Source of the DNA: an uncultured bacterium
GTDB lineage: Bacteria > Patescibacteriota > Minisyncoccia > Phycocordibacterales > GWA1-40-21
DNA length: 64,000 bases
NCBI GenBank assembly: GCA_903822075.1
Contig: CAIJNK010000021.1
Location: 13,112-77,111 of the forward strand
Reading direction: 5' to 3'
Part shown: positions 1-64,000 of the stretch, piece by piece
Layout: every line of letters begins with the position of its first letter
Position numbering within the stretch: the first letter of the stretch is position 1
Translations under genes and position numbers: made by a program
The notes under the pieces: generated by a model
What the model was told of the DNA's origin: nothing
What the model saw: the letters and a program-made list of their open reading frames with translations, nothing else
Database searches by the model: none

Positions 1-1
1 T

Positions 2-2887
2 TCAAACGACAAACTATATGGTTATGCCTGGGGGGAAAACATCGGCTGGATTTCTTTGACCTGTGAAAATGACCCTACAGCTAACTGCAGCGGAAACAGA
101 AATTATGGAGTCAGCCAGGATCCAAACAAAAAAGGAGCACTGACCGGCTACGCTTGGGGAGAAAATGTGGGCTGGATAGACTTTTCTCCAGATGGAGGCG
201 GAGTAAATATCAGTACTTCTACAAGTGGCACTAACACCTTGAGTGGCTTTGCTTGGGGAGAAAATATTGGTTGGATTTCTTTTTCTGGCACCGCACAGGA
301 CGCCAGCTCTTATGGTGTAAATACCACCTGGACATATCCTAGCTACACTCTTAGATACATCGCCGGCGCAAATGGTACGATTATCGGTTCCTCTACTCAG
401 GTGGTAAAAGTTGGCGATCACGGAACAACAGTTACCGCTTTGCCAAATTCTCATTATCACTTTATCAGTTGGAGTGATGGTGCCACCACAACCACCAGAA
501 CAGATCTGGCTGATTCTGGAAATGTTTCCCTTACGGCCAATTTTGCCATTAACACCTTCACTTTTAGATATACAGCCGGAGTCAACGGTACGATTACCGG
601 TTCCTCTACTCAGGTAGTAAATTTTGGAGCAAACGGAACAACGGTGACAGCCAACCCAAATTCAGATTACAATTTCACCAGTTGGAGTGATGGAATTTTG
701 ACAGCCAGCCGGAGTGACCTAAACGCCTCAAGCAGTCTTTCAGTCAGTGCTTCTTTTGTGGCAAATGGCAATACCGGTGGTACCGCAATACCAGATTGTC
801 TATATGATAATCCAATTTGGAGTGCTTGTAGTGTCACTGGTTCACAAAGTAGAACCCTCACAGCCACCAACCAAACCTGTACTGGTGATGTATCAAAAGT
901 TGAAACTCAAAATTGTACCCCAATTATTGAAATATCCATTAATCCATCGGCCACCACAACAATCTTCGTTGGTGATAAAGTTCAATTTACCGCCACGGTC
1001 ACCGGAACCACCACGAACCAAGTGACTTGGATTTTACCCGATGAAGCCTCTGGAAGTTTGGATAATAACGGCCTATATACAGCCCCACAAACTGGAGGGG
1101 TATTCCACATAATGGTTCGACCACAAGCAGATATTAGTAAGTCAGCTATCGCGCTCGTCGATGTCCGATTAAAACCAGTTTGTACTGATTATGTGTACTC
1201 TGATTGGTCAACTTGTATTAACAGTATACAAACACGAATAGCTTCTTCAGGCATCCCGGTATCCTGTTCTGGTGGGGTCGCTGAAGTCCTTTCAAAATCT
1301 TGTGTTATGGCCACTTCAACCGCTACCACTACCACCACCTGTACTGGGTATACTTATTCTGACTGGTCAACTTGCATAAATAGTACCCAAAGCCGGACTG
1401 TACTAACCAGTTTACCGGACAACAGCTGTGTCGGTGGAGAAAAACAAATCACAGAACAAGCTTGTATTGTTAAACCAGTGACTGTGGCGTCAGATATAAC
1501 CGTCTCCCCTTCAACCCTGAGCGCCAATGATTCCTTCACCGTTAGTTCAGACGGTTGGCAAGCAAATAGTAACGTAAAAGTTTCTTTGTATTCAAACCCC
1601 ATTGTTCTGGGTAATCTGACTGCCAATTCCAATGGTGAAGCAAATGGTTCGTTCGATATGCCAAAAAACCTTGAATCAGGCGAACACACCGTTCAATTAG
1701 AAGGTATCGGGCAAAACGGATTACCGAGAGTAATGACGACAAAAATTACTTTGACCGGGTCCGACACTGGACCAAACGGTCCGACAAATAGGAATGTAAC
1801 CAATAACCGTTCAGCTGGTGGAACCAGCGGCATACTGGCTATATTGAATATCGGTAATTTTGTCACCGATAACGTTGCTGTCCTTGGTACCACCACAGAA
1901 AGAATTGTCTTGGGTGCCCAAAAAGTTCTAGAGAGTAAGCCTGGAGATATTGCAGCTAAAACCATTACAACCGCCGGAGTGGTTGGTGGCGGAGTTGCTG
2001 CCTCATCGGTATTTATTCTAAACGGCACCACAGTACTAGATATACTTTTCTTCCCATTAAAACTTTGGGGATTACTACTATCGGCTCTTGGTTTAAGAAA
2101 GAGGAATCGCCCTTGGGGAACCGTCTACGATAGCGTAACCAAACAACCAATCGATCCAGCTTATGTAACTCTTAAAAAAATTGGATCGCAGGAGGAAACG
2201 ATGTCCATTACCGACCTCGATGGCCGCTATGGATTCTTGGTCTCTCCTGGAAAATATACCCTCACCGCCAACAAGACAAACTACACTTTCCCTTCGAAAA
2301 AACTACTCGGACGATCAGCTGACGCCTTGTATAACAACCTATATTTTGGTGAGGAATTAGAGGCTCCGGTGGCCGGCGCCGTAATCAGCAAAAATATTCC
2401 CCTTGACCCAGATAAATTTGACTGGAACGAATTCGTCAAAGGTCAAAAGAAAATGATGAAGTTCTATTCCCGCAGGGAAAAAATAATCAGGATCGCCACG
2501 AATTGGATCTTTAGAATCGGCTTTATTGTCTCGCTACTTTCCCTATTCCTGGTTACCGCCCCATACAACTTCATTATTTTTGGTCTGTATCTCCTACTCA
2601 CGATACTCCGCAAATTCGGTCTCAAACAAAAAGCCTTAGGTTATCTGACGGAAAAAGACGGCACCCCTCTCTCCTTTGCTGTTATTCGAATATTTTCTCC
2701 AGAATTAGATATTGAGATAACCAATAAAGTGGCAGATAAAATAGGCCGATACTATTGCCTCGTGCCCAAAGGTAAATATTTATTAAAAGTGGAAAAGAAG
2801 AACGATGATGAGAGTTATTCCGTCGTTTATACTTCCCCAATCATCGATGCCTCAAACGGAATAATAAATAGGAACTTTATAGTCTAA
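2..2887 (+). CDS. Large cell-surface protein, 5' end truncated by the window edge. Contains W-rich YG(Y/F)AWGENIGWI(S/D)F repeats, two Listeria-Bacteroides (Flg_new)-type ~45-aa repeats, Cys-rich ~40-aa modules and a C-terminal TM-rich region.
   Basis: ORF 56..2887 continues in frame to position 2 with no stop (SNDKLYGYAWGENIGWISL..). Four copies of the GxAWGENxGWI motif. Repeats TFTFRYTAGVNGTITGSSTQVV..SDYNFTSWSDG and YTLRYIAGANGTIIGSSTQVV..SHYHFISWSDG. Cys modules CxxYxYSDWSTC...C.GG x2. Hydrophobic C-terminal segments. Confidence 0.6.
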   Translation, partial: SNDKLYGYAWGENIGWISLTCENDPTANCSGNRNYGVSQDPNKKGALTGYAWGENVGWIDFSPDGGGVNISTSTSGTNTLSGFAWGENIGWISFSGTAQDASSYGVNTTWTYPSYTLRYIAGANGTIIGSSTQVVKVGDHGTTVTALPNSHYHFISWSDGATTTTRTDLADSGNVSLTANFAINTFTFRYTAGVNGTITGSSTQVVNFGANGTTVTANPNSDYNFTSWSDGILTASRSDLNASSSLSVSASFVANGNTGGTAIPDCLYDNPIWSACSVTGSQSRTLTATNQTCTGDVSKVETQNCTPIIEISINPSATTTIFVGDKVQFTATVTGTTTNQVTWILPDEASGSLDNNGLYTAPQTGGVFHIMVRPQADISKSAIALVDVRLKPVCTDYVYSDWSTCINSIQTRIASSGIPVSCSGGVAEVLSKSCVMATSTATTTTTCTGYTYSDWSTCINSTQSRTVLTSLPDNSCVGGEKQITEQACIVKPVTVASDITVSPSTLSANDSFTVSSDGWQANSNVKVSLYSNPIVLGNLTANSNGEANGSFDMPKNLESGEHTVQLEGIGQNGLPRVMTTKITLTGSDTGPNGPTNRNVTNNRSAGGTSGILAILNIGNFVTDNVAVLGTTTERIVLGAQKVLESKPGDIAAKTITTAGVVGGGVAASSVFILNGTTVLDILFFPLKLWGLLLSALGLRKRNRPWGTVYDSVTKQPIDPAYVTLKKIGSQEETMSITDLDGRYGFLVSPGKYTLTANKTNYTFPSKKLLGRSADALYNNLYFGEELEAPVAGAVISKNIPLDPDKFDWNEFVKGQKKMMKFYSRREKIIRIATNWIFRIGFIVSLLSLFLVTAPYNFIIFGLYLLLTILRKFGLKQKALGYLTEKDGTPLSFAVIRIFSPELDIEITNKVADKIGRYYCLVPKGKYLLKVEKKNDDESYSVVYTSPIIDASNGIINRNFIV

Positions 2888-2904
2888 GCTGAAAATAAAA
2901 ACAG

Positions 2905-2964
2905 GCGGAAGGTTCTCGTAACGATTAGTCTTCGTTAAGTGAAGAAACCTTCCGCTCTTTTTTA
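2905..2964. terminator. Bidirectional intrinsic terminator: 10-bp stem GCGGAAGGTT/AACCTTCCGC with a T-run on both sides.
   Basis: Perfect inverted repeat at 2905-2914 / 2946-2955 followed by TTTTTT. Lies between convergent genes. Confidence 0.55.
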
Positions 2965-2969
2965 TTCAA

Positions 2970-3374
2970 TTATTTCTTCCTGGCTCTAAGAATTCTTGAA
3001 GCCTCACCAATAATGCTATCTACAGTCATTGACGCTTTGATCAGAAAGCTGGTAGCACCCAAATCAAGTCCTCTCCGAATATCTTCCCTTTCACCTAAGT
3101 TAGAGAGAATAACCACGGGGATATCCTTGGTCTTATCATTTTTCTTCAGTCCGGCCAAAACGTCAAAACCGCTCATCCCGGGTAAAAGTAAGTCAAGAAA
3201 TATGAGATCCGGAATATCTGATTCGACAACAGCCTGGGCTAACTCACCACTCTCAACGTGATGAACGGCACAACCATCATCAATCAATTTCTTGGAAACC
3301 AAGCCACCAAGAAACTTGTCGTCCTCGACAATAACGATCTTTGTTCCGGGAGTAAATTTTTGTAAATTTTCCAT
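2970..3374 (-). CDS. Stand-alone response-regulator receiver (CheY-like) domain protein.
   Basis: KIVIVEDD...D(54-like) LIFLDLLLPGMSGFDVL...K motif set over 134 aa. No output domain. Confidence 0.75.
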   Translation of the reverse strand: MENLQKFTPGTKIVIVEDDKFLGGLVSKKLIDDGCAVHHVESGELAQAVVESDIPDLIFLDLLLPGMSGFDVLAGLKKNDKTKDIPVVILSNLGEREDIRRGLDLGATSFLIKASMTVDSIIGEASRILRARKK

Positions 3375-3417
3375 AGTTGTTTAATTATACACGTTTTGTA
3401 AAAACAAGGCAAATCAA

Positions 3418-3822
3418 CTAAAATGACAGATTGCTCATATCCAGATTGGCCGCGTTCAAGCTATCATTTACGCTTTTGATTAAGCCTTGAGTATAAGCGT
3501 AAGCGAGCCAGATTATAATGATGGTCGACAGAATCAACAGCGTCCAGGCCACCTCCCCGATTAATTTGGCTTTAGGGTCTTTAGACCGGAAATATTTCAA
3601 TCCTGGCCAGCGGGTAATAAAAAGAAAACAAATCAGTGGCAAGATAATACTGAATAAATATATTCCAAGTTGAGTACCCAAACCAGTGGCGAGCGGAGTA
3701 GAATTTATTTTGGCGCCACAATTTGGACAAAAGTAATATGTCGGCAGGATGGGCTGGTGACAGGTTTCGCATATTTTCTGTGTCAATTCGTTGATATTAT
3801 TTTCTGTAAGATTTGTTTCCAT
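3418..3822 (-). CDS. Zinc-ribbon membrane protein, hypothetical.
   Basis: N-terminal CETC...CPNC zinc ribbon followed by 3 predicted TM helices. TGCTAGAAT -10-like box 12 nt upstream. Confidence 0.5.
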   Translation of the reverse strand: METNLTENNINELTQKICETCHQPILPTYYFCPNCGAKINSTPLATGLGTQLGIYLFSIILPLICFLFITRWPGLKYFRSKDPKAKLIGEVAWTLLILSTIIIIWLAYAYTQGLIKSVNDSLNAANLDMSNLSF

Positions 3823-3910
3823 AATTCACCTACTATTCTAGCAAGAATAAATTTTATTAGCTATTCCACTCAATCCGCCTGTTATTAAAACGATTGTATT
3901 TTTTAATATT

Positions 3911-4348
3911 TTATTTATAAGCAAATGGTAGTAATTCACTCTGCGAAGTTATCATTATTCTTGATTTATCACTATTCGAACAGATGACAATCAAATCATG
4001 ACCGGAAATATTTACCACCTCCTGCAATACTTGCCGGCAATTACCGCAAGGCGTTACCGGATTTACTATTCCCCCTTCTTTTTTCCCAATAATAGCTATA
4101 GCTACCAAATCCCTCTTACCCAGACTGTTAGCGGTAATAACAGCTGCCCGTTCGGAACAAATACTCGAAGGCGAGGATGAATTTACATAACTGGCGCCAG
4201 TAACTACTTCACCCGAAACCGCCCGAACGGCCGCCGCCACTTTAATCTGACTATTATACGGATTGTACGAATTCCCTAAGGCTTTTTCCGCTGCGTCCAA
4301 TAAATCTTTATGTTCCGGCGATAATTGTAAATATGATGTTTCAGTCAT
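3911..4348 (-). CDS. cdd: Cytidine deaminase (homotetrameric Cdd type).
   Basis: CSERAA ... PCGNCRQVLQE zinc-binding signature (C..E / PCxxC), 145 aa. Confidence 0.8.
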   Translation of the reverse strand: MTETSYLQLSPEHKDLLDAAEKALGNSYNPYNSQIKVAAAVRAVSGEVVTGASYVNSSSPSSICSERAAVITANSLGKRDLVAIAIIGKKEGGIVNPVTPCGNCRQVLQEVVNISGHDLIVICSNSDKSRIMITSQSELLPFAYK

Positions 4349-4452
4349 TCTATTTTATGATTAATAATACCAACTAGATATAGTGGCCATTATACTTGAA
4401 ATAAAGTGATTTTTAAAGTATCCTACATGAAGCTAATGACTTTAGCTATATT

Positions 4453-4521
4453 GCGGGTTCGTCTAAAGGTAGGACACATCCCTCTGAAGGATGGTATTGG
4501 GGTTCGAGTCCCTGACCCGCA
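4453..4521 (+). tRNA. tRNA-Gln (anticodon CTG), no encoded CCA.
   Basis: Acceptor GCGGGTT/GACCCGC. Anticodon stem CATCC/GGATG with loop CTCTGAA. T-arm GGGGTTCGAGTCCC. Confidence 0.75.
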
Positions 4522-4577
4522 GCTTGTAAGGTTTTAAATTCGATGTTATATTTTTATATATCAAATAATTTAATTAT

Positions 4578-5126
4578 ATGTCAGTAAAAATTACATACTT
4601 TGTACATGGTACGACAACAGATAATGAAAAACATCTCTCATCTGGATGGAAAGATGTTGAACTTTCTGATCTTGGAGTAAGCCAATCGATTGCTTTAAAG
4701 GATCAAACTAAAGATAAAAAATTTGATGTTGTATTTTGTTCTGATTTGAAACGCGCTCAAGATTCAGCAAAAATTACCTGGGATGGAGTTTACCATATTA
4801 TTTCTGATGCAAGACTTCGCGAATGTAATTATGGAGATTTAAACGGAGCGTCGTCAGATATTGTTGAACCAATGCAGGAAGAAGAATGTATCACTAAACC
4901 ATTTCCAAATGGTGAGAGTTATGAGGATGTAAAAATTCGTGTTGCAGATTTTCTTCAATTTCTAAAAAATAACTACAATGGTAAAAATGTTGCTATTGTC
5001 GCACACAAGGCTCCTCAAATAGCGATTGAAGTATTGATTAATGGTAAGACATGGGAACAGGCTCTAGCAGAAGACTGGAGAAAGACTAAGTCGTGGAAAC
5101 CAGGCTGGGGATATGTACTAAACTAG
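4578..5126 (+). CDS. Histidine phosphatase superfamily (phosphoglycerate-mutase-like) protein.
   Basis: N-terminal [13 protein letters not shown] (RHG-like catalytic motif) and overall branch-1 histidine phosphatase layout, 182 aa. Confidence 0.55.
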
Positions 5127-5163
5127 TTCCAATTTTATTCCACACGGCTTCTGGTCGAGGAGG

Positions 5164-5172
5164 TGTTATAAT
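5164..5172 (+). promoter_or_regulatory. Extended -10 box TGTTATAAT 6 nt upstream of the GIY-YIG ATG (leaderless-type promoter).
   Basis: TGnTATAAT match. Spacing places the TSS at the start codon. No SD. Confidence 0.45.
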
Positions 5173-5178
5173 ATTCCC

Positions 5179-5421
5179 ATGTATTTTACCTACATCCTTG
5201 AATGTGCCGATAAAACTTATTATGTCGGATGTACAAATGATCTTGAAAAAAGACTGCGGCAACATAATGGTTCTAAATGCGGCGCACATTATACCAAAAT
5301 ACGCCGACCAGTTATTTTGAAATACCAGGAAGAATTTAAGACATTAGCTGAGGCAAGAAGAAGAGAAGCTGAGATAAAGAGCTGGAAAAGAGAAAGAAAG
5401 ATTAACTTATTTGAAAAATAA
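5179..5421 (+). CDS. GIY-YIG nuclease-domain protein (UPF0213/YhbQ-like), 80 aa.
   Basis: [25 protein letters not shown] matches GIY-YIG core. Confidence 0.8.
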
Positions 5422-5491
5422 CCGAGGTAGATATTCCCTGCTCCGCAGCACTTGAATTTTGCAAAAAATATTGTAGTATCATACCGTGTTT

Positions 5492-6382
5492 ATGACCAAT
5501 AATAACACTCGCATAATATCTTTACTCGAAGAGGAACTTATTAAGTGCCACGCACCGGTGACAGGCTATTGCGTTACAACGGCGATTGTTACAGAAAAAG
5601 ATACATACATTGAGCATAATCATGAAGACCAAGACTCAGTTGTCTTTGAACATGCAGAGATAAGGGTATTGGAGAAAATTTTAAAGAAAGAACAAAGCCC
5701 AATAATTAAAAGGGTCTACATGTTGGGTGGCGGGGCAATCAAAAAAATAAAACACTATACGCCATGCTACGCTTGCACCCATAAAATGGCTCCATACATC
5801 ACTTCCAATACAACAGTTACACTTTTACCATTACTAGCCACCACTGCGCTGGTAACGTTTAACTACAATGAACTCCTCTCAAGTTATTCGGATGTGCCTT
5901 ACTCAAAATTTAGTAACACAAGCAAACAAGGAATACAAAAAGAGTTACGTGATAAAACTATTTTGAAGGGTAAAGATATCGATTTTATTGCCGACCTAAT
6001 ATTACTTGGTTTAAGAGAAAAGTTTGAGTTTTATTTGACCGGCAGTTCAACCGGGAGGGGCGGGGTCAGCAGATTACTTATGGAAAAAACTAAAACCAGT
6101 TATGGTGACATTGATATTATTGTCGTTGTTGCGGCCGATTATTACAAGATGGCAATAGAAAATATTGAAAAAGTCATTACACTACATTATGGCGCACACC
6201 TTAAAGAAGAAAGGCTAGTTCCCTTACGTCATAATAAATTAGGAGTTGTCCTTGGGAAGGCATATTACAGATGTAGTAATTCAAACGAAAAAATGTTAGA
6301 TTTTACTTTCAGTACGGATTTTAAAGGCTCATTATCCTACCATGCCTATGAGTTGAAAAATTGGTTCCATCAGTTGTCATAA
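5492..6382 (+). CDS. Fusion protein: N-terminal CDA-fold (cytidine/nucleotide deaminase-like, HAE + PCxxC) domain plus C-terminal Pol-beta-type nucleotidyltransferase domain.
   Basis: FEHAEIRVLE ... TPCYACTHKM (H/C/C zinc ligands). TGSSTGRGGVSRLL..SYGDIDIIVVV (GS...DxD NTase motif). The ORF-track start 5486 is a GTG; the first ATG is at 5492. Confidence 0.55.
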   Translation: MTNNNTRIISLLEEELIKCHAPVTGYCVTTAIVTEKDTYIEHNHEDQDSVVFEHAEIRVLEKILKKEQSPIIKRVYMLGGGAIKKIKHYTPCYACTHKMAPYITSNTTVTLLPLLATTALVTFNYNELLSSYSDVPYSKFSNTSKQGIQKELRDKTILKGKDIDFIADLILLGLREKFEFYLTGSSTGRGGVSRLLMEKTKTSYGDIDIIVVVAADYYKMAIENIEKVITLHYGAHLKEERLVPLRHNKLGVVLGKAYYRCSNSNEKMLDFTFSTDFKGSLSYHAYELKNWFHQLS

Positions 6383-6418
6383 CACTTTCGGCCACACGTT
6401 ACAAAGTGGGTAAATTAT

Positions 6419-7069
6419 ATGATTAAAAATTTAAGAGAAAAGCTTACTAGAATCGCCGAGGAGAGACAAGTAAAAGATGACCCCTCGCACGATTTTCAAC
6501 ATGTGAGACGAGTTTTGAATTTGGCAGTCAAAATAGGCAAGAGCGTAAATGCCGATGAAGATATCGTCATTCCGGCGGCCTTGTTCCATGATACGATTGT
6601 CTATAAAAAGAATTCCCCAGAAAGTAAGAATGAGGCAAACGAAAGCGCTGAAGTCGCCTCCAGAATACTGAGTAGTATAGAAGGATATCCTAAAGAAAAA
6701 ATTGCTAAGGTTGAAATTTGTATCAAACAATGTTCTTTTTCTAAAGGAATCAAGCCGGATTTACTGGAGTCAAAAGTCCTTCAGGACGCTGACCGATTAG
6801 AAGCGACCGGAGTTATCTCAATCATGAGAACTTTTTCCTCGTGTGGACACATGAATAGGCCATTATATGATCCACTGGACCCTTTCTGTGAAAAAGGGAC
6901 GAAAGATTTTAGATCCGGTATTGACCTCTTCTACCAGAGACTATTAGTTGTGGAGAAAACAATGCATACCGAACTGGCAAAGAAAATGGCCGGAGCCAGA
7001 ACAGACTTTTTAGAGAAGTTTCTAAAACAATTAAAAAAAGAGCTTACGGAATCAGATGTTTTAAAATAA
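6419..7069 (+). CDS. HD-domain metal-dependent phosphohydrolase.
   Basis: SHDFQHVRRV ... ALFHD ... LQDADRLEATG (H..H / HD / D motif set), 216 aa. Confidence 0.75.
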   Translation: MIKNLREKLTRIAEERQVKDDPSHDFQHVRRVLNLAVKIGKSVNADEDIVIPAALFHDTIVYKKNSPESKNEANESAEVASRILSSIEGYPKEKIAKVEICIKQCSFSKGIKPDLLESKVLQDADRLEATGVISIMRTFSSCGHMNRPLYDPLDPFCEKGTKDFRSGIDLFYQRLLVVEKTMHTELAKKMAGARTDFLEKFLKQLKKELTESDVLK

Positions 7070-7070
7070 A

Positions 7071-7098
7071 ACCCCTGGCACATTACTGCACCAGGGGT
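7071..7098. terminator. Bidirectional terminator hairpin ACCCCTGG-loop-CCAGGGGT between convergent HD and dcd genes.
   Basis: 8-bp perfect stem directly after the HD stop codon. Confidence 0.5.
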
Positions 7099-7119
7099 AA
7101 CTAATCCGGAAAGAACTTC

Positions 7120-7764
7120 TCAGAGTTTGTCTCGGGAAAACTTCGGCAACATCATAAATGGTGACCAAGCCGCCATCATCTGCTCGGTATTATCAGTCGT
7201 CTGATATTGTCCACCGGCGGTGGAATAAGACTCGTCGAGCGGGTCAACCTGATAGAAGGCAATCTGGGCCACCCGCATCCCGACCACCAGAACCACTGAT
7301 GTATCTTTGAGATGATTACTCATCTCCATGGTCCAGCGGTTACAGAAACCTAGGTCTCCCCAACCGGCGCACTTACAAACAGTGATACCAATCCGACCCA
7401 TGGAACTTCTAGCCCTCATCTCCGTGGTCACGCAGTTCCGACCGCCAATAAACTCATCCGTGTGGGCAAGAATGGTTTCCCCCGGCCCGAGAACGATGAG
7501 CTGGTCTGTAGACAAAATATTCCGCAAGCTACCATTTTGTTTCATCCACTCATGAGCCCTAATTGCCTGTTGGGGTTCTCCCCAGTACTTCTTTACGTCA
7601 TCAGAGTCGAAGGGATTAAAAATCCTCCTAGAGGACACTCCACGAAACGGCTGTTCTTGGAAAAAGTTCGGCCCGAGTCTCACATCGTAGCTTGTGGTTT
7701 GAAGATTGCTATTGTTAAACGGAAAAATAAAGATATTCCCGTTTTCCAAATGATGATTAATCAT
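7120..7764 (-). CDS. dcd: dCTP deaminase family (dUTPase-fold) protein.
   Basis: MINHHLENGNIFI..YDVRLG and ARSSMGRIGITV..AGWGDLGF resemble Dcd GRSSLARLGL..DPGW. The ORF-track start 7866 is a TTG 34 codons upstream; the ATG at 7764 matches the Dcd N-terminus. Confidence 0.65.
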   Translation of the reverse strand: MINHHLENGNIFIFPFNNSNLQTTSYDVRLGPNFFQEQPFRGVSSRRIFNPFDSDDVKKYWGEPQQAIRAHEWMKQNGSLRNILSTDQLIVLGPGETILAHTDEFIGGRNCVTTEMRARSSMGRIGITVCKCAGWGDLGFCNRWTMEMSNHLKDTSVVLVVGMRVAQIAFYQVDPLDESYSTAGGQYQTTDNTEQMMAAWSPFMMLPKFSRDKL

Positions 7765-7908
7765 TCCCCGACTCAACAACGAACGTCCTGGCGCCTTCTG
7801 TCTTCTTTTCACAATGTATTTCCTTTCCTGTTTAAGCCTTCTAAAGCAAGGATACTTTAAAAGCAAACTTTTTTCAAGCCAACAACAAAACTTAGCTAGT
7901 TTATATCC

Positions 7909-8844
7909 CTATATCTTCAAATATCGCCTGACAGCCAGATAACTGGAGATAGCACCCAAAGCAATGCCGGAGCCAAAAGTAATCAGGAAAATCTGGCCGA
8001 AATTCTTCAGGTAGAAATCAAACAAATCCAGACCAACAAAGAAGTTCTTAGAGAGATTACCGATCCAGTACGTCAAACCGAGAAATACAGCCAACACTAA
8101 AGTTGCCGAAACGATCCCGTAAAGAATTCCCGAAACGACAAACGGTCCTTTTATGTAACGGCCGGAGGCTCCCACCAAACGCATAACAGATATTTCATCT
8201 TTGGAAATAAAGATGGCGAGTCTAATGGTATTGAAGGTGATGATAATGGAAATGATCAAGAAAAGAATGGCCACCCAAAAACCAACGGCATTCACAGCAT
8301 CCGTAATTTTAACCAGTTTTTCAATCACTGGTTTATTTTGACAATAATTGACTTTTTCAATGATGGAAAACTTACTTTCAAAAGCCGAACAATCCGAACC
8401 TTTTAAGTCAAAAAAGTTGGCAATACTTTCATACTGGGAAGGGTCTTTGGCTTTGATATCAAGACGGGCGCCAAAAGGATTACTCCCAAGCTCATTTAAG
8501 GCATCGAGAATCAAACCGTTGTCCTTCCATTTTTCCTGAAAGTCAGAAAGGACTTGCTCTTTGGGAACATATGTCACCTTCTCCACTTCCGGCAAGGCAT
8601 CGGTAGATTTCTTAAGGCTCAAAATATCCGACTCGGCTACATCCGTATTGAAATAAACTTTCACATCTACCTTGTTTTTTATTTCCTGCAGGGAATAGCT
8701 CAGAATGGCACTCATAAAAATGAGCGATGTAATCATAAAAAGCGTAATAAACATCACGACGAGCGAAGATAAGGAAACAAAACCATTACGCCAAAAATTG
8801 GTGAGACCCGCTTTAAAAACTCTTTTTATTTTCGTTAAAAACAT
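7909..8844 (-). CDS. ftsX: Cell-division ABC transporter permease FtsX.
   Basis: 311 aa. N-terminal TM, periplasmic domain and 3 C-terminal TM helices. Directly downstream of ftsE. Confidence 0.8.
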   Translation of the reverse strand: MFLTKIKRVFKAGLTNFWRNGFVSLSSLVVMFITLFMITSLIFMSAILSYSLQEIKNKVDVKVYFNTDVAESDILSLKKSTDALPEVEKVTYVPKEQVLSDFQEKWKDNGLILDALNELGSNPFGARLDIKAKDPSQYESIANFFDLKGSDCSAFESKFSIIEKVNYCQNKPVIEKLVKITDAVNAVGFWVAILFLIISIIITFNTIRLAIFISKDEISVMRLVGASGRYIKGPFVVSGILYGIVSATLVLAVFLGLTYWIGNLSKNFFVGLDLFDFYLKNFGQIFLITFGSGIALGAISSYLAVRRYLKI

Positions 8845-8852
8845 ATTTCGGT

Positions 8853-8861
8853 ATTATAGCA
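8853..8861 (-). promoter_or_regulatory. Extended -10 box TGCTATAAT (within ATGTGCTATAAT) 8 nt upstream of the ftsX ATG.
   Basis: Minus-strand reading GAAAGTATGTGCTATAATACCGAAATATG. Leaderless geometry. Confidence 0.45.
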
Positions 8862-9534
8862 CATACTTTCCATGCTTATCATCTCGGACGATCTTACCAT
8901 TTTGCATACTGATTACCCGCTTACCCAATGACTCCACTACCGTGCGGTTATGTGTCGTGATTATCACTGTGGTACCCAAGTCATTTATTTTTTTGAGAAT
9001 TTGGATAATTTCAAAGGTATTAGCCGGATCTAGATTACCGGTAGGTTCATCGGCAATAATCACATCCGGTTGATTCACAATGGCCCGGGCAATAGCCACC
9101 CGCTGCTTCTCTCCGCCAGAAAGTTCATTAGGAAAACTATATATCTTCTTACCAATGTCCACTAATTCCAAAACATGCGGAACGTCAGCTTCGATCTCCT
9201 CGTCTGTCCGGCCGGCGGCTTCCATCGCAAAAGCAATGTTTTCATATACAGTTTTGTTTGGAAGAAGTCGGAAGTCCTGAAAAACGGTACCGATCTTTCG
9301 GCGCAAAGCGGTGATTTCTTTGCCTTTTAATTTATGAACTTCTTTTGATTCATAAAAAATGGCACCCTTGCTGGGCTTTTCCTCGGCCAAAATCATCTTG
9401 ATCAAAGTAGTTTTACCGGCACCAGAATGCCCCACAATTGAAACAAACTCTTTGGGCTCGATGGTTAAAGTGACCTCATCAAGAGCCACGCAATCATCAG
9501 AGTATATTTTGGAAACTTTATCAAAATAAATCAT
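8854..9534 (-). CDS. ftsE: Cell-division ATP-binding protein FtsE.
   Basis: Walker A GHSGAGKTT, ABC signature LSGGEKQRVAIARA, Walker B IIADEPT. Start taken at MIYFDKVSKIY (9534); the longer ORF-track start 9675 would overlap prfB. Confidence 0.8.
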   Translation of the reverse strand: MIYFDKVSKIYSDDCVALDEVTLTIEPKEFVSIVGHSGAGKTTLIKMILAEEKPSKGAIFYESKEVHKLKGKEITALRRKIGTVFQDFRLLPNKTVYENIAFAMEAAGRTDEEIEADVPHVLELVDIGKKIYSFPNELSGGEKQRVAIARAIVNQPDVIIADEPTGNLDPANTFEIIQILKKINDLGTTVIITTHNRTVVESLGKRVISMQNGKIVRDDKHGKYVL

Positions 9535-9543
9535 TTCCCTGAC

Positions 9544-9552
9544 ATTATACCA
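9544..9552 (-). promoter_or_regulatory. Extended -10 box TGGTATAAT 9 nt upstream of the ftsE ATG, embedded in the last codons of prfB.
   Basis: Minus-strand reading TTTCTGGTATAATGTCAGGGAAATG. Confidence 0.4.
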
Positions 9553-10408
9553 GAAATCTTTCAATGTCACCATCCAGCACTTCATCCACCTTGGCGGTTT
9601 CCACTTCGGTGCGGTGATCCTTGACCATTTTATAAGGGTGTAATACATAAGAGCGGATTTGATTCCCCCACTCAATGGAAGTGGTTTTGGTCACGGACAA
9701 GCCTTTTTCCTTGGCCGCCTTTTCTTCCTCCCTTTTGGCAAATAACTTACCGGTTAAAATCTGCAGGGCTTTTTCTTTATTTTGCGGCTGGGAGCGCTCC
9801 GAAGTAGAGCGGACGGATATACCCGAAGGTAAATGAACAATCCGCACCGCTGTTTCTCTTTTGTTCACGTTTTGTCCGCCCGGACCGCCAGCTTTGGAAA
9901 TTTCAATCCTTAAATCACTTTCGGGGATGGAAAGCTCGGCGGATTTCTCAAATTTTGGCACAAATTCCACCAGGGAAAAAGAAGTTTGACGCAAGCTCTT
10001 GGCATTAAAAGGTGAGAGACGCACCAACCGATGAACGCCGGATTCGCTTTTCATTTTCCCGTAAACATTCTTACCAGACACTTCCAAAGTGATGTTTCGG
10101 TATCCCCCATGATCATTTTCATTTTCATCCAAGATCTTGTAGGACCAGTTTTGTTTGGCAAAAAATTTACAATACATTTGCAAAAGCATTTTGGAAAAAT
10201 CCTCCGCATCATCTCCGCCTGCCCCAGACAAGATGGTCAGAATCGCATCACCACTGTCATACTTTCCCACGCCGGCGATTTCCGCTTTTAATTCACTAAT
10301 TTCTTTTATAACAGCCTGGGCCCGATTTTTGTCAGCCCAAAAATCGGGCTTCATCATCTGCGCCTCCAAGTCCTCAAGTTTTTTAGTTTTATCCTGATTG
10401 TCAGCCAT
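9545..10408 (-). CDS. prfB: Peptide chain release factor 2, unusually short (287 aa). Lacks most of domain 1 and has no programmed frameshift site.
   Basis: SPF tripeptide (VRLSPFNAKS), GGQ motif (GGPGGQNVNK), RSYVLHPYKMVKDHRT. The ATG at 10408 abuts the tRNA-Thr gene. Confidence 0.85.
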   Translation of the reverse strand: MADNQDKTKKLEDLEAQMMKPDFWADKNRAQAVIKEISELKAEIAGVGKYDSGDAILTILSGAGGDDAEDFSKMLLQMYCKFFAKQNWSYKILDENENDHGGYRNITLEVSGKNVYGKMKSESGVHRLVRLSPFNAKSLRQTSFSLVEFVPKFEKSAELSIPESDLRIEISKAGGPGGQNVNKRETAVRIVHLPSGISVRSTSERSQPQNKEKALQILTGKLFAKREEEKAAKEKGLSVTKTTSIEWGNQIRSYVLHPYKMVKDHRTEVETAKVDEVLDGDIERFLV

Positions 10409-10412
10409 CCGG

Positions 10413-10485
10413 AGCCAAAGGTGAGGATTGAACTCACGACCCCCGCTTTACGAAAGCGGTGCTCTACCAACTGAGCTACTTTGGC
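10413..10485 (-). tRNA. tRNA-Thr (anticodon CGT).
   Basis: GCCAAAG..CTTTGGC acceptor. D-arm GCTCAGTTGGTAGAGC. Anticodon loop TTCGTAA. T-arm GTGAGTTCAATCCTCAC. Confidence 0.8.
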
Positions 10486-10629
10486 TTATTCAAGACCGGT
10501 ATTAGCCCTCACCTCAAAACTCGCCGTCGCTCGTTTTGGGCTGGGCACCGGCTCGCGGTTTTGATTGCTATCAAAACATCACTCCGCCGTTCAAACCCCG
10601 GACGCAAGCAAAACCATTTGCTTGCTTCT

Positions 10630-10705
10630 TGGAGCCAAGACCGGGGTTTGAACCCGGGACCTCGTCATTACCAATGACGTGCTCTACCAGCTGAGCTATC
10701 TTGGC
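10630..10705 (-). tRNA. tRNA-Thr (anticodon GGT), CCA encoded.
   Basis: GCCAAGA..TCTTGGC acceptor. Anticodon stem-loop CGTCA-TTGGTAA-TGACG. T-arm CCCGGGTTCAAACCCCGG. 3' TCCA. Confidence 0.8.
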
Positions 10706-10751
10706 TTATTAAATAAGCGCCATATAAAGATACCCTATTTCTTATTTTTTT

Positions 10752-11417
10752 TCAATCATTAAGCCCTGAAATCAACTTGTGGCCATAAAAGACAATTCTG
10801 TCTTTTATAAATAATTTTTCCAAAATATGGAATATGGTATAAGTAATAAAGAAGGCGCCCAGGACATCTATTGAATAATGCATATGTCCCAACAACACCA
10901 CAACAGCAAAAAAGACCGAGAAAGAAAGGAAAATGAACCGGAAGATTGGTTCCTTCCACCAGATCAAAGCCAAGAGAAAAGGGAGACCAGTATGACCGGA
11001 AAAGAATAAATCGCTGCCAAAGGATATCCGACTCACAATACTTTCAGGATCAATTGCAATCTGGGTTGGAAAAGGGGCAATGTGGGTCAAGGTTATAAAA
11101 ACAGACCGGATGAGATAAAATACGGCAATCCCCTTCAAAGTAAAAGGGATTTTTTTGGGATCCATAAAACAGGCCAGAATAATAAGAAAAAACATCACTA
11201 AAGTTCCATAAATAAACAAACTAGAAATGTTATAGGTTGGAATGTTACTCAAAACAAGATCCGTTACCGAGCTGCTGGCTTTCTCATTGGCATAATAACT
11301 GGCAAAATAATTAACAAAAAGACTGGCCCCTAAAAAGACCGTTGATGCCAAAAAAGACAAAACAAAACCCTTATCAGAGAAATATTCTTTTATTTTTTTT
11401 CGATAATTATCTTTCAT
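10752..11417 (-). CDS. PAP2-family membrane phosphatase (phosphatidic acid phosphatase type 2-like).
   Basis: 6 TM helices. SGHTGLPF (PSGH-like) and GHMHYSIDV (SRx5HxxxD-like) motifs. Start chosen at MKDNYRKK (11417); the ORF-track start 11450 directly abuts a hairpin. Confidence 0.5.
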   Translation of the reverse strand: MKDNYRKKIKEYFSDKGFVLSFLASTVFLGASLFVNYFASYYANEKASSSVTDLVLSNIPTYNISSLFIYGTLVMFFLIILACFMDPKKIPFTLKGIAVFYLIRSVFITLTHIAPFPTQIAIDPESIVSRISFGSDLFFSGHTGLPFLLALIWWKEPIFRFIFLSFSVFFAVVVLLGHMHYSIDVLGAFFITYTIFHILEKLFIKDRIVFYGHKLISGLND

Positions 11418-11904
11418 AATCCAGTGACTCCCGAATATTAACATGCCCATGCAAAAATCCCAAACACAAATGTGCTGGGATTTTCGTCGGATTCCAAAGG
11501 TCAGACCTAAGGAGAAACCGGCAGAGTGTTCACTAGAACCTGACCCTTATCAAGCAGTGAACTTGCCAAGTGAAAGAACTGGAGGAGGATATGCTCAAAT
11601 GCCTGAAAGATGTCTGGCATAAGAGACCTAAGGATCAAAATGGTAAGCCCCAGTCCCAAAGCTCCTAAAATTCTCATAATTTTAAAAGAAGGGGGCTTTT
11701 AAGGCGTCCGACAACGCCTTGGGCAACCAATGACCCAAATCCCCTCCCCATAGAAATTTCAATCACTTAAAATCTCCGAGGGGAGGGTCTCCTGACTCAG
11801 TTTTTCAAATAGCTTTTTTGCTCTCAAAACCTACCCAAAATATAGCATATATTTGACCATATTACAACTAGACACATAGCCATTATTACAGTCTAATTTC
11901 TTTG

Positions 11905-11976
11905 CGCGGGCGATGGGTGCTGACCCCACGGCCTCTCCCGTGACAGGGGAGTGCTCTACCGTTGAGCTACGCCCGC
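11905..11976 (-). tRNA. tRNA-Asp (anticodon GTC).
   Basis: Acceptor GCGGGCG/CGCCCGC. Anticodon stem-loop CTCCC-CTGTCAC-GGGAG. Atypical T-loop GTCAGCA. Confidence 0.7.
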
Positions 11977-12048
11977 GTTTTTTCAAATCTCTCAAAAAAG
12001 AGATTGCTACTATTATACATAAAATAACCCTTTAGACAAATCTATTTG

Positions 12049-12119
12049 TGCCGATGAATGGAATTGAACCATTTTTTGAGGCTTATGAGTCCCCCGTTCT
12101 ACCATTGAACTACATCGGC
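12049..12119 (-). tRNA. tRNA with CAT anticodon (Met, fMet or Ile-lysidine type).
   Basis: Acceptor GCCGATG/CATCGGC. D-arm GTTCAATGGTAGAAC. Anticodon loop CTCATAA. T-arm ATGGTTCAATTCCAT. Confidence 0.7.
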
Positions 12120-12196
12120 AAATATTAATCGTCAAAACAGCTTGCTTAATATAGCATTTTAAGCCCAAAAATCAATAGAAACACGACCTTAATTGT

Positions 12197-12265
12197 TGCG
12201 GGGGCCCGATTTGCACGGGCGTCTCAAGGTTATGAGCCTCGCGAATTACTGTTACTCTACCCCGC
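12197..12265 (-). tRNA. Second CAT-anticodon tRNA-like gene (short D-arm).
   Basis: GCGGGGT..CCCCGC acceptor. Anticodon stem-loop CGAGG-CTCATAA-CCTTG. T-arm GCCCG-TGCAAAT-CGGGC. Some helices are imperfect. Confidence 0.45.
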
Positions 12266-12354
12266 TAACGACTATAATACATCATTATGGTAAAAACGCA
12301 ACTTCCCTTTCCCCGCCTTTTCTAAGGAGGGGTGGCGTTCTGACGCCGGGGTGG

Positions 12355-12990
12355 TCAGATAAATTCAAACTCTCTGAATACCGCCTCGTAAAGGCCGATT
12401 ACTCTTTTGGCCTCTCGCTCATTGATCAGAAAGTCCGATCCTTCGTGGGCAATTTGATTTCTGATTTTATGAGCTTCCCAGGCGGCTTCAATATTAGTAA
12501 AATCAGATGGCTCTATAGATTTTAGTTTCTCACTGATGCTTTCCTGCAAATAGCCCATCTTCTCCAAAATATCCGCCAGCATAATATCACACTCCAGTAT
12601 AGCCAACTTCCAATCACTGGAGTTGGCGGAATTAATATGAGTCAAAACTTTTTGCCACTTTTCATTCACTACCGGTGCCATAGTTTTACTTTCCCTCACC
12701 ATTTTTTGCTCTGGCAAAACGAGTGCCTCGTGCATCTGCCGACGAATCCGCATCAAGTTGTTGGCTGACCAAACAATCACAAAAATCAAAAGAAGTGATA
12801 AAATAAAGGAAAAGGAAAAGAGCCGAAGCATAACTGTCACAGCATAATCCGGTAAAAGAAGCCAGAAATTATGCCAAGTGTCTGCCCAATTCTGCCCCGC
12901 AGTATTAGTATAGGCGGCCTTTATCAAAGCCGTAATTAATGAGACTAAATCATAGGAATGAAGAGCGTCTAGTGGTTGTGCTGGTTGCAT
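12355..12990 (-). CDS. Membrane-anchored hypothetical protein with a C-terminal Rx4H (HEPN-like) motif.
   Basis: One TM helix (FSFSFILSLLLIFVIVW). C-terminal AWEAHKIRNQIAHEGS. Confidence 0.4.
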   Translation of the reverse strand: MQPAQPLDALHSYDLVSLITALIKAAYTNTAGQNWADTWHNFWLLLPDYAVTVMLRLFSFSFILSLLLIFVIVWSANNLMRIRRQMHEALVLPEQKMVRESKTMAPVVNEKWQKVLTHINSANSSDWKLAILECDIMLADILEKMGYLQESISEKLKSIEPSDFTNIEAAWEAHKIRNQIAHEGSDFLINEREAKRVIGLYEAVFREFEFI

Positions 12991-13022
12991 ATCTAATAGT
13001 GATATTAATAACTACCAGCGTA

Positions 13023-14447
13023 TTATAACATATTTTCTATTTTCTTTGCCATCTCAAATAGTATTTTCTCATTGCCTGGCTTGGCCAGAAGCTGAAGCCC
13101 GAGTGGGAGTTTTTTACCATCTACTTCTTTATAACCAGAAGGGACCGACAAGGCAGGTAGACCAGCCAAGTTTGCTGGAACGGTAAATATGTCCTCCAGA
13201 TAAAGCTGCAACGGATCATTTATTTTCTCCCCTATTTTGAAGGCGGCATCGGGCGTCGTCGGCATAATTATGATATCCACTTCTTCAAAAGCCTTCCGAT
13301 AATCTTCCCGAATCAAATCTCTGACAATATTGGCCTTGTTATAATAAGCATCATAATAACCCGAAGATAATATATAAGTACCTAGAATAATGCGTCTCTT
13401 TACTTCCGCCCCAAAACCCGCCTGTCTGGATTTAAAATAGTCCTCTACCCCAGTTTGTCCATCAACATGAAGACCGTAACGAACACCGTCAAATCTAGTT
13501 AAATTGGAAGATTCTTCTGCAAAAACTAAGGTGTAATATGTGGCGAGAGAATATTTAAGATAAGGAAAATCAATTTCCGTTACTTCACAACCCAGACCTT
13601 TGATATTTTCTATCGCTTTATTAAAACTATCTATTACTTCCTTTTTTACACCCTTACTGGTAACAAAACCTTGAGGAATGGCAATCTTAGGTTTTGGATT
13701 TTGACTTTTAACCTCAAACCGCGTCACACTTGTGCTGTCCATCTCATCTTTTCCGACGATTACTTCAAAAACCACTTGTACATCATCAGCGGTTTTACCA
13801 ATAGCACCTATTTGATCAAATGAAGAAGCTGCGGCCATGAGTCCGTAGCGGGAAACTGCTCCATAACCCGGCTTAAGACCGACAACACCACAAAAACTTG
13901 ATGGCTGTCTGATTGACCCACCAGTGTCCGAGCCAAGAGCCACCAAAGCCATGTCAGCAGCCACAGCCGCTGCCGAACCACCCGAAGTTCCACCGGCCAC
14001 CCTCTCTAAATCATGCGGGTTATGGGTAACGCCAAAAGCCGAATTCTCTGTAGATCCGCCCATCGCAAACTCATCCATGTTGGTTCGACCCAGAAAAACC
14101 GCTCCAGCTTCCTTTAATTTCTTAATAACCGTGGCATCGTAAGTGGCGTGGTAATTTTCTAATATTTTTGAAGCGGAACTGGCAATACGGCCTTTAATCA
14201 AAATATTATCTTTCACCGCGACTGGTATACCGGTCAATAAAGTCACATTTTCTTTTCTAGCCACTCTGTCATCTGCCGCTTTTGCCTGTTCTAAAACGTC
14301 AGAAAAGATTTCCAGATAGGCGTGTATTTCTCCATCTTTCTTTTTGATATTTTCCAAATAGGCATTAGTTAAATCAACACAAGTATACTCCCCTTTCAAC
14401 AGAGCTTCATGAGCTTTTTTAATTGTCAGATCTTTTAGATTAATCAT
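13023..14447 (-). CDS. gatA: Glutamyl-tRNA(Gln) amidotransferase subunit A (amidase signature family).
   Basis: GGSSGGSAAAVAA amidase signature, 474 aa. Overlaps gatC by 4 nt. Confidence 0.9.
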   Translation of the reverse strand: MINLKDLTIKKAHEALLKGEYTCVDLTNAYLENIKKKDGEIHAYLEIFSDVLEQAKAADDRVARKENVTLLTGIPVAVKDNILIKGRIASSASKILENYHATYDATVIKKLKEAGAVFLGRTNMDEFAMGGSTENSAFGVTHNPHDLERVAGGTSGGSAAAVAADMALVALGSDTGGSIRQPSSFCGVVGLKPGYGAVSRYGLMAAASSFDQIGAIGKTADDVQVVFEVIVGKDEMDSTSVTRFEVKSQNPKPKIAIPQGFVTSKGVKKEVIDSFNKAIENIKGLGCEVTEIDFPYLKYSLATYYTLVFAEESSNLTRFDGVRYGLHVDGQTGVEDYFKSRQAGFGAEVKRRIILGTYILSSGYYDAYYNKANIVRDLIREDYRKAFEEVDIIIMPTTPDAAFKIGEKINDPLQLYLEDIFTVPANLAGLPALSVPSGYKEVDGKKLPLGLQLLAKPGNEKILFEMAKKIENML

Positions 14448-14725
14448 AATATTTTCTTTACCTTCAAATAATCCCTCTCTTTTCTTGGGAACTCATCTGT
14501 AACAACCTTAGTATTCAAACCGGGCTTATTTTTTACTTCATCAACCCTGAGCACATTTCTTAACTCACCGGCTTTCCTTTCCTCTCCAGTGGTAGTCGTT
14601 ACTTCCTTTATTTGATCCACGTAGCTTAAAATAGCACTTATATCCTTTAAATAAGCCTGTTTCTCTGCCTCGGTTAATTCAATCCTGGCCAATTGTGCCA
14701 ACTTTTCGACATCTTTTATTTCCAT
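14444..14725 (-). CDS. gatC: Glutamyl-tRNA(Gln) amidotransferase subunit C.
   Basis: 93 aa. LARIELTEAEKQAYLKDISAIL. Directly upstream of gatA. Confidence 0.8.
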   Translation of the reverse strand: MEIKDVEKLAQLARIELTEAEKQAYLKDISAILSYVDQIKEVTTTTGEERKAGELRNVLRVDEVKNKPGLNTKVVTDEFPRKERDYLKVKKIL

Positions 14726-14748
14726 ACCGAAAAGGATAACATAAATTC

Positions 14749-16755
14749 CTAAGAAATTAAACCCAGAAACTTTTTTTCATCCAGAATCTCTACCCCTATT
14801 TTTTTGGCTTTTTCGAGCTTTGATCCGGCGTTTTCACCGGCAACCAAATAGTTTGTTTTAACCGATACTGATTCAGAGACATCACCACCAAGGGCACGGA
14901 TTTTATCCTTAGCCTCATCACGTGACATTTTAGATAGTGTGCCGGTAATTACAAAAGTCTTGCTTGAAAACTTTTTACCATCACCCTGAGTAGAGACGGG
15001 AGATTTTTGTATCTCGACTTGTTTTAGCAGACTGTTTAATGTTTTCACATTATTCTTGTCGGTAAACCAATCTACCAGAGCTTGGGCGACGATCGGACCG
15101 ATTCCATCCAACACCTGTAATTCATCAAAGTTTGCGACCTGTAATTTTTCTATTGTTCCAAAATATTTAGCCAGATCGATAGCTGTTTCTTCACCAACTT
15201 GAGGAATGGACAATCCAACCAAAAATTTTGCTAAATTGATTTGCGTGGCCTTTTCCACCGAAACAAGTAAGTTATCGACGGATTTTTCAGCAAACCGTGG
15301 CAGGGCAAGCAAATCCCCACGTTTCAAAGTAAAAATGTCAGCAAAATCTGAAATCAGATTGTTATCCAACAGAACATCAATTATCTTTGGCCCGCAACCA
15401 TCCATATCAAAAGCTTTCTTGGAAACAAAATGATAAAACCTTCGGCGCTTCTGGGCAAAGGAGTCTTTACCGACGCAACGCCAAGCTGCCTGACCGGGTA
15501 CCCGCTCGATTCTCCCATCCCCTCCGCAATCCGGAACAATAGTTGGAAATTTATAAGGTTTTTCTTTTCCAGTTCTCAGATCTGTTAAAACTTGTACAAT
15601 ATCTGGGATCACATCCCCTGCTTTCTGCAAGATCACAGTATCTCCCACTCGTATATCCAATCTTTTTATCTCGTCCTCGTTATGTAAAGTAGCTCGAGAA
15701 ACTACTGAGCCGGCGACTCGTACCGGTGTGAGGTGAGCTACGGGTGTCAGTACACCGGTCCGCCCCACCTGAAGCACAATATCCTCCACCATGGTTGTTA
15801 CTTGTTCCGCCGGGAATTTATAGGCTACGCCCCAACGTGGTGTTTTACCGGTATAACCTAAAGTTTCTTGGATTTTTCGGGAATTGATCTTTATAACAAT
15901 TCCGTCAAGCCCGTACTCCAATTTGTCCTTTTTTCTTGTCCATTCTTCGTAAAATTTTTGCACCCCGTCCAAATCAGCAAAAACCTTAAAAAAAGGATTG
16001 GTTTTAAAACCTAGTTTCTTTAATAATTTAAGCTCCTCACTTTGTGTGTTCGGCATTTCCAGCCCATCCAGCTTATCGATATCATAAACAAAAGTGTCCA
16101 GGTTTCTTTTGGCCGTCACTTTGGGATCTAGCTGCCTGATGGACCCGGCGCCGGCATTTCTGGTATTTGCAAAGATTGGCTCACCAGTTTTTTTTCGTTC
16201 TTCATTTATCCTTTCTAATTCTTTCTTATTCATCCAGGCTTCCCCCACCACCACCGCACCCACTTTTTCTTGCAAGAAAAAAGGAATCGATTTTATAGTC
16301 TTTAGATTTTCTGTTACACTCTCTCCCACCTGGCCGTCCCCGCGCGTCGCCCCTTGTACAAATTCCCCGTTCATATAAGTCAGGATAACTTTCAAACCAT
16401 CTATTTTTAATTCGCAACAGAACTCCAGTTTTTCATTTTTTAGGCTTTGTTCTTTTTCCATCATACGCCTGATTTTCTCCTCCCACTTTTTTAACTCTTC
16501 AAAATCAAAGACGTCATCAAAAGACCACTGACGGATTTCGTGCTTTACTTTTTTAAACTCCTTCAAAGGCACACCGCCTATCCTTTGTGATGGACTCAAC
16601 GGAGAAATGAGCTCGGGGTGCTTAACCTCGATCTCCAGTAGTTCTCGCATCAGGGAATCATAGGCCTCATCCGTAATCTCCGGTTTATCCAACACATGGT
16701 AGAGATATTGATGGTGCTCTATGGCCTGTATCAATTTTTCATAACGCTCTTTCAT
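14749..16755 (-). CDS. ligA: NAD-dependent DNA ligase LigA.
   Basis: KIDG adenylation motif (ELKIDGLKV), OB, Zn finger, HhH and BRCT regions over 668 aa. Confidence 0.9.
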   Translation of the reverse strand: MKERYEKLIQAIEHHQYLYHVLDKPEITDEAYDSLMRELLEIEVKHPELISPLSPSQRIGGVPLKEFKKVKHEIRQWSFDDVFDFEELKKWEEKIRRMMEKEQSLKNEKLEFCCELKIDGLKVILTYMNGEFVQGATRGDGQVGESVTENLKTIKSIPFFLQEKVGAVVVGEAWMNKKELERINEERKKTGEPIFANTRNAGAGSIRQLDPKVTAKRNLDTFVYDIDKLDGLEMPNTQSEELKLLKKLGFKTNPFFKVFADLDGVQKFYEEWTRKKDKLEYGLDGIVIKINSRKIQETLGYTGKTPRWGVAYKFPAEQVTTMVEDIVLQVGRTGVLTPVAHLTPVRVAGSVVSRATLHNEDEIKRLDIRVGDTVILQKAGDVIPDIVQVLTDLRTGKEKPYKFPTIVPDCGGDGRIERVPGQAAWRCVGKDSFAQKRRRFYHFVSKKAFDMDGCGPKIIDVLLDNNLISDFADIFTLKRGDLLALPRFAEKSVDNLLVSVEKATQINLAKFLVGLSIPQVGEETAIDLAKYFGTIEKLQVANFDELQVLDGIGPIVAQALVDWFTDKNNVKTLNSLLKQVEIQKSPVSTQGDGKKFSSKTFVITGTLSKMSRDEAKDKIRALGGDVSESVSVKTNYLVAGENAGSKLEKAKKIGVEILDEKKFLGLIS

Positions 16756-16791
16756 TTTTTATCTTGCAACTCAATCAGTGTGTGATTCAAT

Positions 16792-17775
16792 CTATCTAAC
16801 ACATTTTGTTGTATAACTGTTTCCTTTAACTGCCCATTCGGTTATTTGATTTGTAAAATATCTAACATGGACATCGTAACCACAGTCATGACAATATGAC
16901 CAATCTCCGCTTTCCGATGTCCAAAAGCTTGTATCATGAAATCCCCACGGATTTCCCCAGGCATCCCACGTTAGCCCTCCAGCGATAGTTTCGTTTACCG
17001 TCGGGGTCCTCCAACCAATACTTGCGCAATAACTCTGTGCGTTATCCCAAGTTTGAATTGTTTCTTGGGCTTGAGTCTGCCAAACTATAGAACAACTTTG
17101 GGAATCCGTCATGGTTGCGTTTCCGGTACATGGCTGATTAGTAGCCGTCAGAGTTCTAGATTTTGTACCGGCAGGCATACAAATGCCCCAAGCAGGGTTA
17201 TCATAAACACAAGCTGGTCCAACGGGTGCCACATTAACACTTCCCTTTATCACCTGTTCGATCTTTCTTTCCACTCGGTCTCCACTATCTGAATCGTGAC
17301 CGACGGATGAAATAGTGGTCTTCAAATATTGGCTCTGCAAACCACGGTTAAATATTTCCTTGGTAAAGGTGACCTCAAAGTTCTGATCGCCAGCAGTAAT
17401 AAACATTTTGGGTATATCAACTTGGACCTTAGTAGAGACAAGTGGGGTAGCGCCGTCAAAGTTACCGGTCACCTGTATTGATCCAGAATTTCCACAATTA
17501 ATGGTCCCGGGGGTACTTACCGCCTTAAAAAAGGAAGATGGTATTTGTCCTCTTTTTTCATCCCAATACTTTATGCATTCCAAACCGCTATCAGCCGCGT
17601 AAAAAGCTTGGACCGAAAGCTGATTTGCCTTGGAGATAGCCATTTCTTTTAAGGTAATACTAAAAATAGAAAGCCCGATGGTCAATAGAAGGCTGGAAAC
17701 CAGAACGGAAAAAAGCAGAGCAAAACCTTGTTTGCGGAAGGAAACAAAAAACTTTTTTTGAAAATCTTTAATCAT
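16792..17775 (-). CDS. Pilus-associated secreted protein with a pseudopilin-like N-terminus and Cys-rich C-terminal modules (candidate minor pilin/tip adhesin).
   Basis: KQGFALLFSVLVSSLLL prepilin-like hydrophobic segment lacking Glu5. Shares a CxYDNPxWxxC..SRTLTATNQxCTG module with the giant surface protein. Start taken at MIKDF (17775) adjacent to the upstream pilin stop. Confidence 0.5.
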   Translation of the reverse strand: MIKDFQKKFFVSFRKQGFALLFSVLVSSLLLTIGLSIFSITLKEMAISKANQLSVQAFYAADSGLECIKYWDEKRGQIPSSFFKAVSTPGTINCGNSGSIQVTGNFDGATPLVSTKVQVDIPKMFITAGDQNFEVTFTKEIFNRGLQSQYLKTTISSVGHDSDSGDRVERKIEQVIKGSVNVAPVGPACVYDNPAWGICMPAGTKSRTLTATNQPCTGNATMTDSQSCSIVWQTQAQETIQTWDNAQSYCASIGWRTPTVNETIAGGLTWDAWGNPWGFHDTSFWTSESGDWSYCHDCGYDVHVRYFTNQITEWAVKGNSYTTKCVR

Positions 17776-17776
17776 T

Positions 17777-18346
17777 TTAAATTGGGTCCACCCGATAGGT
17801 GTCATAGATCAGATCCTTAACCGTTATTACATTTCCAGTCCCCCCCCAACTTACTTGGACGGTGATTAATGCTTCGTCCGCATTTGTCCCGTAGGGATTT
17901 TTTAAGATATTAACCTTCCGGACAAAATCAGTTGGTGTCCCGCCGGCGGCATAATCATATAAATAACTGCTGTTATCGACTGATAATGGAGTGGTTACGC
18001 CGGCATATATCGTGCCTCCATTTGGTGGATTAATTGTATCCACTCGGCACCAATTTGAATTTAAGCACTGATCGAGGCCATCAAGCCAACCGACACCATC
18101 ATCTGTTCTGGCGGCTATTACATTCACGTCTTTTTTATTCTTAATAAATTCTATGGCATCCTGTGCTAAATAAGAGGCGACCATCTGGCTCTTGGTATAA
18201 ACCGCCGAGGTAAGGCCTTTCTGGGCAATAGTAATTGGCGTGACAACGGCCACCATCAAAATAGATATGGCTACCAAAGCCTCGAGCAGGGTAAAGCCTT
18301 TTATAGATAATGACTGAGTATTTTTATTTCGTCTTAATTTAAGCAT
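17777..18346 (-). CDS. Type IV minor pilin-like protein.
   Basis: Class III signal IKGFTLLEALVAISIL (G-F-T-L-L-E), 189 aa. Confidence 0.75.
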   Translation of the reverse strand: MLKLRRNKNTQSLSIKGFTLLEALVAISILMVAVVTPITIAQKGLTSAVYTKSQMVASYLAQDAIEFIKNKKDVNVIAARTDDGVGWLDGLDQCLNSNWCRVDTINPPNGGTIYAGVTTPLSVDNSSYLYDYAAGGTPTDFVRKVNILKNPYGTNADEALITVQVSWGGTGNVITVKDLIYDTYRVDPI

Positions 18347-18350
18347 GATA

Positions 18351-18965
18351 TTATTGACGATATTCTCTTTGAGAAATACTGGTCTGCAGATTAAAATCAG
18401 TTTTAATTTTTTCCTTTACCCCCGCTTCACCTTGAATTGAGATAACCATCCGAGGCTGTTGCGCCAAACTGGTCACCCCAATGATATAAAACTTTGAGCT
18501 GGGGGCGATTACTACCTCGGCCGAAGTTATCGGATTAAAGGCTGAAGGATTTGAATATGAACAGGTAACCCCACCTACCTCCAGGCATAATTTTATCTTA
18601 TTCCCCTCGAATTTATAATAAGCATATTTTTTCAAACCAGTAGGATCTGAGACATCAACCGGATCAGCTCTCTGTGACCGGTATTTGATAATATTTCCAC
18701 CACCCGGGCAATCGGTACTCGTAGGTTCACCATTGTTTCCACAATTATAATCCGATCCCAATCTCATATCTTTGGAAATACCCTCAATGGCGAAACTGAG
18801 ATTATTAATAGCGGTCTTGATTGATCGGGCCTTACTATTGGCATCAATAACGTTCATCAGGGCCCCCATGGCGGCCGTCATCACAATAGTAAAAACTGCA
18901 GTTGCCACTAAGAGCTCAATTATCGTAAAACCTGATTTAGTCTTATTTTTGAAAAAATACTTCAT
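18351..18965 (-). CDS. Type IV pilin-like protein.
   Basis: KSGFTIIELLVATAVF prepilin N-terminus, 204 aa. Confidence 0.75.
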   Translation of the reverse strand: MKYFFKNKTKSGFTIIELLVATAVFTIVMTAAMGALMNVIDANSKARSIKTAINNLSFAIEGISKDMRLGSDYNCGNNGEPTSTDCPGGGNIIKYRSQRADPVDVSDPTGLKKYAYYKFEGNKIKLCLEVGGVTCSYSNPSAFNPITSAEVVIAPSSKFYIIGVTSLAQQPRMVISIQGEAGVKEKIKTDFNLQTSISQREYRQ

Positions 18966-18968
18966 GGT

Positions 18969-19649
18969 TTAATTCAAAATCTCGATCAGACCGTTAGACC
19001 TGACTCGCACCTTCCTGATATTACCATCGGGGTTACCCAAGATTATGGTTGCGATTCCGACGGAAGACACAGTAGTACTGTCATTAAACCTGATCTGGGC
19101 GTCCGGGTTTGGCCGCTTGAAAACAACATCTAAACTGCTCTTGCTGGTATCTGGACTAGTTGAACAAGCTTTCTGCGTAACGTCCAACTCTTCCTCGCAA
19201 ATCTGCTTGATGTAATTTCCCCTTTTAATACTATACCTGCTCACGCACCCTTTCTCAATCTGACAAATTGACGGATCAATGGTAGCTAGGGTGTTCTTAC
19301 CATAACGGCCGTCGTTACCTTCAGTACTGGAAGAATAAGTCAGGTCGGCAAAAAGAATGAACGACTTTGGAGAACTTGTGGCAAAGTGAACTCCATAAGG
19401 CACAAAGTTTCCGGTATCGCCGGAGGCCCCGGTATTAAACTCCTTGATGTTTATACCGTACATCTGAGCTTGCCTTACTGTCAAAGCTGTATCATATGCC
19501 AAATCGGTAAGTAGGATAGTACTGTTGAACTTTGACTGATTAAAAAGAACCACCCCAGTTAAGATGGTAAAAATCGAGAGGGTAACCAGAAGCTCAACCA
19601 AGGTAAAACCTATACTATTATTTTTGAAATTTCTTTTTACCTGAAGCAT
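18969..19649 (-). CDS. Type IV pilin-like protein.
   Basis: SIGFTLVELLVTLSIF prepilin N-terminus, 226 aa. Confidence 0.75.
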   Translation of the reverse strand: MLQVKRNFKNNSIGFTLVELLVTLSIFTILTGVVLFNQSKFNSTILLTDLAYDTALTVRQAQMYGINIKEFNTGASGDTGNFVPYGVHFATSSPKSFILFADLTYSSSTEGNDGRYGKNTLATIDPSICQIEKGCVSRYSIKRGNYIKQICEEELDVTQKACSTSPDTSKSSLDVVFKRPNPDAQIRFNDSTTVSSVGIATIILGNPDGNIRKVRVRSNGLIEILN

Positions 19650-19657
19650 ACGTAAAT

Positions 19658-19666
19658 ATTATAGCA
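19658..19666 (-). promoter_or_regulatory. Extended -10 box TGCTATAAT 8 nt upstream of the pilin ATG at 19649.
   Basis: Minus-strand reading TACATGCTATAATATTTACGTATG. Confidence 0.45.
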
Positions 19667-19677
19667 TGTATACCATT

Positions 19678-20511
19678 TTATTGTATCAAAAAACCAAGAT
19701 TTAAAACATCGATGTTAAAGAAAAAAACCAATAAGAAACCGAGAATAAGAAAGGGGGCAAAAGGCACTTCTGTCTGACCGTTTATTTTTAAACCGTGCCA
19801 ACTAAATTTGGATAAAACCATCAAAATAACGCCGTAGATTGCTCCGGTCCAAAAGGCTAAAATAACGGCCGACAAACCCATAATCGGTCCTAGGAACCAG
19901 CCGATACCCAACACCAGCTTAGGGTCACCTAGACCCATCCATCGGCCGCGAGAGACGAGCCAGATAAGAAAAAGAGGAAAAGCCAGCATTGGGCCGGCTG
20001 CCAGATACCAAATCAGATGGGTTTTGATTTCAGTGGGAACACCCGCCATTAAAAAGAAGTCCGCCATAATCTTGAATAGACCCAGAAGTCCAAGAGTAAT
20101 AACTAGACCGTCGGGGATGATTTTATGTTTGATATCATAAACCGCAATACAAACTAGAGTTGCCATAGCCACTAAATAGATGAGAATATACCAGGAATCG
20201 AAATACAAACCAATTAAACCCGAATATTTTAGAAAAACACCTACAAACAGAAGTCCGGTTATACTTTCAACTACCGGGTATTGCCAGGATATCTTACTCT
20301 GACAACCACGGCATTTACCCCGCTGCAAAATAAAACTCAAGACCGGAAATAGCTCCAGTGGCCCGAGCTTTTTGCCGCAAGAAAAACAGAACGACCGTCC
20401 TTTTGTGGCGGAGACGCCGGTGTTATAGCGTAAAACAAGAACATTCAGAAAACTGCCAATAATGGTGCCAAAAATAAAAACCAAGATGTAAAAAATTATT
20501 TCGGTAGTCAT
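19678..20511 (-). CDS. pilD: Prepilin peptidase (A24 family) PilD.
   Basis: N-terminal CFSCGKKL...CRGCQ zinc motif, polytopic membrane domain, 277 aa, inside the pilin cluster. Confidence 0.8.
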   Translation of the reverse strand: MTTEIIFYILVFIFGTIIGSFLNVLVLRYNTGVSATKGRSFCFSCGKKLGPLELFPVLSFILQRGKCRGCQSKISWQYPVVESITGLLFVGVFLKYSGLIGLYFDSWYILIYLVAMATLVCIAVYDIKHKIIPDGLVITLGLLGLFKIMADFFLMAGVPTEIKTHLIWYLAAGPMLAFPLFLIWLVSRGRWMGLGDPKLVLGIGWFLGPIMGLSAVILAFWTGAIYGVILMVLSKFSWHGLKINGQTEVPFAPFLILGFLLVFFFNIDVLNLGFLIQ

Positions 20512-20517
20512 GTTTAT

Positions 20518-21000
20518 CTATGGGTGAACGTTAAAGTTTTTTGTACCAGCTACAAGACCGGGGCCGGAATAACCAACATCGCAATAACTATAGCCATTAG
20601 AAATACTGCCTGGGGCTGAAGAGAAAGTATCGGCCGCATCAATTTGGGCGCTAGTTAATTCCAAAGTCGTCCCTAAGTGATAATAGACGCATTTAGGACT
20701 GCCAGCTCTTTTTAGAGGGATGTAAGTATACTGCGTGCCGTCTGGAGAAACTAAAGAATCGGCCGTTGTGTACTTAGGAACGAGTTCCTGGAGGGTCAAG
20801 GGGTACCCTTGAGTTGAAGTGGCTTGGCCACTGTAAAGTGACAAGCCAAGCTGGATATTGGTAATATCCGAAATTCTTTCCGTGTCGCGATTTTTCTTTC
20901 GAATATCATTCATCGAGGGTAAAATAAGGGTCGTTAAAATGGCAATGATAGCAATCACTATCAACACCTCCGCGATGGTAAAGCCAGACTTGATTTTCAT
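20518..21000 (-). CDS. Type IV pilin-like protein.
   Basis: KSGFTIAEVLIVIAII prepilin N-terminus, 160 aa. Confidence 0.75.
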   Translation of the reverse strand: MKIKSGFTIAEVLIVIAIIAILTTLILPSMNDIRKKNRDTERISDITNIQLGLSLYSGQATSTQGYPLTLQELVPKYTTADSLVSPDGTQYTYIPLKRAGSPKCVYYHLGTTLELTSAQIDAADTFSSAPGSISNGYSYCDVGYSGPGLVAGTKNFNVHP

Positions 21001-21006
21001 GGGTTC

Positions 21007-21015
21007 ATTATAGCA
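21007..21015 (-). promoter_or_regulatory. Extended -10 box TGCTATAAT 6 nt upstream of the pilin ATG at 21000.
   Basis: Minus-strand reading AATTGCTATAATGAACCCATG. Confidence 0.45.
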
Positions 21016-21039
21016 ATTAAACTTTAAAAAGAGAAATAG

Positions 21040-21483
21040 CTACTGACAAGAACCGTCGTTTCCGGCAATGCTGGAAGTAGAATTACCCTCAAAATCGATG
21101 CACCAACCCCCTCCTCCCTGGAGAGTAGCCGAAACAGCATAAGTACTAGTTCCGACCATACAGGTCGTGGTAGCGTTAAAACGTCCATTGAGCGCCGCCA
21201 ACTGGTTGATTATGTAGGTGTCAGACATCAGGCCTTCCGTGTTGGCGCAATTATCAACAATGGGGTCCCCGTCCACAAAGGAGGGGTAATAACCGTTGTT
21301 TTCATCACGATAAATCTGCGCCTGCGCTTGAATATTCTTTAACTCCCCCTTTATGGCCGCATCATTGCCTTTTATTCTGGCGGTATTCATACTAGCTAAG
21401 ACCACGGATGATAAAATACCAATGATGGCAATCACCACCAACAACTCGACCAATGTAAACCCGCTCCTTAACTTTGTAGACAT
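21040..21483 (-). CDS. Type IV pilin (major-pilin-like).
   Basis: RSGFTLVELLVVIAIIGILSSVVLASMNTARIKGNDAAIK, 147 aa. Confidence 0.8.
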   Translation of the reverse strand: MSTKLRSGFTLVELLVVIAIIGILSSVVLASMNTARIKGNDAAIKGELKNIQAQAQIYRDENNGYYPSFVDGDPIVDNCANTEGLMSDTYIINQLAALNGRFNATTTCMVGTSTYAVSATLQGGGGWCIDFEGNSTSSIAGNDGSCQ

Positions 21484-21516
21484 ATCTTGTTTTTACAAGT
21501 TAACATATATAAATAT

Positions 21517-21525
21517 ATTATAGCA
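21517..21525 (-). promoter_or_regulatory. ATGTGCTATAAT promoter box with ~33-nt leader upstream of pilin 21040..21483.
   Basis: Exact copy of the ATGTGCTATAAT motif. Confidence 0.45.
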
Positions 21526-21622
21526 CATTCATATTATGACACCAAAAAATTTAGCAACAAAATAGCCTGCTCAAGGCAGACTACTTTGCTTAAACCAAAA
21601 TTGGCTTAACTAAACCTCGACT

Positions 21623-22033
21623 TTAAATACAACCGGATGAGCCAATGTTTGATACGCTACCTGTTGTTGTCGAAACACCATTACCGTCAGTACAGAAGTA
21701 GTTGGCGCTGTTTGCAACAAGCTTTGAAGCAGCTGCCCAACCAGAAGAAGAAGCAGAAGTGGAAATGGATGTTCCACCGGAACTTATAATACCGTTCATT
21801 ATTCTAACAACTGTTGGATCAGCAAACATACCAACGTAGGTTGGGGTTGACTGGTTATCATAATACAAAGCAGCTTGAGCTTTGAGGCTTCCGAGCTGTG
21901 ACTTGATAGCTGCATCCTGACCCTTGGCTCTGGCGGTGTTCAATGATGCCAAGACAACTGACGAAAGAATACCGATAATTGCGATAACGACGAGAAGTTC
22001 TATAAGTGTAAAACCTCTATTTGATTTTGTCAT
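21623..22033 (-). CDS. Type IV pilin (PilA-like major pilin).
   Basis: NRGFTLIELLVVIAIIGILSSVVLASLNTARAKGQDAAIK, 136 aa. Confidence 0.8.
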   Translation of the reverse strand: MTKSNRGFTLIELLVVIAIIGILSSVVLASLNTARAKGQDAAIKSQLGSLKAQAALYYDNQSTPTYVGMFADPTVVRIMNGIISSGGTSISTSASSSGWAAASKLVANSANYFCTDGNGVSTTTGSVSNIGSSGCI

Positions 22034-22214
22034 AATTAATTTTTAAACTTTTTACTCTCCTAATTTTTATTTTATAAAAATTTAGATGAGTGAATTAAAA
22101 CCTTATAAATTCCAAATTATTTTTGACTCATTTTATCACTTTACGTAAGAGTGACAAGAAGAGATCGACCAAAAACTTTTTGGGAAGCTAAAATAAAATG
22201 ATTAGCCTACGTTT

Positions 22215-22223
22215 ATTATAGCA
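22215..22223 (-). promoter_or_regulatory. ATGTGCTATAAT promoter box ~185 nt upstream of pilin 21623..22033 (long 5' UTR).
   Basis: Exact motif. Weak TTGTTG -35 at 16-nt spacing. Confidence 0.4.
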
Positions 22224-22377
22224 CATAACGAATTGTCAACAACACAGGGGTGTGGAAAACTATCATCCTTCAGGGTTCAGGTTATTTTCCGTTACTGTTT
22301 ATGTCAAAATTTACTAATTTCGCAGTATAGTTCACGTCTAAATCTGCTGATTTCGACGTAAATTTTACGCTTAAAAT

Positions 22378-23583
22378 TTACATTGCGCCGGAAATATTGT
22401 AAATAGGGATAAGAACGGAAGCCAGAAGGAAGGCTACGCCAAAACCCAAAAAGACGATCATTACCGGCTCAATTAAAGCCACGAGTGTATCAATGGCAGT
22501 AATAACCTCTCGGCGATAGAACAAGGCCAGAGTTTTTAAAATATTCCCCAACTGGCCAGTTTCTTCTCCAATCTTGATCATGGCGACAAATATACCCGGT
22601 ATTTCACCAGACTTCATCATGGCATCAGAAATAGAGCTGCCGGATTTTACGTCCTCCATGGCTTGAAGCAAAACTTCCTCAAATATTTTATTATCCACCA
22701 CCTTGGAAGTCAGCTCCAGACCCCGGACAATTGGGATTCCGGACATAAGCATTACATTCATATTGTCGGCAATTCTCGAAAGATACAGTTTACGATATAG
22801 GATCTGCACTATTGGAGTAGATATTTTTAATTGGTCAAAGGCTCGGCCACCAGCTTCAGTACGAATATAGCGCCAAAGGAAAAAACCACCAACAATCACT
22901 AGGATAAGCAGGAAGATTCCATAATCAACAAAAAACTTTGAGAGATTGATAATTATTTGGGTATAAATCGGCAAGCCTTGCCCTGCATCAGTTAAAATAG
23001 CACCAATTTTAGGAATAACAACAGTCAACATCAAGACCATCACGACAATAAAAGTAAAAATAATGAAGGCCGGATAGAACAAAGCGCCCTTAACCTTGGA
23101 AGTTACCTCATGTGTTCGGTCCAAATAATCTGCCAAATAGAGCAAGGTTTGATCCAGTTTTCCTGATTCCTCGCCAGATTTAACCATATTGACGTAAAAA
23201 TCTGAGAATAAAACCGGGTGTTTAGCTAAGGCTTCCGAGATAGTGTTACCGGCTTGTAGGTCGGTGGCAATCTCATTAAGCTCTCTTCTCATTATAGGTT
23301 TTTCCGACTGACTAGCCAAAAGCTCAAACACTCTCAAGGCGGATACTTGGGCCTCAAAGAGAGTGGACATCTGTCTTGACAACACCACTAAATCTTTACT
23401 GGAGACTTTTTCAAAAAAGGAGATTCTTTTTTCAAAAAAAGATCCTTCCTCCAACGGATCAATACTGGAGAGGACCAAACCTCTCTTTTGCAAAGAATTT
23501 ATCGCGACTTCCAAACTGACGGCCTCAATGGTGCCTTCCTTCTGATTTGCCGATTGATCTATCGCCTTATATTTAAAAATCAT
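22378..23583 (-). CDS. pilC: Type IV pilus assembly platform protein PilC (GspF family).
   Basis: 401 aa, two GspF repeats with 3 TM segments, between pilT and the pilin genes. Confidence 0.85.
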   Translation of the reverse strand: MIFKYKAIDQSANQKEGTIEAVSLEVAINSLQKRGLVLSSIDPLEEGSFFEKRISFFEKVSSKDLVVLSRQMSTLFEAQVSALRVFELLASQSEKPIMRRELNEIATDLQAGNTISEALAKHPVLFSDFYVNMVKSGEESGKLDQTLLYLADYLDRTHEVTSKVKGALFYPAFIIFTFIVVMVLMLTVVIPKIGAILTDAGQGLPIYTQIIINLSKFFVDYGIFLLILVIVGGFFLWRYIRTEAGGRAFDQLKISTPIVQILYRKLYLSRIADNMNVMLMSGIPIVRGLELTSKVVDNKIFEEVLLQAMEDVKSGSSISDAMMKSGEIPGIFVAMIKIGEETGQLGNILKTLALFYRREVITAIDTLVALIEPVMIVFLGFGVAFLLASVLIPIYNISGAM

Positions 23584-23588
23584 GTTTT

Positions 23589-24650
23589 TTACAATAACCT
23601 TTCGAGACTCTTTGGATTGAAGGAAAAATGATAAGCGTTTTCAATGGTAATTTCACCTCTAGACACCAAATCGGCCAAACAACGGTTCATATCCACCATT
23701 CCCTCTTGCGAACTGGTCTCAATCACCGTATTTATTTCGTGCGTCCTCTTCTCTCTAATTAAATTTGAGACTGCACTGTTATTTATCAATAACTCATAGG
23801 CTGGGACAAGGCCACCCGATATTCTCGGGACCAGGCGTTGAGAAAAAATCCCATTCAAGCTGTTTGATAACTGATTACGAATCTGATCCTGTTGATTACC
23901 CGGAAAGGAATCGATGATTCTATCAATAGTCTGCGCGGCACTATTTGTATGAAGAGTAGAGAAAACTAAGTGCCCAGTCTCGCCAGCAGTAACGGCAGTG
24001 GAAATAGTTTCCAGCCCGCGCATTTCGCCAATCAAAACTACGTCCACGTCTTCTCGAAACATACTGCGTAAAGCGTTTGGAAAATCGACAGTGTCAATCC
24101 GTACTTCCCTCTGGTCAATCACCGATCGTTTCTGCTCATAAAGATATTCGATAGGATCTTCAATTGTTAAGATATGTTCGGCTCGGGTGGAATTAACATA
24201 ATCGATCATCGAAGCTAGAGTGGTACTCTTGCCGTGACCAACCGGACCGACAACGAGAAAAAAACCCTGCTGTTTTTCCGCAAAAGTCTTCAAGATGTCG
24301 GGTAGATTAAGTTCTTCAATTGTCCTTATCTTCTTTGGCACCAAGCGAAGAGCGATCGAAATAGCCCCCTGCTGAAAATAAGCGTTGCCTCGAAAACGAA
24401 AATCTTCAAAGCCGTAGGAGAAATCTATTTCTTTGGTGCTGTTAAAAATTTCCATGTTCTTTTCAGATAAAAGAAGATTCAAGAAGCCGGCCGTATCTTC
24501 TTTGGTCAAAACTGTGTGTTTAATCAAAGGCAAAAGCATACCGGATATTCTAATTGTCGGATGTCTTCCTTCTGACATATGAAGATCTGACGCTCCTTCA
24601 TTGACCACCGACCTCATCAGATCTTTTAAAACTGTGTTATAATCCGTCAT
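23589..24650 (-). CDS. pilT: Type IV pilus retraction ATPase PilT.
   Basis: Walker A GPVGHGKSTT, Asp box and His box of the PilT/GspE superfamily, 353 aa, no N-terminal GspE-N domain. Confidence 0.8.
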   Translation of the reverse strand: MTDYNTVLKDLMRSVVNEGASDLHMSEGRHPTIRISGMLLPLIKHTVLTKEDTAGFLNLLLSEKNMEIFNSTKEIDFSYGFEDFRFRGNAYFQQGAISIALRLVPKKIRTIEELNLPDILKTFAEKQQGFFLVVGPVGHGKSTTLASMIDYVNSTRAEHILTIEDPIEYLYEQKRSVIDQREVRIDTVDFPNALRSMFREDVDVVLIGEMRGLETISTAVTAGETGHLVFSTLHTNSAAQTIDRIIDSFPGNQQDQIRNQLSNSLNGIFSQRLVPRISGGLVPAYELLINNSAVSNLIREKRTHEINTVIETSSQEGMVDMNRCLADLVSRGEITIENAYHFSFNPKSLERLL

Positions 24651-24654
24651 ATTT

Positions 24655-25062
24655 TTATTGCTTAACCTCAGTCTTTTTTTGCAAATTATAAATCCTCTCT
24701 ACTTCTTCCACTACCTCAGAAGGAATAGTGGTGGCCTTGATTATATAACCGTTGATACCAAAGCTCTTAGCTTTTTCAATATCCGCCAATTGACCTTGGT
24801 TGGTCAGCATAATAATCATTGCATTCGGAACAAGGTTGTTCTTTTTAAGATTATCCAATATTTCAAAACCGTCCATTCCCGGCATAACAATATCCAGTAA
24901 GACTATATCCGGGGCATAACCTTCTTTGATCTTGCCTAAAGCTTCTTCACCAGATGAAGCAGAATTTACTTCAAAACCATTCTTGCTGAATTTTATAGAA
25001 TACATGTTCAACAGAAACTTATCGTCATCAATAATCAAAACTTTTGGTAATTTATTTTCCAT
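24655..25062 (-). CDS. Response-regulator receiver domain (PilH/CheY-like) inside the pilus operon.
   Basis: KVLIIDDD..DIVLLDIVMPGMDGFEIL..K, 135 aa, no output domain. Confidence 0.75.
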   Translation of the reverse strand: MENKLPKVLIIDDDKFLLNMYSIKFSKNGFEVNSASSGEEALGKIKEGYAPDIVLLDIVMPGMDGFEILDNLKKNNLVPNAMIIMLTNQGQLADIEKAKSFGINGYIIKATTIPSEVVEEVERIYNLQKKTEVKQ

Positions 25063-25101
25063 GGAAATATTATATCATAATAAAAAACTAATAAATACAA
25101 C

Positions 25102-26841
25102 CTAAACGTCTTCTTCCATCATACCCAAGGTGTCTATCTCGCCAAAAGGAACCTGTTTGTTTAACGCTTTGACAATAGCATCTTCTTTCATAACAAGCAT
25201 TCCTCGATTCCTGAGAGAATCATAAATACTCGTCTCAGTTGGATTTGTCAAAATAATCTTTTCAATTTCCTTGTTCATTTTAAAGGCCTCGAAGACAGCT
25301 ATACGGCCTTTGGTTCCGGTCGGACACTCCGGTGTTGATTCCGGCTCATAGACAAATTCAAATTTTGGTAGCTTGTTTTTATATTCTTCCGGTAGATCTC
25401 TGAATTGCTTATCAAACAAAGCCTTGATACTGCCCTCCACCGGTACCGGTTTCCCTGTGCCAGGATAAAGGGTTCGGATCAAACGTTGAGCCATAGTCAA
25501 AATAAGGGTCGGGGCAATCAAATAGGGATCCACCCCCATGTCAATAAGCCTTGGAATCACCCCCACGGCATTGTTAGTATGGATTGTTGCCAAAACCAAG
25601 TGACCGGTCAAAGCGGCTTGAATGGCCAATTGGGCTGTTTCCTTATCACGGATTTCTCCCACCATGATCACGTCTGGGTCCTGACGTAGGGTAGTTCTCA
25701 AACCGGTCGCAAATGTATAACCAATGTCGGGAAAAATCTGCGACTGAGAAACACCATCTATATTATATTCAATTGGGTCTTCCAAAGAGAGAACGTTCAG
25801 ACCCTCCTTATCTATTTCTTGAAGCATGGAATACATGGTGGTGGTTTTTCCGGAACCAGTCGGACCGGAAATCAGAATCATACCGTATGGTCGTTTAATG
25901 GCGTCACGAATATAGGCTAGGTTTGTATCCGACAGACCGATTTTATCCAAAGTCTGAATCCCTTTTTCTTGGTCCAAAATTCTCATCACGATTTTCTCGC
26001 CATAATAGGCGGGAAAAGTCGAGACACGAAAGTCAATTTTTCGACCGTCAATCTTAGCGGAAAAACGCCCGTCTTGCGGTTTTCTTTTTTCATCCAGCTT
26101 CATATTGGACAGGATTTTTATCCTAGCGATAACCGCCGAGTGTACGGCCACCGGTAAGAAGAGGCTGGTATTCAAGACCCCATCAACTCGGAATCTCACT
26201 CGAATTTTGTCTTTCATGTGTTCAATGTGGATATCTGAAGCTTCTCCTTCCGTCGCATAACGCAAGATAGTTGCAACAATTTTTGTTACCGGCGCATCCT
26301 CGACTATTTTTGTTTCCAGTGGATCCTCGTGAGAAGCATTCGAACTGATTTCTACGTTATCCACATCGTCCGATAACTCTGTCTCTAATTCGGTTAAAGC
26401 CTTAGTCACCTCGCCAGATAAACCCTTATAATCATCCATCACCTTTTCAAAGTCTGACATGGTAATCAAATAAAGCTTAAAGGGCATATTGATCTTGCTG
26501 GCAATAAAGTTCAGAGCATCCCGAGCGTCAATATTCTCGGGGTCAACAATACCCACTTCAAGTAAACCTTCTTTAATACCGATCGGGACAAAACTGTAAT
26601 GCATAGCGGAATCTTCTGAAATATTTTTCAGGATAGAAAAAGGTATCTGTTTACCTTCCAGATTTCTAGTGGGAATATTATAATACTCGCCTTTAGCATC
26701 CAAAATAGCGTCTTCATTGACTCCTCTTTTGATTAGAATTTGCTCCAAAGAAACTCCGGCGGACTCAGCCTCTGTTTTGATTCGGCCTACATCCCCTCGG
26801 TTAATTATCTCCTTTTGGGCTAATATGTCTAATATACTCAT
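25102..26841 (-). CDS. pilB: Type IV pilus assembly ATPase PilB (GspE family).
   Basis: N-terminal GspE-N domain, Walker A GPTGSGKTTT, 579 aa. Confidence 0.85.
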   Translation of the reverse strand: MSILDILAQKEIINRGDVGRIKTEAESAGVSLEQILIKRGVNEDAILDAKGEYYNIPTRNLEGKQIPFSILKNISEDSAMHYSFVPIGIKEGLLEVGIVDPENIDARDALNFIASKINMPFKLYLITMSDFEKVMDDYKGLSGEVTKALTELETELSDDVDNVEISSNASHEDPLETKIVEDAPVTKIVATILRYATEGEASDIHIEHMKDKIRVRFRVDGVLNTSLFLPVAVHSAVIARIKILSNMKLDEKRKPQDGRFSAKIDGRKIDFRVSTFPAYYGEKIVMRILDQEKGIQTLDKIGLSDTNLAYIRDAIKRPYGMILISGPTGSGKTTTMYSMLQEIDKEGLNVLSLEDPIEYNIDGVSQSQIFPDIGYTFATGLRTTLRQDPDVIMVGEIRDKETAQLAIQAALTGHLVLATIHTNNAVGVIPRLIDMGVDPYLIAPTLILTMAQRLIRTLYPGTGKPVPVEGSIKALFDKQFRDLPEEYKNKLPKFEFVYEPESTPECPTGTKGRIAVFEAFKMNKEIEKIILTNPTETSIYDSLRNRGMLVMKEDAIVKALNKQVPFGEIDTLGMMEEDV

Positions 26842-26858
26842 ATGAAATTTCTCAAAAA

Positions 26859-27212
26859 CTACTTAGCCTTGCTGGTGCTGGTACTTTTAGGAGCGACAAC
26901 GGCGGAATTTTCTATACCGATCGGTAGAAAAGGGTTCTTACGCCCGGCCACCTGAGTATCCAGACCTCGTTCAAAACTTTTAAGACTAACAAAAACTTTA
27001 TCCGAAAAGACCGAATCATCCAAAGTTACTGAGTTCAATTGATCTAACATTGCCAAAATAACTTGTCCATCGGCAAACTGAACGGGAGTGCCGGTATCGG
27101 CGACTAAGGCCACATCTACTGAATCTTTATTGGGAAAAAATATTTTATAGGCGACAAAAATAACGGCGATTATGACAATGGCGATTATTATTTGTTTGGT
27201 ATTTTTAGCCAT
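26859..27212 (-). CDS. Small membrane-anchored protein in the pilus operon (possibly PilP-like).
   Basis: Single N-terminal TM helix, 117 aa. Function assigned by position only. Confidence 0.35.
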   Translation of the reverse strand: MAKNTKQIIIAIVIIAVIFVAYKIFFPNKDSVDVALVADTGTPVQFADGQVILAMLDQLNSVTLDDSVFSDKVFVSLKSFERGLDTQVAGRKNPFLPIGIENSAVVAPKSTSTSKAK

Positions 27213-27224
27213 GATTTTAATAAT

Positions 27225-27788
27225 TTATTTTAACCAATAAGTTTTCAGACCGACGGAAAAATCATACAAACCGGTGTTATTCCCAGAAACCGACAGATCG
27301 GTAATTTCAACCAAACGTAAACTCTTCTCTAGATCTGCGAGAAAATCTTGAAACTTTTCATAAGTGGCACTGACTGAAAAAGAGATTCCGACCGTCCCAT
27401 ACTTACTGGTATCAGCACCTAATTTATTCGGGTCGATCTTGGCGTTAGTATCCAATCGCGCTCCCTTTAAAGTGAGATTATGCTGATTGGCAATATTCGT
27501 CATATCAATGATTAACTTGATATTATCAATATTATCGGGCAGGAGTTTGTTTAATCTTTCAAGATTATCTGAACTGAAAGAGTCTTTCTTGGTTTCTAGG
27601 GCCTGCTTTTTATCTTTGATTGCCCCGGTGTTATTCAGAGCTTTTTGATACTGTTCATCCTCTGTTTGTAAGTTTTTAATACTCGCAGCGCCGTAGCTAA
27701 CCGCGTCTCCACGATAAACAGGATCGGTATACATAAAAAATGTCCCGATAGAGATTATTATTAGAATGATTGGGGTTATGATATTCAT
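27225..27788 (-). CDS. pilO: PilO-like pilus assembly protein.
   Basis: N-terminal TM helix plus coiled-coil/periplasmic domain, 187 aa. Synteny pilM-pilN-pilO. Confidence 0.55.
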   Translation of the reverse strand: MNIITPIILIIISIGTFFMYTDPVYRGDAVSYGAASIKNLQTEDEQYQKALNNTGAIKDKKQALETKKDSFSSDNLERLNKLLPDNIDNIKLIIDMTNIANQHNLTLKGARLDTNAKIDPNKLGADTSKYGTVGISFSVSATYEKFQDFLADLEKSLRLVEITDLSVSGNNTGLYDFSVGLKTYWLK

Positions 27789-27799
27789 ATTTTTAATGA

Positions 27800-28450
27800 T
27801 TATAGCGTTGGAGTGGTGGTGGCTGTAGTGGTGGCCTCTGGAGCGCTAGGAAAATTTTGACCGTTGGCAACGCTTTCACCGTAAGTAACCAACTTGGAAT
27901 CGATTAGAGCGCTAAAATTAAAAGACACCGTGCCATCCGGATTAAGATTAAAATCAGACACCACCGGTTGTGAAATAAATCCACTTAAATCATCTTTACC
28001 GAAGGCATCGGACTGCCTGGACAAAGCGTCATAGTTCTTGGCAATGCCCGCTAAATCAATCTTGATATTATCGACGCCACCATAAGAAAATTTAAAACTT
28101 TTTAACTGAACGTTTTGGACTATTTTTTTCTGTAACAGGACAAAGACTGGAGTGACGGCTAAATGCTGACTTAACAGACTCTTTGTTTGCTCTATTCGGT
28201 CATTTAAGCGCAACAAAGGTTCAATAGTGGCCTCATCATAATTATCTTTTTCCGCCACCAGAGCCGCCTTGTCTTTATCTACTTGTGCAACCAAAGATGT
28301 ACGCCACAACCAAACAAAACCAGCTAGGGCTAGAGAAGTAATAAAAAGAATAATAGAAAGGAGTAAAAATAAGCTAATACTGGAACCTCCAATACGGCCG
28401 GCGGTTACCGGTTTTTTGGGTATAAAAGATGTTTGCATTTTTACTTCCAT
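27800..28450 (-). CDS. pilN: PilN-like pilus assembly protein.
   Basis: N-terminal TM helix, 216 aa, immediately downstream of pilM. Confidence 0.55.
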   Translation of the reverse strand: MEVKMQTSFIPKKPVTAGRIGGSSISLFLLLSIILFITSLALAGFVWLWRTSLVAQVDKDKAALVAEKDNYDEATIEPLLRLNDRIEQTKSLLSQHLAVTPVFVLLQKKIVQNVQLKSFKFSYGGVDNIKIDLAGIAKNYDALSRQSDAFGKDDLSGFISQPVVSDFNLNPDGTVSFNFSALIDSKLVTYGESVANGQNFPSAPEATTTATTTPTL

Positions 28451-28501
28451 ATTCTTGCACTATTATAATACTAATCAAAAATAAAAGCTATCAACAACAA
28501 G

Positions 28502-29626
28502 TTATCCCATGTCCTGCAGACGTCTGAGGGCCAGACCAATGGCCACAGCAAAGGATGGCCCGGCCTGCTTCAAGACATTTTCAAGAAAAGCGGGATACTC
28601 GAGCTTCGAAAACGGATCGGCCAAGGCAACTGGCACACTGAAGCTGGCTTCAGCCTTTTCTCGGAGACCCTTGAGCAATACCCCGCCACCGGTCAGGAAT
28701 ATTTTGCTGATGTTTCGCCCAGTCTTCTTTTGGTAATTCAGGAGAACCCGGCTTATTTCAGAAAAAATATAATCCAAAGTCAGTGAAGTAATCTCGTTAA
28801 TATCCATCGATTCATTTTCTTTTTTCAAAAGTCCTCTTTCTCTTTTTATTTTTTCCGCCTCCTCCACTTTAATACCCAAAGATTTGGAAATAGCCAGAGT
28901 AATATCTTGCGAACCGCGACTAATCATATGCGAGGTGCGCAAGATCCCTTTTTCAATGATGTAAACTTTGGTCGAACCAGAACCAAAGTCAATTATCATC
29001 TGCGGTGCCGTACCCGGCTCCAAGACCGAACGCATGGAACTAAATATTTCTATCTCAGAAAATTGAGTATCAAGTTTGGCAATTTGCGTAATTTCTTTAT
29101 TCTTGGCCATCGCATCATTATGAATGACCACGAGAAGAACGTCGATTGTTTTGTCATCCGGTTTCTCCTCGCTATTTTGATATTCAGAAACAATATTTTC
29201 GTTTCTTGGAATAACCAAGTAATCCAGACTAACTTCGGAAATAGGCACCGGAATATATTTTCTGGCCTCGAGCGGAATCATCTGGGCGAGCTGCTTGGGG
29301 TCCGTTTTGGGCAACTTAATAAAGGAGACCAAACTTGACCCCATGGGAATGGAGATTCCACATTTATTAGTGGTAACATTTGATTCACGCAAAACATCCA
29401 CCACCGCTTGAGCGGTTTGTTCGGTCGTTAGGTTAGTAGCCCGACCAATTTCTACGCCGGCATAAGGACCAAGGGACAATTCGCCGTAGGTTTCAAGTAT
29501 AGCCCTTCCTTTCCTCCTTTTTAACTGGACAACCTTGATGGAAGACGGGCCAATATCAATACCCAGGACACTTTTATTGTTGTCGCTTTGAAAAGCGCTT
29601 TTGAAAAAATTAACTATATCAATCAT
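28502..29626 (-). CDS. pilM: Type IV pilus assembly protein PilM (actin-like ATPase fold).
   Basis: GIDIGPSSIKVVQL phosphate-1 motif. FtsA/PilM-like layout, 374 aa. Confidence 0.75.
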   Translation of the reverse strand: MIDIVNFFKSAFQSDNNKSVLGIDIGPSSIKVVQLKRRKGRAILETYGELSLGPYAGVEIGRATNLTTEQTAQAVVDVLRESNVTTNKCGISIPMGSSLVSFIKLPKTDPKQLAQMIPLEARKYIPVPISEVSLDYLVIPRNENIVSEYQNSEEKPDDKTIDVLLVVIHNDAMAKNKEITQIAKLDTQFSEIEIFSSMRSVLEPGTAPQMIIDFGSGSTKVYIIEKGILRTSHMISRGSQDITLAISKSLGIKVEEAEKIKRERGLLKKENESMDINEITSLTLDYIFSEISRVLLNYQKKTGRNISKIFLTGGGVLLKGLREKAEASFSVPVALADPFSKLEYPAFLENVLKQAGPSFAVAIGLALRRLQDMG

Positions 29627-29668
29627 GTTTGTATACTATTTACGCATTGTATTATATCATACCTAGAA

Positions 29669-30391
29669 ATGAATAACAGAACCATAGCCCGGCTCAAAGA
29701 ATTAACAAATTGGGTAATGGACGGGCTGGCCGATATCCTTCTCCCTAAAGAAAGAAAGGTTCGGTTTTTGGAAACGCTTGGGCCTGATGGTCTCTTCACC
29801 AAGATCCCCCGGTCAGAAAACTTCGATTTTGATACGGACAAGATAAAAGCGATCTTTAATTATAAGACCGTTCTTTGCCGGCAGGCCATTTGGGAGATAA
29901 AATACCGGGCCAACGCCAAACTGATCAGTGATTTCAGCCGACTTTTATATGAGTTCATTTTGGAAGAACTCGGTGATTTGGAAACTTTCAACAATTTTAC
30001 AAATATAATTTTAATCCCCATTCCCTCTTCCAAAGAACGGCAACGGGAGAAGGGTTTTAATCAGTGCGTTCTCATAACTCGCGAACTTCTCAAAATTGAC
30101 CGAGAGAGGAATAGCCATATTTTTACTTTAAGCGAAAATTTTCTTGTCAAAGAAAAGGACACTGCCCACCAGGCCAGAGTCAGTAATCGCCGATTGCGTT
30201 TGAAAAATTTGATAAATACTTTTAGCGTTAATAACACTGGCCTGACCGACTTCGGAAAACTCTCGGAATACTCCTTCATTATCATAGATGATGTCATCAC
30301 CACCGGTGCCACCATGACGGAAGCCTTTCGCACCCTCAAATCTGCCGGCGTCTCTCTTTCAAAAATCCGCGGCTTCGCTCTGGCGCATTAA
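29669..30391 (+). CDS. comF: ComF family phosphoribosyltransferase-domain competence protein.
   Basis: IIIDDVITTGATMTEA PRTase motif. Start taken at MNNRTIARL (29669) to avoid overlap with pilM. No N-terminal zinc finger. Confidence 0.6.
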   Translation: MNNRTIARLKELTNWVMDGLADILLPKERKVRFLETLGPDGLFTKIPRSENFDFDTDKIKAIFNYKTVLCRQAIWEIKYRANAKLISDFSRLLYEFILEELGDLETFNNFTNIILIPIPSSKERQREKGFNQCVLITRELLKIDRERNSHIFTLSENFLVKEKDTAHQARVSNRRLRLKNLINTFSVNNTGLTDFGKLSEYSFIIIDDVITTGATMTEAFRTLKSAGVSLSKIRGFALAH

Positions 30392-30399
30392 AAGACTTG

Positions 30400-30408
30400 T
30401 GCTATTAT
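30400..30408 (+). promoter_or_regulatory. Extended -10-like box TGCTATTAT 6 nt upstream of the ATG at 30415.
   Basis: ATGTGCTATTATCTAGATATG. The upstream ATG of the ORF track (30397) is part of this motif. Confidence 0.45.
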
Positions 30409-30414
30409 CTAGAT

Positions 30415-31731
30415 ATGAAATTTATTCTCGGGAAAAATAAACCGTGGATTTTTATTGGAGTCATTAGTGTTATCCCCCTACTGATTTGGTTGTTTATGCT
30501 GCCCGTGAATAACCGTTTTAGTAACTCCTTTGAGACAATGACGAGTTTGGGCCAAATTTCCGCTCTATTAGGCTTTTCCTTGATGGCGGTGAATATTATT
30601 CTGACCGCCCGTTTTCATTTCTTAGACCGAATCTTCTACGGACTAAATCATGTTTATGTAAAACATCATCTGATCGGCTCGGTCGCCCTTATTCTGCTCT
30701 TGTTTCATCCGCTGATTTTAGCTGTCCGCTATCTGGCTATTTCCACGCAAGCGGCAGCTCTGTTCTTATTACCCAACCTAAATTCATGGCCGCAAACTCT
30801 TGGTACCATTTCTCTCTTGATCATGATGGTCCTCCTTTTTTTCACTTTTTATCTAGCTTGGCAATATCACATTTGGAAATTTTTCCACCGGTTTCTTACC
30901 CTGGCTTTTCTTATTGGCTTTTTCCATGTTGCCTTTATCACAAGTGACGTTTCGGCTAATCTATTTCTACGCTCATACCTATTAAGCTTGGGTGCTTTGG
31001 CCCTCATTGCCTATGGTTACCGTTTGCTCGTGGAGTTTGGCCAATATGGCAAGTTTGGCTACGTCGTGTCCAAAATTCGAAAGATTAATTCGGACGTTTT
31101 GGAATTTAGCTTGGAACCAGTGGGCCAACCGATCAAATACCTGCCCGGTCAATTTACCTTTCTCTCCGTGGAGCAGGAAAATTTCAGCCGGGAAGAACAC
31201 CCCTTCTCTTTTGTTTCTGTGCCGGCCGATCGGGAAATTAAATTTACAATAAAAGCCTTGGGTGAACACACTCGTCTTCTGGCCAATTTGAAGCTCGGCT
31301 CTTTTATTTTTGCGGAAGGACCATATGGCTCTTTTGGTCAACCAGAACATAGTGGTTTACCGGCGAAGAAAGAGATTTGGATTGCCGGCGGAATCGGCAT
31401 AACTCCTTTTGTCAGTCTGGCACATGATATGGAGAAAAGCGGCCGCCGGGCAGATCTGTACCTATCCTTCCGTTCGCCGGAAGAAGATATTTATGTTGAT
31501 GACCTGAAAGACCTGGCCTTAAAGAATCCGGGATTAAAAGTGTTCGTTCACTACAGCCGTAATGAAGGTTACCTGACAGCCGATAAAGTGGAAAGGCTAA
31601 GCGGGCCGCTAAGCGGTTTACCCATTCATATTTGCGGACCAATCCCGTTAATGCAATCTTTAAGAAAACAGTTTATAATTAAAGGCGTAAACAATAATAA
31701 TATTCACTCGGAAGAATTTGATTTTAAATAA
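30415..31731 (+). CDS. Ferric-reductase/NADPH-oxidase-like flavocytochrome (ferric reductase TM domain + FAD-binding + NAD-binding).
   Basis: 6 TM helices with conserved His pairs. EHPFSF FAD-binding motif (HPF[ST]). C-terminal GGIGITPF NAD(P)-binding motif. Confidence 0.7.
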   Translation: MKFILGKNKPWIFIGVISVIPLLIWLFMLPVNNRFSNSFETMTSLGQISALLGFSLMAVNIILTARFHFLDRIFYGLNHVYVKHHLIGSVALILLLFHPLILAVRYLAISTQAAALFLLPNLNSWPQTLGTISLLIMMVLLFFTFYLAWQYHIWKFFHRFLTLAFLIGFFHVAFITSDVSANLFLRSYLLSLGALALIAYGYRLLVEFGQYGKFGYVVSKIRKINSDVLEFSLEPVGQPIKYLPGQFTFLSVEQENFSREEHPFSFVSVPADREIKFTIKALGEHTRLLANLKLGSFIFAEGPYGSFGQPEHSGLPAKKEIWIAGGIGITPFVSLAHDMEKSGRRADLYLSFRSPEEDIYVDDLKDLALKNPGLKVFVHYSRNEGYLTADKVERLSGPLSGLPIHICGPIPLMQSLRKQFIIKGVNNNNIHSEEFDFK

Positions 31732-31738
31732 ATTAACC

Positions 31739-32368
31739 ATGAAAAATTACATCACTATTTCCTTATTTATTTTTTGGGCTGTCGTCGTTGCTATTCTGAC
31801 GGCCGGTTTGGTTTTTTATAACAACAATAATACTCCACTGCCGATTACGGCTAATTCGGGAACAAACTCCACCACCACAAATACTATTGCCAGCACGCCA
31901 GTCGGCTCGAACACCATTAGCGGTTCCAAAGCAAATAAAACAAGCGCACCAAGAGTTACTTCCCCGGCCAATATCAATACCGCCCAGACACCGGTAATCA
32001 CTCCTGCGCCAGCTCCAACCAATAATTCCGTCGTCCTGAGTGCTGCTGAAGTGGCCAAACATAATACGGCCAGTGACTGTTGGATGATTTTGAGCGGAAA
32101 AGTTTACAATTTTACCTCCTTCATCCCTAGCCATCCCGGCGGTTCGTCCATGGTTCCCTACTGCGGACGAGACGGCACCAGTTCCTTCGTGAGCGGTCCG
32201 CCCCACCGGCATTCATCTTTTGCCGACAGCCTGCTTCCGAACTACTATATCGGTGACTTGAATCAAGCGGTGTCTGCCAATCAGACACCGCTTTTGTCTC
32301 CCCCAAACACTTCACCTGCCTTACCGGCCAATCTTCAAAACGGTGATAATGAGGGCAATGATGATTAA
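31739..32368 (+). CDS. Membrane-anchored cytochrome b5-like heme-binding domain protein with Thr/Ser/Pro-rich linker.
   Basis: N-terminal TM anchor, low-complexity T/S/P linker, WMILSGKVYNFTSFIPSHPGG (cyt b5 HPGG motif). The ORF-track start 31718 is a TTG; the ATG is at 31739. Confidence 0.65.
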   Translation: MKNYITISLFIFWAVVVAILTAGLVFYNNNNTPLPITANSGTNSTTTNTIASTPVGSNTISGSKANKTSAPRVTSPANINTAQTPVITPAPAPTNNSVVLSAAEVAKHNTASDCWMILSGKVYNFTSFIPSHPGGSSMVPYCGRDGTSSFVSGPPHRHSSFADSLLPNYYIGDLNQAVSANQTPLLSPPNTSPALPANLQNGDNEGNDD

Positions 32369-32373
32369 ATAAT

Positions 32374-32991
32374 ATGAAACTTTTTCTAACATCCATCGGC
32401 CTGCCCAATAAAAAAATAAGAGAAGCTTTTTTAGCTATCCTACCCAAAGAGCCAAAACTTTGCTCCGTCCTGCTTATCGCTTATATCCGCACCAAAGAAG
32501 AAGAAAAATTTCTGATTTTCCTGAAAAAAGAAATGACCAAAGTTGGCATAACGGACATTTATTTTTTTAACCTTAAGAAAGAAATTTTTGCTGAAACCAC
32601 AGAAAGCAAAAAAACTTATGACATCATTTACATGTCCGGTGGCAGTACTTTTGAAATGCTGGAACGGATCCGCCAAACCAAAGTTGATTCATTCATCAAG
32701 AAATATTCCGCTAGGAAAAACGCCATCTACTTTGCTTTAAGCGCCGGCAGTATCATCGCCGGGCCAAACATTGAAACCGCCGGCTGGGGCAGTGAAGCGG
32801 ATGATAACCCACTCAATTTAAAAAACCTGACCGGTCTCAAACTCACCAACCTTGCCATATTCCCCCATTTCAAAAAGAGGCTTGAAAAAGAAGTGACCGC
32901 CTTTCAAAATAAAGTCACCTATCCTATTATCCCCCTCACCGACAAACAAGCAGTACTCATAGAAGATAAAAAATATAAGGTAATTGGATAA
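32374..32991 (+). CDS. Peptidase S51 family (dipeptidase E/cyanophycinase-like).
   Basis: YMSGGSTFEML (GGNTF-like) and ALSAGSII motifs, 205 aa. Confidence 0.6.
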   Translation: MKLFLTSIGLPNKKIREAFLAILPKEPKLCSVLLIAYIRTKEEEKFLIFLKKEMTKVGITDIYFFNLKKEIFAETTESKKTYDIIYMSGGSTFEMLERIRQTKVDSFIKKYSARKNAIYFALSAGSIIAGPNIETAGWGSEADDNPLNLKNLTGLKLTNLAIFPHFKKRLEKEVTAFQNKVTYPIIPLTDKQAVLIEDKKYKVIG

Positions 32992-32993
32992 AA

Positions 32994-33392
32994 TTATCTA
33001 TTCAAATAAGTAATCGTCAGCTGTAAAACAGTGGCAAAAGATACCCAAGCTAAATATGGGATTTGGATATAAGTCACCCAGTGAGCATAAGGATAAATAG
33101 CAATCGTGAGCCAGATAAGAGTACTGAGGACCAGGAGGATATCCACGGCCGACAGGAAATTATTCTTCAGGCCAAATTGAAAATAAGTAAAAGAAAAATT
33201 AAAGACTAGATTTAAAATAAAAGGCAGAATGACAATAAACGGAATCTTTTTGGTCAAAAACAAATAACCAACGTAACCGTAGGAAATGGCAATCAAGACA
33301 TATAAAAAAGTCCAGACCGGACCAAAGAGCCAGGAGGGTGGTGACCAGGTAGGTTTAATCAGTTGCGAATACCAGTTATAAGCTTTGTTCAT
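32994..33392 (-). CDS. TspO/MBR (tryptophan-rich sensory protein) family membrane protein.
   Basis: NWYSQLIKPTWSPPSWLFGPVWTFLY N-terminal signature, 4-5 TM helices. Confidence 0.6.
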   Translation of the reverse strand: MNKAYNWYSQLIKPTWSPPSWLFGPVWTFLYVLIAISYGYVGYLFLTKKIPFIVILPFILNLVFNFSFTYFQFGLKNNFLSAVDILLVLSTLIWLTIAIYPYAHWVTYIQIPYLAWVSFATVLQLTITYLNR

Positions 33393-33407
33393 AACTGGTA
33401 TTATACC

Positions 33408-33926
33408 CTATTTCAACAATCTCGGGAATAAGTTTTGCACTTTTTCCACTTTGGTTTGAATAACATTTTGGCTGTAGACGTTGTCGGAATTGTGATGATA
33501 ATAATTCAAATGTTCCTTTTCCGCCCGATAGAAACGGTCAATCAATTTCACTTTCGTGACAATCGGCTCACCGGCATCCAGCAAATGTTTGAGATGCTTC
33601 TCAACAATTTCTTTTTGTTTCTTGTCCGAATACAAGATAATGGAACGATACTGTGTGCCGATGTCATCACCTTGACGATTCAATGTCGTGGCATCATGAC
33701 TGGCAAAAAAGACCGCAAGCAAATCCTCCAATTTAATTTGCTCCGGATCATAATCCACTCTGACCACTTCCGCATGACCGGTCTCCCCCGTCTGCACCTG
33801 CTCATAAGTGGGAAATTTCTTGTCTCCACCGGCATAACCTGGCATCACGGCGGACACACCCCTCAAGAGTTTAAACACTGCCTCGGTACACCAGAAACAA
33901 CCGCCGCCAAAATAAATAGTTTCCAT
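33408..33926 (-). CDS. msrA: Peptide methionine-S-sulfoxide reductase MsrA.
   Basis: GGGCFWCTE active-site motif, 172 aa. Confidence 0.85.
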   Translation of the reverse strand: METIYFGGGCFWCTEAVFKLLRGVSAVMPGYAGGDKKFPTYEQVQTGETGHAEVVRVDYDPEQIKLEDLLAVFFASHDATTLNRQGDDIGTQYRSIILYSDKKQKEIVEKHLKHLLDAGEPIVTKVKLIDRFYRAEKEHLNYYHHNSDNVYSQNVIQTKVEKVQNLFPRLLK

Positions 33927-34027
33927 TTTATTTTATTAGATTATTAAAAAATAATGTTAATAAAAACATTTTTCGTTGCTTTCAATGTCCATATTACGTC
34001 CAATTAGGTTAAAAGATTATGAAAAAA

Positions 34028-35902
34028 CTATTTTTTCTTCACATAAAGTGAGAAAATACGAACAGAGTTTCCTAGAGGTAGAAAGTCAGTCAAGAAATTA
34101 TACAGAGCGGCGCTCGTCGGCACCAAAACACCGGCAAAAACCAAGGCTAAACCAACCACATTGCTTATCCCCCAAATCAAAAAATCCTGATTGGCAATCT
34201 TCATGGTGTACTTGGAAACCCGTATCAGTCTGGCAATCTGAGAGAAATCGTCTTTCATTAAAACGATGTCGGATGATTCAATGGCCACATCCATTCCGAT
34301 ACTCCCCATGGAAATCCCCACGTCCGCGAGTGACAGGGCCGCCGCGTCGTTAACGCCATCCCCCACCATGGCCACCTTATATTTAGAGTTAAGTTCTTTT
34401 TTAATATAGGCCAGTTTTTGTTCCGGCAAAAGATTGGGGTAAAAATGCGTGACCCCTAACTTGTCTGCCAGTCTCTTGGCCACCCGCTCGTTGTCCCCAG
34501 TGAGCATGATTATTTTTTCCACCCCCAGCATTTTAAGTTCGGCAATATTTTTAGCCAATTGCGGTTTCACCTCATCGGACAAAACAAAGAAACCCTGAAT
34601 GCGTCCCTCGGCGCCTATCACCGTGACATTGAAGCCTTGTTCTTCCTCAGTCAGAATTTTTTTATGCAAGTCCGGAGCGACGGCAAAGCCAAACTCTTCC
34701 GCAAAGGATGGCCGACCCAGCAAGACCTTTTGCTTGCCGATCTCCGCGGTCACCCCTTTGCCCGGAATCTCCCGTGTTGTCTTTACTTCTTCGTCTACCG
34801 CCTGATGCTTGCCGTCCAGATATTCCAAAATAGCTTTTGAGATCGGATGGTCAGACTGTTCGGTAATAGTTTTAGCCAAACTGGCCAGATCCGCACAACT
34901 ATTTCCGGCACACTCAAACTTTTCTACTTTTAGCCGGCCTTTGGTAAGAGTGCCGGTCTTGTCCACAAACATAACCTTGACCTGACCCAAGGCTTCCAAA
35001 TAACTGGCTCCTTTAATGATAGCGCCGTTTTTGGCACAGTAGCTCACGGCCGTGAGGAAAGCCAAAGGCACGGCCACGGCCACGTCATCCGCACAGACCA
35101 CCAGCATGATAGCCAGAATCATTTTTAAGTTATAGCCCAGAAAAAGCAAAATAATCGCCCCGGCAAAAACCACAATCAAATAAATGGAAGCAAACTTTTC
35201 GGCTGTCGTATGAATGTCCGGCTTTTCCAATTGTGCTCCTTCCACCAGTTTGATGATTTTTTCCAAAGTTGTTTCCGTGCCCACTTTTTCGGCTCGAATA
35301 GTCAAGTGACCACTTTCAACCAAAGTGGAGCTCCAGGCTTTGTCCCCCTTCTTTTTGGCCACCGGCAGGGATTCACCGGTCAAAGATGACTCGTTCACAT
35401 CCGCCTCACCGGACACCACCTCACCGTCCACTGGCACGCGTTCACCCAGATCTACCAACACAAAATCCCCAATCATCACTTCGCTCGGCGAAACTTCTTT
35501 CACCGTTCCGCCCCGCTCCACTTTGATCTTGGTGGGTTTCAGCTTGAGCAGGCCGTCAATATTCTTGCGCGCCCGCGCCTCGTTATAAGACATGAAGATG
35601 CGGGCGGAAGCGAGCATCAAGTTTATAAACACCGCGGACAGCCACTCATGGGCCAGCAAGGAAAAAATCAACGCCACACTGGCCAAAAGATCCACGGAAA
35701 TGCGCCGCGTCTGCAAAGATTTGAAAGCGCTGTACAAGACCGGTAAAGTGCCGAGGATAGCGGTTAACAGGAGAAAATAATTACCGCCTTTTCCCGCGAG
35801 GGACTGTGGGTCCAGATTTAAAACGGAAATGAAAATAGCACCGAGTAACAAAATCACTAGCCCGACATCAAACTTGCTGACATAATCAAACGCTCGCTTC
35901 AT
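34028..35902 (-). CDS. P1B-like (heavy-metal-type) P-type ATPase lacking an N-terminal HMA domain and with CAD in place of the CPC motif.
   Basis: DKTGTLT phosphorylation motif, GDGVNDAAAL, TGES actuator motif. TM6 region VVCADDVAVAVP aligns to the CPC position. Confidence 0.75.
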   Translation of the reverse strand: MKRAFDYVSKFDVGLVILLLGAIFISVLNLDPQSLAGKGGNYFLLLTAILGTLPVLYSAFKSLQTRRISVDLLASVALIFSLLAHEWLSAVFINLMLASARIFMSYNEARARKNIDGLLKLKPTKIKVERGGTVKEVSPSEVMIGDFVLVDLGERVPVDGEVVSGEADVNESSLTGESLPVAKKKGDKAWSSTLVESGHLTIRAEKVGTETTLEKIIKLVEGAQLEKPDIHTTAEKFASIYLIVVFAGAIILLFLGYNLKMILAIMLVVCADDVAVAVPLAFLTAVSYCAKNGAIIKGASYLEALGQVKVMFVDKTGTLTKGRLKVEKFECAGNSCADLASLAKTITEQSDHPISKAILEYLDGKHQAVDEEVKTTREIPGKGVTAEIGKQKVLLGRPSFAEEFGFAVAPDLHKKILTEEEQGFNVTVIGAEGRIQGFFVLSDEVKPQLAKNIAELKMLGVEKIIMLTGDNERVAKRLADKLGVTHFYPNLLPEQKLAYIKKELNSKYKVAMVGDGVNDAAALSLADVGISMGSIGMDVAIESSDIVLMKDDFSQIARLIRVSKYTMKIANQDFLIWGISNVVGLALVFAGVLVPTSAALYNFLTDFLPLGNSVRIFSLYVKKK

Positions 35903-35941
35903 ATAAAGACTATTTTACCTTATTTATCAGGCAAAACACAA

Positions 35942-36493
35942 TCAAGCGAGCCTTAAACTCTTTCTTATTTCCCGGTAATTTGGAATGGTTTGCCCCACTA
36001 AATACCAAAAATTATTGGAATGATTAAACTCTTGCAAATGGCATAATTCATGAACCACAATATAATCCCGGATTTCCTCTGGCAAAAAAACCAGCTTATA
36101 ATTAAAATTTAAGTTGCCCTGTTTGGAGCAACTTCCCCATCGGCTCCGCTGATTCCGAATGCTTACCCGATTAAATTTGAGACCGTAGTATTGGTTAAAA
36201 TAGTTCAACTGTTCCAAGACCAGCGCCAAGGCCCGATCCTTATTTTCCCGGTAATCCTTCTTAGAACTTTTTGGCACAAACCGCAAGGGCGAGCTTAAAA
36301 ATTTCTGCACCCGAGGGATAATCCACTCTTTTTTCTCCTGGACAAACTTATCCAGGATTTTCAAATCAAAAAACCTTGGCACGGTGGCCACCACCCGCCC
36401 ATCCCGGTGAATAGTTACCCGCAGGCGCCTGGCCCGGGCGCTTCTTTTCACTTCATATTCAATGTCCTCAAACTTCTCCATCCGTGAAATCAT
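35942..36493 (-). CDS. YgjP-like M48/DUF45 metallohydrolase.
   Basis: VVHELCHLQEFNHSNNFW (HExxH...NHS..FW), 183 aa. Confidence 0.7.
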   Translation of the reverse strand: MISRMEKFEDIEYEVKRSARARRLRVTIHRDGRVVATVPRFFDLKILDKFVQEKKEWIIPRVQKFLSSPLRFVPKSSKKDYRENKDRALALVLEQLNYFNQYYGLKFNRVSIRNQRSRWGSCSKQGNLNFNYKLVFLPEEIRDYIVVHELCHLQEFNHSNNFWYLVGQTIPNYREIRKSLRLA

Positions 36494-36618
36494 TTACTGC
36501 TATGCGCCAAAATAAAATTCACCAGATTATCCACCCAGTATTTTTGCGTACAAAGCAAAATAATGCCAACGATTATTAAAACTAAAAGAATGAGCCGAAT
36601 CACGTTTATTGTTTTCAT
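36490..36618 (-). CDS. Possible 42-aa small hydrophobic protein translationally coupled (ATGA overlap) to the YgjP-like gene.
   Basis: MKTINVIRLILLVLIIVGIILLCTQKYWVDNLVNFILAHSSK. The stop overlaps the downstream ATG. Confidence 0.3.
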   Translation of the reverse strand: MKTINVIRLILLVLIIVGIILLCTQKYWVDNLVNFILAHSSK

Positions 36619-36729
36619 GGTTATATTTTACCTTATTTTAAAATTATTTGCTCGGATAACTTGTTCATTTACCATTAAAAAAAGGGCCAGCAAGCTGACC
36701 CCCCCCTTCGCTTCGAACTCGTCCCCTCC

Positions 36730-37404
36730 TTATTTCTTCGATCCGAGAATCCTCAAGATCGAAATGAAGAGATTGATGATGTCCAGGTAAAGCGAAACCG
36801 AGACGTCCACCGCATTGTCCGCCGTCTGTCCGATGTTATTGGCTCGATACATGTCATAACCAATATAGAGTGAGAAGATCAGCGCCGAAGCATAATCAAT
36901 CCACCCAAAATCGAACTGTGGCACAAAGCACTGCACCAGCCGAACCGTCACCAAGCCAAGAAGAGCAACGAACAACGCCCCGCCCATTTTCGCGAACACG
37001 CTTGGGAACATAGTTCCAGCCGCCCCCATAACACCCGTAACCAGCAGGGTTATCATTGCCGCGTCTCTCACTACATTTGGCGAATAGACATTGGCAATCG
37101 GCGCCAAGAGAAAGCCAAACGGGGCCACCACCATGTTGTACCCGATAAAGGAAATGAAAGCGTTGTCTGACTTGGCCGAGATCAGCACTCCGATGACTGG
37201 TATCACGAGGCCGATCCCCAAGAGCATCCAGATATTTGTCTTCAAATCCATTTTCGCGAAATGGTTTGCCAGGATGACCGTAAGACCAAGGCCCCAGCAA
37301 AGACAAACGCCAATCAGGAAGTAGAACGAACTGGCCGAAATGGTATTCCGCCCCCTTCGCTCAAAGACACCGGTATCCAACATCGAACGGCTATCGTCAC
37401 TCAT
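36730..37404 (-). CDS. Bax inhibitor-1/YccA family membrane protein.
   Basis: 7 TM helices. C-terminal SLYLDIINLFISILRILG signature. Confidence 0.75.
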   Translation of the reverse strand: MSDDSRSMLDTGVFERRGRNTISASSFYFLIGVCLCWGLGLTVILANHFAKMDLKTNIWMLLGIGLVIPVIGVLISAKSDNAFISFIGYNMVVAPFGFLLAPIANVYSPNVVRDAAMITLLVTGVMGAAGTMFPSVFAKMGGALFVALLGLVTVRLVQCFVPQFDFGWIDYASALIFSLYIGYDMYRANNIGQTADNAVDVSVSLYLDIINLFISILRILGSKK

Positions 37405-37591
37405 GCTATCACCCTTCTTTCTTCCTAGAGTTTGCTAGGCCATTTACCAACTATTAAGGTACACCCGCCAAGTAGTGTACACCTTTTTACTGTTTTGTCA
37501 AGAAAAACAGGTAATGTGCATACATACGCACTTGACTATGTTTTACTCTCTGTTACCATAAAAAATAGAGTGTAAATTGAAAGGGGTATGC

Positions 37592-38056
37592 ATGAGAAAA
37601 AACCTGTTTGTAAAAGTGTCTGGTGATCTGTACCAAAAACCAAGCTTCATTAAATACCTGAGAACTGTCACACGTAAATACTTCACTGTCGTTTGCGTTG
37701 GTGGCGGAACTCAGATCAACGAGGCAATAGCTGAGAAAGGCATCGAACCTGGACCGCACGGACCAATGGGCCGTGAGCTGCCAAGTTTCGAACTTCGGCA
37801 AGTAGCGAGAGATGTGTTGGAGAGAAATCAAACTGAACTTCAAAACACCCTCGCCAGCCTTGAGATTAACGCGGTGGTGATCATCCCCGTTCTGGATCTC
37901 GGCTCGGTATTGTGCCATGTGAACGGCGACGAAATGGTCAAGACCGCCTACATCGGCTTTGATCGTCTGGTTGTCATCACGACAAAGGACCGGCTGGAAA
38001 AGAAGGCTCTGGAATTTCGGGGCTTGGACAAGGTTAAGGTGATAGGTTTGAAATGA
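37592..38056 (+). CDS. Short amino-acid-kinase-fold-like protein (truncated AAK-like).
   Basis: LFVKVSGDL and VVCVGGGTQINEA resemble AAK N-terminal lobe motifs. Only ~154 aa. SD AGGGG 5 nt before ATG. The ORF-track start 37577 is a TTG. Confidence 0.35.
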   Translation: MRKNLFVKVSGDLYQKPSFIKYLRTVTRKYFTVVCVGGGTQINEAIAEKGIEPGPHGPMGRELPSFELRQVARDVLERNQTELQNTLASLEINAVVIIPVLDLGSVLCHVNGDEMVKTAYIGFDRLVVITTKDRLEKKALEFRGLDKVKVIGLK

Positions 38057-38445
38057 AAATCAAGAAGATTCCGCGTTGGGCAAATATTGTGTTTTTCAAA
38101 GGACCGAAAGGTTTTGCTTTGGGTGACACGGTCTATTTGTCCGACCACTATCACAACCAGTTCATAGCTAGCAAGCCTTCACTTGAAACGGAGGCCCTGA
38201 TTGCTCACGAGTCAGAACATTTGGAAAGGCTCCGGAAGTTTGGGCGGTTCAGTCTCGTCAAATACTTTCTGAGTCGAAACTTCCGATTACAGGAGGAAAT
38301 TGCCGCTACCAAAGCAGAGATGGCTGTACTCAAAAAAGGCGGGCAAGTTTTTGATTATGTTGGACGAGCCAGTAGCTGGTCTTCAATCAACTATCTCTTC
38401 ATGGTCAGCTATGAAGAGGCGTATCGGATTCTTGTCGGCCTCTAG
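38053..38445 (+). CDS. Hypothetical protein with an HExxH motif (HESEH), possible small metallopeptidase-like protein.
   Basis: ATGA start/stop overlap with the upstream gene. AHESEHLERL. Confidence 0.35.
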   Translation: MKIKKIPRWANIVFFKGPKGFALGDTVYLSDHYHNQFIASKPSLETEALIAHESEHLERLRKFGRFSLVKYFLSRNFRLQEEIAATKAEMAVLKKGGQVFDYVGRASSWSSINYLFMVSYEEAYRILVGL

Positions 38446-38475
38446 ACCCCACTTCGGTGGGGTTTATTTATTTTT
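38446..38475 (+). terminator. Intrinsic terminator: 7-bp GC stem with TTCG tetraloop and T-run.
   Basis: ACCCCAC-TTCG-GTGGGGT followed by TTATTTATTTTT. Confidence 0.65.
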
Positions 38476-38490
38476 ATAATTCATCCTCTA

Positions 38491-39195
38491 TTATTCAATC
38501 TTGTCTGACTTCTGAAGATTATGCTTTGCGCATAATAGTTTTACGTTATTTGCAGACAAACTTGTACCACCCTTAGAAAAAGGTAAGTCATGATCAAAAT
38601 GTAAATTATTTGAGTCGCCGCATAAGACACACTTACCCTGATCTCTTTTCCAAACTTCTCTCTTGACCAATGAAGGAATGAGCCTTGTGTGTTCAACTTG
38701 AATATTGGTAGAACGATTTTCTTTTCTATCTGATAGTTTTAGAATATACCTAAATACATTTCTTTTACCGTCATTAACAACCTTGAAATTTACCAGGTCA
38801 AAATAACCTTTCAAGGACCACACTCCGGGAAGAACTTTTTCATATACTTTTACCAATTCAGGCACACCACCATTTTTCACAAACTCCGCAGCAGACTTAA
38901 TAAACAAACCATTTTGGGTTAATCTACCACTTGGCAGTTTATCTGGTTGATCTTCATTCTTAGGATTATGCTCGTACGATTTTTTTAAAACATCATGTCC
39001 TTCATACTCAATTGTTATACCGTCATCATAGACTTTATCAGAATATGGCGCATTCGATCTTTGAGACATCAATATGACTGAATAAGCAGGATTCATCCTA
39101 AAGTTCATCCCTCTTTGCATCGTTTGAGAGTTTTCGGCATCACACATCTCCCTATAACTTAAAATATCGTCCTGAATTTTTAAAAGATTATTCAT
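38491..39195 (-). CDS. SRA(YDG)-HNH endonuclease, putative modification-dependent (type IV) restriction enzyme.
   Basis: N-terminal VYDDGITIEYEG .. FRYILKL resembles the SRA/YDG fold. C-terminal CVLCG..HFDHDLPFSKGG..NNVKLLCAKHN is an HNH motif. Confidence 0.55.
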   Translation of the reverse strand: MNNLLKIQDDILSYREMCDAENSQTMQRGMNFRMNPAYSVILMSQRSNAPYSDKVYDDGITIEYEGHDVLKKSYEHNPKNEDQPDKLPSGRLTQNGLFIKSAAEFVKNGGVPELVKVYEKVLPGVWSLKGYFDLVNFKVVNDGKRNVFRYILKLSDRKENRSTNIQVEHTRLIPSLVKREVWKRDQGKCVLCGDSNNLHFDHDLPFSKGGTSLSANNVKLLCAKHNLQKSDKIE

Positions 39196-39201
39196 CCAAT
39201 T

Positions 39202-41214
39202 TTATTCAATAATTCTCTCCACAACCCCCTGCACGATGCCCTGTATTGTGTCTCCTTCGTTCATAATGATATCTTTGTGATCTGAATTAAACGAACGTGG
39301 CTTAAGAGTAATTCCTTCTTTTGTCCTTAAATATTCCTTAATTGTCACATTCCCATCAACTAGAGCGACAACTCTATCACCATCATGTGCTGTCTCCTTT
39401 TTCCAGCACAAGACTAGGTCACCTTCTTTTATTCCAGCTTTATTCATTGAATCGCCTCTTGCTCTTACAATAAAATAATTCAAATCCCTCCTAATTATTT
39501 TCTTTGGTACCAAAATCTCTTCCTCAATATCCTCTTGCACATCAGTCGGCGAACCACACTGAATTGAGCCCAGTAATGGCACACGAATCATAACCCCAGT
39601 ATATGGTGATATTATTTTTTGTCTTTTACTTATAACTGATTTTGTATCCCGCTGCAAGTTACTTTTAAAATATTTTCTAAGTTTTTCATCTACAACATAA
39701 ATATATGTACCTCTTATTCCCCTAGTCAATAAAGTCTTATAAATATTAATAATATATCTTTTTAATTCTTCTGGGTCAGTTATACCCCGCCAACCATTCG
39801 CGTCCATATAATTATCAGCATTGATAACTAACTTATTTTCTTTTTCATTGTAGGAAAGTTCCGGTCCTATAATCACGCCTACATAGTTTAAGTCGTAACC
39901 TTGAACAGTATGAATACAACCCACTTCATTGACTGCATTTTTTGAATTAACCCAGTCCTGATTTGTCTCATTCCAGGTCATTTTTAGACCATCAATTTCT
40001 ATATCATGGATATTAGGATTTCTCCTGCTTCTCCATTCCCATGCATAACCCGCTACCATTCTGCATAATCCAAACTCTATATCTTTTTTCTTGATATCGG
40101 AAACCATTTTATGAATGTCATCATATAAATTCAAATCATAACCAGAAAATATAGTATTTTTTATCTCCTTTAGGTCAAACAAATTATCAACAAAGGAAAT
40201 GTACTCTTCGCCAGCAATAACCCTTTGTTGGTTGACTAAATCATATCGTATAGCATTTAAATCATTAAATTTTTTGAAATTTATGTCTGCCGGTCTGACA
40301 CTTTGATTTTTATCATAAAAAAATATCTGGTGCTTTGATGATTTTAATATCCAATCTAATTCAGTCCCTTCATTACCTAATGCGAATTTTCTATTTGTCT
40401 TATCGAATGACTGATAGTTAGTAATATTCCGCCTTTGTTTTAGACGGTGAGCTTCATCTACTATTAAAATATCATACCTTTTCTTAGTCACGTCATTTGG
40501 GCCAATCACCATTGAGGACTTCAAGTCCTTAACCTTTGAGAGCACTCGACGTATTGTTCGTCGTAACGAAGTCATAGGTACCACTAAACCCACCTCAAGA
40601 TTTTTAGTCTCATCTTTCTCTTTTAAAAATTTGACCAAATACACAGCAAGGATAGTTTTGCCTGTCCCAGGTTTTCCATTTATGATATAAGACCCTTCTT
40701 TATCTTTTAGTATATTCTGAAATATATCATCAGCTACAACCATTTGATCTTCCGTTAAGGATTTATAAGGTGAATATTTAAAAAGATCACTGTTTCTTAT
40801 CTGTACAAGATCTTTTTTTACCAACTCCTTCTTTTGCAAATCTTTCCAAATAATTTCAAATTTAGCTTTATACTTTTCCTTATCGTAATAATTATGATTC
40901 CTAAGACCGTCATTACCATTTTGTAAAACAAAAGATCCTTCAGCTGACATATACTGGATTAACCAAGATTCAATATCTAGCGTCGCAGATTTATTATATT
41001 CTTCATCTGTAATTACATGAATATTTTTTAGCCCTTTTCTGTCTGGATTATCCAAATGCTGTTTACTTCTGCTTATAAGGCTCGTGGTCTCACCAATATA
41101 GACCTCCCTGCCGTTTTCAAGCACGTAAACAACTGGCCAATTTTTACCAAATTCATACTGTTTAATTTTTTCAAAATCTACTCTATCAAATTTAAATGTT
41201 TTGATATCAGCCAT
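39202..41214 (-). CDS. GIY-YIG nuclease + DUF2075/Schlafen-like P-loop ATPase fused to a C-terminal LexA/UmuD-like S24 autopeptidase domain.
   Basis: VYVLENGREVYIGET..R..E (GIY-YIG). Walker A GKPGTGKT. YKTLLTRGIRGTYIYVVD (DUF2075 C-terminal signature). C-terminus VPLLGSIQCGSP..RGDSMNKAGIKEGD..VTIKEY aligns to the LexA/UmuD catalytic domain with a Cys-Gly cleavage site, Ser and Lys. Confidence 0.6.
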   Translation of the reverse strand: MADIKTFKFDRVDFEKIKQYEFGKNWPVVYVLENGREVYIGETTSLISRSKQHLDNPDRKGLKNIHVITDEEYNKSATLDIESWLIQYMSAEGSFVLQNGNDGLRNHNYYDKEKYKAKFEIIWKDLQKKELVKKDLVQIRNSDLFKYSPYKSLTEDQMVVADDIFQNILKDKEGSYIINGKPGTGKTILAVYLVKFLKEKDETKNLEVGLVVPMTSLRRTIRRVLSKVKDLKSSMVIGPNDVTKKRYDILIVDEAHRLKQRRNITNYQSFDKTNRKFALGNEGTELDWILKSSKHQIFFYDKNQSVRPADINFKKFNDLNAIRYDLVNQQRVIAGEEYISFVDNLFDLKEIKNTIFSGYDLNLYDDIHKMVSDIKKKDIEFGLCRMVAGYAWEWRSRRNPNIHDIEIDGLKMTWNETNQDWVNSKNAVNEVGCIHTVQGYDLNYVGVIIGPELSYNEKENKLVINADNYMDANGWRGITDPEELKRYIINIYKTLLTRGIRGTYIYVVDEKLRKYFKSNLQRDTKSVISKRQKIISPYTGVMIRVPLLGSIQCGSPTDVQEDIEEEILVPKKIIRRDLNYFIVRARGDSMNKAGIKEGDLVLCWKKETAHDGDRVVALVDGNVTIKEYLRTKEGITLKPRSFNSDHKDIIMNEGDTIQGIVQGVVERIIE

Positions 41215-41217
41215 TTT

Positions 41218-41565
41218 TTAAAGTTTATTATATTTCGTATGCTTTCCCTTAGCCTTTTCCACAGAATATTTTTCTTCATTTTTCTTCATTTTTTTCTCAA
41301 AAGATTTAATAACATCAATTTTCAAATCGTGACTCATTAATAATATCCAGTACAAAGTATCTGCAAGCTCCTCGCCGATTTCATCCTTATGTTCAATAAC
41401 ATATTTATCCATTTCTTCCTTATTCTTCCACTGAAAATGCTCCATCACCTCCCCAGCTTCCAAGACAAGGGAAATAGCTAAGTCTTTGGGATTATGAAAC
41501 TGCTGCCAATCGCGAGCGTCTCGAAAAGCCACAATTCTTTTGGTCAATTCTGCCAAAGTTTTCAT
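41218..41565 (-). CDS. MazG-like all-alpha NTP pyrophosphohydrolase domain protein.
   Basis: EAGEVMEHFQWK .. EELADTLYWILL MazG motifs. Start taken at MKTLAEL (41565). The ORF-track GTG start (41589) reads through the promoter box. Confidence 0.6.
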   Translation of the reverse strand: MKTLAELTKRIVAFRDARDWQQFHNPKDLAISLVLEAGEVMEHFQWKNKEEMDKYVIEHKDEIGEELADTLYWILLMSHDLKIDVIKSFEKKMKKNEEKYSVEKAKGKHTKYNKL

Positions 41566-41572
41566 AGAATAA

Positions 41573-41581
41573 ATGGTAGCA
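41573..41581 (-). promoter_or_regulatory. -10-like box TGCTACCAT (TGTGCTA-prefixed) 7 nt upstream of the MazG-like ATG.
   Basis: Minus-strand reading TTTTGTGCTACCATTTATTCTATG. Confidence 0.3.
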
Positions 41582-41644
41582 CAAAACACCCCTCAAAACC
41601 ACCGTTATTTGAGCCGTCTGAGCGAGTTGCGACTTATGTGCGGA

Positions 41645-41691
41645 GAATAAAAATAGGCGGAAGGTGGATTTTGAAATCCATACCTTCCGCC
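41645..41691 (-). terminator. Intrinsic terminator (minus strand): 10-bp stem GGCGGAAGGT/ACCTTCCGCC followed by a T-run. Marks the island / GC-block boundary.
   Basis: Perfect inverted repeat with an inner GGATTT/AAATCC stem. Minus strand continues TATTTTTATT. Confidence 0.6.
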
Positions 41692-41735
41692 CGCCTGATT
41701 ACCCCGCTCGCTCGATCACTACCCATCGTTCCTGA

Positions 41736-42518
41736 TTATTCCTTGTACAGGCGATGGTTGTAATATTCCAACCCGAAACGCCCGTCCTTACCCTTGGTGG
41801 GATCACCTTTGTAGGCCGTGACGCCGCAGTTGATGGGCTTGTCATGCTCATCAACTCCGATAAAATCATCCGCGTCCCACCGCTCCAGATTGGCCCTGAT
41901 GCCCAAGATGTTCAGATGATGCGTAACCGCCAGAATCCGTTGCTCGGCAAAATCCCGAACTACGGTGTTCATCCACGAACGATTCCGCTCCCGGACGTCC
42001 GGCACGCTTTCACCCTGCGGATACCGATACCAGTACCGGCCTTCAAGCTGGTACAGCTTGCCTTGCTCCGGGTGAATGGCGTGGAAAACGCGCCAATCAT
42101 TGTAAAGCAAAGCCAGACCATGTTCCTGTTCCCGAATTCGTTCGTCTTCAATCACCCGAACGTGCTCGAGCCCCGGCCAACCCCGAATCAAGCCGGCCAA
42201 AGTATTCCGCGTTCGCTCGTACGGCGACACGAAGATGATGTGCGGAAGAGCATCACCATACCGGTCCCAGAGTGCAGCGCCCACTTCCCTGGCTCGCTTA
42301 GCTTCCAGATCCCGCAACGGCGTTTTGGCATCACCCACGCCAAGTGCAAACTGAGCCTGGACCGCTTTAGCCAAAGCTTGCGTCGTTTCAGATTCCGGAT
42401 TCTGTTTGAACTCCGTGAGAAAAGTCTGATAAAGCTTACTTTTGGCTTTCAAGCTTTTCAAAACATTGTAGGCCGACACATCATGTCGGACCAAAAGCAT
42501 CAATTCCGGCCACTTCAT
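41736..42518 (-). CDS. Histidine phosphatase superfamily (phosphoglycerate mutase family) protein, GC-rich.
   Basis: LLVRHDVSAYN (RHG-like) and VTHHLNILG (second His) motifs. SD AGAGGGG. Confidence 0.6.
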   Translation of the reverse strand: MKWPELMLLVRHDVSAYNVLKSLKAKSKLYQTFLTEFKQNPESETTQALAKAVQAQFALGVGDAKTPLRDLEAKRAREVGAALWDRYGDALPHIIFVSPYERTRNTLAGLIRGWPGLEHVRVIEDERIREQEHGLALLYNDWRVFHAIHPEQGKLYQLEGRYWYRYPQGESVPDVRERNRSWMNTVVRDFAEQRILAVTHHLNILGIRANLERWDADDFIGVDEHDKPINCGVTAYKGDPTKGKDGRFGLEYYNHRLYKE

Positions 42519-42675
42519 GTTACCCCTCTTTTCTTTTTTGCATTTAAGCTGACGTTAAAGGACACTTGACACCTAAAATTATTATACATAAAAATACCTC
42601 TCTGTCAATGTTAGAAGTGTACTCCAACCACCCAATGACATATTCGAGTAATCTTCTATTTCAGCATCTGGGAAA

Positions 42676-43044
42676 TCAAGCTGGAATAAATTTAAGAGAG
42701 ACAGAATTTACGCAGTGACGAACGTTTTTAGGCGTCAATCTTTCATCTAAAAATACGTGGCCCAGATGGGCGCCACAATTCGCACAAGAAATCTCCGTTC
42801 TCAAGCCGTCGGCATCCGGAGTCTTTATTATTGCCCCCGGTATCTCGTCATCAAAACTGGGCCACCCACACTGCGCATCAAACTTATCTTTGGAACGGTA
42901 AAGCGGCGTCTCACATTGTCGACAAACATATACGCCCTCTTTATAAAAATCATCGTACTCGCCGGAAAAGGCAGCTTCGGTGCCCTTGTCAATAATTACC
43001 TTTTTCTCCACTGGCGTAAGTTTTTTCAACTTGATCTTTTTCAT
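42676..43044 (-). CDS. msrB: Peptide methionine-R-sulfoxide reductase MsrB (SelR).
   Basis: CRQCETPLY .. CGWPSF .. [12 protein letters not shown] (two CxxC pairs + catalytic region). ATG chosen at MKKIKL. Confidence 0.85.
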
Positions 43045-43214
43045 ACATGTAATCATACCGCTTTAGATTTAATTTGTCATGAATATTGTAGAAATTTTTA
43101 ATAAAGCAACCGGTGTCAGACTGAGCGATATGGATGATTTAATTAAAAAAGAAGCCCGCAACCGGTAAGGGTTGCGGGCACACGACTTTGAAATAACTCC
43201 TCGTTGAAAACAGA

Positions 43215-43739
43215 TCAGAGAATGAAGTTCAGGCCGCTCTTCCGATCAGTGGACTTCATCCAGGCGTCATAAGCACCAGCGATGCAGATATCCGCCACCA
43301 TGCCGGCGATCATCCGGTCGTGCCAAGAGTCCACACCGGAAAAGCCTACGGCCAGCCCTTTACGAAAGACTCCGCCCCAATACGCGGTGTCTCCGGGAAA
43401 CAGAAGATGCGGAAGAATATCCGACCCACCGTCATTGCGTTGGTGCCAAAGCTGTAAGGCTTTGCACCGCGCAATATCACGGAACGGATACTTCCACTTC
43501 GCCACGTCACCAACGCTTACTTCCAAAAGCGTAAACGGGCGAATCGCCAGATTCGGATAAATCTTGTCAACATCGGGTTCATCACCAACATCCATCTCTG
43601 GAGCAAGAATGACCAGGTGACCATCTGATCCATCGACTTTGATTGCAGAATATTCTCCCTGGAACACGAGCGAGAGAACGGCTGATGCTGCACTATTGGC
43701 AAGTGCCTGCGTCAAAAACTTTGGTTTTTCCCATGACAT
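43215..43739 (-). CDS. Hypothetical protein (GC-rich block).
   Basis: ORF with SD GGGAG 10 nt upstream of the ATG at 43739. No recognisable motif. Confidence 0.4.
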   Translation of the reverse strand: MSWEKPKFLTQALANSAASAVLSLVFQGEYSAIKVDGSDGHLVILAPEMDVGDEPDVDKIYPNLAIRPFTLLEVSVGDVAKWKYPFRDIARCKALQLWHQRNDGGSDILPHLLFPGDTAYWGGVFRKGLAVGFSGVDSWHDRMIAGMVADICIAGAYDAWMKSTDRKSGLNFIL

Positions 43740-43945
43740 ATTACCCATCTCCCTTCAATTTGTTGGAACTTCTTGAGTTGGTCCACCAGCTCTCATTACT
43801 CATATGATAACAAATAAAAACCACTGTGTCAAACAAACCAAGGGTGGTGTATCGAATAGAAAAAGTAAGTCAGTTTACAAAATTTAAAAACATGTTACTA
43901 TCTAACCAGGTTGCACTTTAACTTTTCTAAAGATCGGAGGATTTT

Positions 43946-45082
43946 ATGTTCAGCTATCCCCTTCTGCGGGAAGTCTTTGAGCTATATGCCGAGGCCGACC
44001 TGGACAATGTTTTGGTGTTGGCCGTTCAGCATTTACTGAATGATCAGCTCTGTGCTTTTGATCTTTTGCTGAAAGCGGGACTCCGGCCGGAGAACTGCCT
44101 CATCGTCGGCAAGAACTATTCGGCAAACGTTGACGTGGTCAAAGCCTTGCGTGAAAAGGGTTGCCTGGTGGCGCCCTTTAGCACGGACTTTGATCCGGAA
44201 CGAGGCTTTGATGGCTGGTTCGAGGAAAAGCTGACAGCTTTTCTCAGGCAGGAACTGGGCCAACGAAACTTGGGTAAATATCGCAAGATAATTATCCTTG
44301 ATGACGGAGGCTTCATGCATCTTGCCATAAACGAACTTTGCGGACATCTGCCAAATATTGTAGGGATCGAGCAAACGTCATCCGGATATCACAAAATCCG
44401 ACAGGCGAATATTCGATTTCCGACACTATCAGTGGCCAGGATATACCACAAACAAGTTTGCGAATCTCCGCTTATTGCCCAAAACGGCTATGAGCGGATT
44501 GCCGAGCATTTGCAGTCACGGAGTAAGTCCACCCCGAACATCTTGGTGTTTGGTTTGGGAGCGATTGGCCGGCAGATAGCCGGACGATTATTCCTAACAC
44601 ACGGACATCAGGGAATGGCCACCGACTGTGACCTTGGTGAGAGAGTACTGGTCCATGGAGTATCACAAATGCTGATAAGCCGCGGATTGATTATTCCTCT
44701 CTCCGAGGCAATGGGCCGGTTGGGACAGTTTGATGTCATAATTGGTACGACCGGTTCAACCGTTCTGACCGAGTGTGATGTCAATCGGCTTCACCCGCGA
44801 GTTTCCTTGATCAGTCTGTCTTCGTCGGATCGTGAATTTCCGGCAACTTTCTTCCGGAAGAAGACAAGTGAAATTCATGATAATTGCTGGAAGGACACAA
44901 GATGTCTGGTCAATGGCGGCTTCCCCATCACTTTTGATGGAACGGCGCAAGCGATGCCTCCAAATCAGATCGAGCTCACGGTCGCTATCATGTTTACCTG
45001 TCTCTTGAACGAGCTCGGCGAGGTGAAATATCCGCTCTCGATAATCGTTAACCGATTGTTTATGATGTGGAAGCCAGATTGA
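43946..45082 (+). CDS. S-adenosyl-L-homocysteine hydrolase (AhcY/SAHH)-like NAD-binding protein.
   Basis: IIILDDGG (SAHH xLDDGGD-like), GIEQTSSGYHKI (GISEETTTGV-like), Rossmann VFGLGAIGRQIA, VIIGTTGS (TTTGN-like). SD GGAGG. Confidence 0.45.
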   Translation: MFSYPLLREVFELYAEADLDNVLVLAVQHLLNDQLCAFDLLLKAGLRPENCLIVGKNYSANVDVVKALREKGCLVAPFSTDFDPERGFDGWFEEKLTAFLRQELGQRNLGKYRKIIILDDGGFMHLAINELCGHLPNIVGIEQTSSGYHKIRQANIRFPTLSVARIYHKQVCESPLIAQNGYERIAEHLQSRSKSTPNILVFGLGAIGRQIAGRLFLTHGHQGMATDCDLGERVLVHGVSQMLISRGLIIPLSEAMGRLGQFDVIIGTTGSTVLTECDVNRLHPRVSLISLSSSDREFPATFFRKKTSEIHDNCWKDTRCLVNGGFPITFDGTAQAMPPNQIELTVAIMFTCLLNELGEVKYPLSIIVNRLFMMWKPD

Positions 45083-45109
45083 GAAACTGGTAACATGGAT
45101 TGAACAGTT

Positions 45110-45143
45110 ACGGGTCGTCTTGCAGAAGATGACCCGTTTTTTA
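45110..45143 (+). terminator. Intrinsic terminator ACGGGTC-loop-GACCCGT followed by TTTTTT.
   Basis: 7-bp stem immediately after the stop codon at 45082. Confidence 0.6.
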
Positions 45144-45191
45144 TTGCCAAAAATATAACTTTCTAGTCACCTAATCACAGCAGACGTCTGC

Positions 45192-45220
45192 TTGACAAAA
45201 CACGTTAGATCAGCTATATT
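45192..45220 (+). promoter_or_regulatory. Sigma70-type promoter TTGACA-17 nt-TATATT.
   Basis: Consensus -35, 17-nt spacer, near-consensus -10. Followed by SD AGGA and the ATG at 45286. Confidence 0.55.
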
Positions 45221-45285
45221 CATTAACAGATTGTGAGTTTTGTTAGTGTTGATAACTGAAGAACAGTTAAAGAAAGGACGGGTGT

Positions 45286-46119
45286 ATGAGTACAGTTACA
45301 GCCAAGAGTATTGAACGTCTGGCCGTCGGCCAAGTTCTGAACAAAGGCATTGACGAGGTCAACCCCAATCTTCTCTTAGCTCTGCAGGAATTCCCTTGGG
45401 AAACCGATCATGATCCGGCTATCGATTCATTGCCGGAAGCGGAGTTGGATTTGGAACTCAACATCCGCTCCTGTCTGGGACGTATTGCCCACGCCGGAGC
45501 GTTTGTTGGCCTTCATTTCCCAATGACCGAGACCTGCTATGCTGAAGTCTTGGTGGATGCGCAAGCTCAGGCAACGCTCGCCAAGGTGCATCATGGCTCC
45601 CCGCGTGACTTGGATGATGTTAAAGAATTGCTTCAGGCGGTTCTGATATACGAGATGCCTCATGCGGTGTTGGTCCTGGACAAGGTTCAATTTGATCCGC
45701 TCTGGACCATCTCTCCGGTGGAAACCAATCACCCCAAGGTGAAAACCTACCCAATCTGGGAAGCAGTGGCCTCGGCAGTGATGGTCTCCAAGGCTTGGCT
45801 GGAGGAAGTTCCGGAAAGGAAGCTCATGCTTCTGGAGGAAGCGGAAAAACTTTGCCCCGGGACGGCGTTGGTAGTTGAGGACAAGATACAGACTCTGGTG
45901 GAGCTCGGACGAACCGAAGAGGTCATTCACCTATTGAAAGATCTTTTGGTCAAGAGACCGACGGCCAAGACGTTGTTTGATCTTTACACTCTAACCAGGG
46001 ACAAGGCGTACCAAGGAAGGCTGGACGAAGAGTACACGCGTCACATGTATTACGTGCTCCTGCAAGATAGGACGGAGCAATACGTAACCAAGTCATTAAG
46101 CGCCAAAAGCGGGAAATGA
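45286..46119 (+). CDS. Hypothetical protein (GC-rich block), 277 aa.
   Basis: Clean ORF with SD. No recognisable motif. Confidence 0.5.
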   Translation: MSTVTAKSIERLAVGQVLNKGIDEVNPNLLLALQEFPWETDHDPAIDSLPEAELDLELNIRSCLGRIAHAGAFVGLHFPMTETCYAEVLVDAQAQATLAKVHHGSPRDLDDVKELLQAVLIYEMPHAVLVLDKVQFDPLWTISPVETNHPKVKTYPIWEAVASAVMVSKAWLEEVPERKLMLLEEAEKLCPGTALVVEDKIQTLVELGRTEEVIHLLKDLLVKRPTAKTLFDLYTLTRDKAYQGRLDEEYTRHMYYVLLQDRTEQYVTKSLSAKSGK

Positions 46120-46123
46120 ACAT

Positions 46124-46166
46124 GGACGGGTTGGCACAAGCAAGTGCCCACCTGTCCTTTTTTTTA
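46124..46166 (+). terminator. Intrinsic terminator (imperfect long stem GGACgGGTtGGCAC/GTGCCcACCtGTCC followed by T8).
   Basis: Hairpin plus TTTTTTTT after the stop at 46119. A mirror terminator for the convergent gene follows. Confidence 0.55.
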
Positions 46167-46202
46167 TAAAAAAACCACAGGTAGCATTACGCCCACCTGT
46201 GG
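46166..46202 (-). terminator. Intrinsic terminator for the convergent minus-strand gene (stem CCACAGGT/ACCTGTGG, T-run on the minus strand).
   Basis: 8-bp perfect stem. Minus strand continues TTTTTTTATAAAAAAAA. Confidence 0.5.
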
Positions 46203-46230
46203 TTCAAGATGTAAAAAGACACATCATACG

Positions 46231-46581
46231 TCAGATTTCTCCTTTCGGCTCTCTTGGTTTTCGGGAAGCGCAATCAATGTCCGCTCCGCAGTTGGCGCAT
46301 TGCTCGTAGCCGTCTACGACAACGATACCGCCTTCGAACTCCAACTGTCCAAGAGTTTTCCCACACTTTCCTCCACAGTGCCAGGTGTCATCCGCCCGCT
46401 GTTCGGCTGTCCGAAAAACCGGTAATGGCCGCCTGACTAACTCCGTCGCTTTCGCCAGACGTTTGAGCAACTTCCTTAGCTGTTTTCTGTCTGGCAGATT
46501 AGCATTGGGCATAATCTGTAGCTTTTCACTTTTATCACCTCCTTTTAATGTTACAAAGACCTCAGGACCTGCGTTCAGCAT
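46231..46581 (-). CDS. Hypothetical Cys-rich (zinc-ribbon-like) protein.
   Basis: WHCGGKCG ... CANCGADIDC. Start set at the ATG at 46581, which is preceded by a TATTAT/TATAAA box 6-9 nt upstream. The ORF-track start is a TTG. Confidence 0.4.
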   Translation of the reverse strand: MLNAGPEVFVTLKGGDKSEKLQIMPNANLPDRKQLRKLLKRLAKATELVRRPLPVFRTAEQRADDTWHCGGKCGKTLGQLEFEGGIVVVDGYEQCANCGADIDCASRKPREPKGEI

Positions 46582-46647
46582 ACCAAATTTATAATATAAA
46601 AACCACCGCACAGGAACGGTGGTTTGGTTCGCGAGAAACAATACAGA

Positions 46648-46950
46648 TCAAGCCGACTTTTCTTTTCTCTTTCCTTTCTTCTTGGGAAAGTCCCAAGGGC
46701 GAATCTTCCCTTGACCTTCACGGTGCCAGACTTTGAAAGCCGCCGACATTTCCGCCTTGCTCTTAATCAAGCGACTCACAAAAGCATAATCCGTGCAACC
46801 CCACAAACGATGGGACTTGCCGTCTGAGCACCAGACGCCGTCAAGAATTTGCTCTTCGGAAAGAAACTGCTGATTTCTGGCCAAGATCTCATTTGTCCTG
46901 GCATCCAATGGTTCGATGTACCATTTCTGCAACGCATGCTTTCTCTTCAT
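46648..46950 (-). CDS. Hypothetical protein with a basic C-terminal tail.
   Basis: ATG at 46950 with SD AGGAAG. The ORF-track start 47013 is a TTG. Confidence 0.4.
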   Translation of the reverse strand: MKRKHALQKWYIEPLDARTNEILARNQQFLSEEQILDGVWCSDGKSHRLWGCTDYAFVSRLIKSKAEMSAAFKVWHREGQGKIRPWDFPKKKGKRKEKSA

Positions 46951-47018
46951 CTTCTCTTCCTTTCCATTTTCTATTTCTACTTGGATACTAACTCTTAGCA
47001 AAGCGGGAGTCAATGAGC

Positions 47019-48080
47019 TTACTCCAGGACCACTTTAGGGATATAACCTTTTCTCTTGAGAATAATCCAACCAATAATTATAAGAATGATTATAATTATT
47101 GTAGGGTGAATTGGCGAATAGATTTTGACCAATTCCCACATACTGACCCAGCTGACGTAAACGGACCCGCTTACTGTTTCTATATTATCGCCGAACAAAG
47201 TGTCCTGCTTGTTGGCATTGGCTAGATTATTATTTTCACCGGCAATAAGATTGTCTAAAGTTTTAGCTTGAACGGAATAGTTGTCATTTTCCAGGGATAA
47301 TTTTTCTCTCTGTGTTTCAGCCTGAGAAGCCAGGAAAGATTCCTCGTTTTTCAAAGTTGCTATTACAGTGGAACTGGTTGCCGTCTCCAGCTTGGCCTGA
47401 ACCGTGACCAGGGCAGACTGAATATTTTGCAATTCGCCATTAATCTGATTAACAGTCTTAGCATGGGCAACAATCAAGCTGGCTTTCTGCTTGTTCAGAT
47501 CAGCCAGGCTCGTAGTGGCCTGATTTTGCCATTGCTCAATCCCCTGCTTTTGTCCCAAAAGGTTTGTGGAGGAAATGGTTTCTGAATATAACTTCTCATG
47601 CGTCAGCTTCTCCATCTGATCCCTGAAAGCGTCAAACTTGCTCTTGGCTACAATAAAAGTAATCCGCCCACTTTCCTCTGAGGAATACAAGCTATCAACC
47701 CGACCATCGGCCCCTTTAATGATATTATTCACATTCGTGATGGTATCCTTTACCGCTCGGGATTTTATACTGGCGGAATAACTTACCTTTTGAAACTCCC
47801 GGGTATCCGTCACTGAAGGCTGCTGGTTACCACCATAATTATAATAATCCGGCATCATCTTATTGACCACACCTGACTCGGCGCTACCAGCACTTGGCGG
47901 CAATAAATTGGAGACATTTCCTGCTCTTGCACCACTCGAATAAAAAACTTGAGTTTGGAGAAAACAAAATATTCCCCACAAAGCCAGAACAACGACAATA
48001 GCTATAATGCTCGTTATAAATTTCCAGCGCTTAATCCTGATAATTTTCCCTGGATTCACGGCTACCTCATTTTCACTCAT
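47019..48080 (-). CDS. Membrane protein with N- and C-terminal TM helices and a long coiled-coil ectodomain (DUF4349-like architecture).
   Basis: TM at ~aa 25-45 and at the C-terminus (HPTIIIIILIIIGWIIL). Heptad-rich centre. Confidence 0.5.
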   Translation of the reverse strand: MSENEVAVNPGKIIRIKRWKFITSIIAIVVVLALWGIFCFLQTQVFYSSGARAGNVSNLLPPSAGSAESGVVNKMMPDYYNYGGNQQPSVTDTREFQKVSYSASIKSRAVKDTITNVNNIIKGADGRVDSLYSSEESGRITFIVAKSKFDAFRDQMEKLTHEKLYSETISSTNLLGQKQGIEQWQNQATTSLADLNKQKASLIVAHAKTVNQINGELQNIQSALVTVQAKLETATSSTVIATLKNEESFLASQAETQREKLSLENDNYSVQAKTLDNLIAGENNNLANANKQDTLFGDNIETVSGSVYVSWVSMWELVKIYSPIHPTIIIIILIIIGWIILKRKGYIPKVVLE

Positions 48081-48166
48081 AAAATTAGATTAATTAGCTG
48101 ATAAATATTGACATATCTTAACACAAAAAAGTTTAAGAAACACCAAACAGCACCGGTCATCAGTTT

Positions 48167-49543
48167 TTACTTATGCCTGATTATCTTCCTCAGCGTCACA
48201 AAGTCTATTTTTGGCAGGCTGTCATCCGTCTTGCAAATCTCCTCGTACTTATCAAAAAGTTCCAGAAAATCCAGACTTACCAAGACTTGTCTGATAGTTT
48301 TAAAACCAAAATTGCGCTGAATGGCTTGGAGTATTTCATAACCGACAACATAAAAGAACCCCATACACTCAAAACCTTCTTGGCCGATCTTTAATAAATC
48401 CTCCATTCCTTGAGTATTCAAGAAACGGTTAAACTTATCAAACGCTTCAGGAACATCATAGTCTAAACCCTTCTCCCGATACCACTCTTCCAGACTATCC
48501 CCGGACACAGCCACCGCAAAACCTTCATCTAAAGTTCCTGCCAATATTTCTGCCTTATTACTATCGTTGACCTCATAAAGAGACTGCGCTGTTTCTCCCG
48601 TCTTTTGATTCCTCAACCAAATATGAAAAACCTCATGGGTAACACCGCCAATCACAACATTAACGGCCAGCGGATCACGGGCCAGACGAGCCAGATCGAC
48701 TTCAATTTTATTTTTATCCAAACACCGAAAGTCGGATCTTCGGTTAAGGGTAAATAAAACTTCAAAATCCTCCGCGATAAAATCAGGCAGGAGGACGGAC
48801 AGCCTTCTCTCGACTTCCCTTTTTATCTCCCCATATTTTCCGGCCAGCTCTTGGGCAATTTCCAAAATATCCTCCTTGCTCTGGCCAAGTTTTTGCTCTT
48901 TCAACAACTTTCCAATTTCCGTCTCATCAATGAACTTAAAAACCATTTTATCCAGATTAACTTCCGCTCTCTCAATATTCAAGTTGCCCTCTTTAAATTC
49001 TCTAAATTTCACCTTGAGGGAATCAAAATCGCCTATTCCAAGATCCCAGGAATCCAAACCTTCACCAAAAACTACCCGGCCATCCGCTTCAATATCTGCT
49101 CCAATTATTCCCCTGGTTGGATCGGTAATAACCCACTGACTTCCGTCATATACTCCGGCGTAAACATGGCCACCAGGACTCACTGAGGAGTCCTCGGATT
49201 CTAACCAACTCCTTTCGATAGTTTCAATATATTTTGTCGGGATTCCACTCGCTCTGGCCAAAGTGATAAAAACTAAGGCGTCATCCGTGCAACCAGTTAC
49301 ATAGTTATCAGAAATTATTTCTTCGGCGGTCCTTCTTCTAAAAACCCTATCTTTAACTTCCCGATTATTACTTTTATTTTCAAGCTTTCTGACCAGGTTA
49401 AAAATCAGCATTATTTTTTCTTCCAATGTACCTTCAAACCTGGAGGTAATTTCTCGGATATTTGGCGTAATCTGAGTTTGCGGCCCAGATTGCAAATACA
49501 AAGGCGCCTGTTCTTTTCCAACTAATTGTTCGGTGGTTCCCAT
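48167..49543 (-). CDS. Transglutaminase-like cysteine-peptidase-domain protein fused to a C-terminal HExxH (putative metallopeptidase-like) domain.
   Basis: GCTDDALVFITLARASGIPTKYI (TGase Cys motif), GGHVYAGVY (His), ITDPT (Asp). C-terminal GGVTHEVFHIWL. Confidence 0.5.
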   Translation of the reverse strand: MGTTEQLVGKEQAPLYLQSGPQTQITPNIREITSRFEGTLEEKIMLIFNLVRKLENKSNNREVKDRVFRRRTAEEIISDNYVTGCTDDALVFITLARASGIPTKYIETIERSWLESEDSSVSPGGHVYAGVYDGSQWVITDPTRGIIGADIEADGRVVFGEGLDSWDLGIGDFDSLKVKFREFKEGNLNIERAEVNLDKMVFKFIDETEIGKLLKEQKLGQSKEDILEIAQELAGKYGEIKREVERRLSVLLPDFIAEDFEVLFTLNRRSDFRCLDKNKIEVDLARLARDPLAVNVVIGGVTHEVFHIWLRNQKTGETAQSLYEVNDSNKAEILAGTLDEGFAVAVSGDSLEEWYREKGLDYDVPEAFDKFNRFLNTQGMEDLLKIGQEGFECMGFFYVVGYEILQAIQRNFGFKTIRQVLVSLDFLELFDKYEEICKTDDSLPKIDFVTLRKIIRHK

Positions 49544-49666
49544 GCGTCAAATGGTATCACAAAATCCACGGAAAAAATATGACGAAATAAAAAGGGCCGT
49601 CTGCGGGATGATAACACCCGCAGCCGGCCTGATTCAAAACTCAACTTCACTAAACCCAAAAGCCAC

Positions 49667-50713
49667 TCACCAATTCAGATCCGGATCCGTCAGATCCAGA
49701 TTAGGATCAAGCAGGCGAACGAATGGCAGTTGCTCCGCCACCGATGTTTGATTGAAGTCGCTCCGATCGAAAATCGTTTTCCCCGACAGGAACAGAATAT
49801 CCTCATCATTCATCAAGGCTAAAAGCAGAGCGGGATTTACGCCAGAGATCTTCTTCTGCACAAACTCATAGACCCTGGCCATGACACCTTCAGCGCCTTC
49901 CGCGTTCACTCGCTCATAGAGTTTATACATCTCGGGCTTAACCTGTTGAAAGATCCGCGCCTCCGGTGAATTTTCGAAACAGACCCGGCCAGCCAAGATT
50001 GATTCCCGACAAATAGCCATAATCAGCCTGTTCACCCTCTCCCGTTGATAACGGCCCAGTTGGTTGATGAGCTCGGTCACGTTCCGTGTTTCATCTTCCG
50101 GCAACAGTCGCCGCTTTACCAAGTCGTTGTAATCGGAAGTAATAAAACCGATTTTATCGGCTATCATGGTCACGCTAGCTTCGGCACTCATCTGCCTAAC
50201 ACTGTTCATTTCACCATTACCACGCGAATGATAAAGAATACCCGAAAGTGTTTGGTGGGTAGCGTTCACCCCTTTGCCCAAGCGCTCAATCCTCTGTAAA
50301 CGAATGACACCAAACACTTCGTGCCGAAACTCTTTGCCCAGACAAGAGCTCAGAAATTTTTCCCCCACGTGCCCAAACGGTACATGACCACCATCATGCC
50401 CCATAGACATGGCCCTGACCAGGTCGACATTCAAACCCAGAATGTCCGCAATCATGGTGGCAATACTAACCACTTCCATCGTGTGACTGGCCCGGTTCCG
50501 GATCAAGCCATTCTGTGGTGAAGACACCACTTGAGTCTTGAACTGCAACTGGCGGGAGGCCTTTGACGGACCGATCTTGGTGTCCGCATCTTGCCGATAC
50601 GGCTGGTGATCACTGATCACCAGATCCTCATCCTCGACGTATCGCCGCCGCGCCTCACCGTCATCGGTTCTCAGGTGGGATAAGTTCCCCAGTTCTTCCA
50701 GCTCTATTCTCAT
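49667..50713 (-). CDS. dgt: dGTP triphosphohydrolase-like HD-domain protein.
   Basis: HTMEVVSIATMIA .. GHDGGHVPFGH (HD .. H.PFGH of the Dgt family). ATG at 50713 with SD. The ORF-track start is a TTG. GC-rich. Confidence 0.65.
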   Translation of the reverse strand: MRIELEELGNLSHLRTDDGEARRRYVEDEDLVISDHQPYRQDADTKIGPSKASRQLQFKTQVVSSPQNGLIRNRASHTMEVVSIATMIADILGLNVDLVRAMSMGHDGGHVPFGHVGEKFLSSCLGKEFRHEVFGVIRLQRIERLGKGVNATHQTLSGILYHSRGNGEMNSVRQMSAEASVTMIADKIGFITSDYNDLVKRRLLPEDETRNVTELINQLGRYQRERVNRLIMAICRESILAGRVCFENSPEARIFQQVKPEMYKLYERVNAEGAEGVMARVYEFVQKKISGVNPALLLALMNDEDILFLSGKTIFDRSDFNQTSVAEQLPFVRLLDPNLDLTDPDLNW

Positions 50714-50792
50714 TCTGCTTTCCCTTTCTTTTGATTTTACAAGTTTCTTATATCTCAATCCATCCTAGCACAAACCGGTCCAAAAACCAGCC

Positions 50793-52019
50793 CTATAAAA
50801 ATAATAAATTCCGGTCCAAATCATCAGTTTGCGTACCTTTTTCCTTATGTTTCAAAGCCTGATGGGTGGAGGCCAGATAGACCAACCGTTTACCAAATTT
50901 TTCTTCCAGCGAATCTATTTGTTTATGGACCAATTCAAACTTGTCCGCCTTGGCTTTCCCGCCAAACAAATCACCCTGAACCGCGTAGTTAGAAATGAGC
51001 TCCTGCAAAGTCACGCCGGTAGTTCGGTAAAGAATCCCACGCCGGTGCATCTCAGGAAATTTATTTTCCGCCAAAGCGGTGATGATTTCGGGAGCGTTGG
51101 TGGGCGAAGAAAGCTTTACGGCGCAAATGTAATATTTGAAATCCTGCGCTTTAAGAAAAAAGGAGACTTTTTTGGGTACCAAATCATAATGTCGAGCTTT
51201 AGCACAAGCCTCCTCGATATTTTTTGATAACTGAGACAGGAGAAAAGTCGGGTTATTTGTTAGCGGATGAAAAGTGCGCGTTTTCTGAATAGAAGAGTAG
51301 ACGGTTTTTGGCACCGGATCTATCTTGAATAAATATTCGCCCCGAAGCTCCCGCCAAAGCTCTTCGTAAGGCTTGGCTAAATTATTTTTGACCCAGGCCA
51401 GATCCTTATTTATAAAATCCCCGGCCAGCCGGATATTTCTTCTTTGCAAAAATTCCGCTGTTTTGGGACCAATACCCCAAACTTTTTCCACGGGGATTTT
51501 CCGTAAAAAATCCAGGGCTGTTTCTTTTTTAATTACGGTCAGACCGTTAGGTTTCACCCATTTTGAAGCCACTTTGGCTAAAACTTTGGTTGGCGCCAAA
51601 CCGATCGAAATGGAAAGATGAAGTTCTTCATTTATTTCTTTTTTGATCCTTTCCGCTATCTGTAAATATGAGAGTTTGAGCGGCCGGTCCAAGCCGGTAA
51701 GATCGGCAAAACATTCATCGATACTATACTCCTCCACTTCGTCCGCGTATCGGCGCACGATGTCAAACATCAAGGCGGAATAACGGGAGTAGGCAGCATA
51801 ATCACCAGGTAAGATTATCACTTGTGGAAAATCTTTTTGCACTCGAAAAATGGGCATGCCACGGACAATACCAATAGCTTTGGCTTCATAGGACAAGGCA
51901 GAAACTATTCCCCGTTCCTCGCCAGTCACCACGGGCCGGCCTTTGAGCTTGGGATTTTTAGCCGTTTCCACGCCCACAAAAAAAGCATCACCGTCCATGT
52001 GTAAAATAACTTTTTCCAT
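50793..52019 (-). CDS. dinB: DNA polymerase IV (Y-family, DinB).
   Basis: ILHMDGDAFFVGVE (matches IIHVDMDCFFAAVE), palm/fingers/little-finger layout, 408 aa. Confidence 0.85.
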   Translation of the reverse strand: MEKVILHMDGDAFFVGVETAKNPKLKGRPVVTGEERGIVSALSYEAKAIGIVRGMPIFRVQKDFPQVIILPGDYAAYSRYSALMFDIVRRYADEVEEYSIDECFADLTGLDRPLKLSYLQIAERIKKEINEELHLSISIGLAPTKVLAKVASKWVKPNGLTVIKKETALDFLRKIPVEKVWGIGPKTAEFLQRRNIRLAGDFINKDLAWVKNNLAKPYEELWRELRGEYLFKIDPVPKTVYSSIQKTRTFHPLTNNPTFLLSQLSKNIEEACAKARHYDLVPKKVSFFLKAQDFKYYICAVKLSSPTNAPEIITALAENKFPEMHRRGILYRTTGVTLQELISNYAVQGDLFGGKAKADKFELVHKQIDSLEEKFGKRLVYLASTHQALKHKEKGTQTDDLDRNLLFL

Positions 52020-52105
52020 GGAACCAGTATAACACAGAGTGAACGAACGTTCACCAACCCGTTATCTCAGATAGTGCTTGATCCAAATTCTTTTAAACTA
52101 GAAAA

Positions 52106-52924
52106 TTATAAGGTGGTTTGCGCACTTATTTCATTTGTCGTGGCATCATAATTAATCCTGACACTTTTCCCTACCGACGGGGGTGTGGTCATGGGCTCTC
52201 CTACTTTTTGTTCGGCAAAATTATAAACGGCCTGCCCGTCAAGAATCTCGAGTGTCTGCGGCGCGATCCGATCACCCAAAAACACAGTGTTGGTAGCCTT
52301 ATAACCGGTACCGGTATTTATCAACAATTCCGCGTAATAAAAAGTTCCGCTGCCACCGGGACTTTCTGTCAGCCAAACGGCTTTGTCCAAAAGACCATCG
52401 CTGTTCAAATCCCCCGCTACCGGCTCGCCAAACGTTTTGTAATCGGCAAACTGAACTGATTGAGCCATGCTATCAGCCAGATTATCAACATTAAACGTGG
52501 TGCGCTCGTTCTTACATTCGGTTTTCTGCGGATCATCATAATTATCACACTGAACCGCTCGGAGGGTAAAATTCAAAGTAATGACTTTATCATTTTTTAA
52601 AAAAGCATAAGCATAGGTTGTATAGATACTGCCCGCTGCCCCCTCAGAACTGACCGTCACACAATAGGCCTGTGAATTAATTATTCTTTTCGCGCAGTTA
52701 AGTGGACCGTCAGTCACAACCACCTGGGGTGGCCAAGTCACAGCGTGGATATATTTAGTGGCAAGTACGAGTGGGTAAACAAAAGTGACATTGGTCTCCG
52801 AGATTGGGTTGGGATTTGGTGTAACCAAGCTTGACACCTTATTCTGACTGTAGATAAAATAACCCGCTGCGCTTATTATGATAAGTAAAATCAAAGAGAA
52901 AATTATCTTATGTATTTTTGTCAT
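52106..52924 (-). CDS. Secreted hypothetical protein with an FG-GAP/VCBS-like Ca-binding repeat.
   Basis: Signal peptide/TM MTKIHKIIFSLILLIIISAAG. GDLNSDGLLD motif. Confidence 0.5.
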   Translation of the reverse strand: MTKIHKIIFSLILLIIISAAGYFIYSQNKVSSLVTPNPNPISETNVTFVYPLVLATKYIHAVTWPPQVVVTDGPLNCAKRIINSQAYCVTVSSEGAAGSIYTTYAYAFLKNDKVITLNFTLRAVQCDNYDDPQKTECKNERTTFNVDNLADSMAQSVQFADYKTFGEPVAGDLNSDGLLDKAVWLTESPGGSGTFYYAELLINTGTGYKATNTVFLGDRIAPQTLEILDGQAVYNFAEQKVGEPMTTPPSVGKSVRINYDATTNEISAQTTL

Positions 52925-53078
52925 GAGTATAGTATAACATTTAAATATTAATTCCGTCTTACAAAATAATTTGACAATTACCGATTATGAGAATAACCTT
53001 AAAAACAGAAGCTAAATAGCTAAAAAGAGCTGTTGGCAAAAACGGCCGGAAACGGCAAAACAAAAAGGAGAAGACGCG

Positions 53079-53858
53079 ATGAAGAGATACGGAAATGGCT
53101 CGGCAGTGGCAATGGCAATGCAGAATTTTATCGAGTTGAGCCGAAACCCCTACCCGGGCCGCGGAATTATCACGGGCGTAAGCAGCGATTCCGCTTACCT
53201 GGTCCAGGTCTACTGGATCGAGGGTCGAAGTGATAACAGCCGCAACCGCGTCTTCAGCATTGAAGGCGGCCGGGTGTTTACGGAAGCGGCCGATCCGGCA
53301 AAAGTGAAGGATGGCAGTCTGATCTTTTACAACGCCATGGACGAATACGACGGTAACTACGTGGTGAGTAACGGCGATCAGACCGACGACGTCATGAAGA
53401 TGCTGCGGCGATCAGCGGGTATCCGTTTGCACGATGCCCTGCTCGGACGATTTCATGAGCCGGACAAACCGAACTTTACGCCGCGGATCACCGGTCTGAG
53501 TCGGATCAACCCCGGTAAAGACATGAACGAGCTTTCCATTCTCCGGAAATCCGACCTGGCTGACTGCGAGCGAGCCTACATTGTCTATAACAGGACCACG
53601 GCGGGTTTCGGCTTCTGCGTTACGACTTACGATGGAGATGATGACCCTCTGCCGTCGTTTGAAGGTGGACCGTACCCACTGCCAATTTTAGGTAGTGTGA
53701 ACGACGTGGCTGAAACCTACTGGTCCATCCTCGACAAGATGAACCGAGTTGCCATCGCGGTGAAGTTTATCAGCATCTCCACCGGCGAGTCGAAGATTCG
53801 GGTAATCAATCAGAACACCAAGAAAGTCCCGCCGAATCCGCCGACCGCCCAAGTGTAA
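53079..53858 (+). CDS. PurO-like (archaeal-type IMP cyclohydrolase family) protein, GC-rich cassette.
   Basis: YWIEGRSDNSRNR and VVSNGDQTDDV resemble PurO YRVSSRSFPNR / VVSNGSHTDTI. SD AGGAG. Own terminator. Confidence 0.45.
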   Translation: MKRYGNGSAVAMAMQNFIELSRNPYPGRGIITGVSSDSAYLVQVYWIEGRSDNSRNRVFSIEGGRVFTEAADPAKVKDGSLIFYNAMDEYDGNYVVSNGDQTDDVMKMLRRSAGIRLHDALLGRFHEPDKPNFTPRITGLSRINPGKDMNELSILRKSDLADCERAYIVYNRTTAGFGFCVTTYDGDDDPLPSFEGGPYPLPILGSVNDVAETYWSILDKMNRVAIAVKFISISTGESKIRVINQNTKKVPPNPPTAQV

Positions 53859-53879
53859 GTACGGGCAAGCGCCAAGCTG

Positions 53880-53913
53880 CCGCCAGTTTACGAGTGACTG
53901 GCGGCTTTTTTTA
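53880..53913 (+). terminator. Intrinsic terminator GCCGCCAGT-loop-ACTGGCGGC followed by TTTTTTT.
   Basis: 9-bp perfect stem immediately after the PurO-like gene. Confidence 0.65.
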
Positions 53914-53944
53914 TTCAAGGTTTTATGCTAGATTTATATTTCAC

Positions 53945-54031
53945 GGAGACGTGTCAGAGTGGTCTAATGTGCCTCTTTGCTAAAGAGGTGGGGTTTAATC
54001 GCCCCCGCTGGTTCGAATCCAGCCGTCTCCG
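53945..54031 (+). tRNA. tRNA-Ser (anticodon GCT), long variable arm.
   Basis: Acceptor GGAGACG/CGTCTCC. Anticodon stem-loop CCTCT-TTGCTAA-AGAGG. Variable arm GTGGGGTTTAATCGCCCCCGC. T-arm TGGTTCGAATCCA. Confidence 0.8.
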
Positions 54032-54078
54032 CAGTTTTAAACCTATCCATGTTTTATTTAATATGTTAAAATTCTCTC

Positions 54079-55626
54079 GTGAGAAAGATTATTTTAATTT
54101 CGACATCATCTTTATTATTACTCCTAGGTGTTATATTTTTATGTTTTCATCTTTATGGAAACAATTCGTTTCCATTTAGTAATATTTTTAAAGCCGAACT
54201 GACTCCCCTAGCTCTAAACCAGCAAGATATTTCCAACTTAACAAAACCAGCAGTGGTAAGTATTTATAACCAAACTGTGGGAGACGTGACAATTCCATAC
54301 TTTGAATTCGATTGGGATAAACTGGATATAGTTTTTCCTCAAGATAAAAAGCCGACAGTAAAATCCATCAATGATTACGTGCGCGGTAGCGGCTTCATTA
54401 TCAGCGAAGACGGTTATATTTTGACAAACTCCCACGTCGTATCAGATCTAGCTTACCCCAGGACAATTGCCTATCAGCTGTTGGAGACGGCTTTCAAAAA
54501 AGCTTTTGACTCACCGGCAGTACTAAAACAGCTGGAAGTAAAATTAAAAGATATGAACGTAAAAAGCACTGACGCCGAACAATTCGGCGTTGATCTAGCG
54601 CTTAGGCTGGGAGAAAAGCTAATGTCAAAAATAACCGTTAATGTTTCGCAAAAAATAATTGTCCTTGATAATTCCTCCCCGAGCGACAAGCTCTCCGATG
54701 CTCTAGATCAGGGATACCCAGCAGAAATCACCTATGTAAATAATAATTATTTTAGCGACGAAAAAGATGTGGCCATAATCAAAATTCCCGCAACTAACCT
54801 GCCGACACTCAATATAAATGCAGATGGGGAGATAAACAACGGCCAAGAAATTTATATTTATGGCTATCCCTCATCTGGGCAATTTAACAAAGATGACATT
54901 AGCGAACCGACTTTTACTCCCGGAAGCGTCAGTGGACTCAAAGATAGCCGGGCAAAAAGTTTCAAAGTGATCCAAACCGATGCCAAAGTCTCCCCGGGTT
55001 CGAGCGGTGGCCCATTACTGAATACCAACGGTGCGGTAATAGGATTACTGACTTACGCTTCCAGTGCCGGCACATCTGGTGACGCCTTCGGTTTCGCCAT
55101 TCCAATATCAATTGCCAATGACATATTGAAAGAAAAAAATATCACCCTCAAGGATAGCGCATGGACAGAGCACTTTAAAAGCGGCCTGACTTACCTGCAA
55201 AATAATCGCTGTGAAAAAGCCATCAATGATTTTAAGATTAGCCGGGGGGTAGAAATTGATCCTTCAACCCAAGGAAACATTGATTCGTATATCAAAACCT
55301 GTACTGAGATAATTTCGTCAGGCAAATCGATAGATACGCCTTTCGACGAGATTAAAGTAAAACTAAACAAAATTGGCGGTTTATACCTATTGCTAGGAGG
55401 GTTAATTATCACGATCCTAGGCCTAGCCGTTTATATTATCCGGAAATTATTAAAAAAGATTGCCAGCTATGAACAGGTTGGGGGTCCAAGCCACCCGGTA
55501 AACCCCGACTTGTTAAACTATATCCAAACCGCCCGAAATTCTGGCTTATCCGATGAGCAAATAAACCTAAACTTAAAAGCAACTGGTTGGAGCCAGGAAG
55601 AAATAACATTAGGATTAAAAAGATAA
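54079..55626 (+). CDS. Membrane-anchored trypsin-like serine protease (S1C/HtrA-like) with a C-terminal TM segment and cytoplasmic tail.
   Basis: GSGFIISEDGYILTNSHVV (His), catalytic Asp region, SPGSSGGPLLN (Ser). N-terminal anchor. GTG start at 54079 preceded by TGTTAAAAT + 6 nt. Confidence 0.65.
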   Translation: MRKIILISTSSLLLLLGVIFLCFHLYGNNSFPFSNIFKAELTPLALNQQDISNLTKPAVVSIYNQTVGDVTIPYFEFDWDKLDIVFPQDKKPTVKSINDYVRGSGFIISEDGYILTNSHVVSDLAYPRTIAYQLLETAFKKAFDSPAVLKQLEVKLKDMNVKSTDAEQFGVDLALRLGEKLMSKITVNVSQKIIVLDNSSPSDKLSDALDQGYPAEITYVNNNYFSDEKDVAIIKIPATNLPTLNINADGEINNGQEIYIYGYPSSGQFNKDDISEPTFTPGSVSGLKDSRAKSFKVIQTDAKVSPGSSGGPLLNTNGAVIGLLTYASSAGTSGDAFGFAIPISIANDILKEKNITLKDSAWTEHFKSGLTYLQNNRCEKAINDFKISRGVEIDPSTQGNIDSYIKTCTEIISSGKSIDTPFDEIKVKLNKIGGLYLLLGGLIITILGLAVYIIRKLLKKIASYEQVGGPSHPVNPDLLNYIQTARNSGLSDEQINLNLKATGWSQEEITLGLKR

Positions 55627-55628
55627 AC

Positions 55629-56120
55629 CTACTCGTGTAGGCGTTCGGAGTTTTCTTTCTCCACTTTTTCATCACTATAAGAAATCTTCTTGAAACCTTT
55701 TTCCACATACCAAAGAATGGTGAAAATCAAAAGGGTCAGCAAAGCGGAAATGATGGCCAAATAATACAAGCCAAAACCAGCGGCCATACCAATACCGGCC
55801 GCTACCCACAAACCGGCCGCGGAGGTCAGGCCGGAAGTTCTCATGTCCGTATTGTTATGAAAAACCAACCCGGCACCGATAAAACCAATACCGGAGATAA
55901 TAGCCGGACCTAATACTATCGGGTTGAAGGCGACTGTACCGATTAATCTTTCACTAACCAATAACGAGACCAGGGCAAATAGGCTTGAGCCCATAGAAAC
56001 CAGAGCATAAGTTCGCATCCCCGCCGTCTTTCCCGCCAAAGTCCTCTCCACCCCCACCAACCCGCCGAGCAAAAGCGCGATTACCAACCTCATTAAAATA
56101 TCAATTGTTGTAAGTTCCAT
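55629..56120 (-). CDS. mgtC: MgtC/SapB family membrane protein.
   Basis: LMRLVIALLLGGLVGVERTLAGKTAGMRTYALV N-terminal MgtC signature, 163 aa. Confidence 0.7.
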   Translation of the reverse strand: MELTTIDILMRLVIALLLGGLVGVERTLAGKTAGMRTYALVSMGSSLFALVSLLVSERLIGTVAFNPIVLGPAIISGIGFIGAGLVFHNNTDMRTSGLTSAAGLWVAAGIGMAAGFGLYYLAIISALLTLLIFTILWYVEKGFKKISYSDEKVEKENSERLHE

Positions 56121-56157
56121 TTGTTTTTAAATTAATTAATAAAGTCTCCTTAAAATT

Positions 56158-56508
56158 TTAAACCCTTAAACTATTCATACATTTTTCAGCCAAAGCAGAA
56201 TAAAAAGCTGGTCTAGACCTCCAATCATTCTCGGAAGAATTAATTATCATATCTATAATATCAGAATCACTGTACCGGCTCACTAAATCATTCCTCATAG
56301 CTAATGTAGCATTCGATATTGGCCCGTTCAATCCATCAATATATGCTTTGATTTCAAATGCTGTAACCATTGCATCGAGTTTCAGTTTTGTTGGTTTTTC
56401 TATAGCTTTCTTCCCAAAATCGACTTGAATAGCTTGCGCTGCTTCTAGGTGTTCAGATGTCTTACCTTTAGGAATCCTATCTTTAGGAAATTGTAAAAAT
56501 TCATTCAT
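56158..56508 (-). CDS. Hypothetical protein, 116 aa.
   Basis: Clean ORF. No motif recognised. Confidence 0.4.
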   Translation of the reverse strand: MNEFLQFPKDRIPKGKTSEHLEAAQAIQVDFGKKAIEKPTKLKLDAMVTAFEIKAYIDGLNGPISNATLAMRNDLVSRYSDSDIIDMIINSSENDWRSRPAFYSALAEKCMNSLRV

Positions 56509-56565
56509 GCTTTTGTTTAATTATTAATAATTTCAATTATATCATATATTTGCTAAGATACGGTA

Positions 56566-58758
56566 ATGCAATTCACAGACTTGATAGAAAAACACTTTCG
56601 TCTGCAAGATAGCCAAAAAAAGGCCCTGAAAAAGATAGGTTTAAAGACCATTGAAGATTTGCTGTATCATTTCCCGACCCGTTACGGTGACACATCAGAA
56701 ATGAAAAATATAAGTAGTCTGATTGCTGGCGAAACAGCGGTAATTTTCGGCCGAATAAATGGACTCAAAACCGGCAAGGCTTTTATAAAAAGAACCCCCA
56801 TTTCCGAAGGCGTGATTGAAGATGAAACGGGAAAAATAAAATGCATCTGGTTTCACCAGCCTTATATTGCCAAGATGGTTCAAGATGGCGCACTTGTTCG
56901 AGTGGAAGGAAAAGTTTCTGACCGCAAAGGCGTGTTGGGCATGATGAACCCCAAAATTGAAGTGGTTGGCAAACTACCCACCGGCGTGGGCGACTCTTTA
57001 TTCGGTGAGGAAGGCGAAGCGCATTCCCTTTACCCCGTTTATCCGGAAAGCCAGGGTATCACCTCCAACTGGTTTTATCACGCCGTCCAAAAAATCCTAG
57101 GCAGCGGGATTTTGGATAATTTGTTGGATTCCATTCCTGATTATATTTTAAAAACCTACAACCTCCCCTCTTTAACGACGGCCTTGGTTTGGATTCACGC
57201 CCCGCTTAAAAAAGAACATGCCGTCTCCGCCCGCAAGCGGTTTGCCTTCGAGGAAGTTTTTTATATTCAACTGCAAAAAAAGAAAGATCGATTACTTTGG
57301 CAGAAAGAACCAGCTTTTGTGATTGAAAAAACACCGGCGGAAATTGAACAGTTTGTAAAAAGATTTCCTTTCACTGCCACTGAAGCCCAGAAAAAAGCGA
57401 TTGAGGCTATTATGACGGACTTCCGAAGTGGACACGCCATGTCTCGCCTGCTTGAAGGTGATGTGGGTTCGGGTAAAACAGCCGTGGCTGCTTCCACTGC
57501 CTATTCTATAATTACTTCTCATCCGAAAGGCCAGGATTTTGGAAACCTGCAGGTGACCTATATGGCGCCGACGGAAATTTTGGCCAAACAACATTTTGAA
57601 AGTTTCATCCAGTATTTTACTTATTTAAATATAAATATCGGTTTGATTACCGGTAAAGAATGCCGAAAGTTCCCATCCAAAACCAATCCGAAAGAGTGGA
57701 CGCATATTTCTAAGCCGCAACTTTTAAAATGGGTGGAAAATGGCGAAATTCCGATTCTTATCGGCACGCATGCCCTCATTCAGAAAAATGTAAAATTCAA
57801 ACATTTAGCTTATGTGATTATTGACGAACAACACCGCTTCGGAACGGCGCAAAGGCAAAAGCTAGCCCAAAAACCAACCGATCTTAAAAAAACAGATAAA
57901 CCAAATATTAATCCTCATCTCTTGAGCATGACCGCCACACCCATTCCCCGCACTTTAGCTCTGACAATTTATGGAGACTTAGATTTAACTTTGCTTGACC
58001 AGATGCCTACGGGCCGAAAACCGATTATCACGGAAATTGTATTACCAGGTGAGCGAGAAAATACTTACACCAAAATAAAAAAAGAACTTATTGCCGGGCG
58101 ACAGCTATATGTCATCTGCCCGCGCATAGATGAGCCGGACCCCACCAAGGAAATGGCGGTCATTGCCAAAAGTGTGACCGAGGAAGCCGAGCGTTTGGAA
58201 CGTGATGTGTTTCCAGAATATAAAGATAAAATTGGCATTCTGCACAGTAAAATGTTACCGGCAGACAAGGAGTATGTCATGCAAGAATTCAAGGATGGAA
58301 AAATAAAAATCCTCGTCGCCACCTCGGTAGTGGAAGTGGGTGTGAACGTGCCAAACGCCACCGTGATTATCATTGAAGGCGCCGAACGTTTCGGCCTCGC
58401 TCAGCTGCATCAGCTTCGCGGCCGAGTTATCCGTAGTAACGACCAAGCTTACTGTTATATTTTTGCCGATTCCAAAACCCAGAAAACCGTTGACCGCTTG
58501 AAAGCTTTCAAAAATTCCTCAAATGGTTTTGAACTGGCTGAATTTGATTTGAAACTTCGAGGCCCGGGTGAACTGTCAGGCAATAGACAGTGGGGCATCT
58601 CCGACATCGGTATGGAAGCCCTCCGCAACCTCAAGATGGTGGAAGCGGCTCGCACCGAAGCCGAATATCTCCTCACCCAAGATGAAACTCTCTCTTCCTT
58701 CCCTCTTCTCATCACAAAACTCACCCACCGCAAGGAGGATGAGATTCATTTTGAGTAA
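56566..58758 (+). CDS. recG: ATP-dependent DNA helicase RecG.
   Basis: Wedge domain, Walker A DVGSGKTAVAA, DEQHRFG (DExH), helicase C motifs, 730 aa. TGCTAAGAT box 6 nt before the ATG. Confidence 0.9.
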   Translation: MQFTDLIEKHFRLQDSQKKALKKIGLKTIEDLLYHFPTRYGDTSEMKNISSLIAGETAVIFGRINGLKTGKAFIKRTPISEGVIEDETGKIKCIWFHQPYIAKMVQDGALVRVEGKVSDRKGVLGMMNPKIEVVGKLPTGVGDSLFGEEGEAHSLYPVYPESQGITSNWFYHAVQKILGSGILDNLLDSIPDYILKTYNLPSLTTALVWIHAPLKKEHAVSARKRFAFEEVFYIQLQKKKDRLLWQKEPAFVIEKTPAEIEQFVKRFPFTATEAQKKAIEAIMTDFRSGHAMSRLLEGDVGSGKTAVAASTAYSIITSHPKGQDFGNLQVTYMAPTEILAKQHFESFIQYFTYLNINIGLITGKECRKFPSKTNPKEWTHISKPQLLKWVENGEIPILIGTHALIQKNVKFKHLAYVIIDEQHRFGTAQRQKLAQKPTDLKKTDKPNINPHLLSMTATPIPRTLALTIYGDLDLTLLDQMPTGRKPIITEIVLPGERENTYTKIKKELIAGRQLYVICPRIDEPDPTKEMAVIAKSVTEEAERLERDVFPEYKDKIGILHSKMLPADKEYVMQEFKDGKIKILVATSVVEVGVNVPNATVIIIEGAERFGLAQLHQLRGRVIRSNDQAYCYIFADSKTQKTVDRLKAFKNSSNGFELAEFDLKLRGPGELSGNRQWGISDIGMEALRNLKMVEAARTEAEYLLTQDETLSSFPLLITKLTHRKEDEIHFE

Positions 58759-58761
58759 GAT

Positions 58762-59100
58762 CTAACCAAATCTAAACAAGAGTATCAAAGCGATAATTCC
58801 ATTTATGATACCGACGGTCTCGATCAGACTTATCTTCTCCTTGAAAAAAAGAACACTTATGAACGACAAAAATAATATGCAACCCACACCATAAAATACC
58901 CCAAGGGTAGATAATTTCATATGACGCATGACAAAAAACCAACCGATACCGGTGATTCCATACAAGAGGGAGCCGAGCAGCAACAATCTCCACCCGGAAA
59001 ATGAACTTGCCAGAGAAGAGGTTTTTATCAAGCTATCACCGATTACGGTAATGATGATCATTACAAAACCGATTACGTAAGGCATTATAGTATTAAGCAT
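58762..59100 (-). CDS. Small 4-TM DMT/SMR-like transporter subunit (paired).
   Basis: 112 aa, 4 TM helices. Tandem with a second ~107-aa 4-TM gene, as in paired SMR (ArnE/ArnF- or YkkCD-like). Confidence 0.5.
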   Translation of the reverse strand: MLNTIMPYVIGFVMIIITVIGDSLIKTSSLASSFSGWRLLLLGSLLYGITGIGWFFVMRHMKLSTLGVFYGVGCILFLSFISVLFFKEKISLIETVGIINGIIALILLFRFG

Positions 59101-59125
59101 TTTTATTATATTTAATTGATTAAAT

Positions 59126-59449
59126 TTACCTGATAAGATACAACGACACCACCGCCAAAACGATACCGATTATTTGCTTTACGGAAAGCGGTTCGTGGAA
59201 ATAAAAATAAGTAAAAATACTTAAAATAAGAGTATTAAGCAAGATTTGAGTAATACCGGCCACCACAATATTTACATCAAACTTGTAGCTCTCCACCAGA
59301 AGCAAGGAGCCGATTAAATAGGCAATGACACCAAATAAATAGAGCAAAGAGTAACCCATCCCTTTAGTGGCCCAGGACTTAAAAATCAAATCACCAACCG
59401 TGATAACCATACCGCTGATAAATAATATGACGAAAGGAAAATAATTCAT
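59126..59449 (-). CDS. Small 4-TM DMT/SMR-like transporter subunit (paired).
   Basis: 107 aa, 4 TM helices. Confidence 0.5.
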   Translation of the reverse strand: MNYFPFVILFISGMVITVGDLIFKSWATKGMGYSLLYLFGVIAYLIGSLLLVESYKFDVNIVVAGITQILLNTLILSIFTYFYFHEPLSVKQIIGIVLAVVSLYLIR

Positions 59450-59477
59450 TAATCCGAATATTTTAGCATTTATTATG

Positions 59478-59550
59478 TGCGCGTGCTAGGACTCGAACCT
59501 AGGACCACCGAGGTATAAGCTCGGCGCTCTACCAACTGAGCTACACGCGC
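59478..59550 (-). tRNA. tRNA-Ile with anticodon TAT (UAU), AUA-reading minor isoleucine tRNA.
   Basis: Acceptor GCGCGTG/CACGCGC. D-arm GCTCAGTTGGTAGAGC. Anticodon stem-loop CCGAG-CTTATAC-CTCGG. T-arm CTAGGTTCGAGTCCTAG. Confidence 0.7.
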
Positions 59551-59666
59551 ATCTGTCTACATGCGTTATCCACCAAAACGGCATACACTCACATATCCAA
59601 AACAAATACTAACTTAAAAAACCACTTTCCGCAATCATGAGAAAATGGTTTTTTACGATTAACTTT

Positions 59667-61643
59667 CTACCCCTGATGTTCGATATCTTGTTTCTTTTTG
59701 GGGATGATGCCGTGAGCGATGATTATTTTTTCATATTCTTCGCGCTCGATGGTTTCGATTTCCATCAATCGGGCGGCGATGGCATCCAAAGCTTTGCGGT
59801 GAGTTTTAATAATTTCTTCCGCCTTGGTGCGGGAATTGGTCATAATTTCAGACACTTCCGAATCAATCAAGGCGCTGACTTTCTCCGAATATTCTTTGCT
59901 GTCACTCACGCCGCGGCTGCCAAACAAAGTGGCTCCGCCAGTACCTTCCAAAGCCAGGGCGCCAATCTTGTCCGACATACCATATTTGGTCACCATTTCT
60001 CGGGCCAAAGCCGTTGAGACCTGCAAATCGTTTGACGGACCGGTAGTCACATCATCCATAATCATTTTTTCCGTCACATAACCGGCAAGCGCCACCGTGA
60101 TGTCATCCAGGAATTCTTTCTTGCTCTGCATTTTGCGGTCCTCCAAAGGCAACTTCAAAGTATAGCCGGCGGCGCGCCCGCGGGAAATAATGGAAATCTT
60201 GTGTACCGGATCCGCATAAGGCAAGACCGAAGCCACCACGGCGTGACCGGCCTCATGATAAGCGGTTAGTTCTTTTTCTTTCTTGGACAACAAGTGTGAT
60301 TTTCTTTCCGGTCCGAGCATTACTTTTTCAATCGAGCGGATCAAATCAAACTGTGCCACTTTGGTTCGATTTTCACGGGCGGCCAAAATAGCAGCTTCAT
60401 TCATCAAGGAATACAAATCGGCGCCGGAAAAACCGGGAGTTCGCTCCGCAATCACTTTCAAATTCACATCTTCAGCAAACGGTTTTTCTTTGGCATGAAC
60501 AAAAAGAATAGCTTCGCGGTCAGAGCGGTCTGGTAAATCAATCACCACTCGCCGATCAAAACGGCCTGGCCGAAGCAAAGCCGGATCAAGCACGTCTGGC
60601 CGGTTCGTGGCCGCCATCACAATCACTTTTTCATTGGGTTCAAAACCATCCATCTCCACCAAAATCTGGTTCAGGGTTTGCTCACGTTCGTCATTCCCCC
60701 CACCCATACCCGCGCCACGCACTCGCCCCACAGCATCGATTTCATCCACAAAAATAATGGCCGGGGCCATATCCTTGGCCATCTTAAATAAATCACGCAC
60801 ACGAGAAGCACCAACACCCACAAACATTTCCACAAATTCCGAACCAGAAATGGAGAAGAAAGCCACCCCCGCTTCCCCAGCCACCGCTCGAGCCAGCAAA
60901 GTTTTTCCGGTTCCCGGCGCCCCCATCAGTAATATTCCTTTGGGAATTCGCGCCCCGATTTCCAAAAACTTTTTCGGATTTTTCAAAAAGTCCACCACCT
61001 CAGACAGTTCTTCCTTGGCTTCCTTGGCGCCCGCCACATCCTTGAAAGTAATTTTCTGCGTTTTGTCATTGGGCAAGCTCATACGCGCCTTGCTTTGGCC
61101 AAAAGTGAAAGCCTGCATACCAGCACCTTTTACCTGCCTGGTCAAAAACCAAATGAAGAAACCGATAAAAATAAGTGGAATCAAGAACGGACCCAGAAGT
61201 AAAAACCAGTAAATCAAACCACTCTCACTTTGGATATTTATTTTTACCGTTTCCAACTTTGAAGAGTTCACGCCATAATTAAATAAAGTTTGACTCAAGG
61301 CAGTGCCGTCTTCCTTTTGTGATTTCTTGATTACCTCGGCTGTGCTGGAACCAACCTTCTTATAAGTAACGCTTAAATCATTACCTGAAACGTCTATCTG
61401 CTGGACCAGACCAGCGGAAACATCAGAAGCCAACTGCGAGACTGGAATAGTTTCAGAACTATTGTTCCCACTGTTAATGATAGAGTATAGGGAAACAACA
61501 ATCAGTAAAATAAGAATGATATTTATTATATTGGAAAAAAGTGAATTCCGGCCAAAAAATCCTGGTATCATCCCTCCGCCCTTTTTACCGCCTCCAGCCT
61601 TTTTTGGAGCCATTCCGGGCCCTTTTTTATTTAATAGTTGCAT
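59667..61643 (-). CDS. ftsH: ATP-dependent zinc metalloprotease FtsH.
   Basis: Walker [15 protein letters not shown] region, HEAGHAVV zinc motif. Start at 61643. The ORF-track start 61661 (MCYYLHM) lies inside the promoter box. Confidence 0.9.
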
Positions 61644-61649
61644 ATGAAG

Positions 61650-61658
61650 ATAATAACA
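61650..61658 (-). promoter_or_regulatory. Extended -10 box TGTTATTAT (within AATGTGTTATTAT) 6 nt upstream of the ftsH ATG.
   Basis: Minus-strand reading AATGTGTTATTATCTTCATATG. Confidence 0.45.
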
Positions 61659-61734
61659 CATTTATTAAATAGTTCAACTACTGACTGATATAAATGAGGA
61701 ACACCACCTCTGCCCTTCTTTTATTATTTTTTTC

Positions 61735-61743
61735 TGTTATCAT
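61735..61743 (+). promoter_or_regulatory. Extended -10-like box TGTTATCAT 7 nt upstream of the smpB ATG.
   Basis: TTTCTGTTATCATACTTCTCATG. Confidence 0.4.
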
Positions 61744-61750
61744 ACTTCTC

Positions 61751-62200
61751 ATGGCTGAAAGTCTAATCCAAAATAAAAAAGTGTTTTTCAATTATGAAAT
61801 CACGGAAAAGTTTACCGCCGGGATCGAGCTTTTGGGTTTTGAAGTGAAAAGCGTCCGAGAAAAGAAAGGCCAGCTGGAAAGTGCTTATATCACTATTCGT
61901 GGCGGCGAAGCGTATCTTATTGGCTCCAATATTCCCGCCTATCAGCCCAAAAATGCCCCCGTGGATTTTGATCCGCTTCGAAACAGGAAGCTTCTGTTGA
62001 CCAAAAAAGAGATTAAACATCTGGCGGATATTGAAGGCAAGAAAGGCTTGACAATAGTGGCTATAGCAATGTATAATGGTGGTAGAAAGCTCAAGCTGGA
62101 AATAGGTATTGCCAAAGGTAAAAAGAGCTTTGATAAAAGAGAGACCATAAAGAAGAGAGAGACAGATAGAGAAATTCGCAGAACCTTGAAAAACGAATAG
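61751..62200 (+). CDS. smpB: SsrA-binding protein SmpB.
   Basis: NKKVFFNYEI..GIELLGFEVKS..NRKLLL SmpB signature. Start at MAESLIQ (61751). Immediately upstream of tmRNA. Confidence 0.85.
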   Translation: MAESLIQNKKVFFNYEITEKFTAGIELLGFEVKSVREKKGQLESAYITIRGGEAYLIGSNIPAYQPKNAPVDFDPLRNRKLLLTKKEIKHLADIEGKKGLTIVAIAMYNGGRKLKLEIGIAKGKKSFDKRETIKKRETDREIRRTLKNE

Positions 62201-62204
62201 TAAT

Positions 62205-62628
62205 GGGGATGATCGGCCTAGACATCTGATCTGTCCTTGATTGCGCAAAGTGGTGCATTATTATACACACCTAAAATGTTAATAAACAAACAACTGCTAA
62301 TAGCATTGTTTCAAGAGTAAAGTCTGTTGTGTCCCCATATTTTGCGGCCAACTCCTTTGCTTTCGCTTACGTAGCTTAATCTTACGATTAACGCCTAAGC
62401 GGCATCCATCTTGTCCATATCTAATAAACAAGCGTGGGTGACATAAAATTAGATTATATTGCCAGAATGTCTCGACTGGTGATGAAATAAGGGGCTAGGT
62501 TAATAATCATTTTGTTAATTCTAAAATTATTAACTCAACTCTGCTTCACGGCAGAAATAAATTGACTAAACTTTGTAGAAGCAATTAGGATACTCTTATG
62601 CACGCGGGTTCGATTCCCGCCATCTCCA
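62205..62628 (+). ncRNA. ssrA: tmRNA (ssrA), ~424 nt. Candidate tag reading frame GCG GCC AAC TCC TTT GCT TTC GCT TAC GTA GCT TAA (..ANSFAFAYVA*).
   Basis: 5' GGGGATGATCGGCC pairs with 3' CATCTCC. 3' tRNA-like end GCACGCGGGTTCGATTCCCGCCATCTCCA matches the tmRNA T-arm/acceptor consensus. Directly downstream of smpB. Confidence 0.75.
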
Positions 62629-62740
62629 CATTTCAAAAATCCGCTCGCCTTCCCAGGTGGGCGATTTTTGTTACCTAAAAATAGTTGATTTTATCTTAAA
62701 AATATATAGACTGTATTCAGACAACAAAGGAGGCATCGAT

Positions 62741-62893
62741 ATGAGTACATCACGGGGAAACGAAAAGCGTCGACGAACCGGAAAAGGAAATTGGGTATCA
62801 CGAAATGTAGCCGAAACGGCCAGAAACAAAAAGTCGGCCCTTTCACTTGCCACAAATCAAACGTTCGTCAGACGAGGTTTGAGGAGGTCGTGA
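62741..62893 (+). CDS. Small very basic 50-aa protein (hypothetical).
   Basis: Strong SD AAAGGAGG 7 nt upstream of the ATG. MSTSRGNEKRRRTGKGNWVSRNVAETARNKK... Followed by a terminator. Confidence 0.4.
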   Translation: MSTSRGNEKRRRTGKGNWVSRNVAETARNKKSALSLATNQTFVRRGLRRS

Positions 62894-62912
62894 ATCCAAT
62901 CCAAAATCAGGC

Positions 62913-62960
62913 AACCCACCGACCGAAGGCCCCACGTCTTCCATTGGTGGGTTCTTTTTT
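62913..62960 (+). terminator. Intrinsic terminator: 8-bp stem AACCCACC/GGTGGGTT with a large loop and T-run.
   Basis: Inverted repeat followed by TTCTTTTTT. Confidence 0.45.
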
Positions 62961-63213
62961 ATATATTAATTCGGTCATCTTCATTCTTAATCTATCCTCT
63001 TAACATTCTTCACTTGATTTTAACCCCCAACAAAGTAGAATACAGTGATTATGGCTGAAAAACCTGAAGGACAAAAAGACAATAACCCAAAAAACTCAAG
63101 TAAAAATTGAGTTTTTTGCTAATCTAAATGTGCTTGACTTTTAACATAAGGCATGCTATTCTTTGAGGTAGACAAGAAGCTGATAAAGATCAGTAAACAA
63201 ACGGAAGGATTTT

Positions 63214-63495
63214 ATGGCCAATACGAGCAAAAAAGCGAAAGATTACGTTCATGAAATGTCCGAAGTCGATCGACATGCCTTCAATGGGCGTCGTCACAGT
63301 TTTCTCAGCTTGATATTTGCAGGAGTAAATGAGGATTCGGTTCTGAGCGGCCTGCAACAAAACCTGTGCAACAAGCGCATCAGCGGAGTCAATATCGCAA
63401 CTGGCTCGGAGGAATACCTGGCCGAAGTGGCGATGAGTATCGCCGGCTTCATGAACACCTGTCACGAGACGAGAGAAACGGGGAGACATGTATGA
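63214..63495 (+). CDS. Hypothetical protein, GC-richer. First gene of an overlapping pair.
   Basis: SD GGAAGGA. Candidate TTGACT-17-TATTCT promoter ~60 nt upstream. Stop overlaps the next start (ATGA). Confidence 0.45.
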   Translation: MANTSKKAKDYVHEMSEVDRHAFNGRRHSFLSLIFAGVNEDSVLSGLQQNLCNKRISGVNIATGSEEYLAEVAMSIAGFMNTCHETRETGRHV

Positions 63496-63758
63496 CTTAC
63501 GAACAGCAACTCAAAGTACTTATCGTTGCGGCGCGCAGTTCGGGGCTGTCAGTGAAGGCTATCGCTTTCATTCAGAAAGCCGGGGGAAAAGTTCAAGCTG
63601 CCAATAGTCAGACGACCGACGCAACCATGGACGACCTCACAGAGAAAGTCTATCGCGAAATCAACAACGATGATGAGGAGAAAGAATCACTTCATCGTCG
63701 GGATCCTGGAGAAAGTAATTGGGGTGATGAGGCCTCGCTATTCATCCAGACTTACTGA
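63492..63758 (+). CDS. Hypothetical acidic protein. Second gene of the overlapping pair.
   Basis: ATG at 63492 overlaps the upstream TGA (translational coupling). The ORF-track start 63366 is upstream in the same frame but overlaps the previous gene. Confidence 0.4.
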   Translation: MTYEQQLKVLIVAARSSGLSVKAIAFIQKAGGKVQAANSQTTDATMDDLTEKVYREINNDDEEKESLHRRDPGESNWGDEASLFIQTY

Positions 63759-63889
63759 TCAAAGGTCTCAAAGATAGTCGGAGTGACCACAAGCAACTGC
63801 GCTTGTGGTCTTTTATTTCCAAGAACTTGACTTTTAATAACAGTAGGGTCATTATATTTCCAGAAAAGGAATTCAGAAGGAGGTCTTTA

Positions 63890-64000
63890 ATGACACAAGA
63901 CACGGAAGAACCAAAAACAGATGATCCGATAAAATTCATCGAGGAAGTGTGCGAATTACGAAGTAATGCCCGGTGGCTAGCCACGCTCGTGGCTATCTTC
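63890..64000 (+). CDS. Hypothetical protein, 3' end beyond the window.
   Basis: Strong SD GAAGGAGG 7 nt before the ATG. Open to the window end (MTQDTEEPKTDDPIKFIEEVCELRSNARWLATLVAIF). Confidence 0.4.
   Translation, partial: MTQDTEEPKTDDPIKFIEEVCELRSNARWLATLVAIF

Follow-up and report, generated by a model that had tools for sequence, protein, structure and literature searches.

Does the short minus-strand gene at positions 38491..39195 encode an enzyme that cuts modified DNA, and does such an enzyme work alone or together with the two genes packed against it? The original prediction had read it as a candidate restriction endonuclease of type IV that depends on DNA modification, with an N-terminal SRA domain joined to a C-terminal HNH nuclease. 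Known enzymes of this design (TagI, ScoA3IV, MsiJI and their relatives) cut DNA carrying 5mC or 5hmC and prove toxic to Dcm+ E. coli; small SRA-HNH enzymes could serve as reagents for 5mC/5hmC mapping. The question also reaches into a group of bacteria, the Patescibacteria, whose defence repertoire is poorly known and in which the family described here is concentrated. From domain, structural, phylogenetic and neighbourhood analyses, we predict that the protein is a modification-dependent SRA-HNH restriction nuclease, with a probability of about 0.75.

The reading frame and its parts

Coordinates refer to the window, the whole 64-kb stretch of DNA that was analysed. The gene is an uninterrupted reading frame with an ATG start, and it divides as follows:

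38491..39195, minus strand: SRA-HNH open reading frame, 234 aa plus stop codon (from the ORF list and the sequence)
38731..39168, minus strand: SRA (SAD/SRA, PUA-like) modified-base reader domain, about aa 10-155
38992..39045, minus strand: putative flipped-base pocket segment, Y51-S-D53 ... Y64-E-G66-H67-D68, aligned with SUVH5 'GGYND...IYTG'
38680..38730, minus strand: variable, low-confidence linker, aa 156-172, the least conserved block in both the shallow and the diverse alignment described below
38494..38679, minus strand: HNH (beta-beta-alpha-Me) nuclease domain, aa 173-234

Every string quoted in the original prediction lies in this frame: YDDG at aa 56-59, Y.G at aa 64-66 and FRYILKL at aa 148-154 in the N-terminal half, and CxxC at aa 189-192, HFDHDLPFSKGG at aa 199-210 and N..LC.KHN at aa 217-226 in the C-terminal half.

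The SRA reader domain and its putative base pocket

Searches with the single protein were weak or recovered the HNH module only. Pfam placed a marginal SAD_SRA match at aa 15-83 (E=0.095, below the gathering threshold) and a weak HNH match (E=9e-4, below the gathering score), PADLOC and NCBIfam detected nothing but the HNH module, and phmmer against the PDB returned only the HNH domains of IscB and Cas9-like proteins. The SRA assignment therefore needed family-level evidence, for which we used a shallow alignment of 25 close homologues and a diverse alignment of 31 family members. SAD_SRA was matched by 16 of the 31 diverse members (best E=1.5e-7), PF18491 (SRA) by two and Pfam HNH by 24. Neither the single protein nor the shallow profile went beyond HNH domains when searched against PDB sequences. 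The diverse profile alone reached an SRA domain: its positions 22-149 matched the SUVH5 SRA crystal structure 3q0b (E=0.003), with the pairs 'apYaD'/'GGYND', 'iYeG'/'IYTG', 'DQ'/'DQ' and 'vfkFkL'/'VFKFKL'. Judged by these profile comparisons, the SAD_SRA, HNH and SUVH5 signals are far above chance.

In the same alignment Y51, D53 and Y64 sit at the equivalents of the Y, D and Y of SUVH5, which gives the protein, at the level of alignment, the SRA pocket of two aromatic walls and a carboxylate reading the cytosine edge. The residues concerned belong to two conserved motifs, A-P-Y51-x-D53 and Y64-E-G66-H67-D68, in the second of which H67-D68 replace the T-G-S of UHRF1 at the same position. Among 52 full-length representatives sharing 34-75% identity with the query, position 51 is Y in 40 and F in four, and position 53 is D in 42 and E in two, while Y64 is kept in 45, G66 in 47 and H67 in 46; elsewhere in the domain the same holds for D82 (43), Q83 (46), N95 (48), W126 (50) and G130 (50). 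The pocket of TagI is likewise formed by two aromatic walls, Tyr55 and Tyr67, and a carboxylate, Asp58 (Kisiala et al., 2018). The spacing of the carboxylate differs: it stands at Y+2 here, as in SUVH5, and at Y+3 in TagI and UHRF1.

These alignments also sort the N-terminal motifs first noticed. Of the proposed SRA mark YDDG...Y.G, the second part stands, as Y64-E-G66 is conserved; YDDG is not an SRA signature, because Y56 is variously Y, H or W even among homologues 71-90% identical to the query. FRYILKL was rightly taken as an SRA-like stretch and aligns with the last SRA beta-strand of SUVH5, 'FKFKLRR'.

The HNH nuclease domain

The C-terminal domain carries a predicted zinc site (C189, C192, C222, H225) and a predicted active site (D201-H202, N217, N226), so that catalytic His, structural Asn, metal ligands and zinc site are all recognisable from the sequence. 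Each of the three cysteines is conserved in 49 of the 52 full-length representatives, and position 225 is H in 34 and C in 12, an alternation that fits a zinc ligand. D201 is kept in 41, H202 in 40, N217 in 42 and N226 in 38, and in the 31-member alignment the D-H motif is lost in some distant relatives. In Gme HNH (4h9d) the aligned counterparts of D201-H202, N217 and N226 are D-H, N and N; H202 and N217 align in IscB as well. The HNH motif is thus intact by comparison with active HNH nucleases, with catalytic His and Asn in place.

Predicted structure

An AlphaFold2 (AF2) model built on the 25 close homologues reached a pLDDT of 47 and was unusable; it was replaced by a model built on the 31 diverse members (pLDDT 89.1, pTM 0.77), in which pLDDT falls below 50 at aa 162-167 only, within the linker. 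In this model H202 ends beta-1 (aa 199-202), followed by beta-2 (aa 218-221) and a helix (aa 223-228). The first Foldseek match in the PDB was ScoMcrA, with SRA and HNH domains both covered over about 300 columns (E=2e-6), and the next were the SUVH5 SRA (target-normalised TM 0.70), KRYPTONITE, SUVH6, MspJI and UHRF1/2; HNH matches came after the SRA ones (EcoKMcrA, 7.8; GVE2 HNH, 7.4; then ZRANB3, Cap5, Gme HNH and IscB). These matches bear out the N-terminal SRA fold of the original prediction, and the domain does not resolve as a non-SRA fold.

Comparison with characterised systems

In architecture the protein resembles TagI, ScoA3IV (Sco5333), TbiR51I and MsiJI, type IV enzymes in which an N-terminal SRA domain is followed by a zinc-containing HNH domain. 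It shares with TagI and ScoA3IV the pocket of two aromatics and a carboxylate, and its CxxC...CxxH zinc site is of a form already described among TagI-type enzymes. The likeness does not extend to sequence: TagI (6ghs) and ScoMcrA (5zmm) were absent from the results of three phmmer and hmmsearch searches against the PDB at E<=10, and narrow sequence homology to the TagI/ScoA3IV clade was not found. Several details set the two apart. The protein has 234 aa, against 285-286 residues in TagI. An acidic residue precedes the catalytic His here (D201-H202), as in Cas9, IscB and Gme HNH, whereas TagI and ScoA3IV lack one and use a downstream Asp (in TagI, A228-H229 and Asp258). The last active-site residue is Asn (N226) rather than the His of TagI-type enzymes, and the family is found mostly in Patescibacteria, in contrast to the GC-rich Actinobacteria and Proteobacteria that carry TagI-type enzymes. 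On sequence grounds we conclude that the protein has the TagI/ScoA3IV architecture but belongs to a separate clade.

Other SRA-bearing proteins differ more widely. ScoMcrA (SBD-SRA-HNH) is about twice as long and has an extra N-terminal sulfur-binding domain for phosphorothioate DNA that is absent here. The SRA domains of SUVH5, KRYPTONITE and UHRF1 recruit chromatin modifiers in eukaryotes, whereas this one is fused to a nuclease. MspJI, LpnPI and AspBHI begin with an SRA-like domain and end in a PD-(D/E)XK nuclease in place of the HNH found here, and PvuRts1I and AbaSI have the reverse order, with an N-terminal Vsr-like nuclease and a C-terminal SRA-like domain. The kinship with TagI, ScoMcrA and PvuRts1I originally proposed accordingly narrows: the TagI architecture holds, PvuRts1I is a relative in fold only, and no sequence similarity to TagI or ScoMcrA is detectable.

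Family, distribution and evolution

A word-indexed search yielded 4,456 homologous clusters at 90% identity, the best 120 of which share 71-100% identity with the query. Most have been given no name, and the few named ones, from Patescibacteria, appear as 'HNH endonuclease', 'Restriction endonuclease' or 'hypothetical protein'; a precomputed Pfam match is lacking in nearly all. The members are identified here as SRA-HNH enzymes, a class that reacts to DNA modification. Searched exhaustively, the representatives at 50% identity included 9,494 matches at E<=1e-3, of which 92 at E<=1e-30, with full-length relatives at 34-53% identity among them. Across the 31 diverse members, the conserved N-terminal blocks are LQRGMNF, SVxLMS, APYxD, YEGHD and DQP, followed by LTxNGxF, VYEK, GxW...G and RxVFKFxL. 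This analysis identifies a large, compact, highly conserved, uncharacterised and previously unrecognised branch of SRA-HNH enzymes; nothing relevant linking such enzymes with Patescibacteria was found in the searchable library.

A locus search with the shallow alignment found relatives in 543 species-representative genomes, mostly Patescibacteria, and the best 80 of these loci encode proteins 63-79% identical to the query. Carriers outside the Patescibacteria include two complete chromosomes, one from Acidobacteriota and one from Omnitrophota, together with large contigs of Proteobacteria and, from archaeal bins, a small number of short contigs. The GC content of the gene ranges from 0.28 to 0.52 and tracks that of the host (r=0.74), lagging below it in GC-rich hosts, while protein identity stays at about 70%. 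GC that follows the host with a lag, together with this identity, indicates horizontal spread and then residence under strong purifying selection, and we propose that the gene arrived in the query genome by horizontal transfer. No relative was found on viral contigs, and in annotated phages and plasmids there were no full-length relatives, matches there covering only the HNH module (aa 170-233).

The three-gene islet

In the window the gene stands last in a short run of three minus-strand genes, separated by gaps of 3 and 6 nt, that form an islet of low GC:

38446..41600, no strand: low-GC islet with three genes, GC 0.34 vs 0.43 in the rest of the window
38443..38466, no strand: GC-rich hairpin between convergent genes, terminator-like on the plus strand (terminator scan and sequence)
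39202..41214, minus strand: upstream operon partner, 670 aa, 'Nhi-like' (Pfam, PADLOC, LexA/UmuD structures, motifs)
41218..41589, minus strand: MazG-like nucleotide pyrophosphatase, DCTPP1/RS21-C6 homologue (Pfam MazG-like, E=1.4e-13)

Housekeeping genes flank the islet (P-type ATPase, YgjP-like, Bax1-I, the histidine phosphatase His_Phos_1 and SelR (MsrB)). A terminator-like hairpin belonging to the gene upstream directly precedes the islet; at the other end stands the GC-rich hairpin listed above, which the convergent gene shares and which possibly also terminates the minus-strand operon. For the first gene of that operon, PDB matches were the archaeal pyrophosphatase 4qgp (E=3.6e-19) and dCTP pyrophosphatase 1 (E=4e-16); translation probably begins in fact at the ATG at 41565, which would give 115 aa as in its homologues.

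The stop codon of the 670-aa protein lies 6 nt before the SRA-HNH start. Its N-terminus is GIY-YIG-like (VYVLE...VYIGET, aa 29-43), a DUF2075/SLFN-g3 helicase follows (aa 176-509, E=6e-68), whose Walker A motif, GKPGTGKT, stands at 180, and after it a LexA/UmuD-like Peptidase_S24 domain (aa 546-660) carries a UmuD-like QCG at 552-554, a GDSM serine (587) and a TIKEY lysine (624). PADLOC matched it to Nhi (E=3.5e-16), AbiO and PDC-S14. The order of an N-terminal nuclease and then DUF2075 is that of Nhi and Nhi-like proteins, a single-gene type of defence, and the Nhi-like domain organisation described by Millman et al. matches it; the differences are a nuclease that is GIY-YIG-like, an added S24 domain that resembles LexA/UmuD and bears the cleavage-site motif QCG, and a DCTPP1-like gene as almost constant upstream partner of the helicase. 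The searchable literature contained no account of these features, nor of a MazG/DUF2075 pairing, of MazG with Nhi, of S24-tagged DUF2075 or of an S24-Schlafen fusion. DUF2075 NTPases are known to adjoin other modification-dependent enzymes (Lutz et al., 2019). That SRA-HNH genes recur beside genes for a DCTPP1-like pyrophosphatase and an S24-tagged Nhi-like helicase suggests that modified-base sensing, cleaning of the dNTP pool and signalling of DNA damage are linked.

A 24-nt direct repeat (83% identity; 38476-38499 and 39187-39210) was considered as an insertion scar around the SRA-HNH gene and rejected, the junctions not being conserved in other loci. The SRA-HNH and 670-aa proteins both end in I-E-stop, and on the sequence the repeat is probably due to chance.

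Proposed mechanism

A type IV enzyme of the TagI/ScoA3IV kind has no cognate methyltransferase nearby, and the same is seen here. Neither a C5 (PCQ) nor an N4/N6 ((D/N/S)PP(Y/F/W)) methyltransferase motif occurred in ORFs of at least 120 aa in the 64-kb window, and no methyltransferase domain was found among the neighbouring genes; PUA-type modification-dependent enzymes show the same methyltransferase-free pattern (Lutz et al., 2019). In five related loci an SPPY-type methyltransferase lies two genes away, and elsewhere the genes found near SRA-HNH are, among others, HEPN_AbiU2, Fic, ASCH and a restriction-modification-like pair.

For base flipping, the identity of the modification, cleavage and its pattern, dimerisation and a role in defence, we infer the following. 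Incoming DNA would meet the SRA domain, which would flip a cytosine modified at position 5 (5mC and/or 5hmC) into a pocket walled by Y51 and Y64, where D53 would read its Watson-Crick edge, and the zinc-stabilised HNH domain would nick or cut the DNA nearby, H202 probably serving as general base, D201 and N226 probably binding the metal and N217 probably having a structural part. By analogy with TagI the enzyme is probably dimeric, and we presume that the host carries no cytosine-5 methylation in those contexts that the enzyme senses. Its gene would belong to a small defence islet, in which it follows the genes for a DCTPP1-like pyrophosphatase and an Nhi-like nuclease-helicase, and the enzyme may cooperate with both.

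Autonomous enzyme or three-gene system, and other readings

How far that cooperation goes was addressed by surveys from both sides. An obligate system, in which the SRA-HNH protein serves as sensor or effector for the MazG/DCTPP1-like enzyme and the GIY-YIG-DUF2075-S24 helicase, would account for the tight spacing of the three genes on one strand, their common low GC and the recurrence of the arrangement in unrelated flanking contexts. Among the SRA-HNH-anchored loci (the best 80 of the 543 species genomes), 24 have the helicase and/or the MazG-like gene; 62 offer 3 kb or more of upstream sequence, and in 18 of these (about 29%) a DUF2075 helicase lies directly upstream. These partners span at least three helicase subtypes, and on the SRA-HNH tree the linked genes lie dispersed (18 state changes vs 21.6 for shuffled labels); the association has therefore formed repeatedly. 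Against an obligate trio, about 70% of the 80 species-level loci have the SRA-HNH gene with neither partner within 6 kb, and characterised SRA-HNH enzymes work alone. The helicase-anchored search (51 metagenome loci) points the same way: wherever upstream sequence is available, the helicase is nearly always immediately preceded by a MazG-like gene, while SRA-HNH lies downstream in only two of the roughly 30 with downstream sequence, the slot otherwise holding many unrelated defence-like genes. Constant co-occurrence is confined to the MazG-like gene and the helicase, which form a tight two-gene unit; the obligate system was set aside as leading reading on this survey and we regard it as unlikely. 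The SRA-HNH nuclease is probably autonomous and has repeatedly landed beside the pair. A further, similarly unlikely reading makes the three genes a cooperative cassette against phages with modified cytosine: the DCTPP1-like MazG enzyme would hydrolyse phage-made 5-modified dCTP, the SRA-HNH enzyme would cut DNA already holding the modified base, and RecA bound at breaks would trigger self-cleavage of the S24 domain at C553-G554, freeing the GIY-YIG-DUF2075 nuclease-helicase as a second, damage-gated effector. If true, it would couple a type IV enzyme, nucleotide-pool control and an SOS-like proteolytic switch in one operon.

With the same architecture, the enzyme might still read something other than 5mC or 5hmC, or depend little on modification. 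No characterised enzyme is close to the clade in sequence, H67 and D68 after the second aromatic residue are conserved here, SRA-like specificity has diverged elsewhere (PvuRts1I and AbaSI accept glucosyl-5hmC), and Sco5333 with Mg2+ cut methylated and unmethylated DNA alike. Candidate substrates of this kind are glucosylated or hypermodified cytosine, N4-methylcytosine, a modified thymine or a damaged base. The two aromatics and the carboxylate, which together select a cytosine Watson-Crick edge, are nevertheless conserved and aligned with those of SUVH5, itself a reader of 5mC and 5hmC (entries 3q0b-f and 4ygi), and we hold a different substrate to be quite improbable. A selfish, homing or phage-derived HNH endonuclease, spreading by its own mobility and without a role in defence, would likewise reach 543 species genomes in many phyla with 63-79% identity in the best 80 loci, show gene GC below that of high-GC hosts and contain a module resembling phage HNH families. 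The evidence runs strongly the other way, and this origin is highly improbable: no relatives on viral contigs and no full-length ones in annotated phages or plasmids were found, the context of an intron, intein or target gene is absent, an SRA reader domain has no known homing role, and gene GC that tracks the host at about 70% identity indicates long residence under purifying selection. We therefore retain the modification-dependent restriction nuclease as the preferred reading of this gene.

The pilus genes that the original prediction had mentioned are also present in the window, as a type IV pilus cluster of PilM, PilB-like, PilT-like and PilC genes at about 22.4-29.6 kb.

Variable genes behind a conserved pair

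The MazG-like gene and the DUF2075 helicase gene form a tight pair: the former lies directly 5′ of the latter in nearly all helicase-anchored metagenome loci that have upstream sequence (L088-L135). The window carries the pair as:

41218..41589, minus strand: DCTPP1/RS21-C6-like MazG pyrophosphatase
39202..41214, minus strand: Nhi-like GIY-YIG/DUF2075 helicase with a LexA/UmuD-like Peptidase_S24 part (especially 39235..39579)

The annotated GTG start of the MazG-like gene at 41589 is probably wrong, because an ATG at 41565 gives a protein of 115 aa, as long as its homologues. This protein matched none of the PADLOC models.

The gene 3′ of the pair differs widely between genomes (loci L089-L131). 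Judged by motif inspection only, examples are DUF262/ParB-like, OLD-like ATPase, DUF3800-like, RhuM-like, methyltransferase and SRA-HNH genes. The slot looks like a position for variable cargo.

The S24 domain occupies the C-terminal part of the helicase and retains both its Ser, in GDSM (aa 587-590), and its Lys, in TIKEY (aa 624-628), with a UmuD-like ‘QCG’ cleavage-site motif at aa 552-554. These residues together suggest a defence-type helicase that would cleave itself when triggered by RecA or DNA damage. We found no description of an S24-bearing Nhi-like GIY-YIG/DUF2075 helicase in the searchable literature.

SRA-HNH genes in other settings

In five of the species-genome loci anchored on SRA-HNH (L008-L087), two genes precede SRA-HNH, one for a DNA methyltransferase with an SPPY motif and one for a protein of 264 aa (for example at 81-854 and 857-1651 of L087). 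These two are likely to be a Type II restriction-modification pair, in which case the adjacent SRA-HNH enzyme would have to tolerate the methylation that the pair imposes. In another Patescibacteria genome (L002/L003, the context of relative P0101), the gene directly 3′ of SRA-HNH encodes an ASCH domain, which, like SRA, is PUA-like and reads modified bases. That genome and the window both have YgjP-like and P-type ATPase genes within a few kb 3′ of SRA-HNH, which suggests a common chromosomal hotspot with differing cargo.

Several distant relatives in the alignment of 31 diverse family members (A2), namely P0166, P0167, P0170, P0173, P0184, P0197 and P0257, have an HNH domain that has lost its catalytic D-H motif, while their SRA domain and CxxC motif remain. 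These proteins may be nucleases that have become inactive, or may act purely as readers.

Flanking repeat and other genes in the window

A 24-nt direct repeat (83% identity) flanks the SRA-HNH gene exactly:

38476-38499: first copy
39187-39210: second copy

It is made up of ‘ATTGAATAA’ (I-E-stop) and ‘GGATGAAT’ with a spacer between them; a mini-ORF of six codons follows the SRA-HNH stop codon. The repeat probably arose by chance, since the corresponding junction sequences are not conserved in the other loci compared.

The window also contains:

22378..29626, minus strand: type IV pilus cluster (PilC/T2SSF, PilT-like and PilB-like T2SSE, PilM)
50793..52019, minus strand: Y-family (DinB-like) DNA polymerase gene
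62205..62629, plus strand: tmRNA gene

Follow-up and report, generated by a model that had tools for sequence, protein, structure and literature searches.

Probable piecemeal acquisition of GC-rich genes with their own expression signals in a Patescibacteria-like genome

The window analysed here, a continuous 64-kb stretch of DNA with an overall GC content of 42.5%, contains genes that are richer in GC than their surroundings and that carry their own expression signals, which raises the question of whether these genes are foreign to the genome. A preliminary description had read them as GC-rich foreign blocks, horizontally acquired on several occasions, in an AT-rich genome. The observation itself is real, with corrections. 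The genome is just mildly AT-rich in this window, and the existence of GC-rich genes in a poorer background is borne out: GC ranges from 0.32 to 0.525 in 1-kb windows, with peaks at 41.5-42.5 kb (0.524), 44-46.5 kb (0.48-0.515), 49.5-50.5 kb (0.49) and 53-54 kb (0.525). The genes have a median GC3 of 0.443 and are heterogeneous in this measure (χ2 = 530, 68 degrees of freedom); the outliers (48-55% GC, GC3 0.54-0.68) are the genes for a histidine phosphatase, a 177-aa ORF, an SAHH-fold protein, a 277-aa ORF, a dGTPase-like HD protein and a PurO-like protein, the last having the highest GC of any gene in the window. We consider it probable (about 0.6) that the GC-rich genes were acquired horizontally, one by one or a few at a time, from genomes of somewhat higher GC.

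The shift towards GC is present in all 18 degenerate amino acids and includes G-ending and CpG codons, so the pattern is not that of translational selection. The GC-normalised (3,1) dinucleotide distance between the host genes and the GC-rich set is 0.134, compared with a maximum of 0.120 among 300 random ten-gene host sets, where the 'host' composition is that of the 64 kb of genome analysed here.

The block that had been drawn from 41.7 to 47.0 kb is a mosaic: MsrB has a host-like GC3 and the segment at 46.2-47.0 kb is intermediate (Table 1). In tetranucleotide usage the region at 44-47 kb does deviate (z = 2.6-3.4), but the strongest outlier is the low-GC region at 39-41 kb (z = 4.8), which had been overlooked. 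The segment at 38.5-41.6 kb, previously treated as host background, is defence-like; it encodes an HNH-like 234-aa ORF, a 670-aa DUF2075/Nhi/AbiO-like helicase fused to an S24 (UmuD/LexA-type) peptidase and a MazG-like 123-aa ORF. The atypical composition thus extends to the low-GC island at 38.49-41.59 kb and to a further stretch of high GC at 34.0-38.45 kb, and the 3.1-kb island would have been gained separately, from a source of lower GC.

Table 1. Genes and expression signals of the compositionally atypical parts of the window (positions in nucleotides of the window).
Feature	Position	Strand	Remarks
Further GC-rich stretch	34028-38445	both	Five genes
P-type ATPase	34028-35902	-	GC-rich; leaderless-type promoter
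YgjP-like	35942-36493	-	
Bax1-I	36730-37404	-	GC3 0.64; TTGACA promoter
Amino-acid-kinase-like ORF	37577-38056	+	
HExxH ORF	38053-38445	+	
Low-GC island	38491-41589	-	GC 0.33-0.35, GC3 0.29-0.37; strongest tetranucleotide outlier of the window
Histidine phosphatase, intrinsic terminator	41645-41691	-	-24.7 kcal/mol, then U-run
Histidine-phosphatase superfamily gene, 260 aa	41736-42518	-	GC 0.54, GC3 0.62; GAGG SD
Histidine phosphatase, promoter TTGACA-16-TATAAT	42581-42608	-	Sigma-70 consensus 12/12; 62 nt upstream of start codon
MsrB (SelR)	42676-43056	-	GC 0.44, GC3 0.44; host-like, though within supposed block
177-aa gene, intrinsic terminator	43154-43179	-	10-bp stem, 8 GC pairs
177-aa ORF	43215-43748	-	GC 0.52, GC3 0.54
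177-aa gene, promoter TTGACA-17-TATCAT	43804-43832	-	TG extension
SAHH-like gene, promoter TTTACA-16-TACTAT	43874-43901	+	TG extension; divergent from 177-aa promoter
SAHH-like gene, 378 aa	43946-45082	+	GC 0.50, GC3 0.55; GGAGG SD
SAHH-like gene, intrinsic terminator	45110-45137	+	
277-aa gene, promoter TTGACA-17-TATATT	45192-45220	+	
277-aa ORF	45286-46119	+	GC 0.52, GC3 0.60; weak SD
Convergent terminator pair	46124-46205		46124-46157 (+) of 277-aa gene; 46205-46172 (-) of 136-aa gene
Two small ORFs, 136 and 121 aa	46231-47013	-	Intermediate GC, 0.46-0.49
HD-domain dGTPase-like (dgt-like) gene	49667-50758	-	GC 0.50, GC3 0.57; host-type TGTGCTAGGAT box immediately upstream
PurO-like gene, promoter TTGACA-17-TAACCT	52971-52999	+	Leader 79 nt
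PurO-like gene, leader hairpin GCCG-GAAA-CGGC	53045-53056	+	At place of CCGCGGCTNNCAGCGG motif of homologous loci
PurO-like (IMP-cyclohydrolase-like, PF07826) gene	53079-53858	+	GC 0.55, GC3 0.68; AGGAG SD at 53066-53070
PurO-like gene, intrinsic terminator	53879-53905	+	
tRNA-Ser(GCU)	53945-54032	+	Directly 3' of PurO-like gene

The 177-aa ORF gave no match in family and PDB searches, and the 136-aa and 121-aa ORFs gave none in family searches. The SAHH-like and PurO-like genes had been called metabolic fragments, but both are of full length. The SAHH-like protein has a complete SAHH fold (predicted structure, pLDDT 93, TM about 0.7) and most of the substrate and NAD motifs of AhcY (S-adenosyl-L-homocysteine hydrolase); it differs from AhcY in having Ser for the His of the GHxD motif and in being ∼50 residues shorter, has no match in Pfam or NCBIfam and does not reach the curated family threshold. 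The 259-aa PurO-like protein matches PF07826 over the entire domain length, and it has relatives that adjoin an AICARFT-only PurH. It is like the archaeal IMP cyclohydrolase PurO in these respects but falls below the curated family threshold and has no AICARFT partner within the window.

Relatives of these two genes occur in about 150 loci (70 SAHH-like, in Patescibacteria, DPANN, Chlamydiae and others, and 80 PurO-like), none of which has neighbours in common with the window; neighbours are not conserved among the SAHH-like loci either. In other low-GC genomes both genes recur as sharp single-gene GC spikes. The PurO-like gene is the top-GC3 gene of its locus, as a one-gene spike, in seven of 12 low-GC3 hosts, and it equals its flanks in GC in high-GC hosts; SAHH-like subclade A, which holds the window gene, is richer in GC than the flanking genes at all 11 of its loci, and a distant SAHH-like subclade is poorer in GC than its own flanks. 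The PurO-like subclade of the window has 46-54% GC in all of its ∼10 hosts, whose own GC is 33-44%, and this holds even where branches are deep (50-60% amino-acid identity). It could not be maintained by hopping among low-GC hosts, so either a reservoir of higher GC that has escaped sampling or a force specific to the gene is needed, and simple recent transfer does not account for it. Host-like genes have best non-self matches at least as close as those of the SAHH-like and PurO-like proteins (66% and 61%, respectively), and thus nothing points to a recent transfer from a donor that has been sampled.

These last data favour the explanation that the GC-rich genes are long-resident and effectively native, their GC being kept high by synonymous-site or mRNA selection, or by GC-biased gene conversion in accessory genes that recombine often; the deviation would then be a family trait and not a sign of arrival in this genome. 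In the PurO-like subclade neutral amelioration would be expected to have run its full course, and SAHH-like subclade A shows the same behaviour. However, a sister PurO-like clade, also from low-GC hosts, has reached full equilibrium (GC3 0.17-0.36), and high GC is therefore not a requirement of the protein itself. The shifted G-ending and CpG codons, the distinct GC-normalised dinucleotide signature and the absence of conserved neighbours also speak against long residence, as do the core genes of the window (gatA, ligA, recG and pilB/T), which are not GC3-rich. We regard this explanation as rather unlikely.

The expression signals separate the two sets of genes further. The motif TGNTATAAT was found 14 times against 2.5 expected, a count reached in none of 100 shuffles, and in 20 genes the -10 box ends 4-12 nt (mostly 6-8 nt) ahead of the start codon. 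The box of these ∼20 ordinary genes is an extended -10 (TGnTAnAAT) with no -35; their -35 matches (2.7 of 6) are no better than random, compared with 5.3 of 6 for the cassette-like genes, five of which have an exact TTGACA. This fits the leaderless host style proposed earlier: judged by promoter position, the ordinary genes appear to be leaderless, with transcripts that would start at or beside the start codon. In most GC-rich genes the promoter combines a TTGACA -35 with a -10, the leader is 44-79 nt long and contains a Shine-Dalgarno (SD) site, and a strong intrinsic terminator follows; terminators stand at the borders of every unit. Mean GC3 is 0.423 for leaderless-like genes and 0.561 for SD-bearing genes (p = 0.004). 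The promoter cited for the 45.2 kb case is present, and the four terminators cited are all real hairpins (-23 to -27 kcal/mol) with a U-run after the stem, one of them resolving into a convergent pair. The canonical SD sites attributed to the foreign genes are clear for the histidine-phosphatase, SAHH-like and PurO-like genes and weaker for the 177-aa and 277-aa ORFs, and the upstream region of the dgt-like gene has no clear SD. Within the PurO-like clade to which the window gene belongs, TTGAC lies 60-125 nt upstream in 20 of 26 loci (background 9%) and an SD-like site is found in 23 of 26; the leader of the window gene has sequence in common with that of locus L079, although the neighbouring genes differ. 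Two observations count against horizontal acquisition: the dgt-like gene is GC-rich yet has a host-type promoter, and MsrB lies inside a block yet has host composition.

Leaderless and leadered genes occur side by side as a normal condition in, for example, Actinobacteria and Deinococcus. The two architectures might likewise be two native regulatory classes, uninformative on origin, with constitutive genes leaderless and regulated genes transcribed from sigma-70 -35/-10 promoters with a long, SD-bearing leader. The conserved hairpin motif in the PurO-like leader suggests regulation, and the GC-rich P-type ATPase shares with the dgt-like gene a promoter of the host kind. This idea leaves unexplained why the leadered class also deviates in composition and dinucleotides and why the same genes form GC spikes elsewhere without conserved neighbours, and we find it improbable.

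That the mosaic is an artefact of assembly or binning, a chimeric contig from different organisms, could be suspected from the metagenome-assembled source and from several independent contigs that stop near island borders, but is effectively refuted by contigs of at least three independent assembly sets and one Logan run, which span the junctions at 38.45, 41.6, 47, 52.9 and 53.9 kb, are 99.1-100% identical to the window and show complete collinearity. All junctions are confirmed, at 99-100% identity, by assemblies made independently from several samples. The contigs of the window's species among the genomes compared are 99-100% identical and collinear, and the strains sampled showed no polymorphism in gene presence or absence.

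Horizontal acquisition is thus the reading that we prefer. In favour of multiple acquisitions are the GC3 shift, the dinucleotide signature, the signal architecture, the lack of synteny and the GC spikes elsewhere; the deep-clade GC excess, the lack of an integrase or att site and the uniform presence of the genes in the sampled strains count against them. Transfer is not proven, because the GC excess runs through a deep gene clade and the closest genomes compared all belong to the same species. The host would be a small-genome bacterium resembling Patescibacteria (CPR), with ordinary genes of about 41-43% GC that would use extended -10 promoters (TGnTAnAAT, no -35) by the start codon and be transcribed without a leader. 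Among them, accessory genes of 48-55% GC are interspersed, chiefly at 34-47, 49.7-50.8 and 53.0-53.9 kb, most of them as self-contained units of TTGACA -35 and -10, a 44-79 nt leader, SD, ORF and strong terminator; as each carries its own signals, it could be expressed even where the native genes of the host rely on other ones. Other Patescibacteria would be the likeliest donors. No integrase, transposase or att repeat was found in the window, no att-like repeat was detected around tRNA-Ser(GCU) and the PurO-like gene, and the tRNA adjacency is not repeated in homologous loci, which have no recurrent tRNA target. Type IV pilus/competence-type genes are present in the same window. Together with the lack of integrase and att sites, they make natural transformation followed by recombination a plausible route of uptake.

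In the Lawrence and Ochman model, compositional islands arrive with atypical composition and ameliorate. The genes described here resemble such islands in atypical GC, GC3, codon use and dinucleotide signature relative to the resident genome, but have no mobility genes, att sites or recurrent tRNA target, and the GC excess of the PurO-like and SAHH-like genes lasts through deep clades, a persistence not predicted by simple amelioration. Like integron gene cassettes, they are single-ORF units placed side by side, often with accessory functions; integron cassettes are promoterless and carry attC beside an integrase, whereas the window, in which no attC-like repeat or integrase was found, has units with their own promoter, leader, SD and terminator. 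The ordinary genes share with leaderless genes of Actinobacteria and Deinococcus-Thermus a -10 box ∼6-8 nt before the start codon and the lack of an SD, but their predicted box is of the extended TGn type with no -35, in a Patescibacteria-like genome. The closest parallel in lineage is with Patescibacteria, where horizontal transfer is known, with genomic islands that take up as much as 13% of the genome, and exchange is mostly from Patescibacteria to Patescibacteria (Gios et al. 2025, mSystems, PMC12455944). Those islands likewise comprise regions of atypical composition and individually transferred genes, carry defence genes and have competence pili proposed for uptake; the units of the window differ in being mostly single genes with full expression signals that contrast with the leaderless host style. 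The genome would be a mosaic of a known kind, in a group in which horizontal gene transfer has previously been documented.

The window has a GC content of 42.5% and carries, among others, the genes for GatA, LigA, RecG and FtsH, a type IV pilus set (PilB, PilT, PilC, PilM and pilins), a tmRNA and eight tRNAs; there is no rRNA gene within the 64 kb. Its genes have their closest relatives in MAGs that bear the labels Patescibacteria, Parcubacteria, Paceibacteria or Saccharibacteria, and for this reason the host is taken to be a probable Patescibacteria (CPR)-like bacterium. The tRNA-Ile has the anticodon UAU, which is an uncommon means of reading AUA in bacteria, and for the tmRNA the predicted tag peptide (ANSIVSRVKSVVSPYFAANSFAFAYVA) is unusually long. 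When scanned in 1 kb windows, the GC fraction ranges from 0.32 to 0.525, with peaks at 41.5–42.5 kb (0.524), 44–46.5 kb (0.48–0.515), 49.5–50.5 kb (0.49) and 53–54 kb (0.525), the places at which the preliminary description had put GC-rich stretches. The median GC3 per gene is 0.443 and the heterogeneity between genes is far beyond binomial expectation (χ2 = 530 on 68 df). The robust high outliers marked in the table are followed by the 177-residue ORF, the SAHH-like gene, the dgt-like gene and a P-type ATPase gene (GC3 0.54–0.57). The region at 41.7–47.0 kb, which had been described as a GC-rich block, does contain GC peaks but is a mosaic: the MsrB gene is host-like in GC3 and 46.2–47.0 kb is intermediate. 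A tetranucleotide scan flags 44–47 kb (z of 2.6–3.4) and, more strongly, 39–41 kb (z of 4.8, GC 0.33), so that the latter is not the host background that it had been thought to be. The first 2 kb of the gene for a 943-residue surface-type protein (InlB B-repeat, Ig-like and CarboxypepD_reg domains) are also a tetranucleotide outlier (z of 3.9), of which the internal repeats are probably the cause.

Features of the window and positions of the PurO-like leader element in other loci (L numbers denote loci fetched from other genomes)
Feature	Position	Strand	GC3	Remark
Surface-type protein gene	1-2887	+		
Nucleotide-metabolism cluster	4578-7866			
Second His_Phos_1 gene	4578-5126	+	0.23	Very low GC3
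Bax1-I	36730-37404		0.64	Robust high outlier
Low-GC island	38491-41589	-		
His-phosphatase	41736-42518	-	0.62	His_Phos_1; robust high outlier
His-phosphatase promoter	42608-42581			12/12 match to consensus
MsrB	42676-43056	-	0.44	SelR/MsrB
177-aa ORF	43215-43748	-		
SAHH-like gene	43946-45082	+		
277-aa ORF promoter	45192-45220			
277-aa ORF	45286-46119	+	0.60	Robust high outlier
Terminators	46124-46205			Two, convergent
ORF	46231-46641	-		
ORF	46648-47013	-		
dgt-like gene	49667-50758	-		
Degenerate leader hairpin	53045-53056			PurO-like leader
PurO-like gene	53079-53858	+	0.68	Robust high outlier
tRNA-Ile	59477-59550	-		
tmRNA	62205-62631	+		
CCGCGGCTNNCAGCGG element, L078	382-397			
CCGCGGCTNNCAGCGG element, L079	2039-2054			
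CCGCGGCTNNCAGCGG element, L080	2289-2304			
CCGCGGCTNNCAGCGG element, L098	243-258			
CCGCGGCTNNCAGCGG element, L104	79-94			
CCGCGGCTNNCAGCGG element, L107	9931-9946			

The increase in GC3 of the GC-rich set affects all 18 degenerate amino acids. Relative to the host genes, CCG rises from 0.29 to 0.56, CGG from 0.17 to 0.37, ACG from 0.15 to 0.33 and CTG from 0.17 to 0.32; G-ending and CpG-containing codons thus increase too, a pattern that is unusual for translational selection, which was for this reason rejected as the sole cause of the high GC3. The GC-normalised (3,1) dinucleotide delta between the GC-rich set and the host is 0.134, larger than that of all 300 random ten-gene host subsets (maximum 0.120). 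The GC3 shift across all amino acids and the GC-normalised dinucleotide deviation point to a different mutational history. A chimeric assembly was considered and rejected, as contigs from several independent assemblies and samples span 37.7–39.5, 41.07–49.99 and 51.2–56.5 kb with 99.1–100% identity and full collinearity.

The expression signals also fall into two styles. The box TGNTATAAT occurs 14 times against 2.5 expected, a count reached in none of 100 shuffles. In 20 genes the -10 box ends 4–12 nt, mostly 6–8 nt, ahead of the start codon (with a TG extension in 12 of them), and the -35 region of these leaderless-like promoters matches TTGACA no better than chance (mean 2.7 of 6 positions). 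In leaderless genes of Actinobacteria and Deinococcus a -10 box at this distance makes the transcript begin with the start codon, and the same is predicted for the 20 host-style genes. Exact TTGACA -35 elements are found for the His-phosphatase, the 177- and 277-residue ORFs, the PurO-like gene and Bax1-I, while the SAHH-like gene has a 5/6 match; the 277-residue ORF promoter cited in the preliminary description is indeed present. The -10 boxes of the GC-rich genes are 44–79 nt upstream of the start codons, with SD-like sequences in place. Genes with a core SD have a higher mean GC3 than the leaderless-like genes (0.561, n = 5, versus 0.423, n = 20; Mann–Whitney p = 0.004). All four hairpins named previously are strong terminators (-23 to -27 kcal/mol, followed by U-runs), and a further terminator follows the 177-residue ORF. 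The contrast between the two styles is real, but it has two exceptions: the dgt-like gene is GC-rich yet is preceded by a box of host type, TGTGCTAGGAT, and lacks a clear SD site, and the P-type ATPase gene is GC-rich yet has a leaderless-type promoter.

The 378-residue SAHH-like protein has no match in Pfam (AdoHcyase) or NCBIfam. A profile of its family matches PDB SAHH chains with E = 4e-16, and the top 50 Foldseek PDB matches of its AF2 model (pLDDT 93.3) are all SAHH (TM 0.6–0.72); in the model the SAHH fold is present with both of its domains, the NAD-binding Rossmann domain included. The SAHH motif set checked was His, DDGG, EETTTG, K...D, GxGxxG and GHxDxE together with the C-terminal tail. 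H29, D119-D120-G-G, E142-Q-T-S-S-G, K169/E173 and G203xGxxG208 align with these motifs, a Ser replaces the His of GHxD (SSSDREF) and the protein is ∼50 residues shorter. The earlier label ‘AhcY-like’ is right for the fold, on the evidence of the profile and the model, but the protein falls below the curated family thresholds; it is complete and is not a metabolic fragment. We detected 204 relatives (best 66% identity) and examined 70 loci from one-genome-per-species data, whose hosts are mostly Patescibacteria but also include DPANN archaea, Chlamydiae and MAGs labelled Proteobacteria, Acidimicrobiaceae or Acidobacteriota. Neighbourhood clustering showed no neighbour conserved across the 70 loci, the closest relatives (66 and 56% identity) included. 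The relatives are solitary and have their own terminators, with no conservation of the sequences upstream of them. Only in a few Chlamydiae-type loci does the gene have a class I methyltransferase, an SDR and an EamA-type transporter nearby. Two subclades depart from host GC in opposite directions: in that of the window (43–52% identity) gene GC exceeds the flanks in 11 of 11 loci, whereas in a distant one (28–36% identity) it is below the flanks, most so in GC-rich hosts.

The PurO-like protein matches PF07826 over its full length (2.4e-36, 189 of 192 positions), so that it too is no metabolic fragment. Against the NCBIfam PurO models it scores 32.7 and 23.9 bits (cut-offs 150 and 158), and a profile search reaches the PDB PurO entries 2ntk and 1kuu, with the match confined to the N-terminal half. 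The family comprises 2161 cluster representatives (best 52% identity), and 80 loci were fetched from metagenomes (best 61% identity); no window neighbour of the gene recurs in these 80 loci. An AICARFT-only PurH (PF01808, ∼390 residues, without the cyclohydrolase domain) is directly beside the PurO-like gene in L144–L148, L152 and L154, and weakly in L106. This adjacency, in at least seven loci, supports assigning a putative FAICAR-to-IMP (IMP-cyclohydrolase) function to this portion of the family. There is no AICARFT partner in the 64 kb window, which makes the orphan gene as odd as the preliminary description had held. In low-GC3 hosts the PurO-like gene is a sharp one-gene spike, with 46–54% GC amid a 30–44% background, and in 7 of 12 cases it has the highest GC3 of all ORFs in its ∼20 kb locus, with z up to 19; in high-GC hosts its GC is like that of the flanks. 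A neighbour-joining tree of the PurO-like genes was set against host GC. The genes nearest to that of the window all have hosts of 33–44% GC and themselves keep 46–54% GC across deep branches. In a sister clade with low-GC hosts the genes have equilibrated completely (GC3 0.17–0.36), and the PurO-like protein itself thus does not require high GC. The GC excess cannot be maintained by transfers among low-GC hosts; given its persistence across deep branches in such hosts, it needs either a reservoir of higher GC, in genomes or vehicles not yet sampled, or a force that acts on the gene specifically, such as selection or biased gene conversion.

The signals around the PurO-like gene are kept as well. 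In the clade of the window TTGAC is found 60–125 nt upstream in 20 of 26 loci (background 9%), an SD-like site in 23 of 26, and a terminator directly after the stop codon in most. The leaders of the window gene and of L079 share CAGAAGCT..AGCTAAAAAGAGCT; the two proteins are 61% identical and the flanking genes are different. The kept signals define a conserved unit of promoter, leader, ORF and terminator, and this is presumably what moved. Six loci have a 5'-UTR element, CCGCGGCTNNCAGCGG, with a GC stem of 4–5 bp and a GGCUNNCA loop about 25–45 nt upstream of the start codon; it is found nowhere else in the 159 fetched loci, and a degenerate hairpin occupies the matching leader position in the window and in L081 and L082. 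The leader has no Rfam match in the window or in the homologous loci. As there is almost no covariation, we do not call the motif a riboswitch.

The 177- and 277-residue ORFs and the two ORFs that follow them at 46.2–47.0 kb have no family, defence, phage or PDB match; the single-sequence AF2 model of the 277-residue ORF is unusable (pLDDT 41.5), and PDB sequence searches with the 177-residue ORF, the 277-residue ORF and the His-phosphatase gave chance-level matches only. The dgt-like protein has an HD domain (1.2e-11) and a PADLOC dGTPase match (1.8e-28), and scores 163 bits against the best NCBIfam dGTPase model (cut-off 393). The low-GC island (GC 0.33–0.35), the strongest tetranucleotide outlier of the window, encodes an HNH-like protein, a MazG-like pyrophosphatase and a 670-residue DUF2075/Schlafen-type helicase that has a UmuD/LexA-type S24 peptidase as its C-terminal fusion partner (Pfam SLFN-g3 helicase 5.8e-68, Peptidase_S24 2.8e-24), an unusual combination; the PADLOC matches of this protein to Nhi (3.5e-16) and AbiO (3e-13) cover the helicase core only. 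With only three genes its dinucleotide test is not significant. The island, compositionally the clearest outlier, is probably a separate acquisition of defence-like character.

Many of the atypical genes are nucleotide-related, namely those for the SAHH-fold enzyme, the PurO-like, HD dGTPase-like and MazG-like proteins and the His-phosphatases. Elsewhere in the window, a nucleotide-metabolism cluster encodes a His_Phos_1 protein, an 80-residue GIY-YIG protein, a deaminase-like ORF, an HD-domain protein and a dCTP-deaminase-like protein, and has low GC3 (0.23–0.28) in its first two genes, His_Phos_1 and GIY-YIG. The protein of this second His_Phos_1 gene is 84% identical to an ORF (at about 11684) of a distant MAG, L050; this ORF adjoins an SAHH-like gene that is itself only 33% identical to that of the window. 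The low-GC gene may thus have been transferred recently.

No mobility signatures were found: Pfam, PHROGs and PADLOC scans showed no integrase or transposase in the region, and neither the PurO-like gene nor the low-GC island is flanked by att-like direct repeats. A tRNA-Ser adjoins the PurO-like gene, an adjacency that does not recur in the homologous loci. Phage carriage is unsupported; viral contigs contain no relatives of the SAHH-like, 277-residue, His-phosphatase or 670-residue proteins, and the scans returned two distant PurO-like loci. The SAHH-like and PurO-like genes are distributed over several phyla and domains with no synteny in 150 homologous loci. The observation made in the preliminary description is confirmed, and its proposal of multiple horizontal acquisitions is supported in part: it agrees with the composition, the dinucleotide deviation, the signal styles and the lack of synteny, but it is accompanied neither by mobility signatures nor by any sign that a sampled donor passed on the SAHH-like or PurO-like gene recently. 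The reading that we favour, with a probability of about 0.6, is that self-contained accessory genes were gained horizontally, gene by gene, with other Patescibacteria of somewhat higher GC as the most likely donors. As there are pilus genes in the window, natural transformation may have been the route of uptake.

The main rival is that the genes are long resident and carry a clade-specific, maintained GC excess. GC deviation can mark a gene clade rather than the date of a transfer, and the best matches of the SAHH-like and PurO-like proteins are no closer than those of a host-like 458-residue protein (51% identity over ∼58% of the query), hence there is no sign of recent transfer from a sampled donor. 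Same-species contigs, searched for by flanking host genes, are all collinear and identical, and none lacks any unit. Set beside the dinucleotide deviation and the absence of synteny, long residence seems unlikely, although it keeps some weight. A purely regulatory cause of the two promoter styles is very unlikely, as it leaves the link of promoter style to composition unaccounted for.

Gene-by-gene acquisition may be extended to a broader picture, which we consider quite unlikely as a whole: Patescibacteria-type genomes would have in common a stock of portable units, each with a single gene and its expression signals (sigma-70 promoter, long leader, SD, ORF and terminator). The units would spread with no need of integrases, by transformation for instance, and would function in hosts with leaderless genes of their own. 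Such units would hold ∼50% GC whatever the host, implying a hidden reservoir or a gene-specific GC-maintaining force, and the conserved PurO-like hairpin CCGCGGCUNNCAGCGG, which belongs to no Rfam family, could act as a new cis-regulatory element for a step of purine salvage.

If gene-by-gene acquisition is correct, the window gives a sequence-level view of how ultra-small, host-dependent bacteria gain accessory nucleotide-metabolism and stress genes: these would arrive ready to express, as single-gene units with signals unlike the leaderless native style. Two uncharacterised enzyme families are flagged, a divergent SAHH-fold protein with no Pfam model and an orphan PurO-like protein, both of which seem to wander between genomes of Patescibacteria, DPANN and other lineages with small genomes. 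Horizontal transfer and islands are already published for Patescibacteria as a general phenomenon; up to 13% of genome length has been attributed to transfer, mostly within the phylum, with competence as a proposed route (PMC12455944), and gene-by-gene acquisition fits this account. To it the window adds a clean contrast of two signal styles and genes that, in many genomes, reappear as GC spikes.
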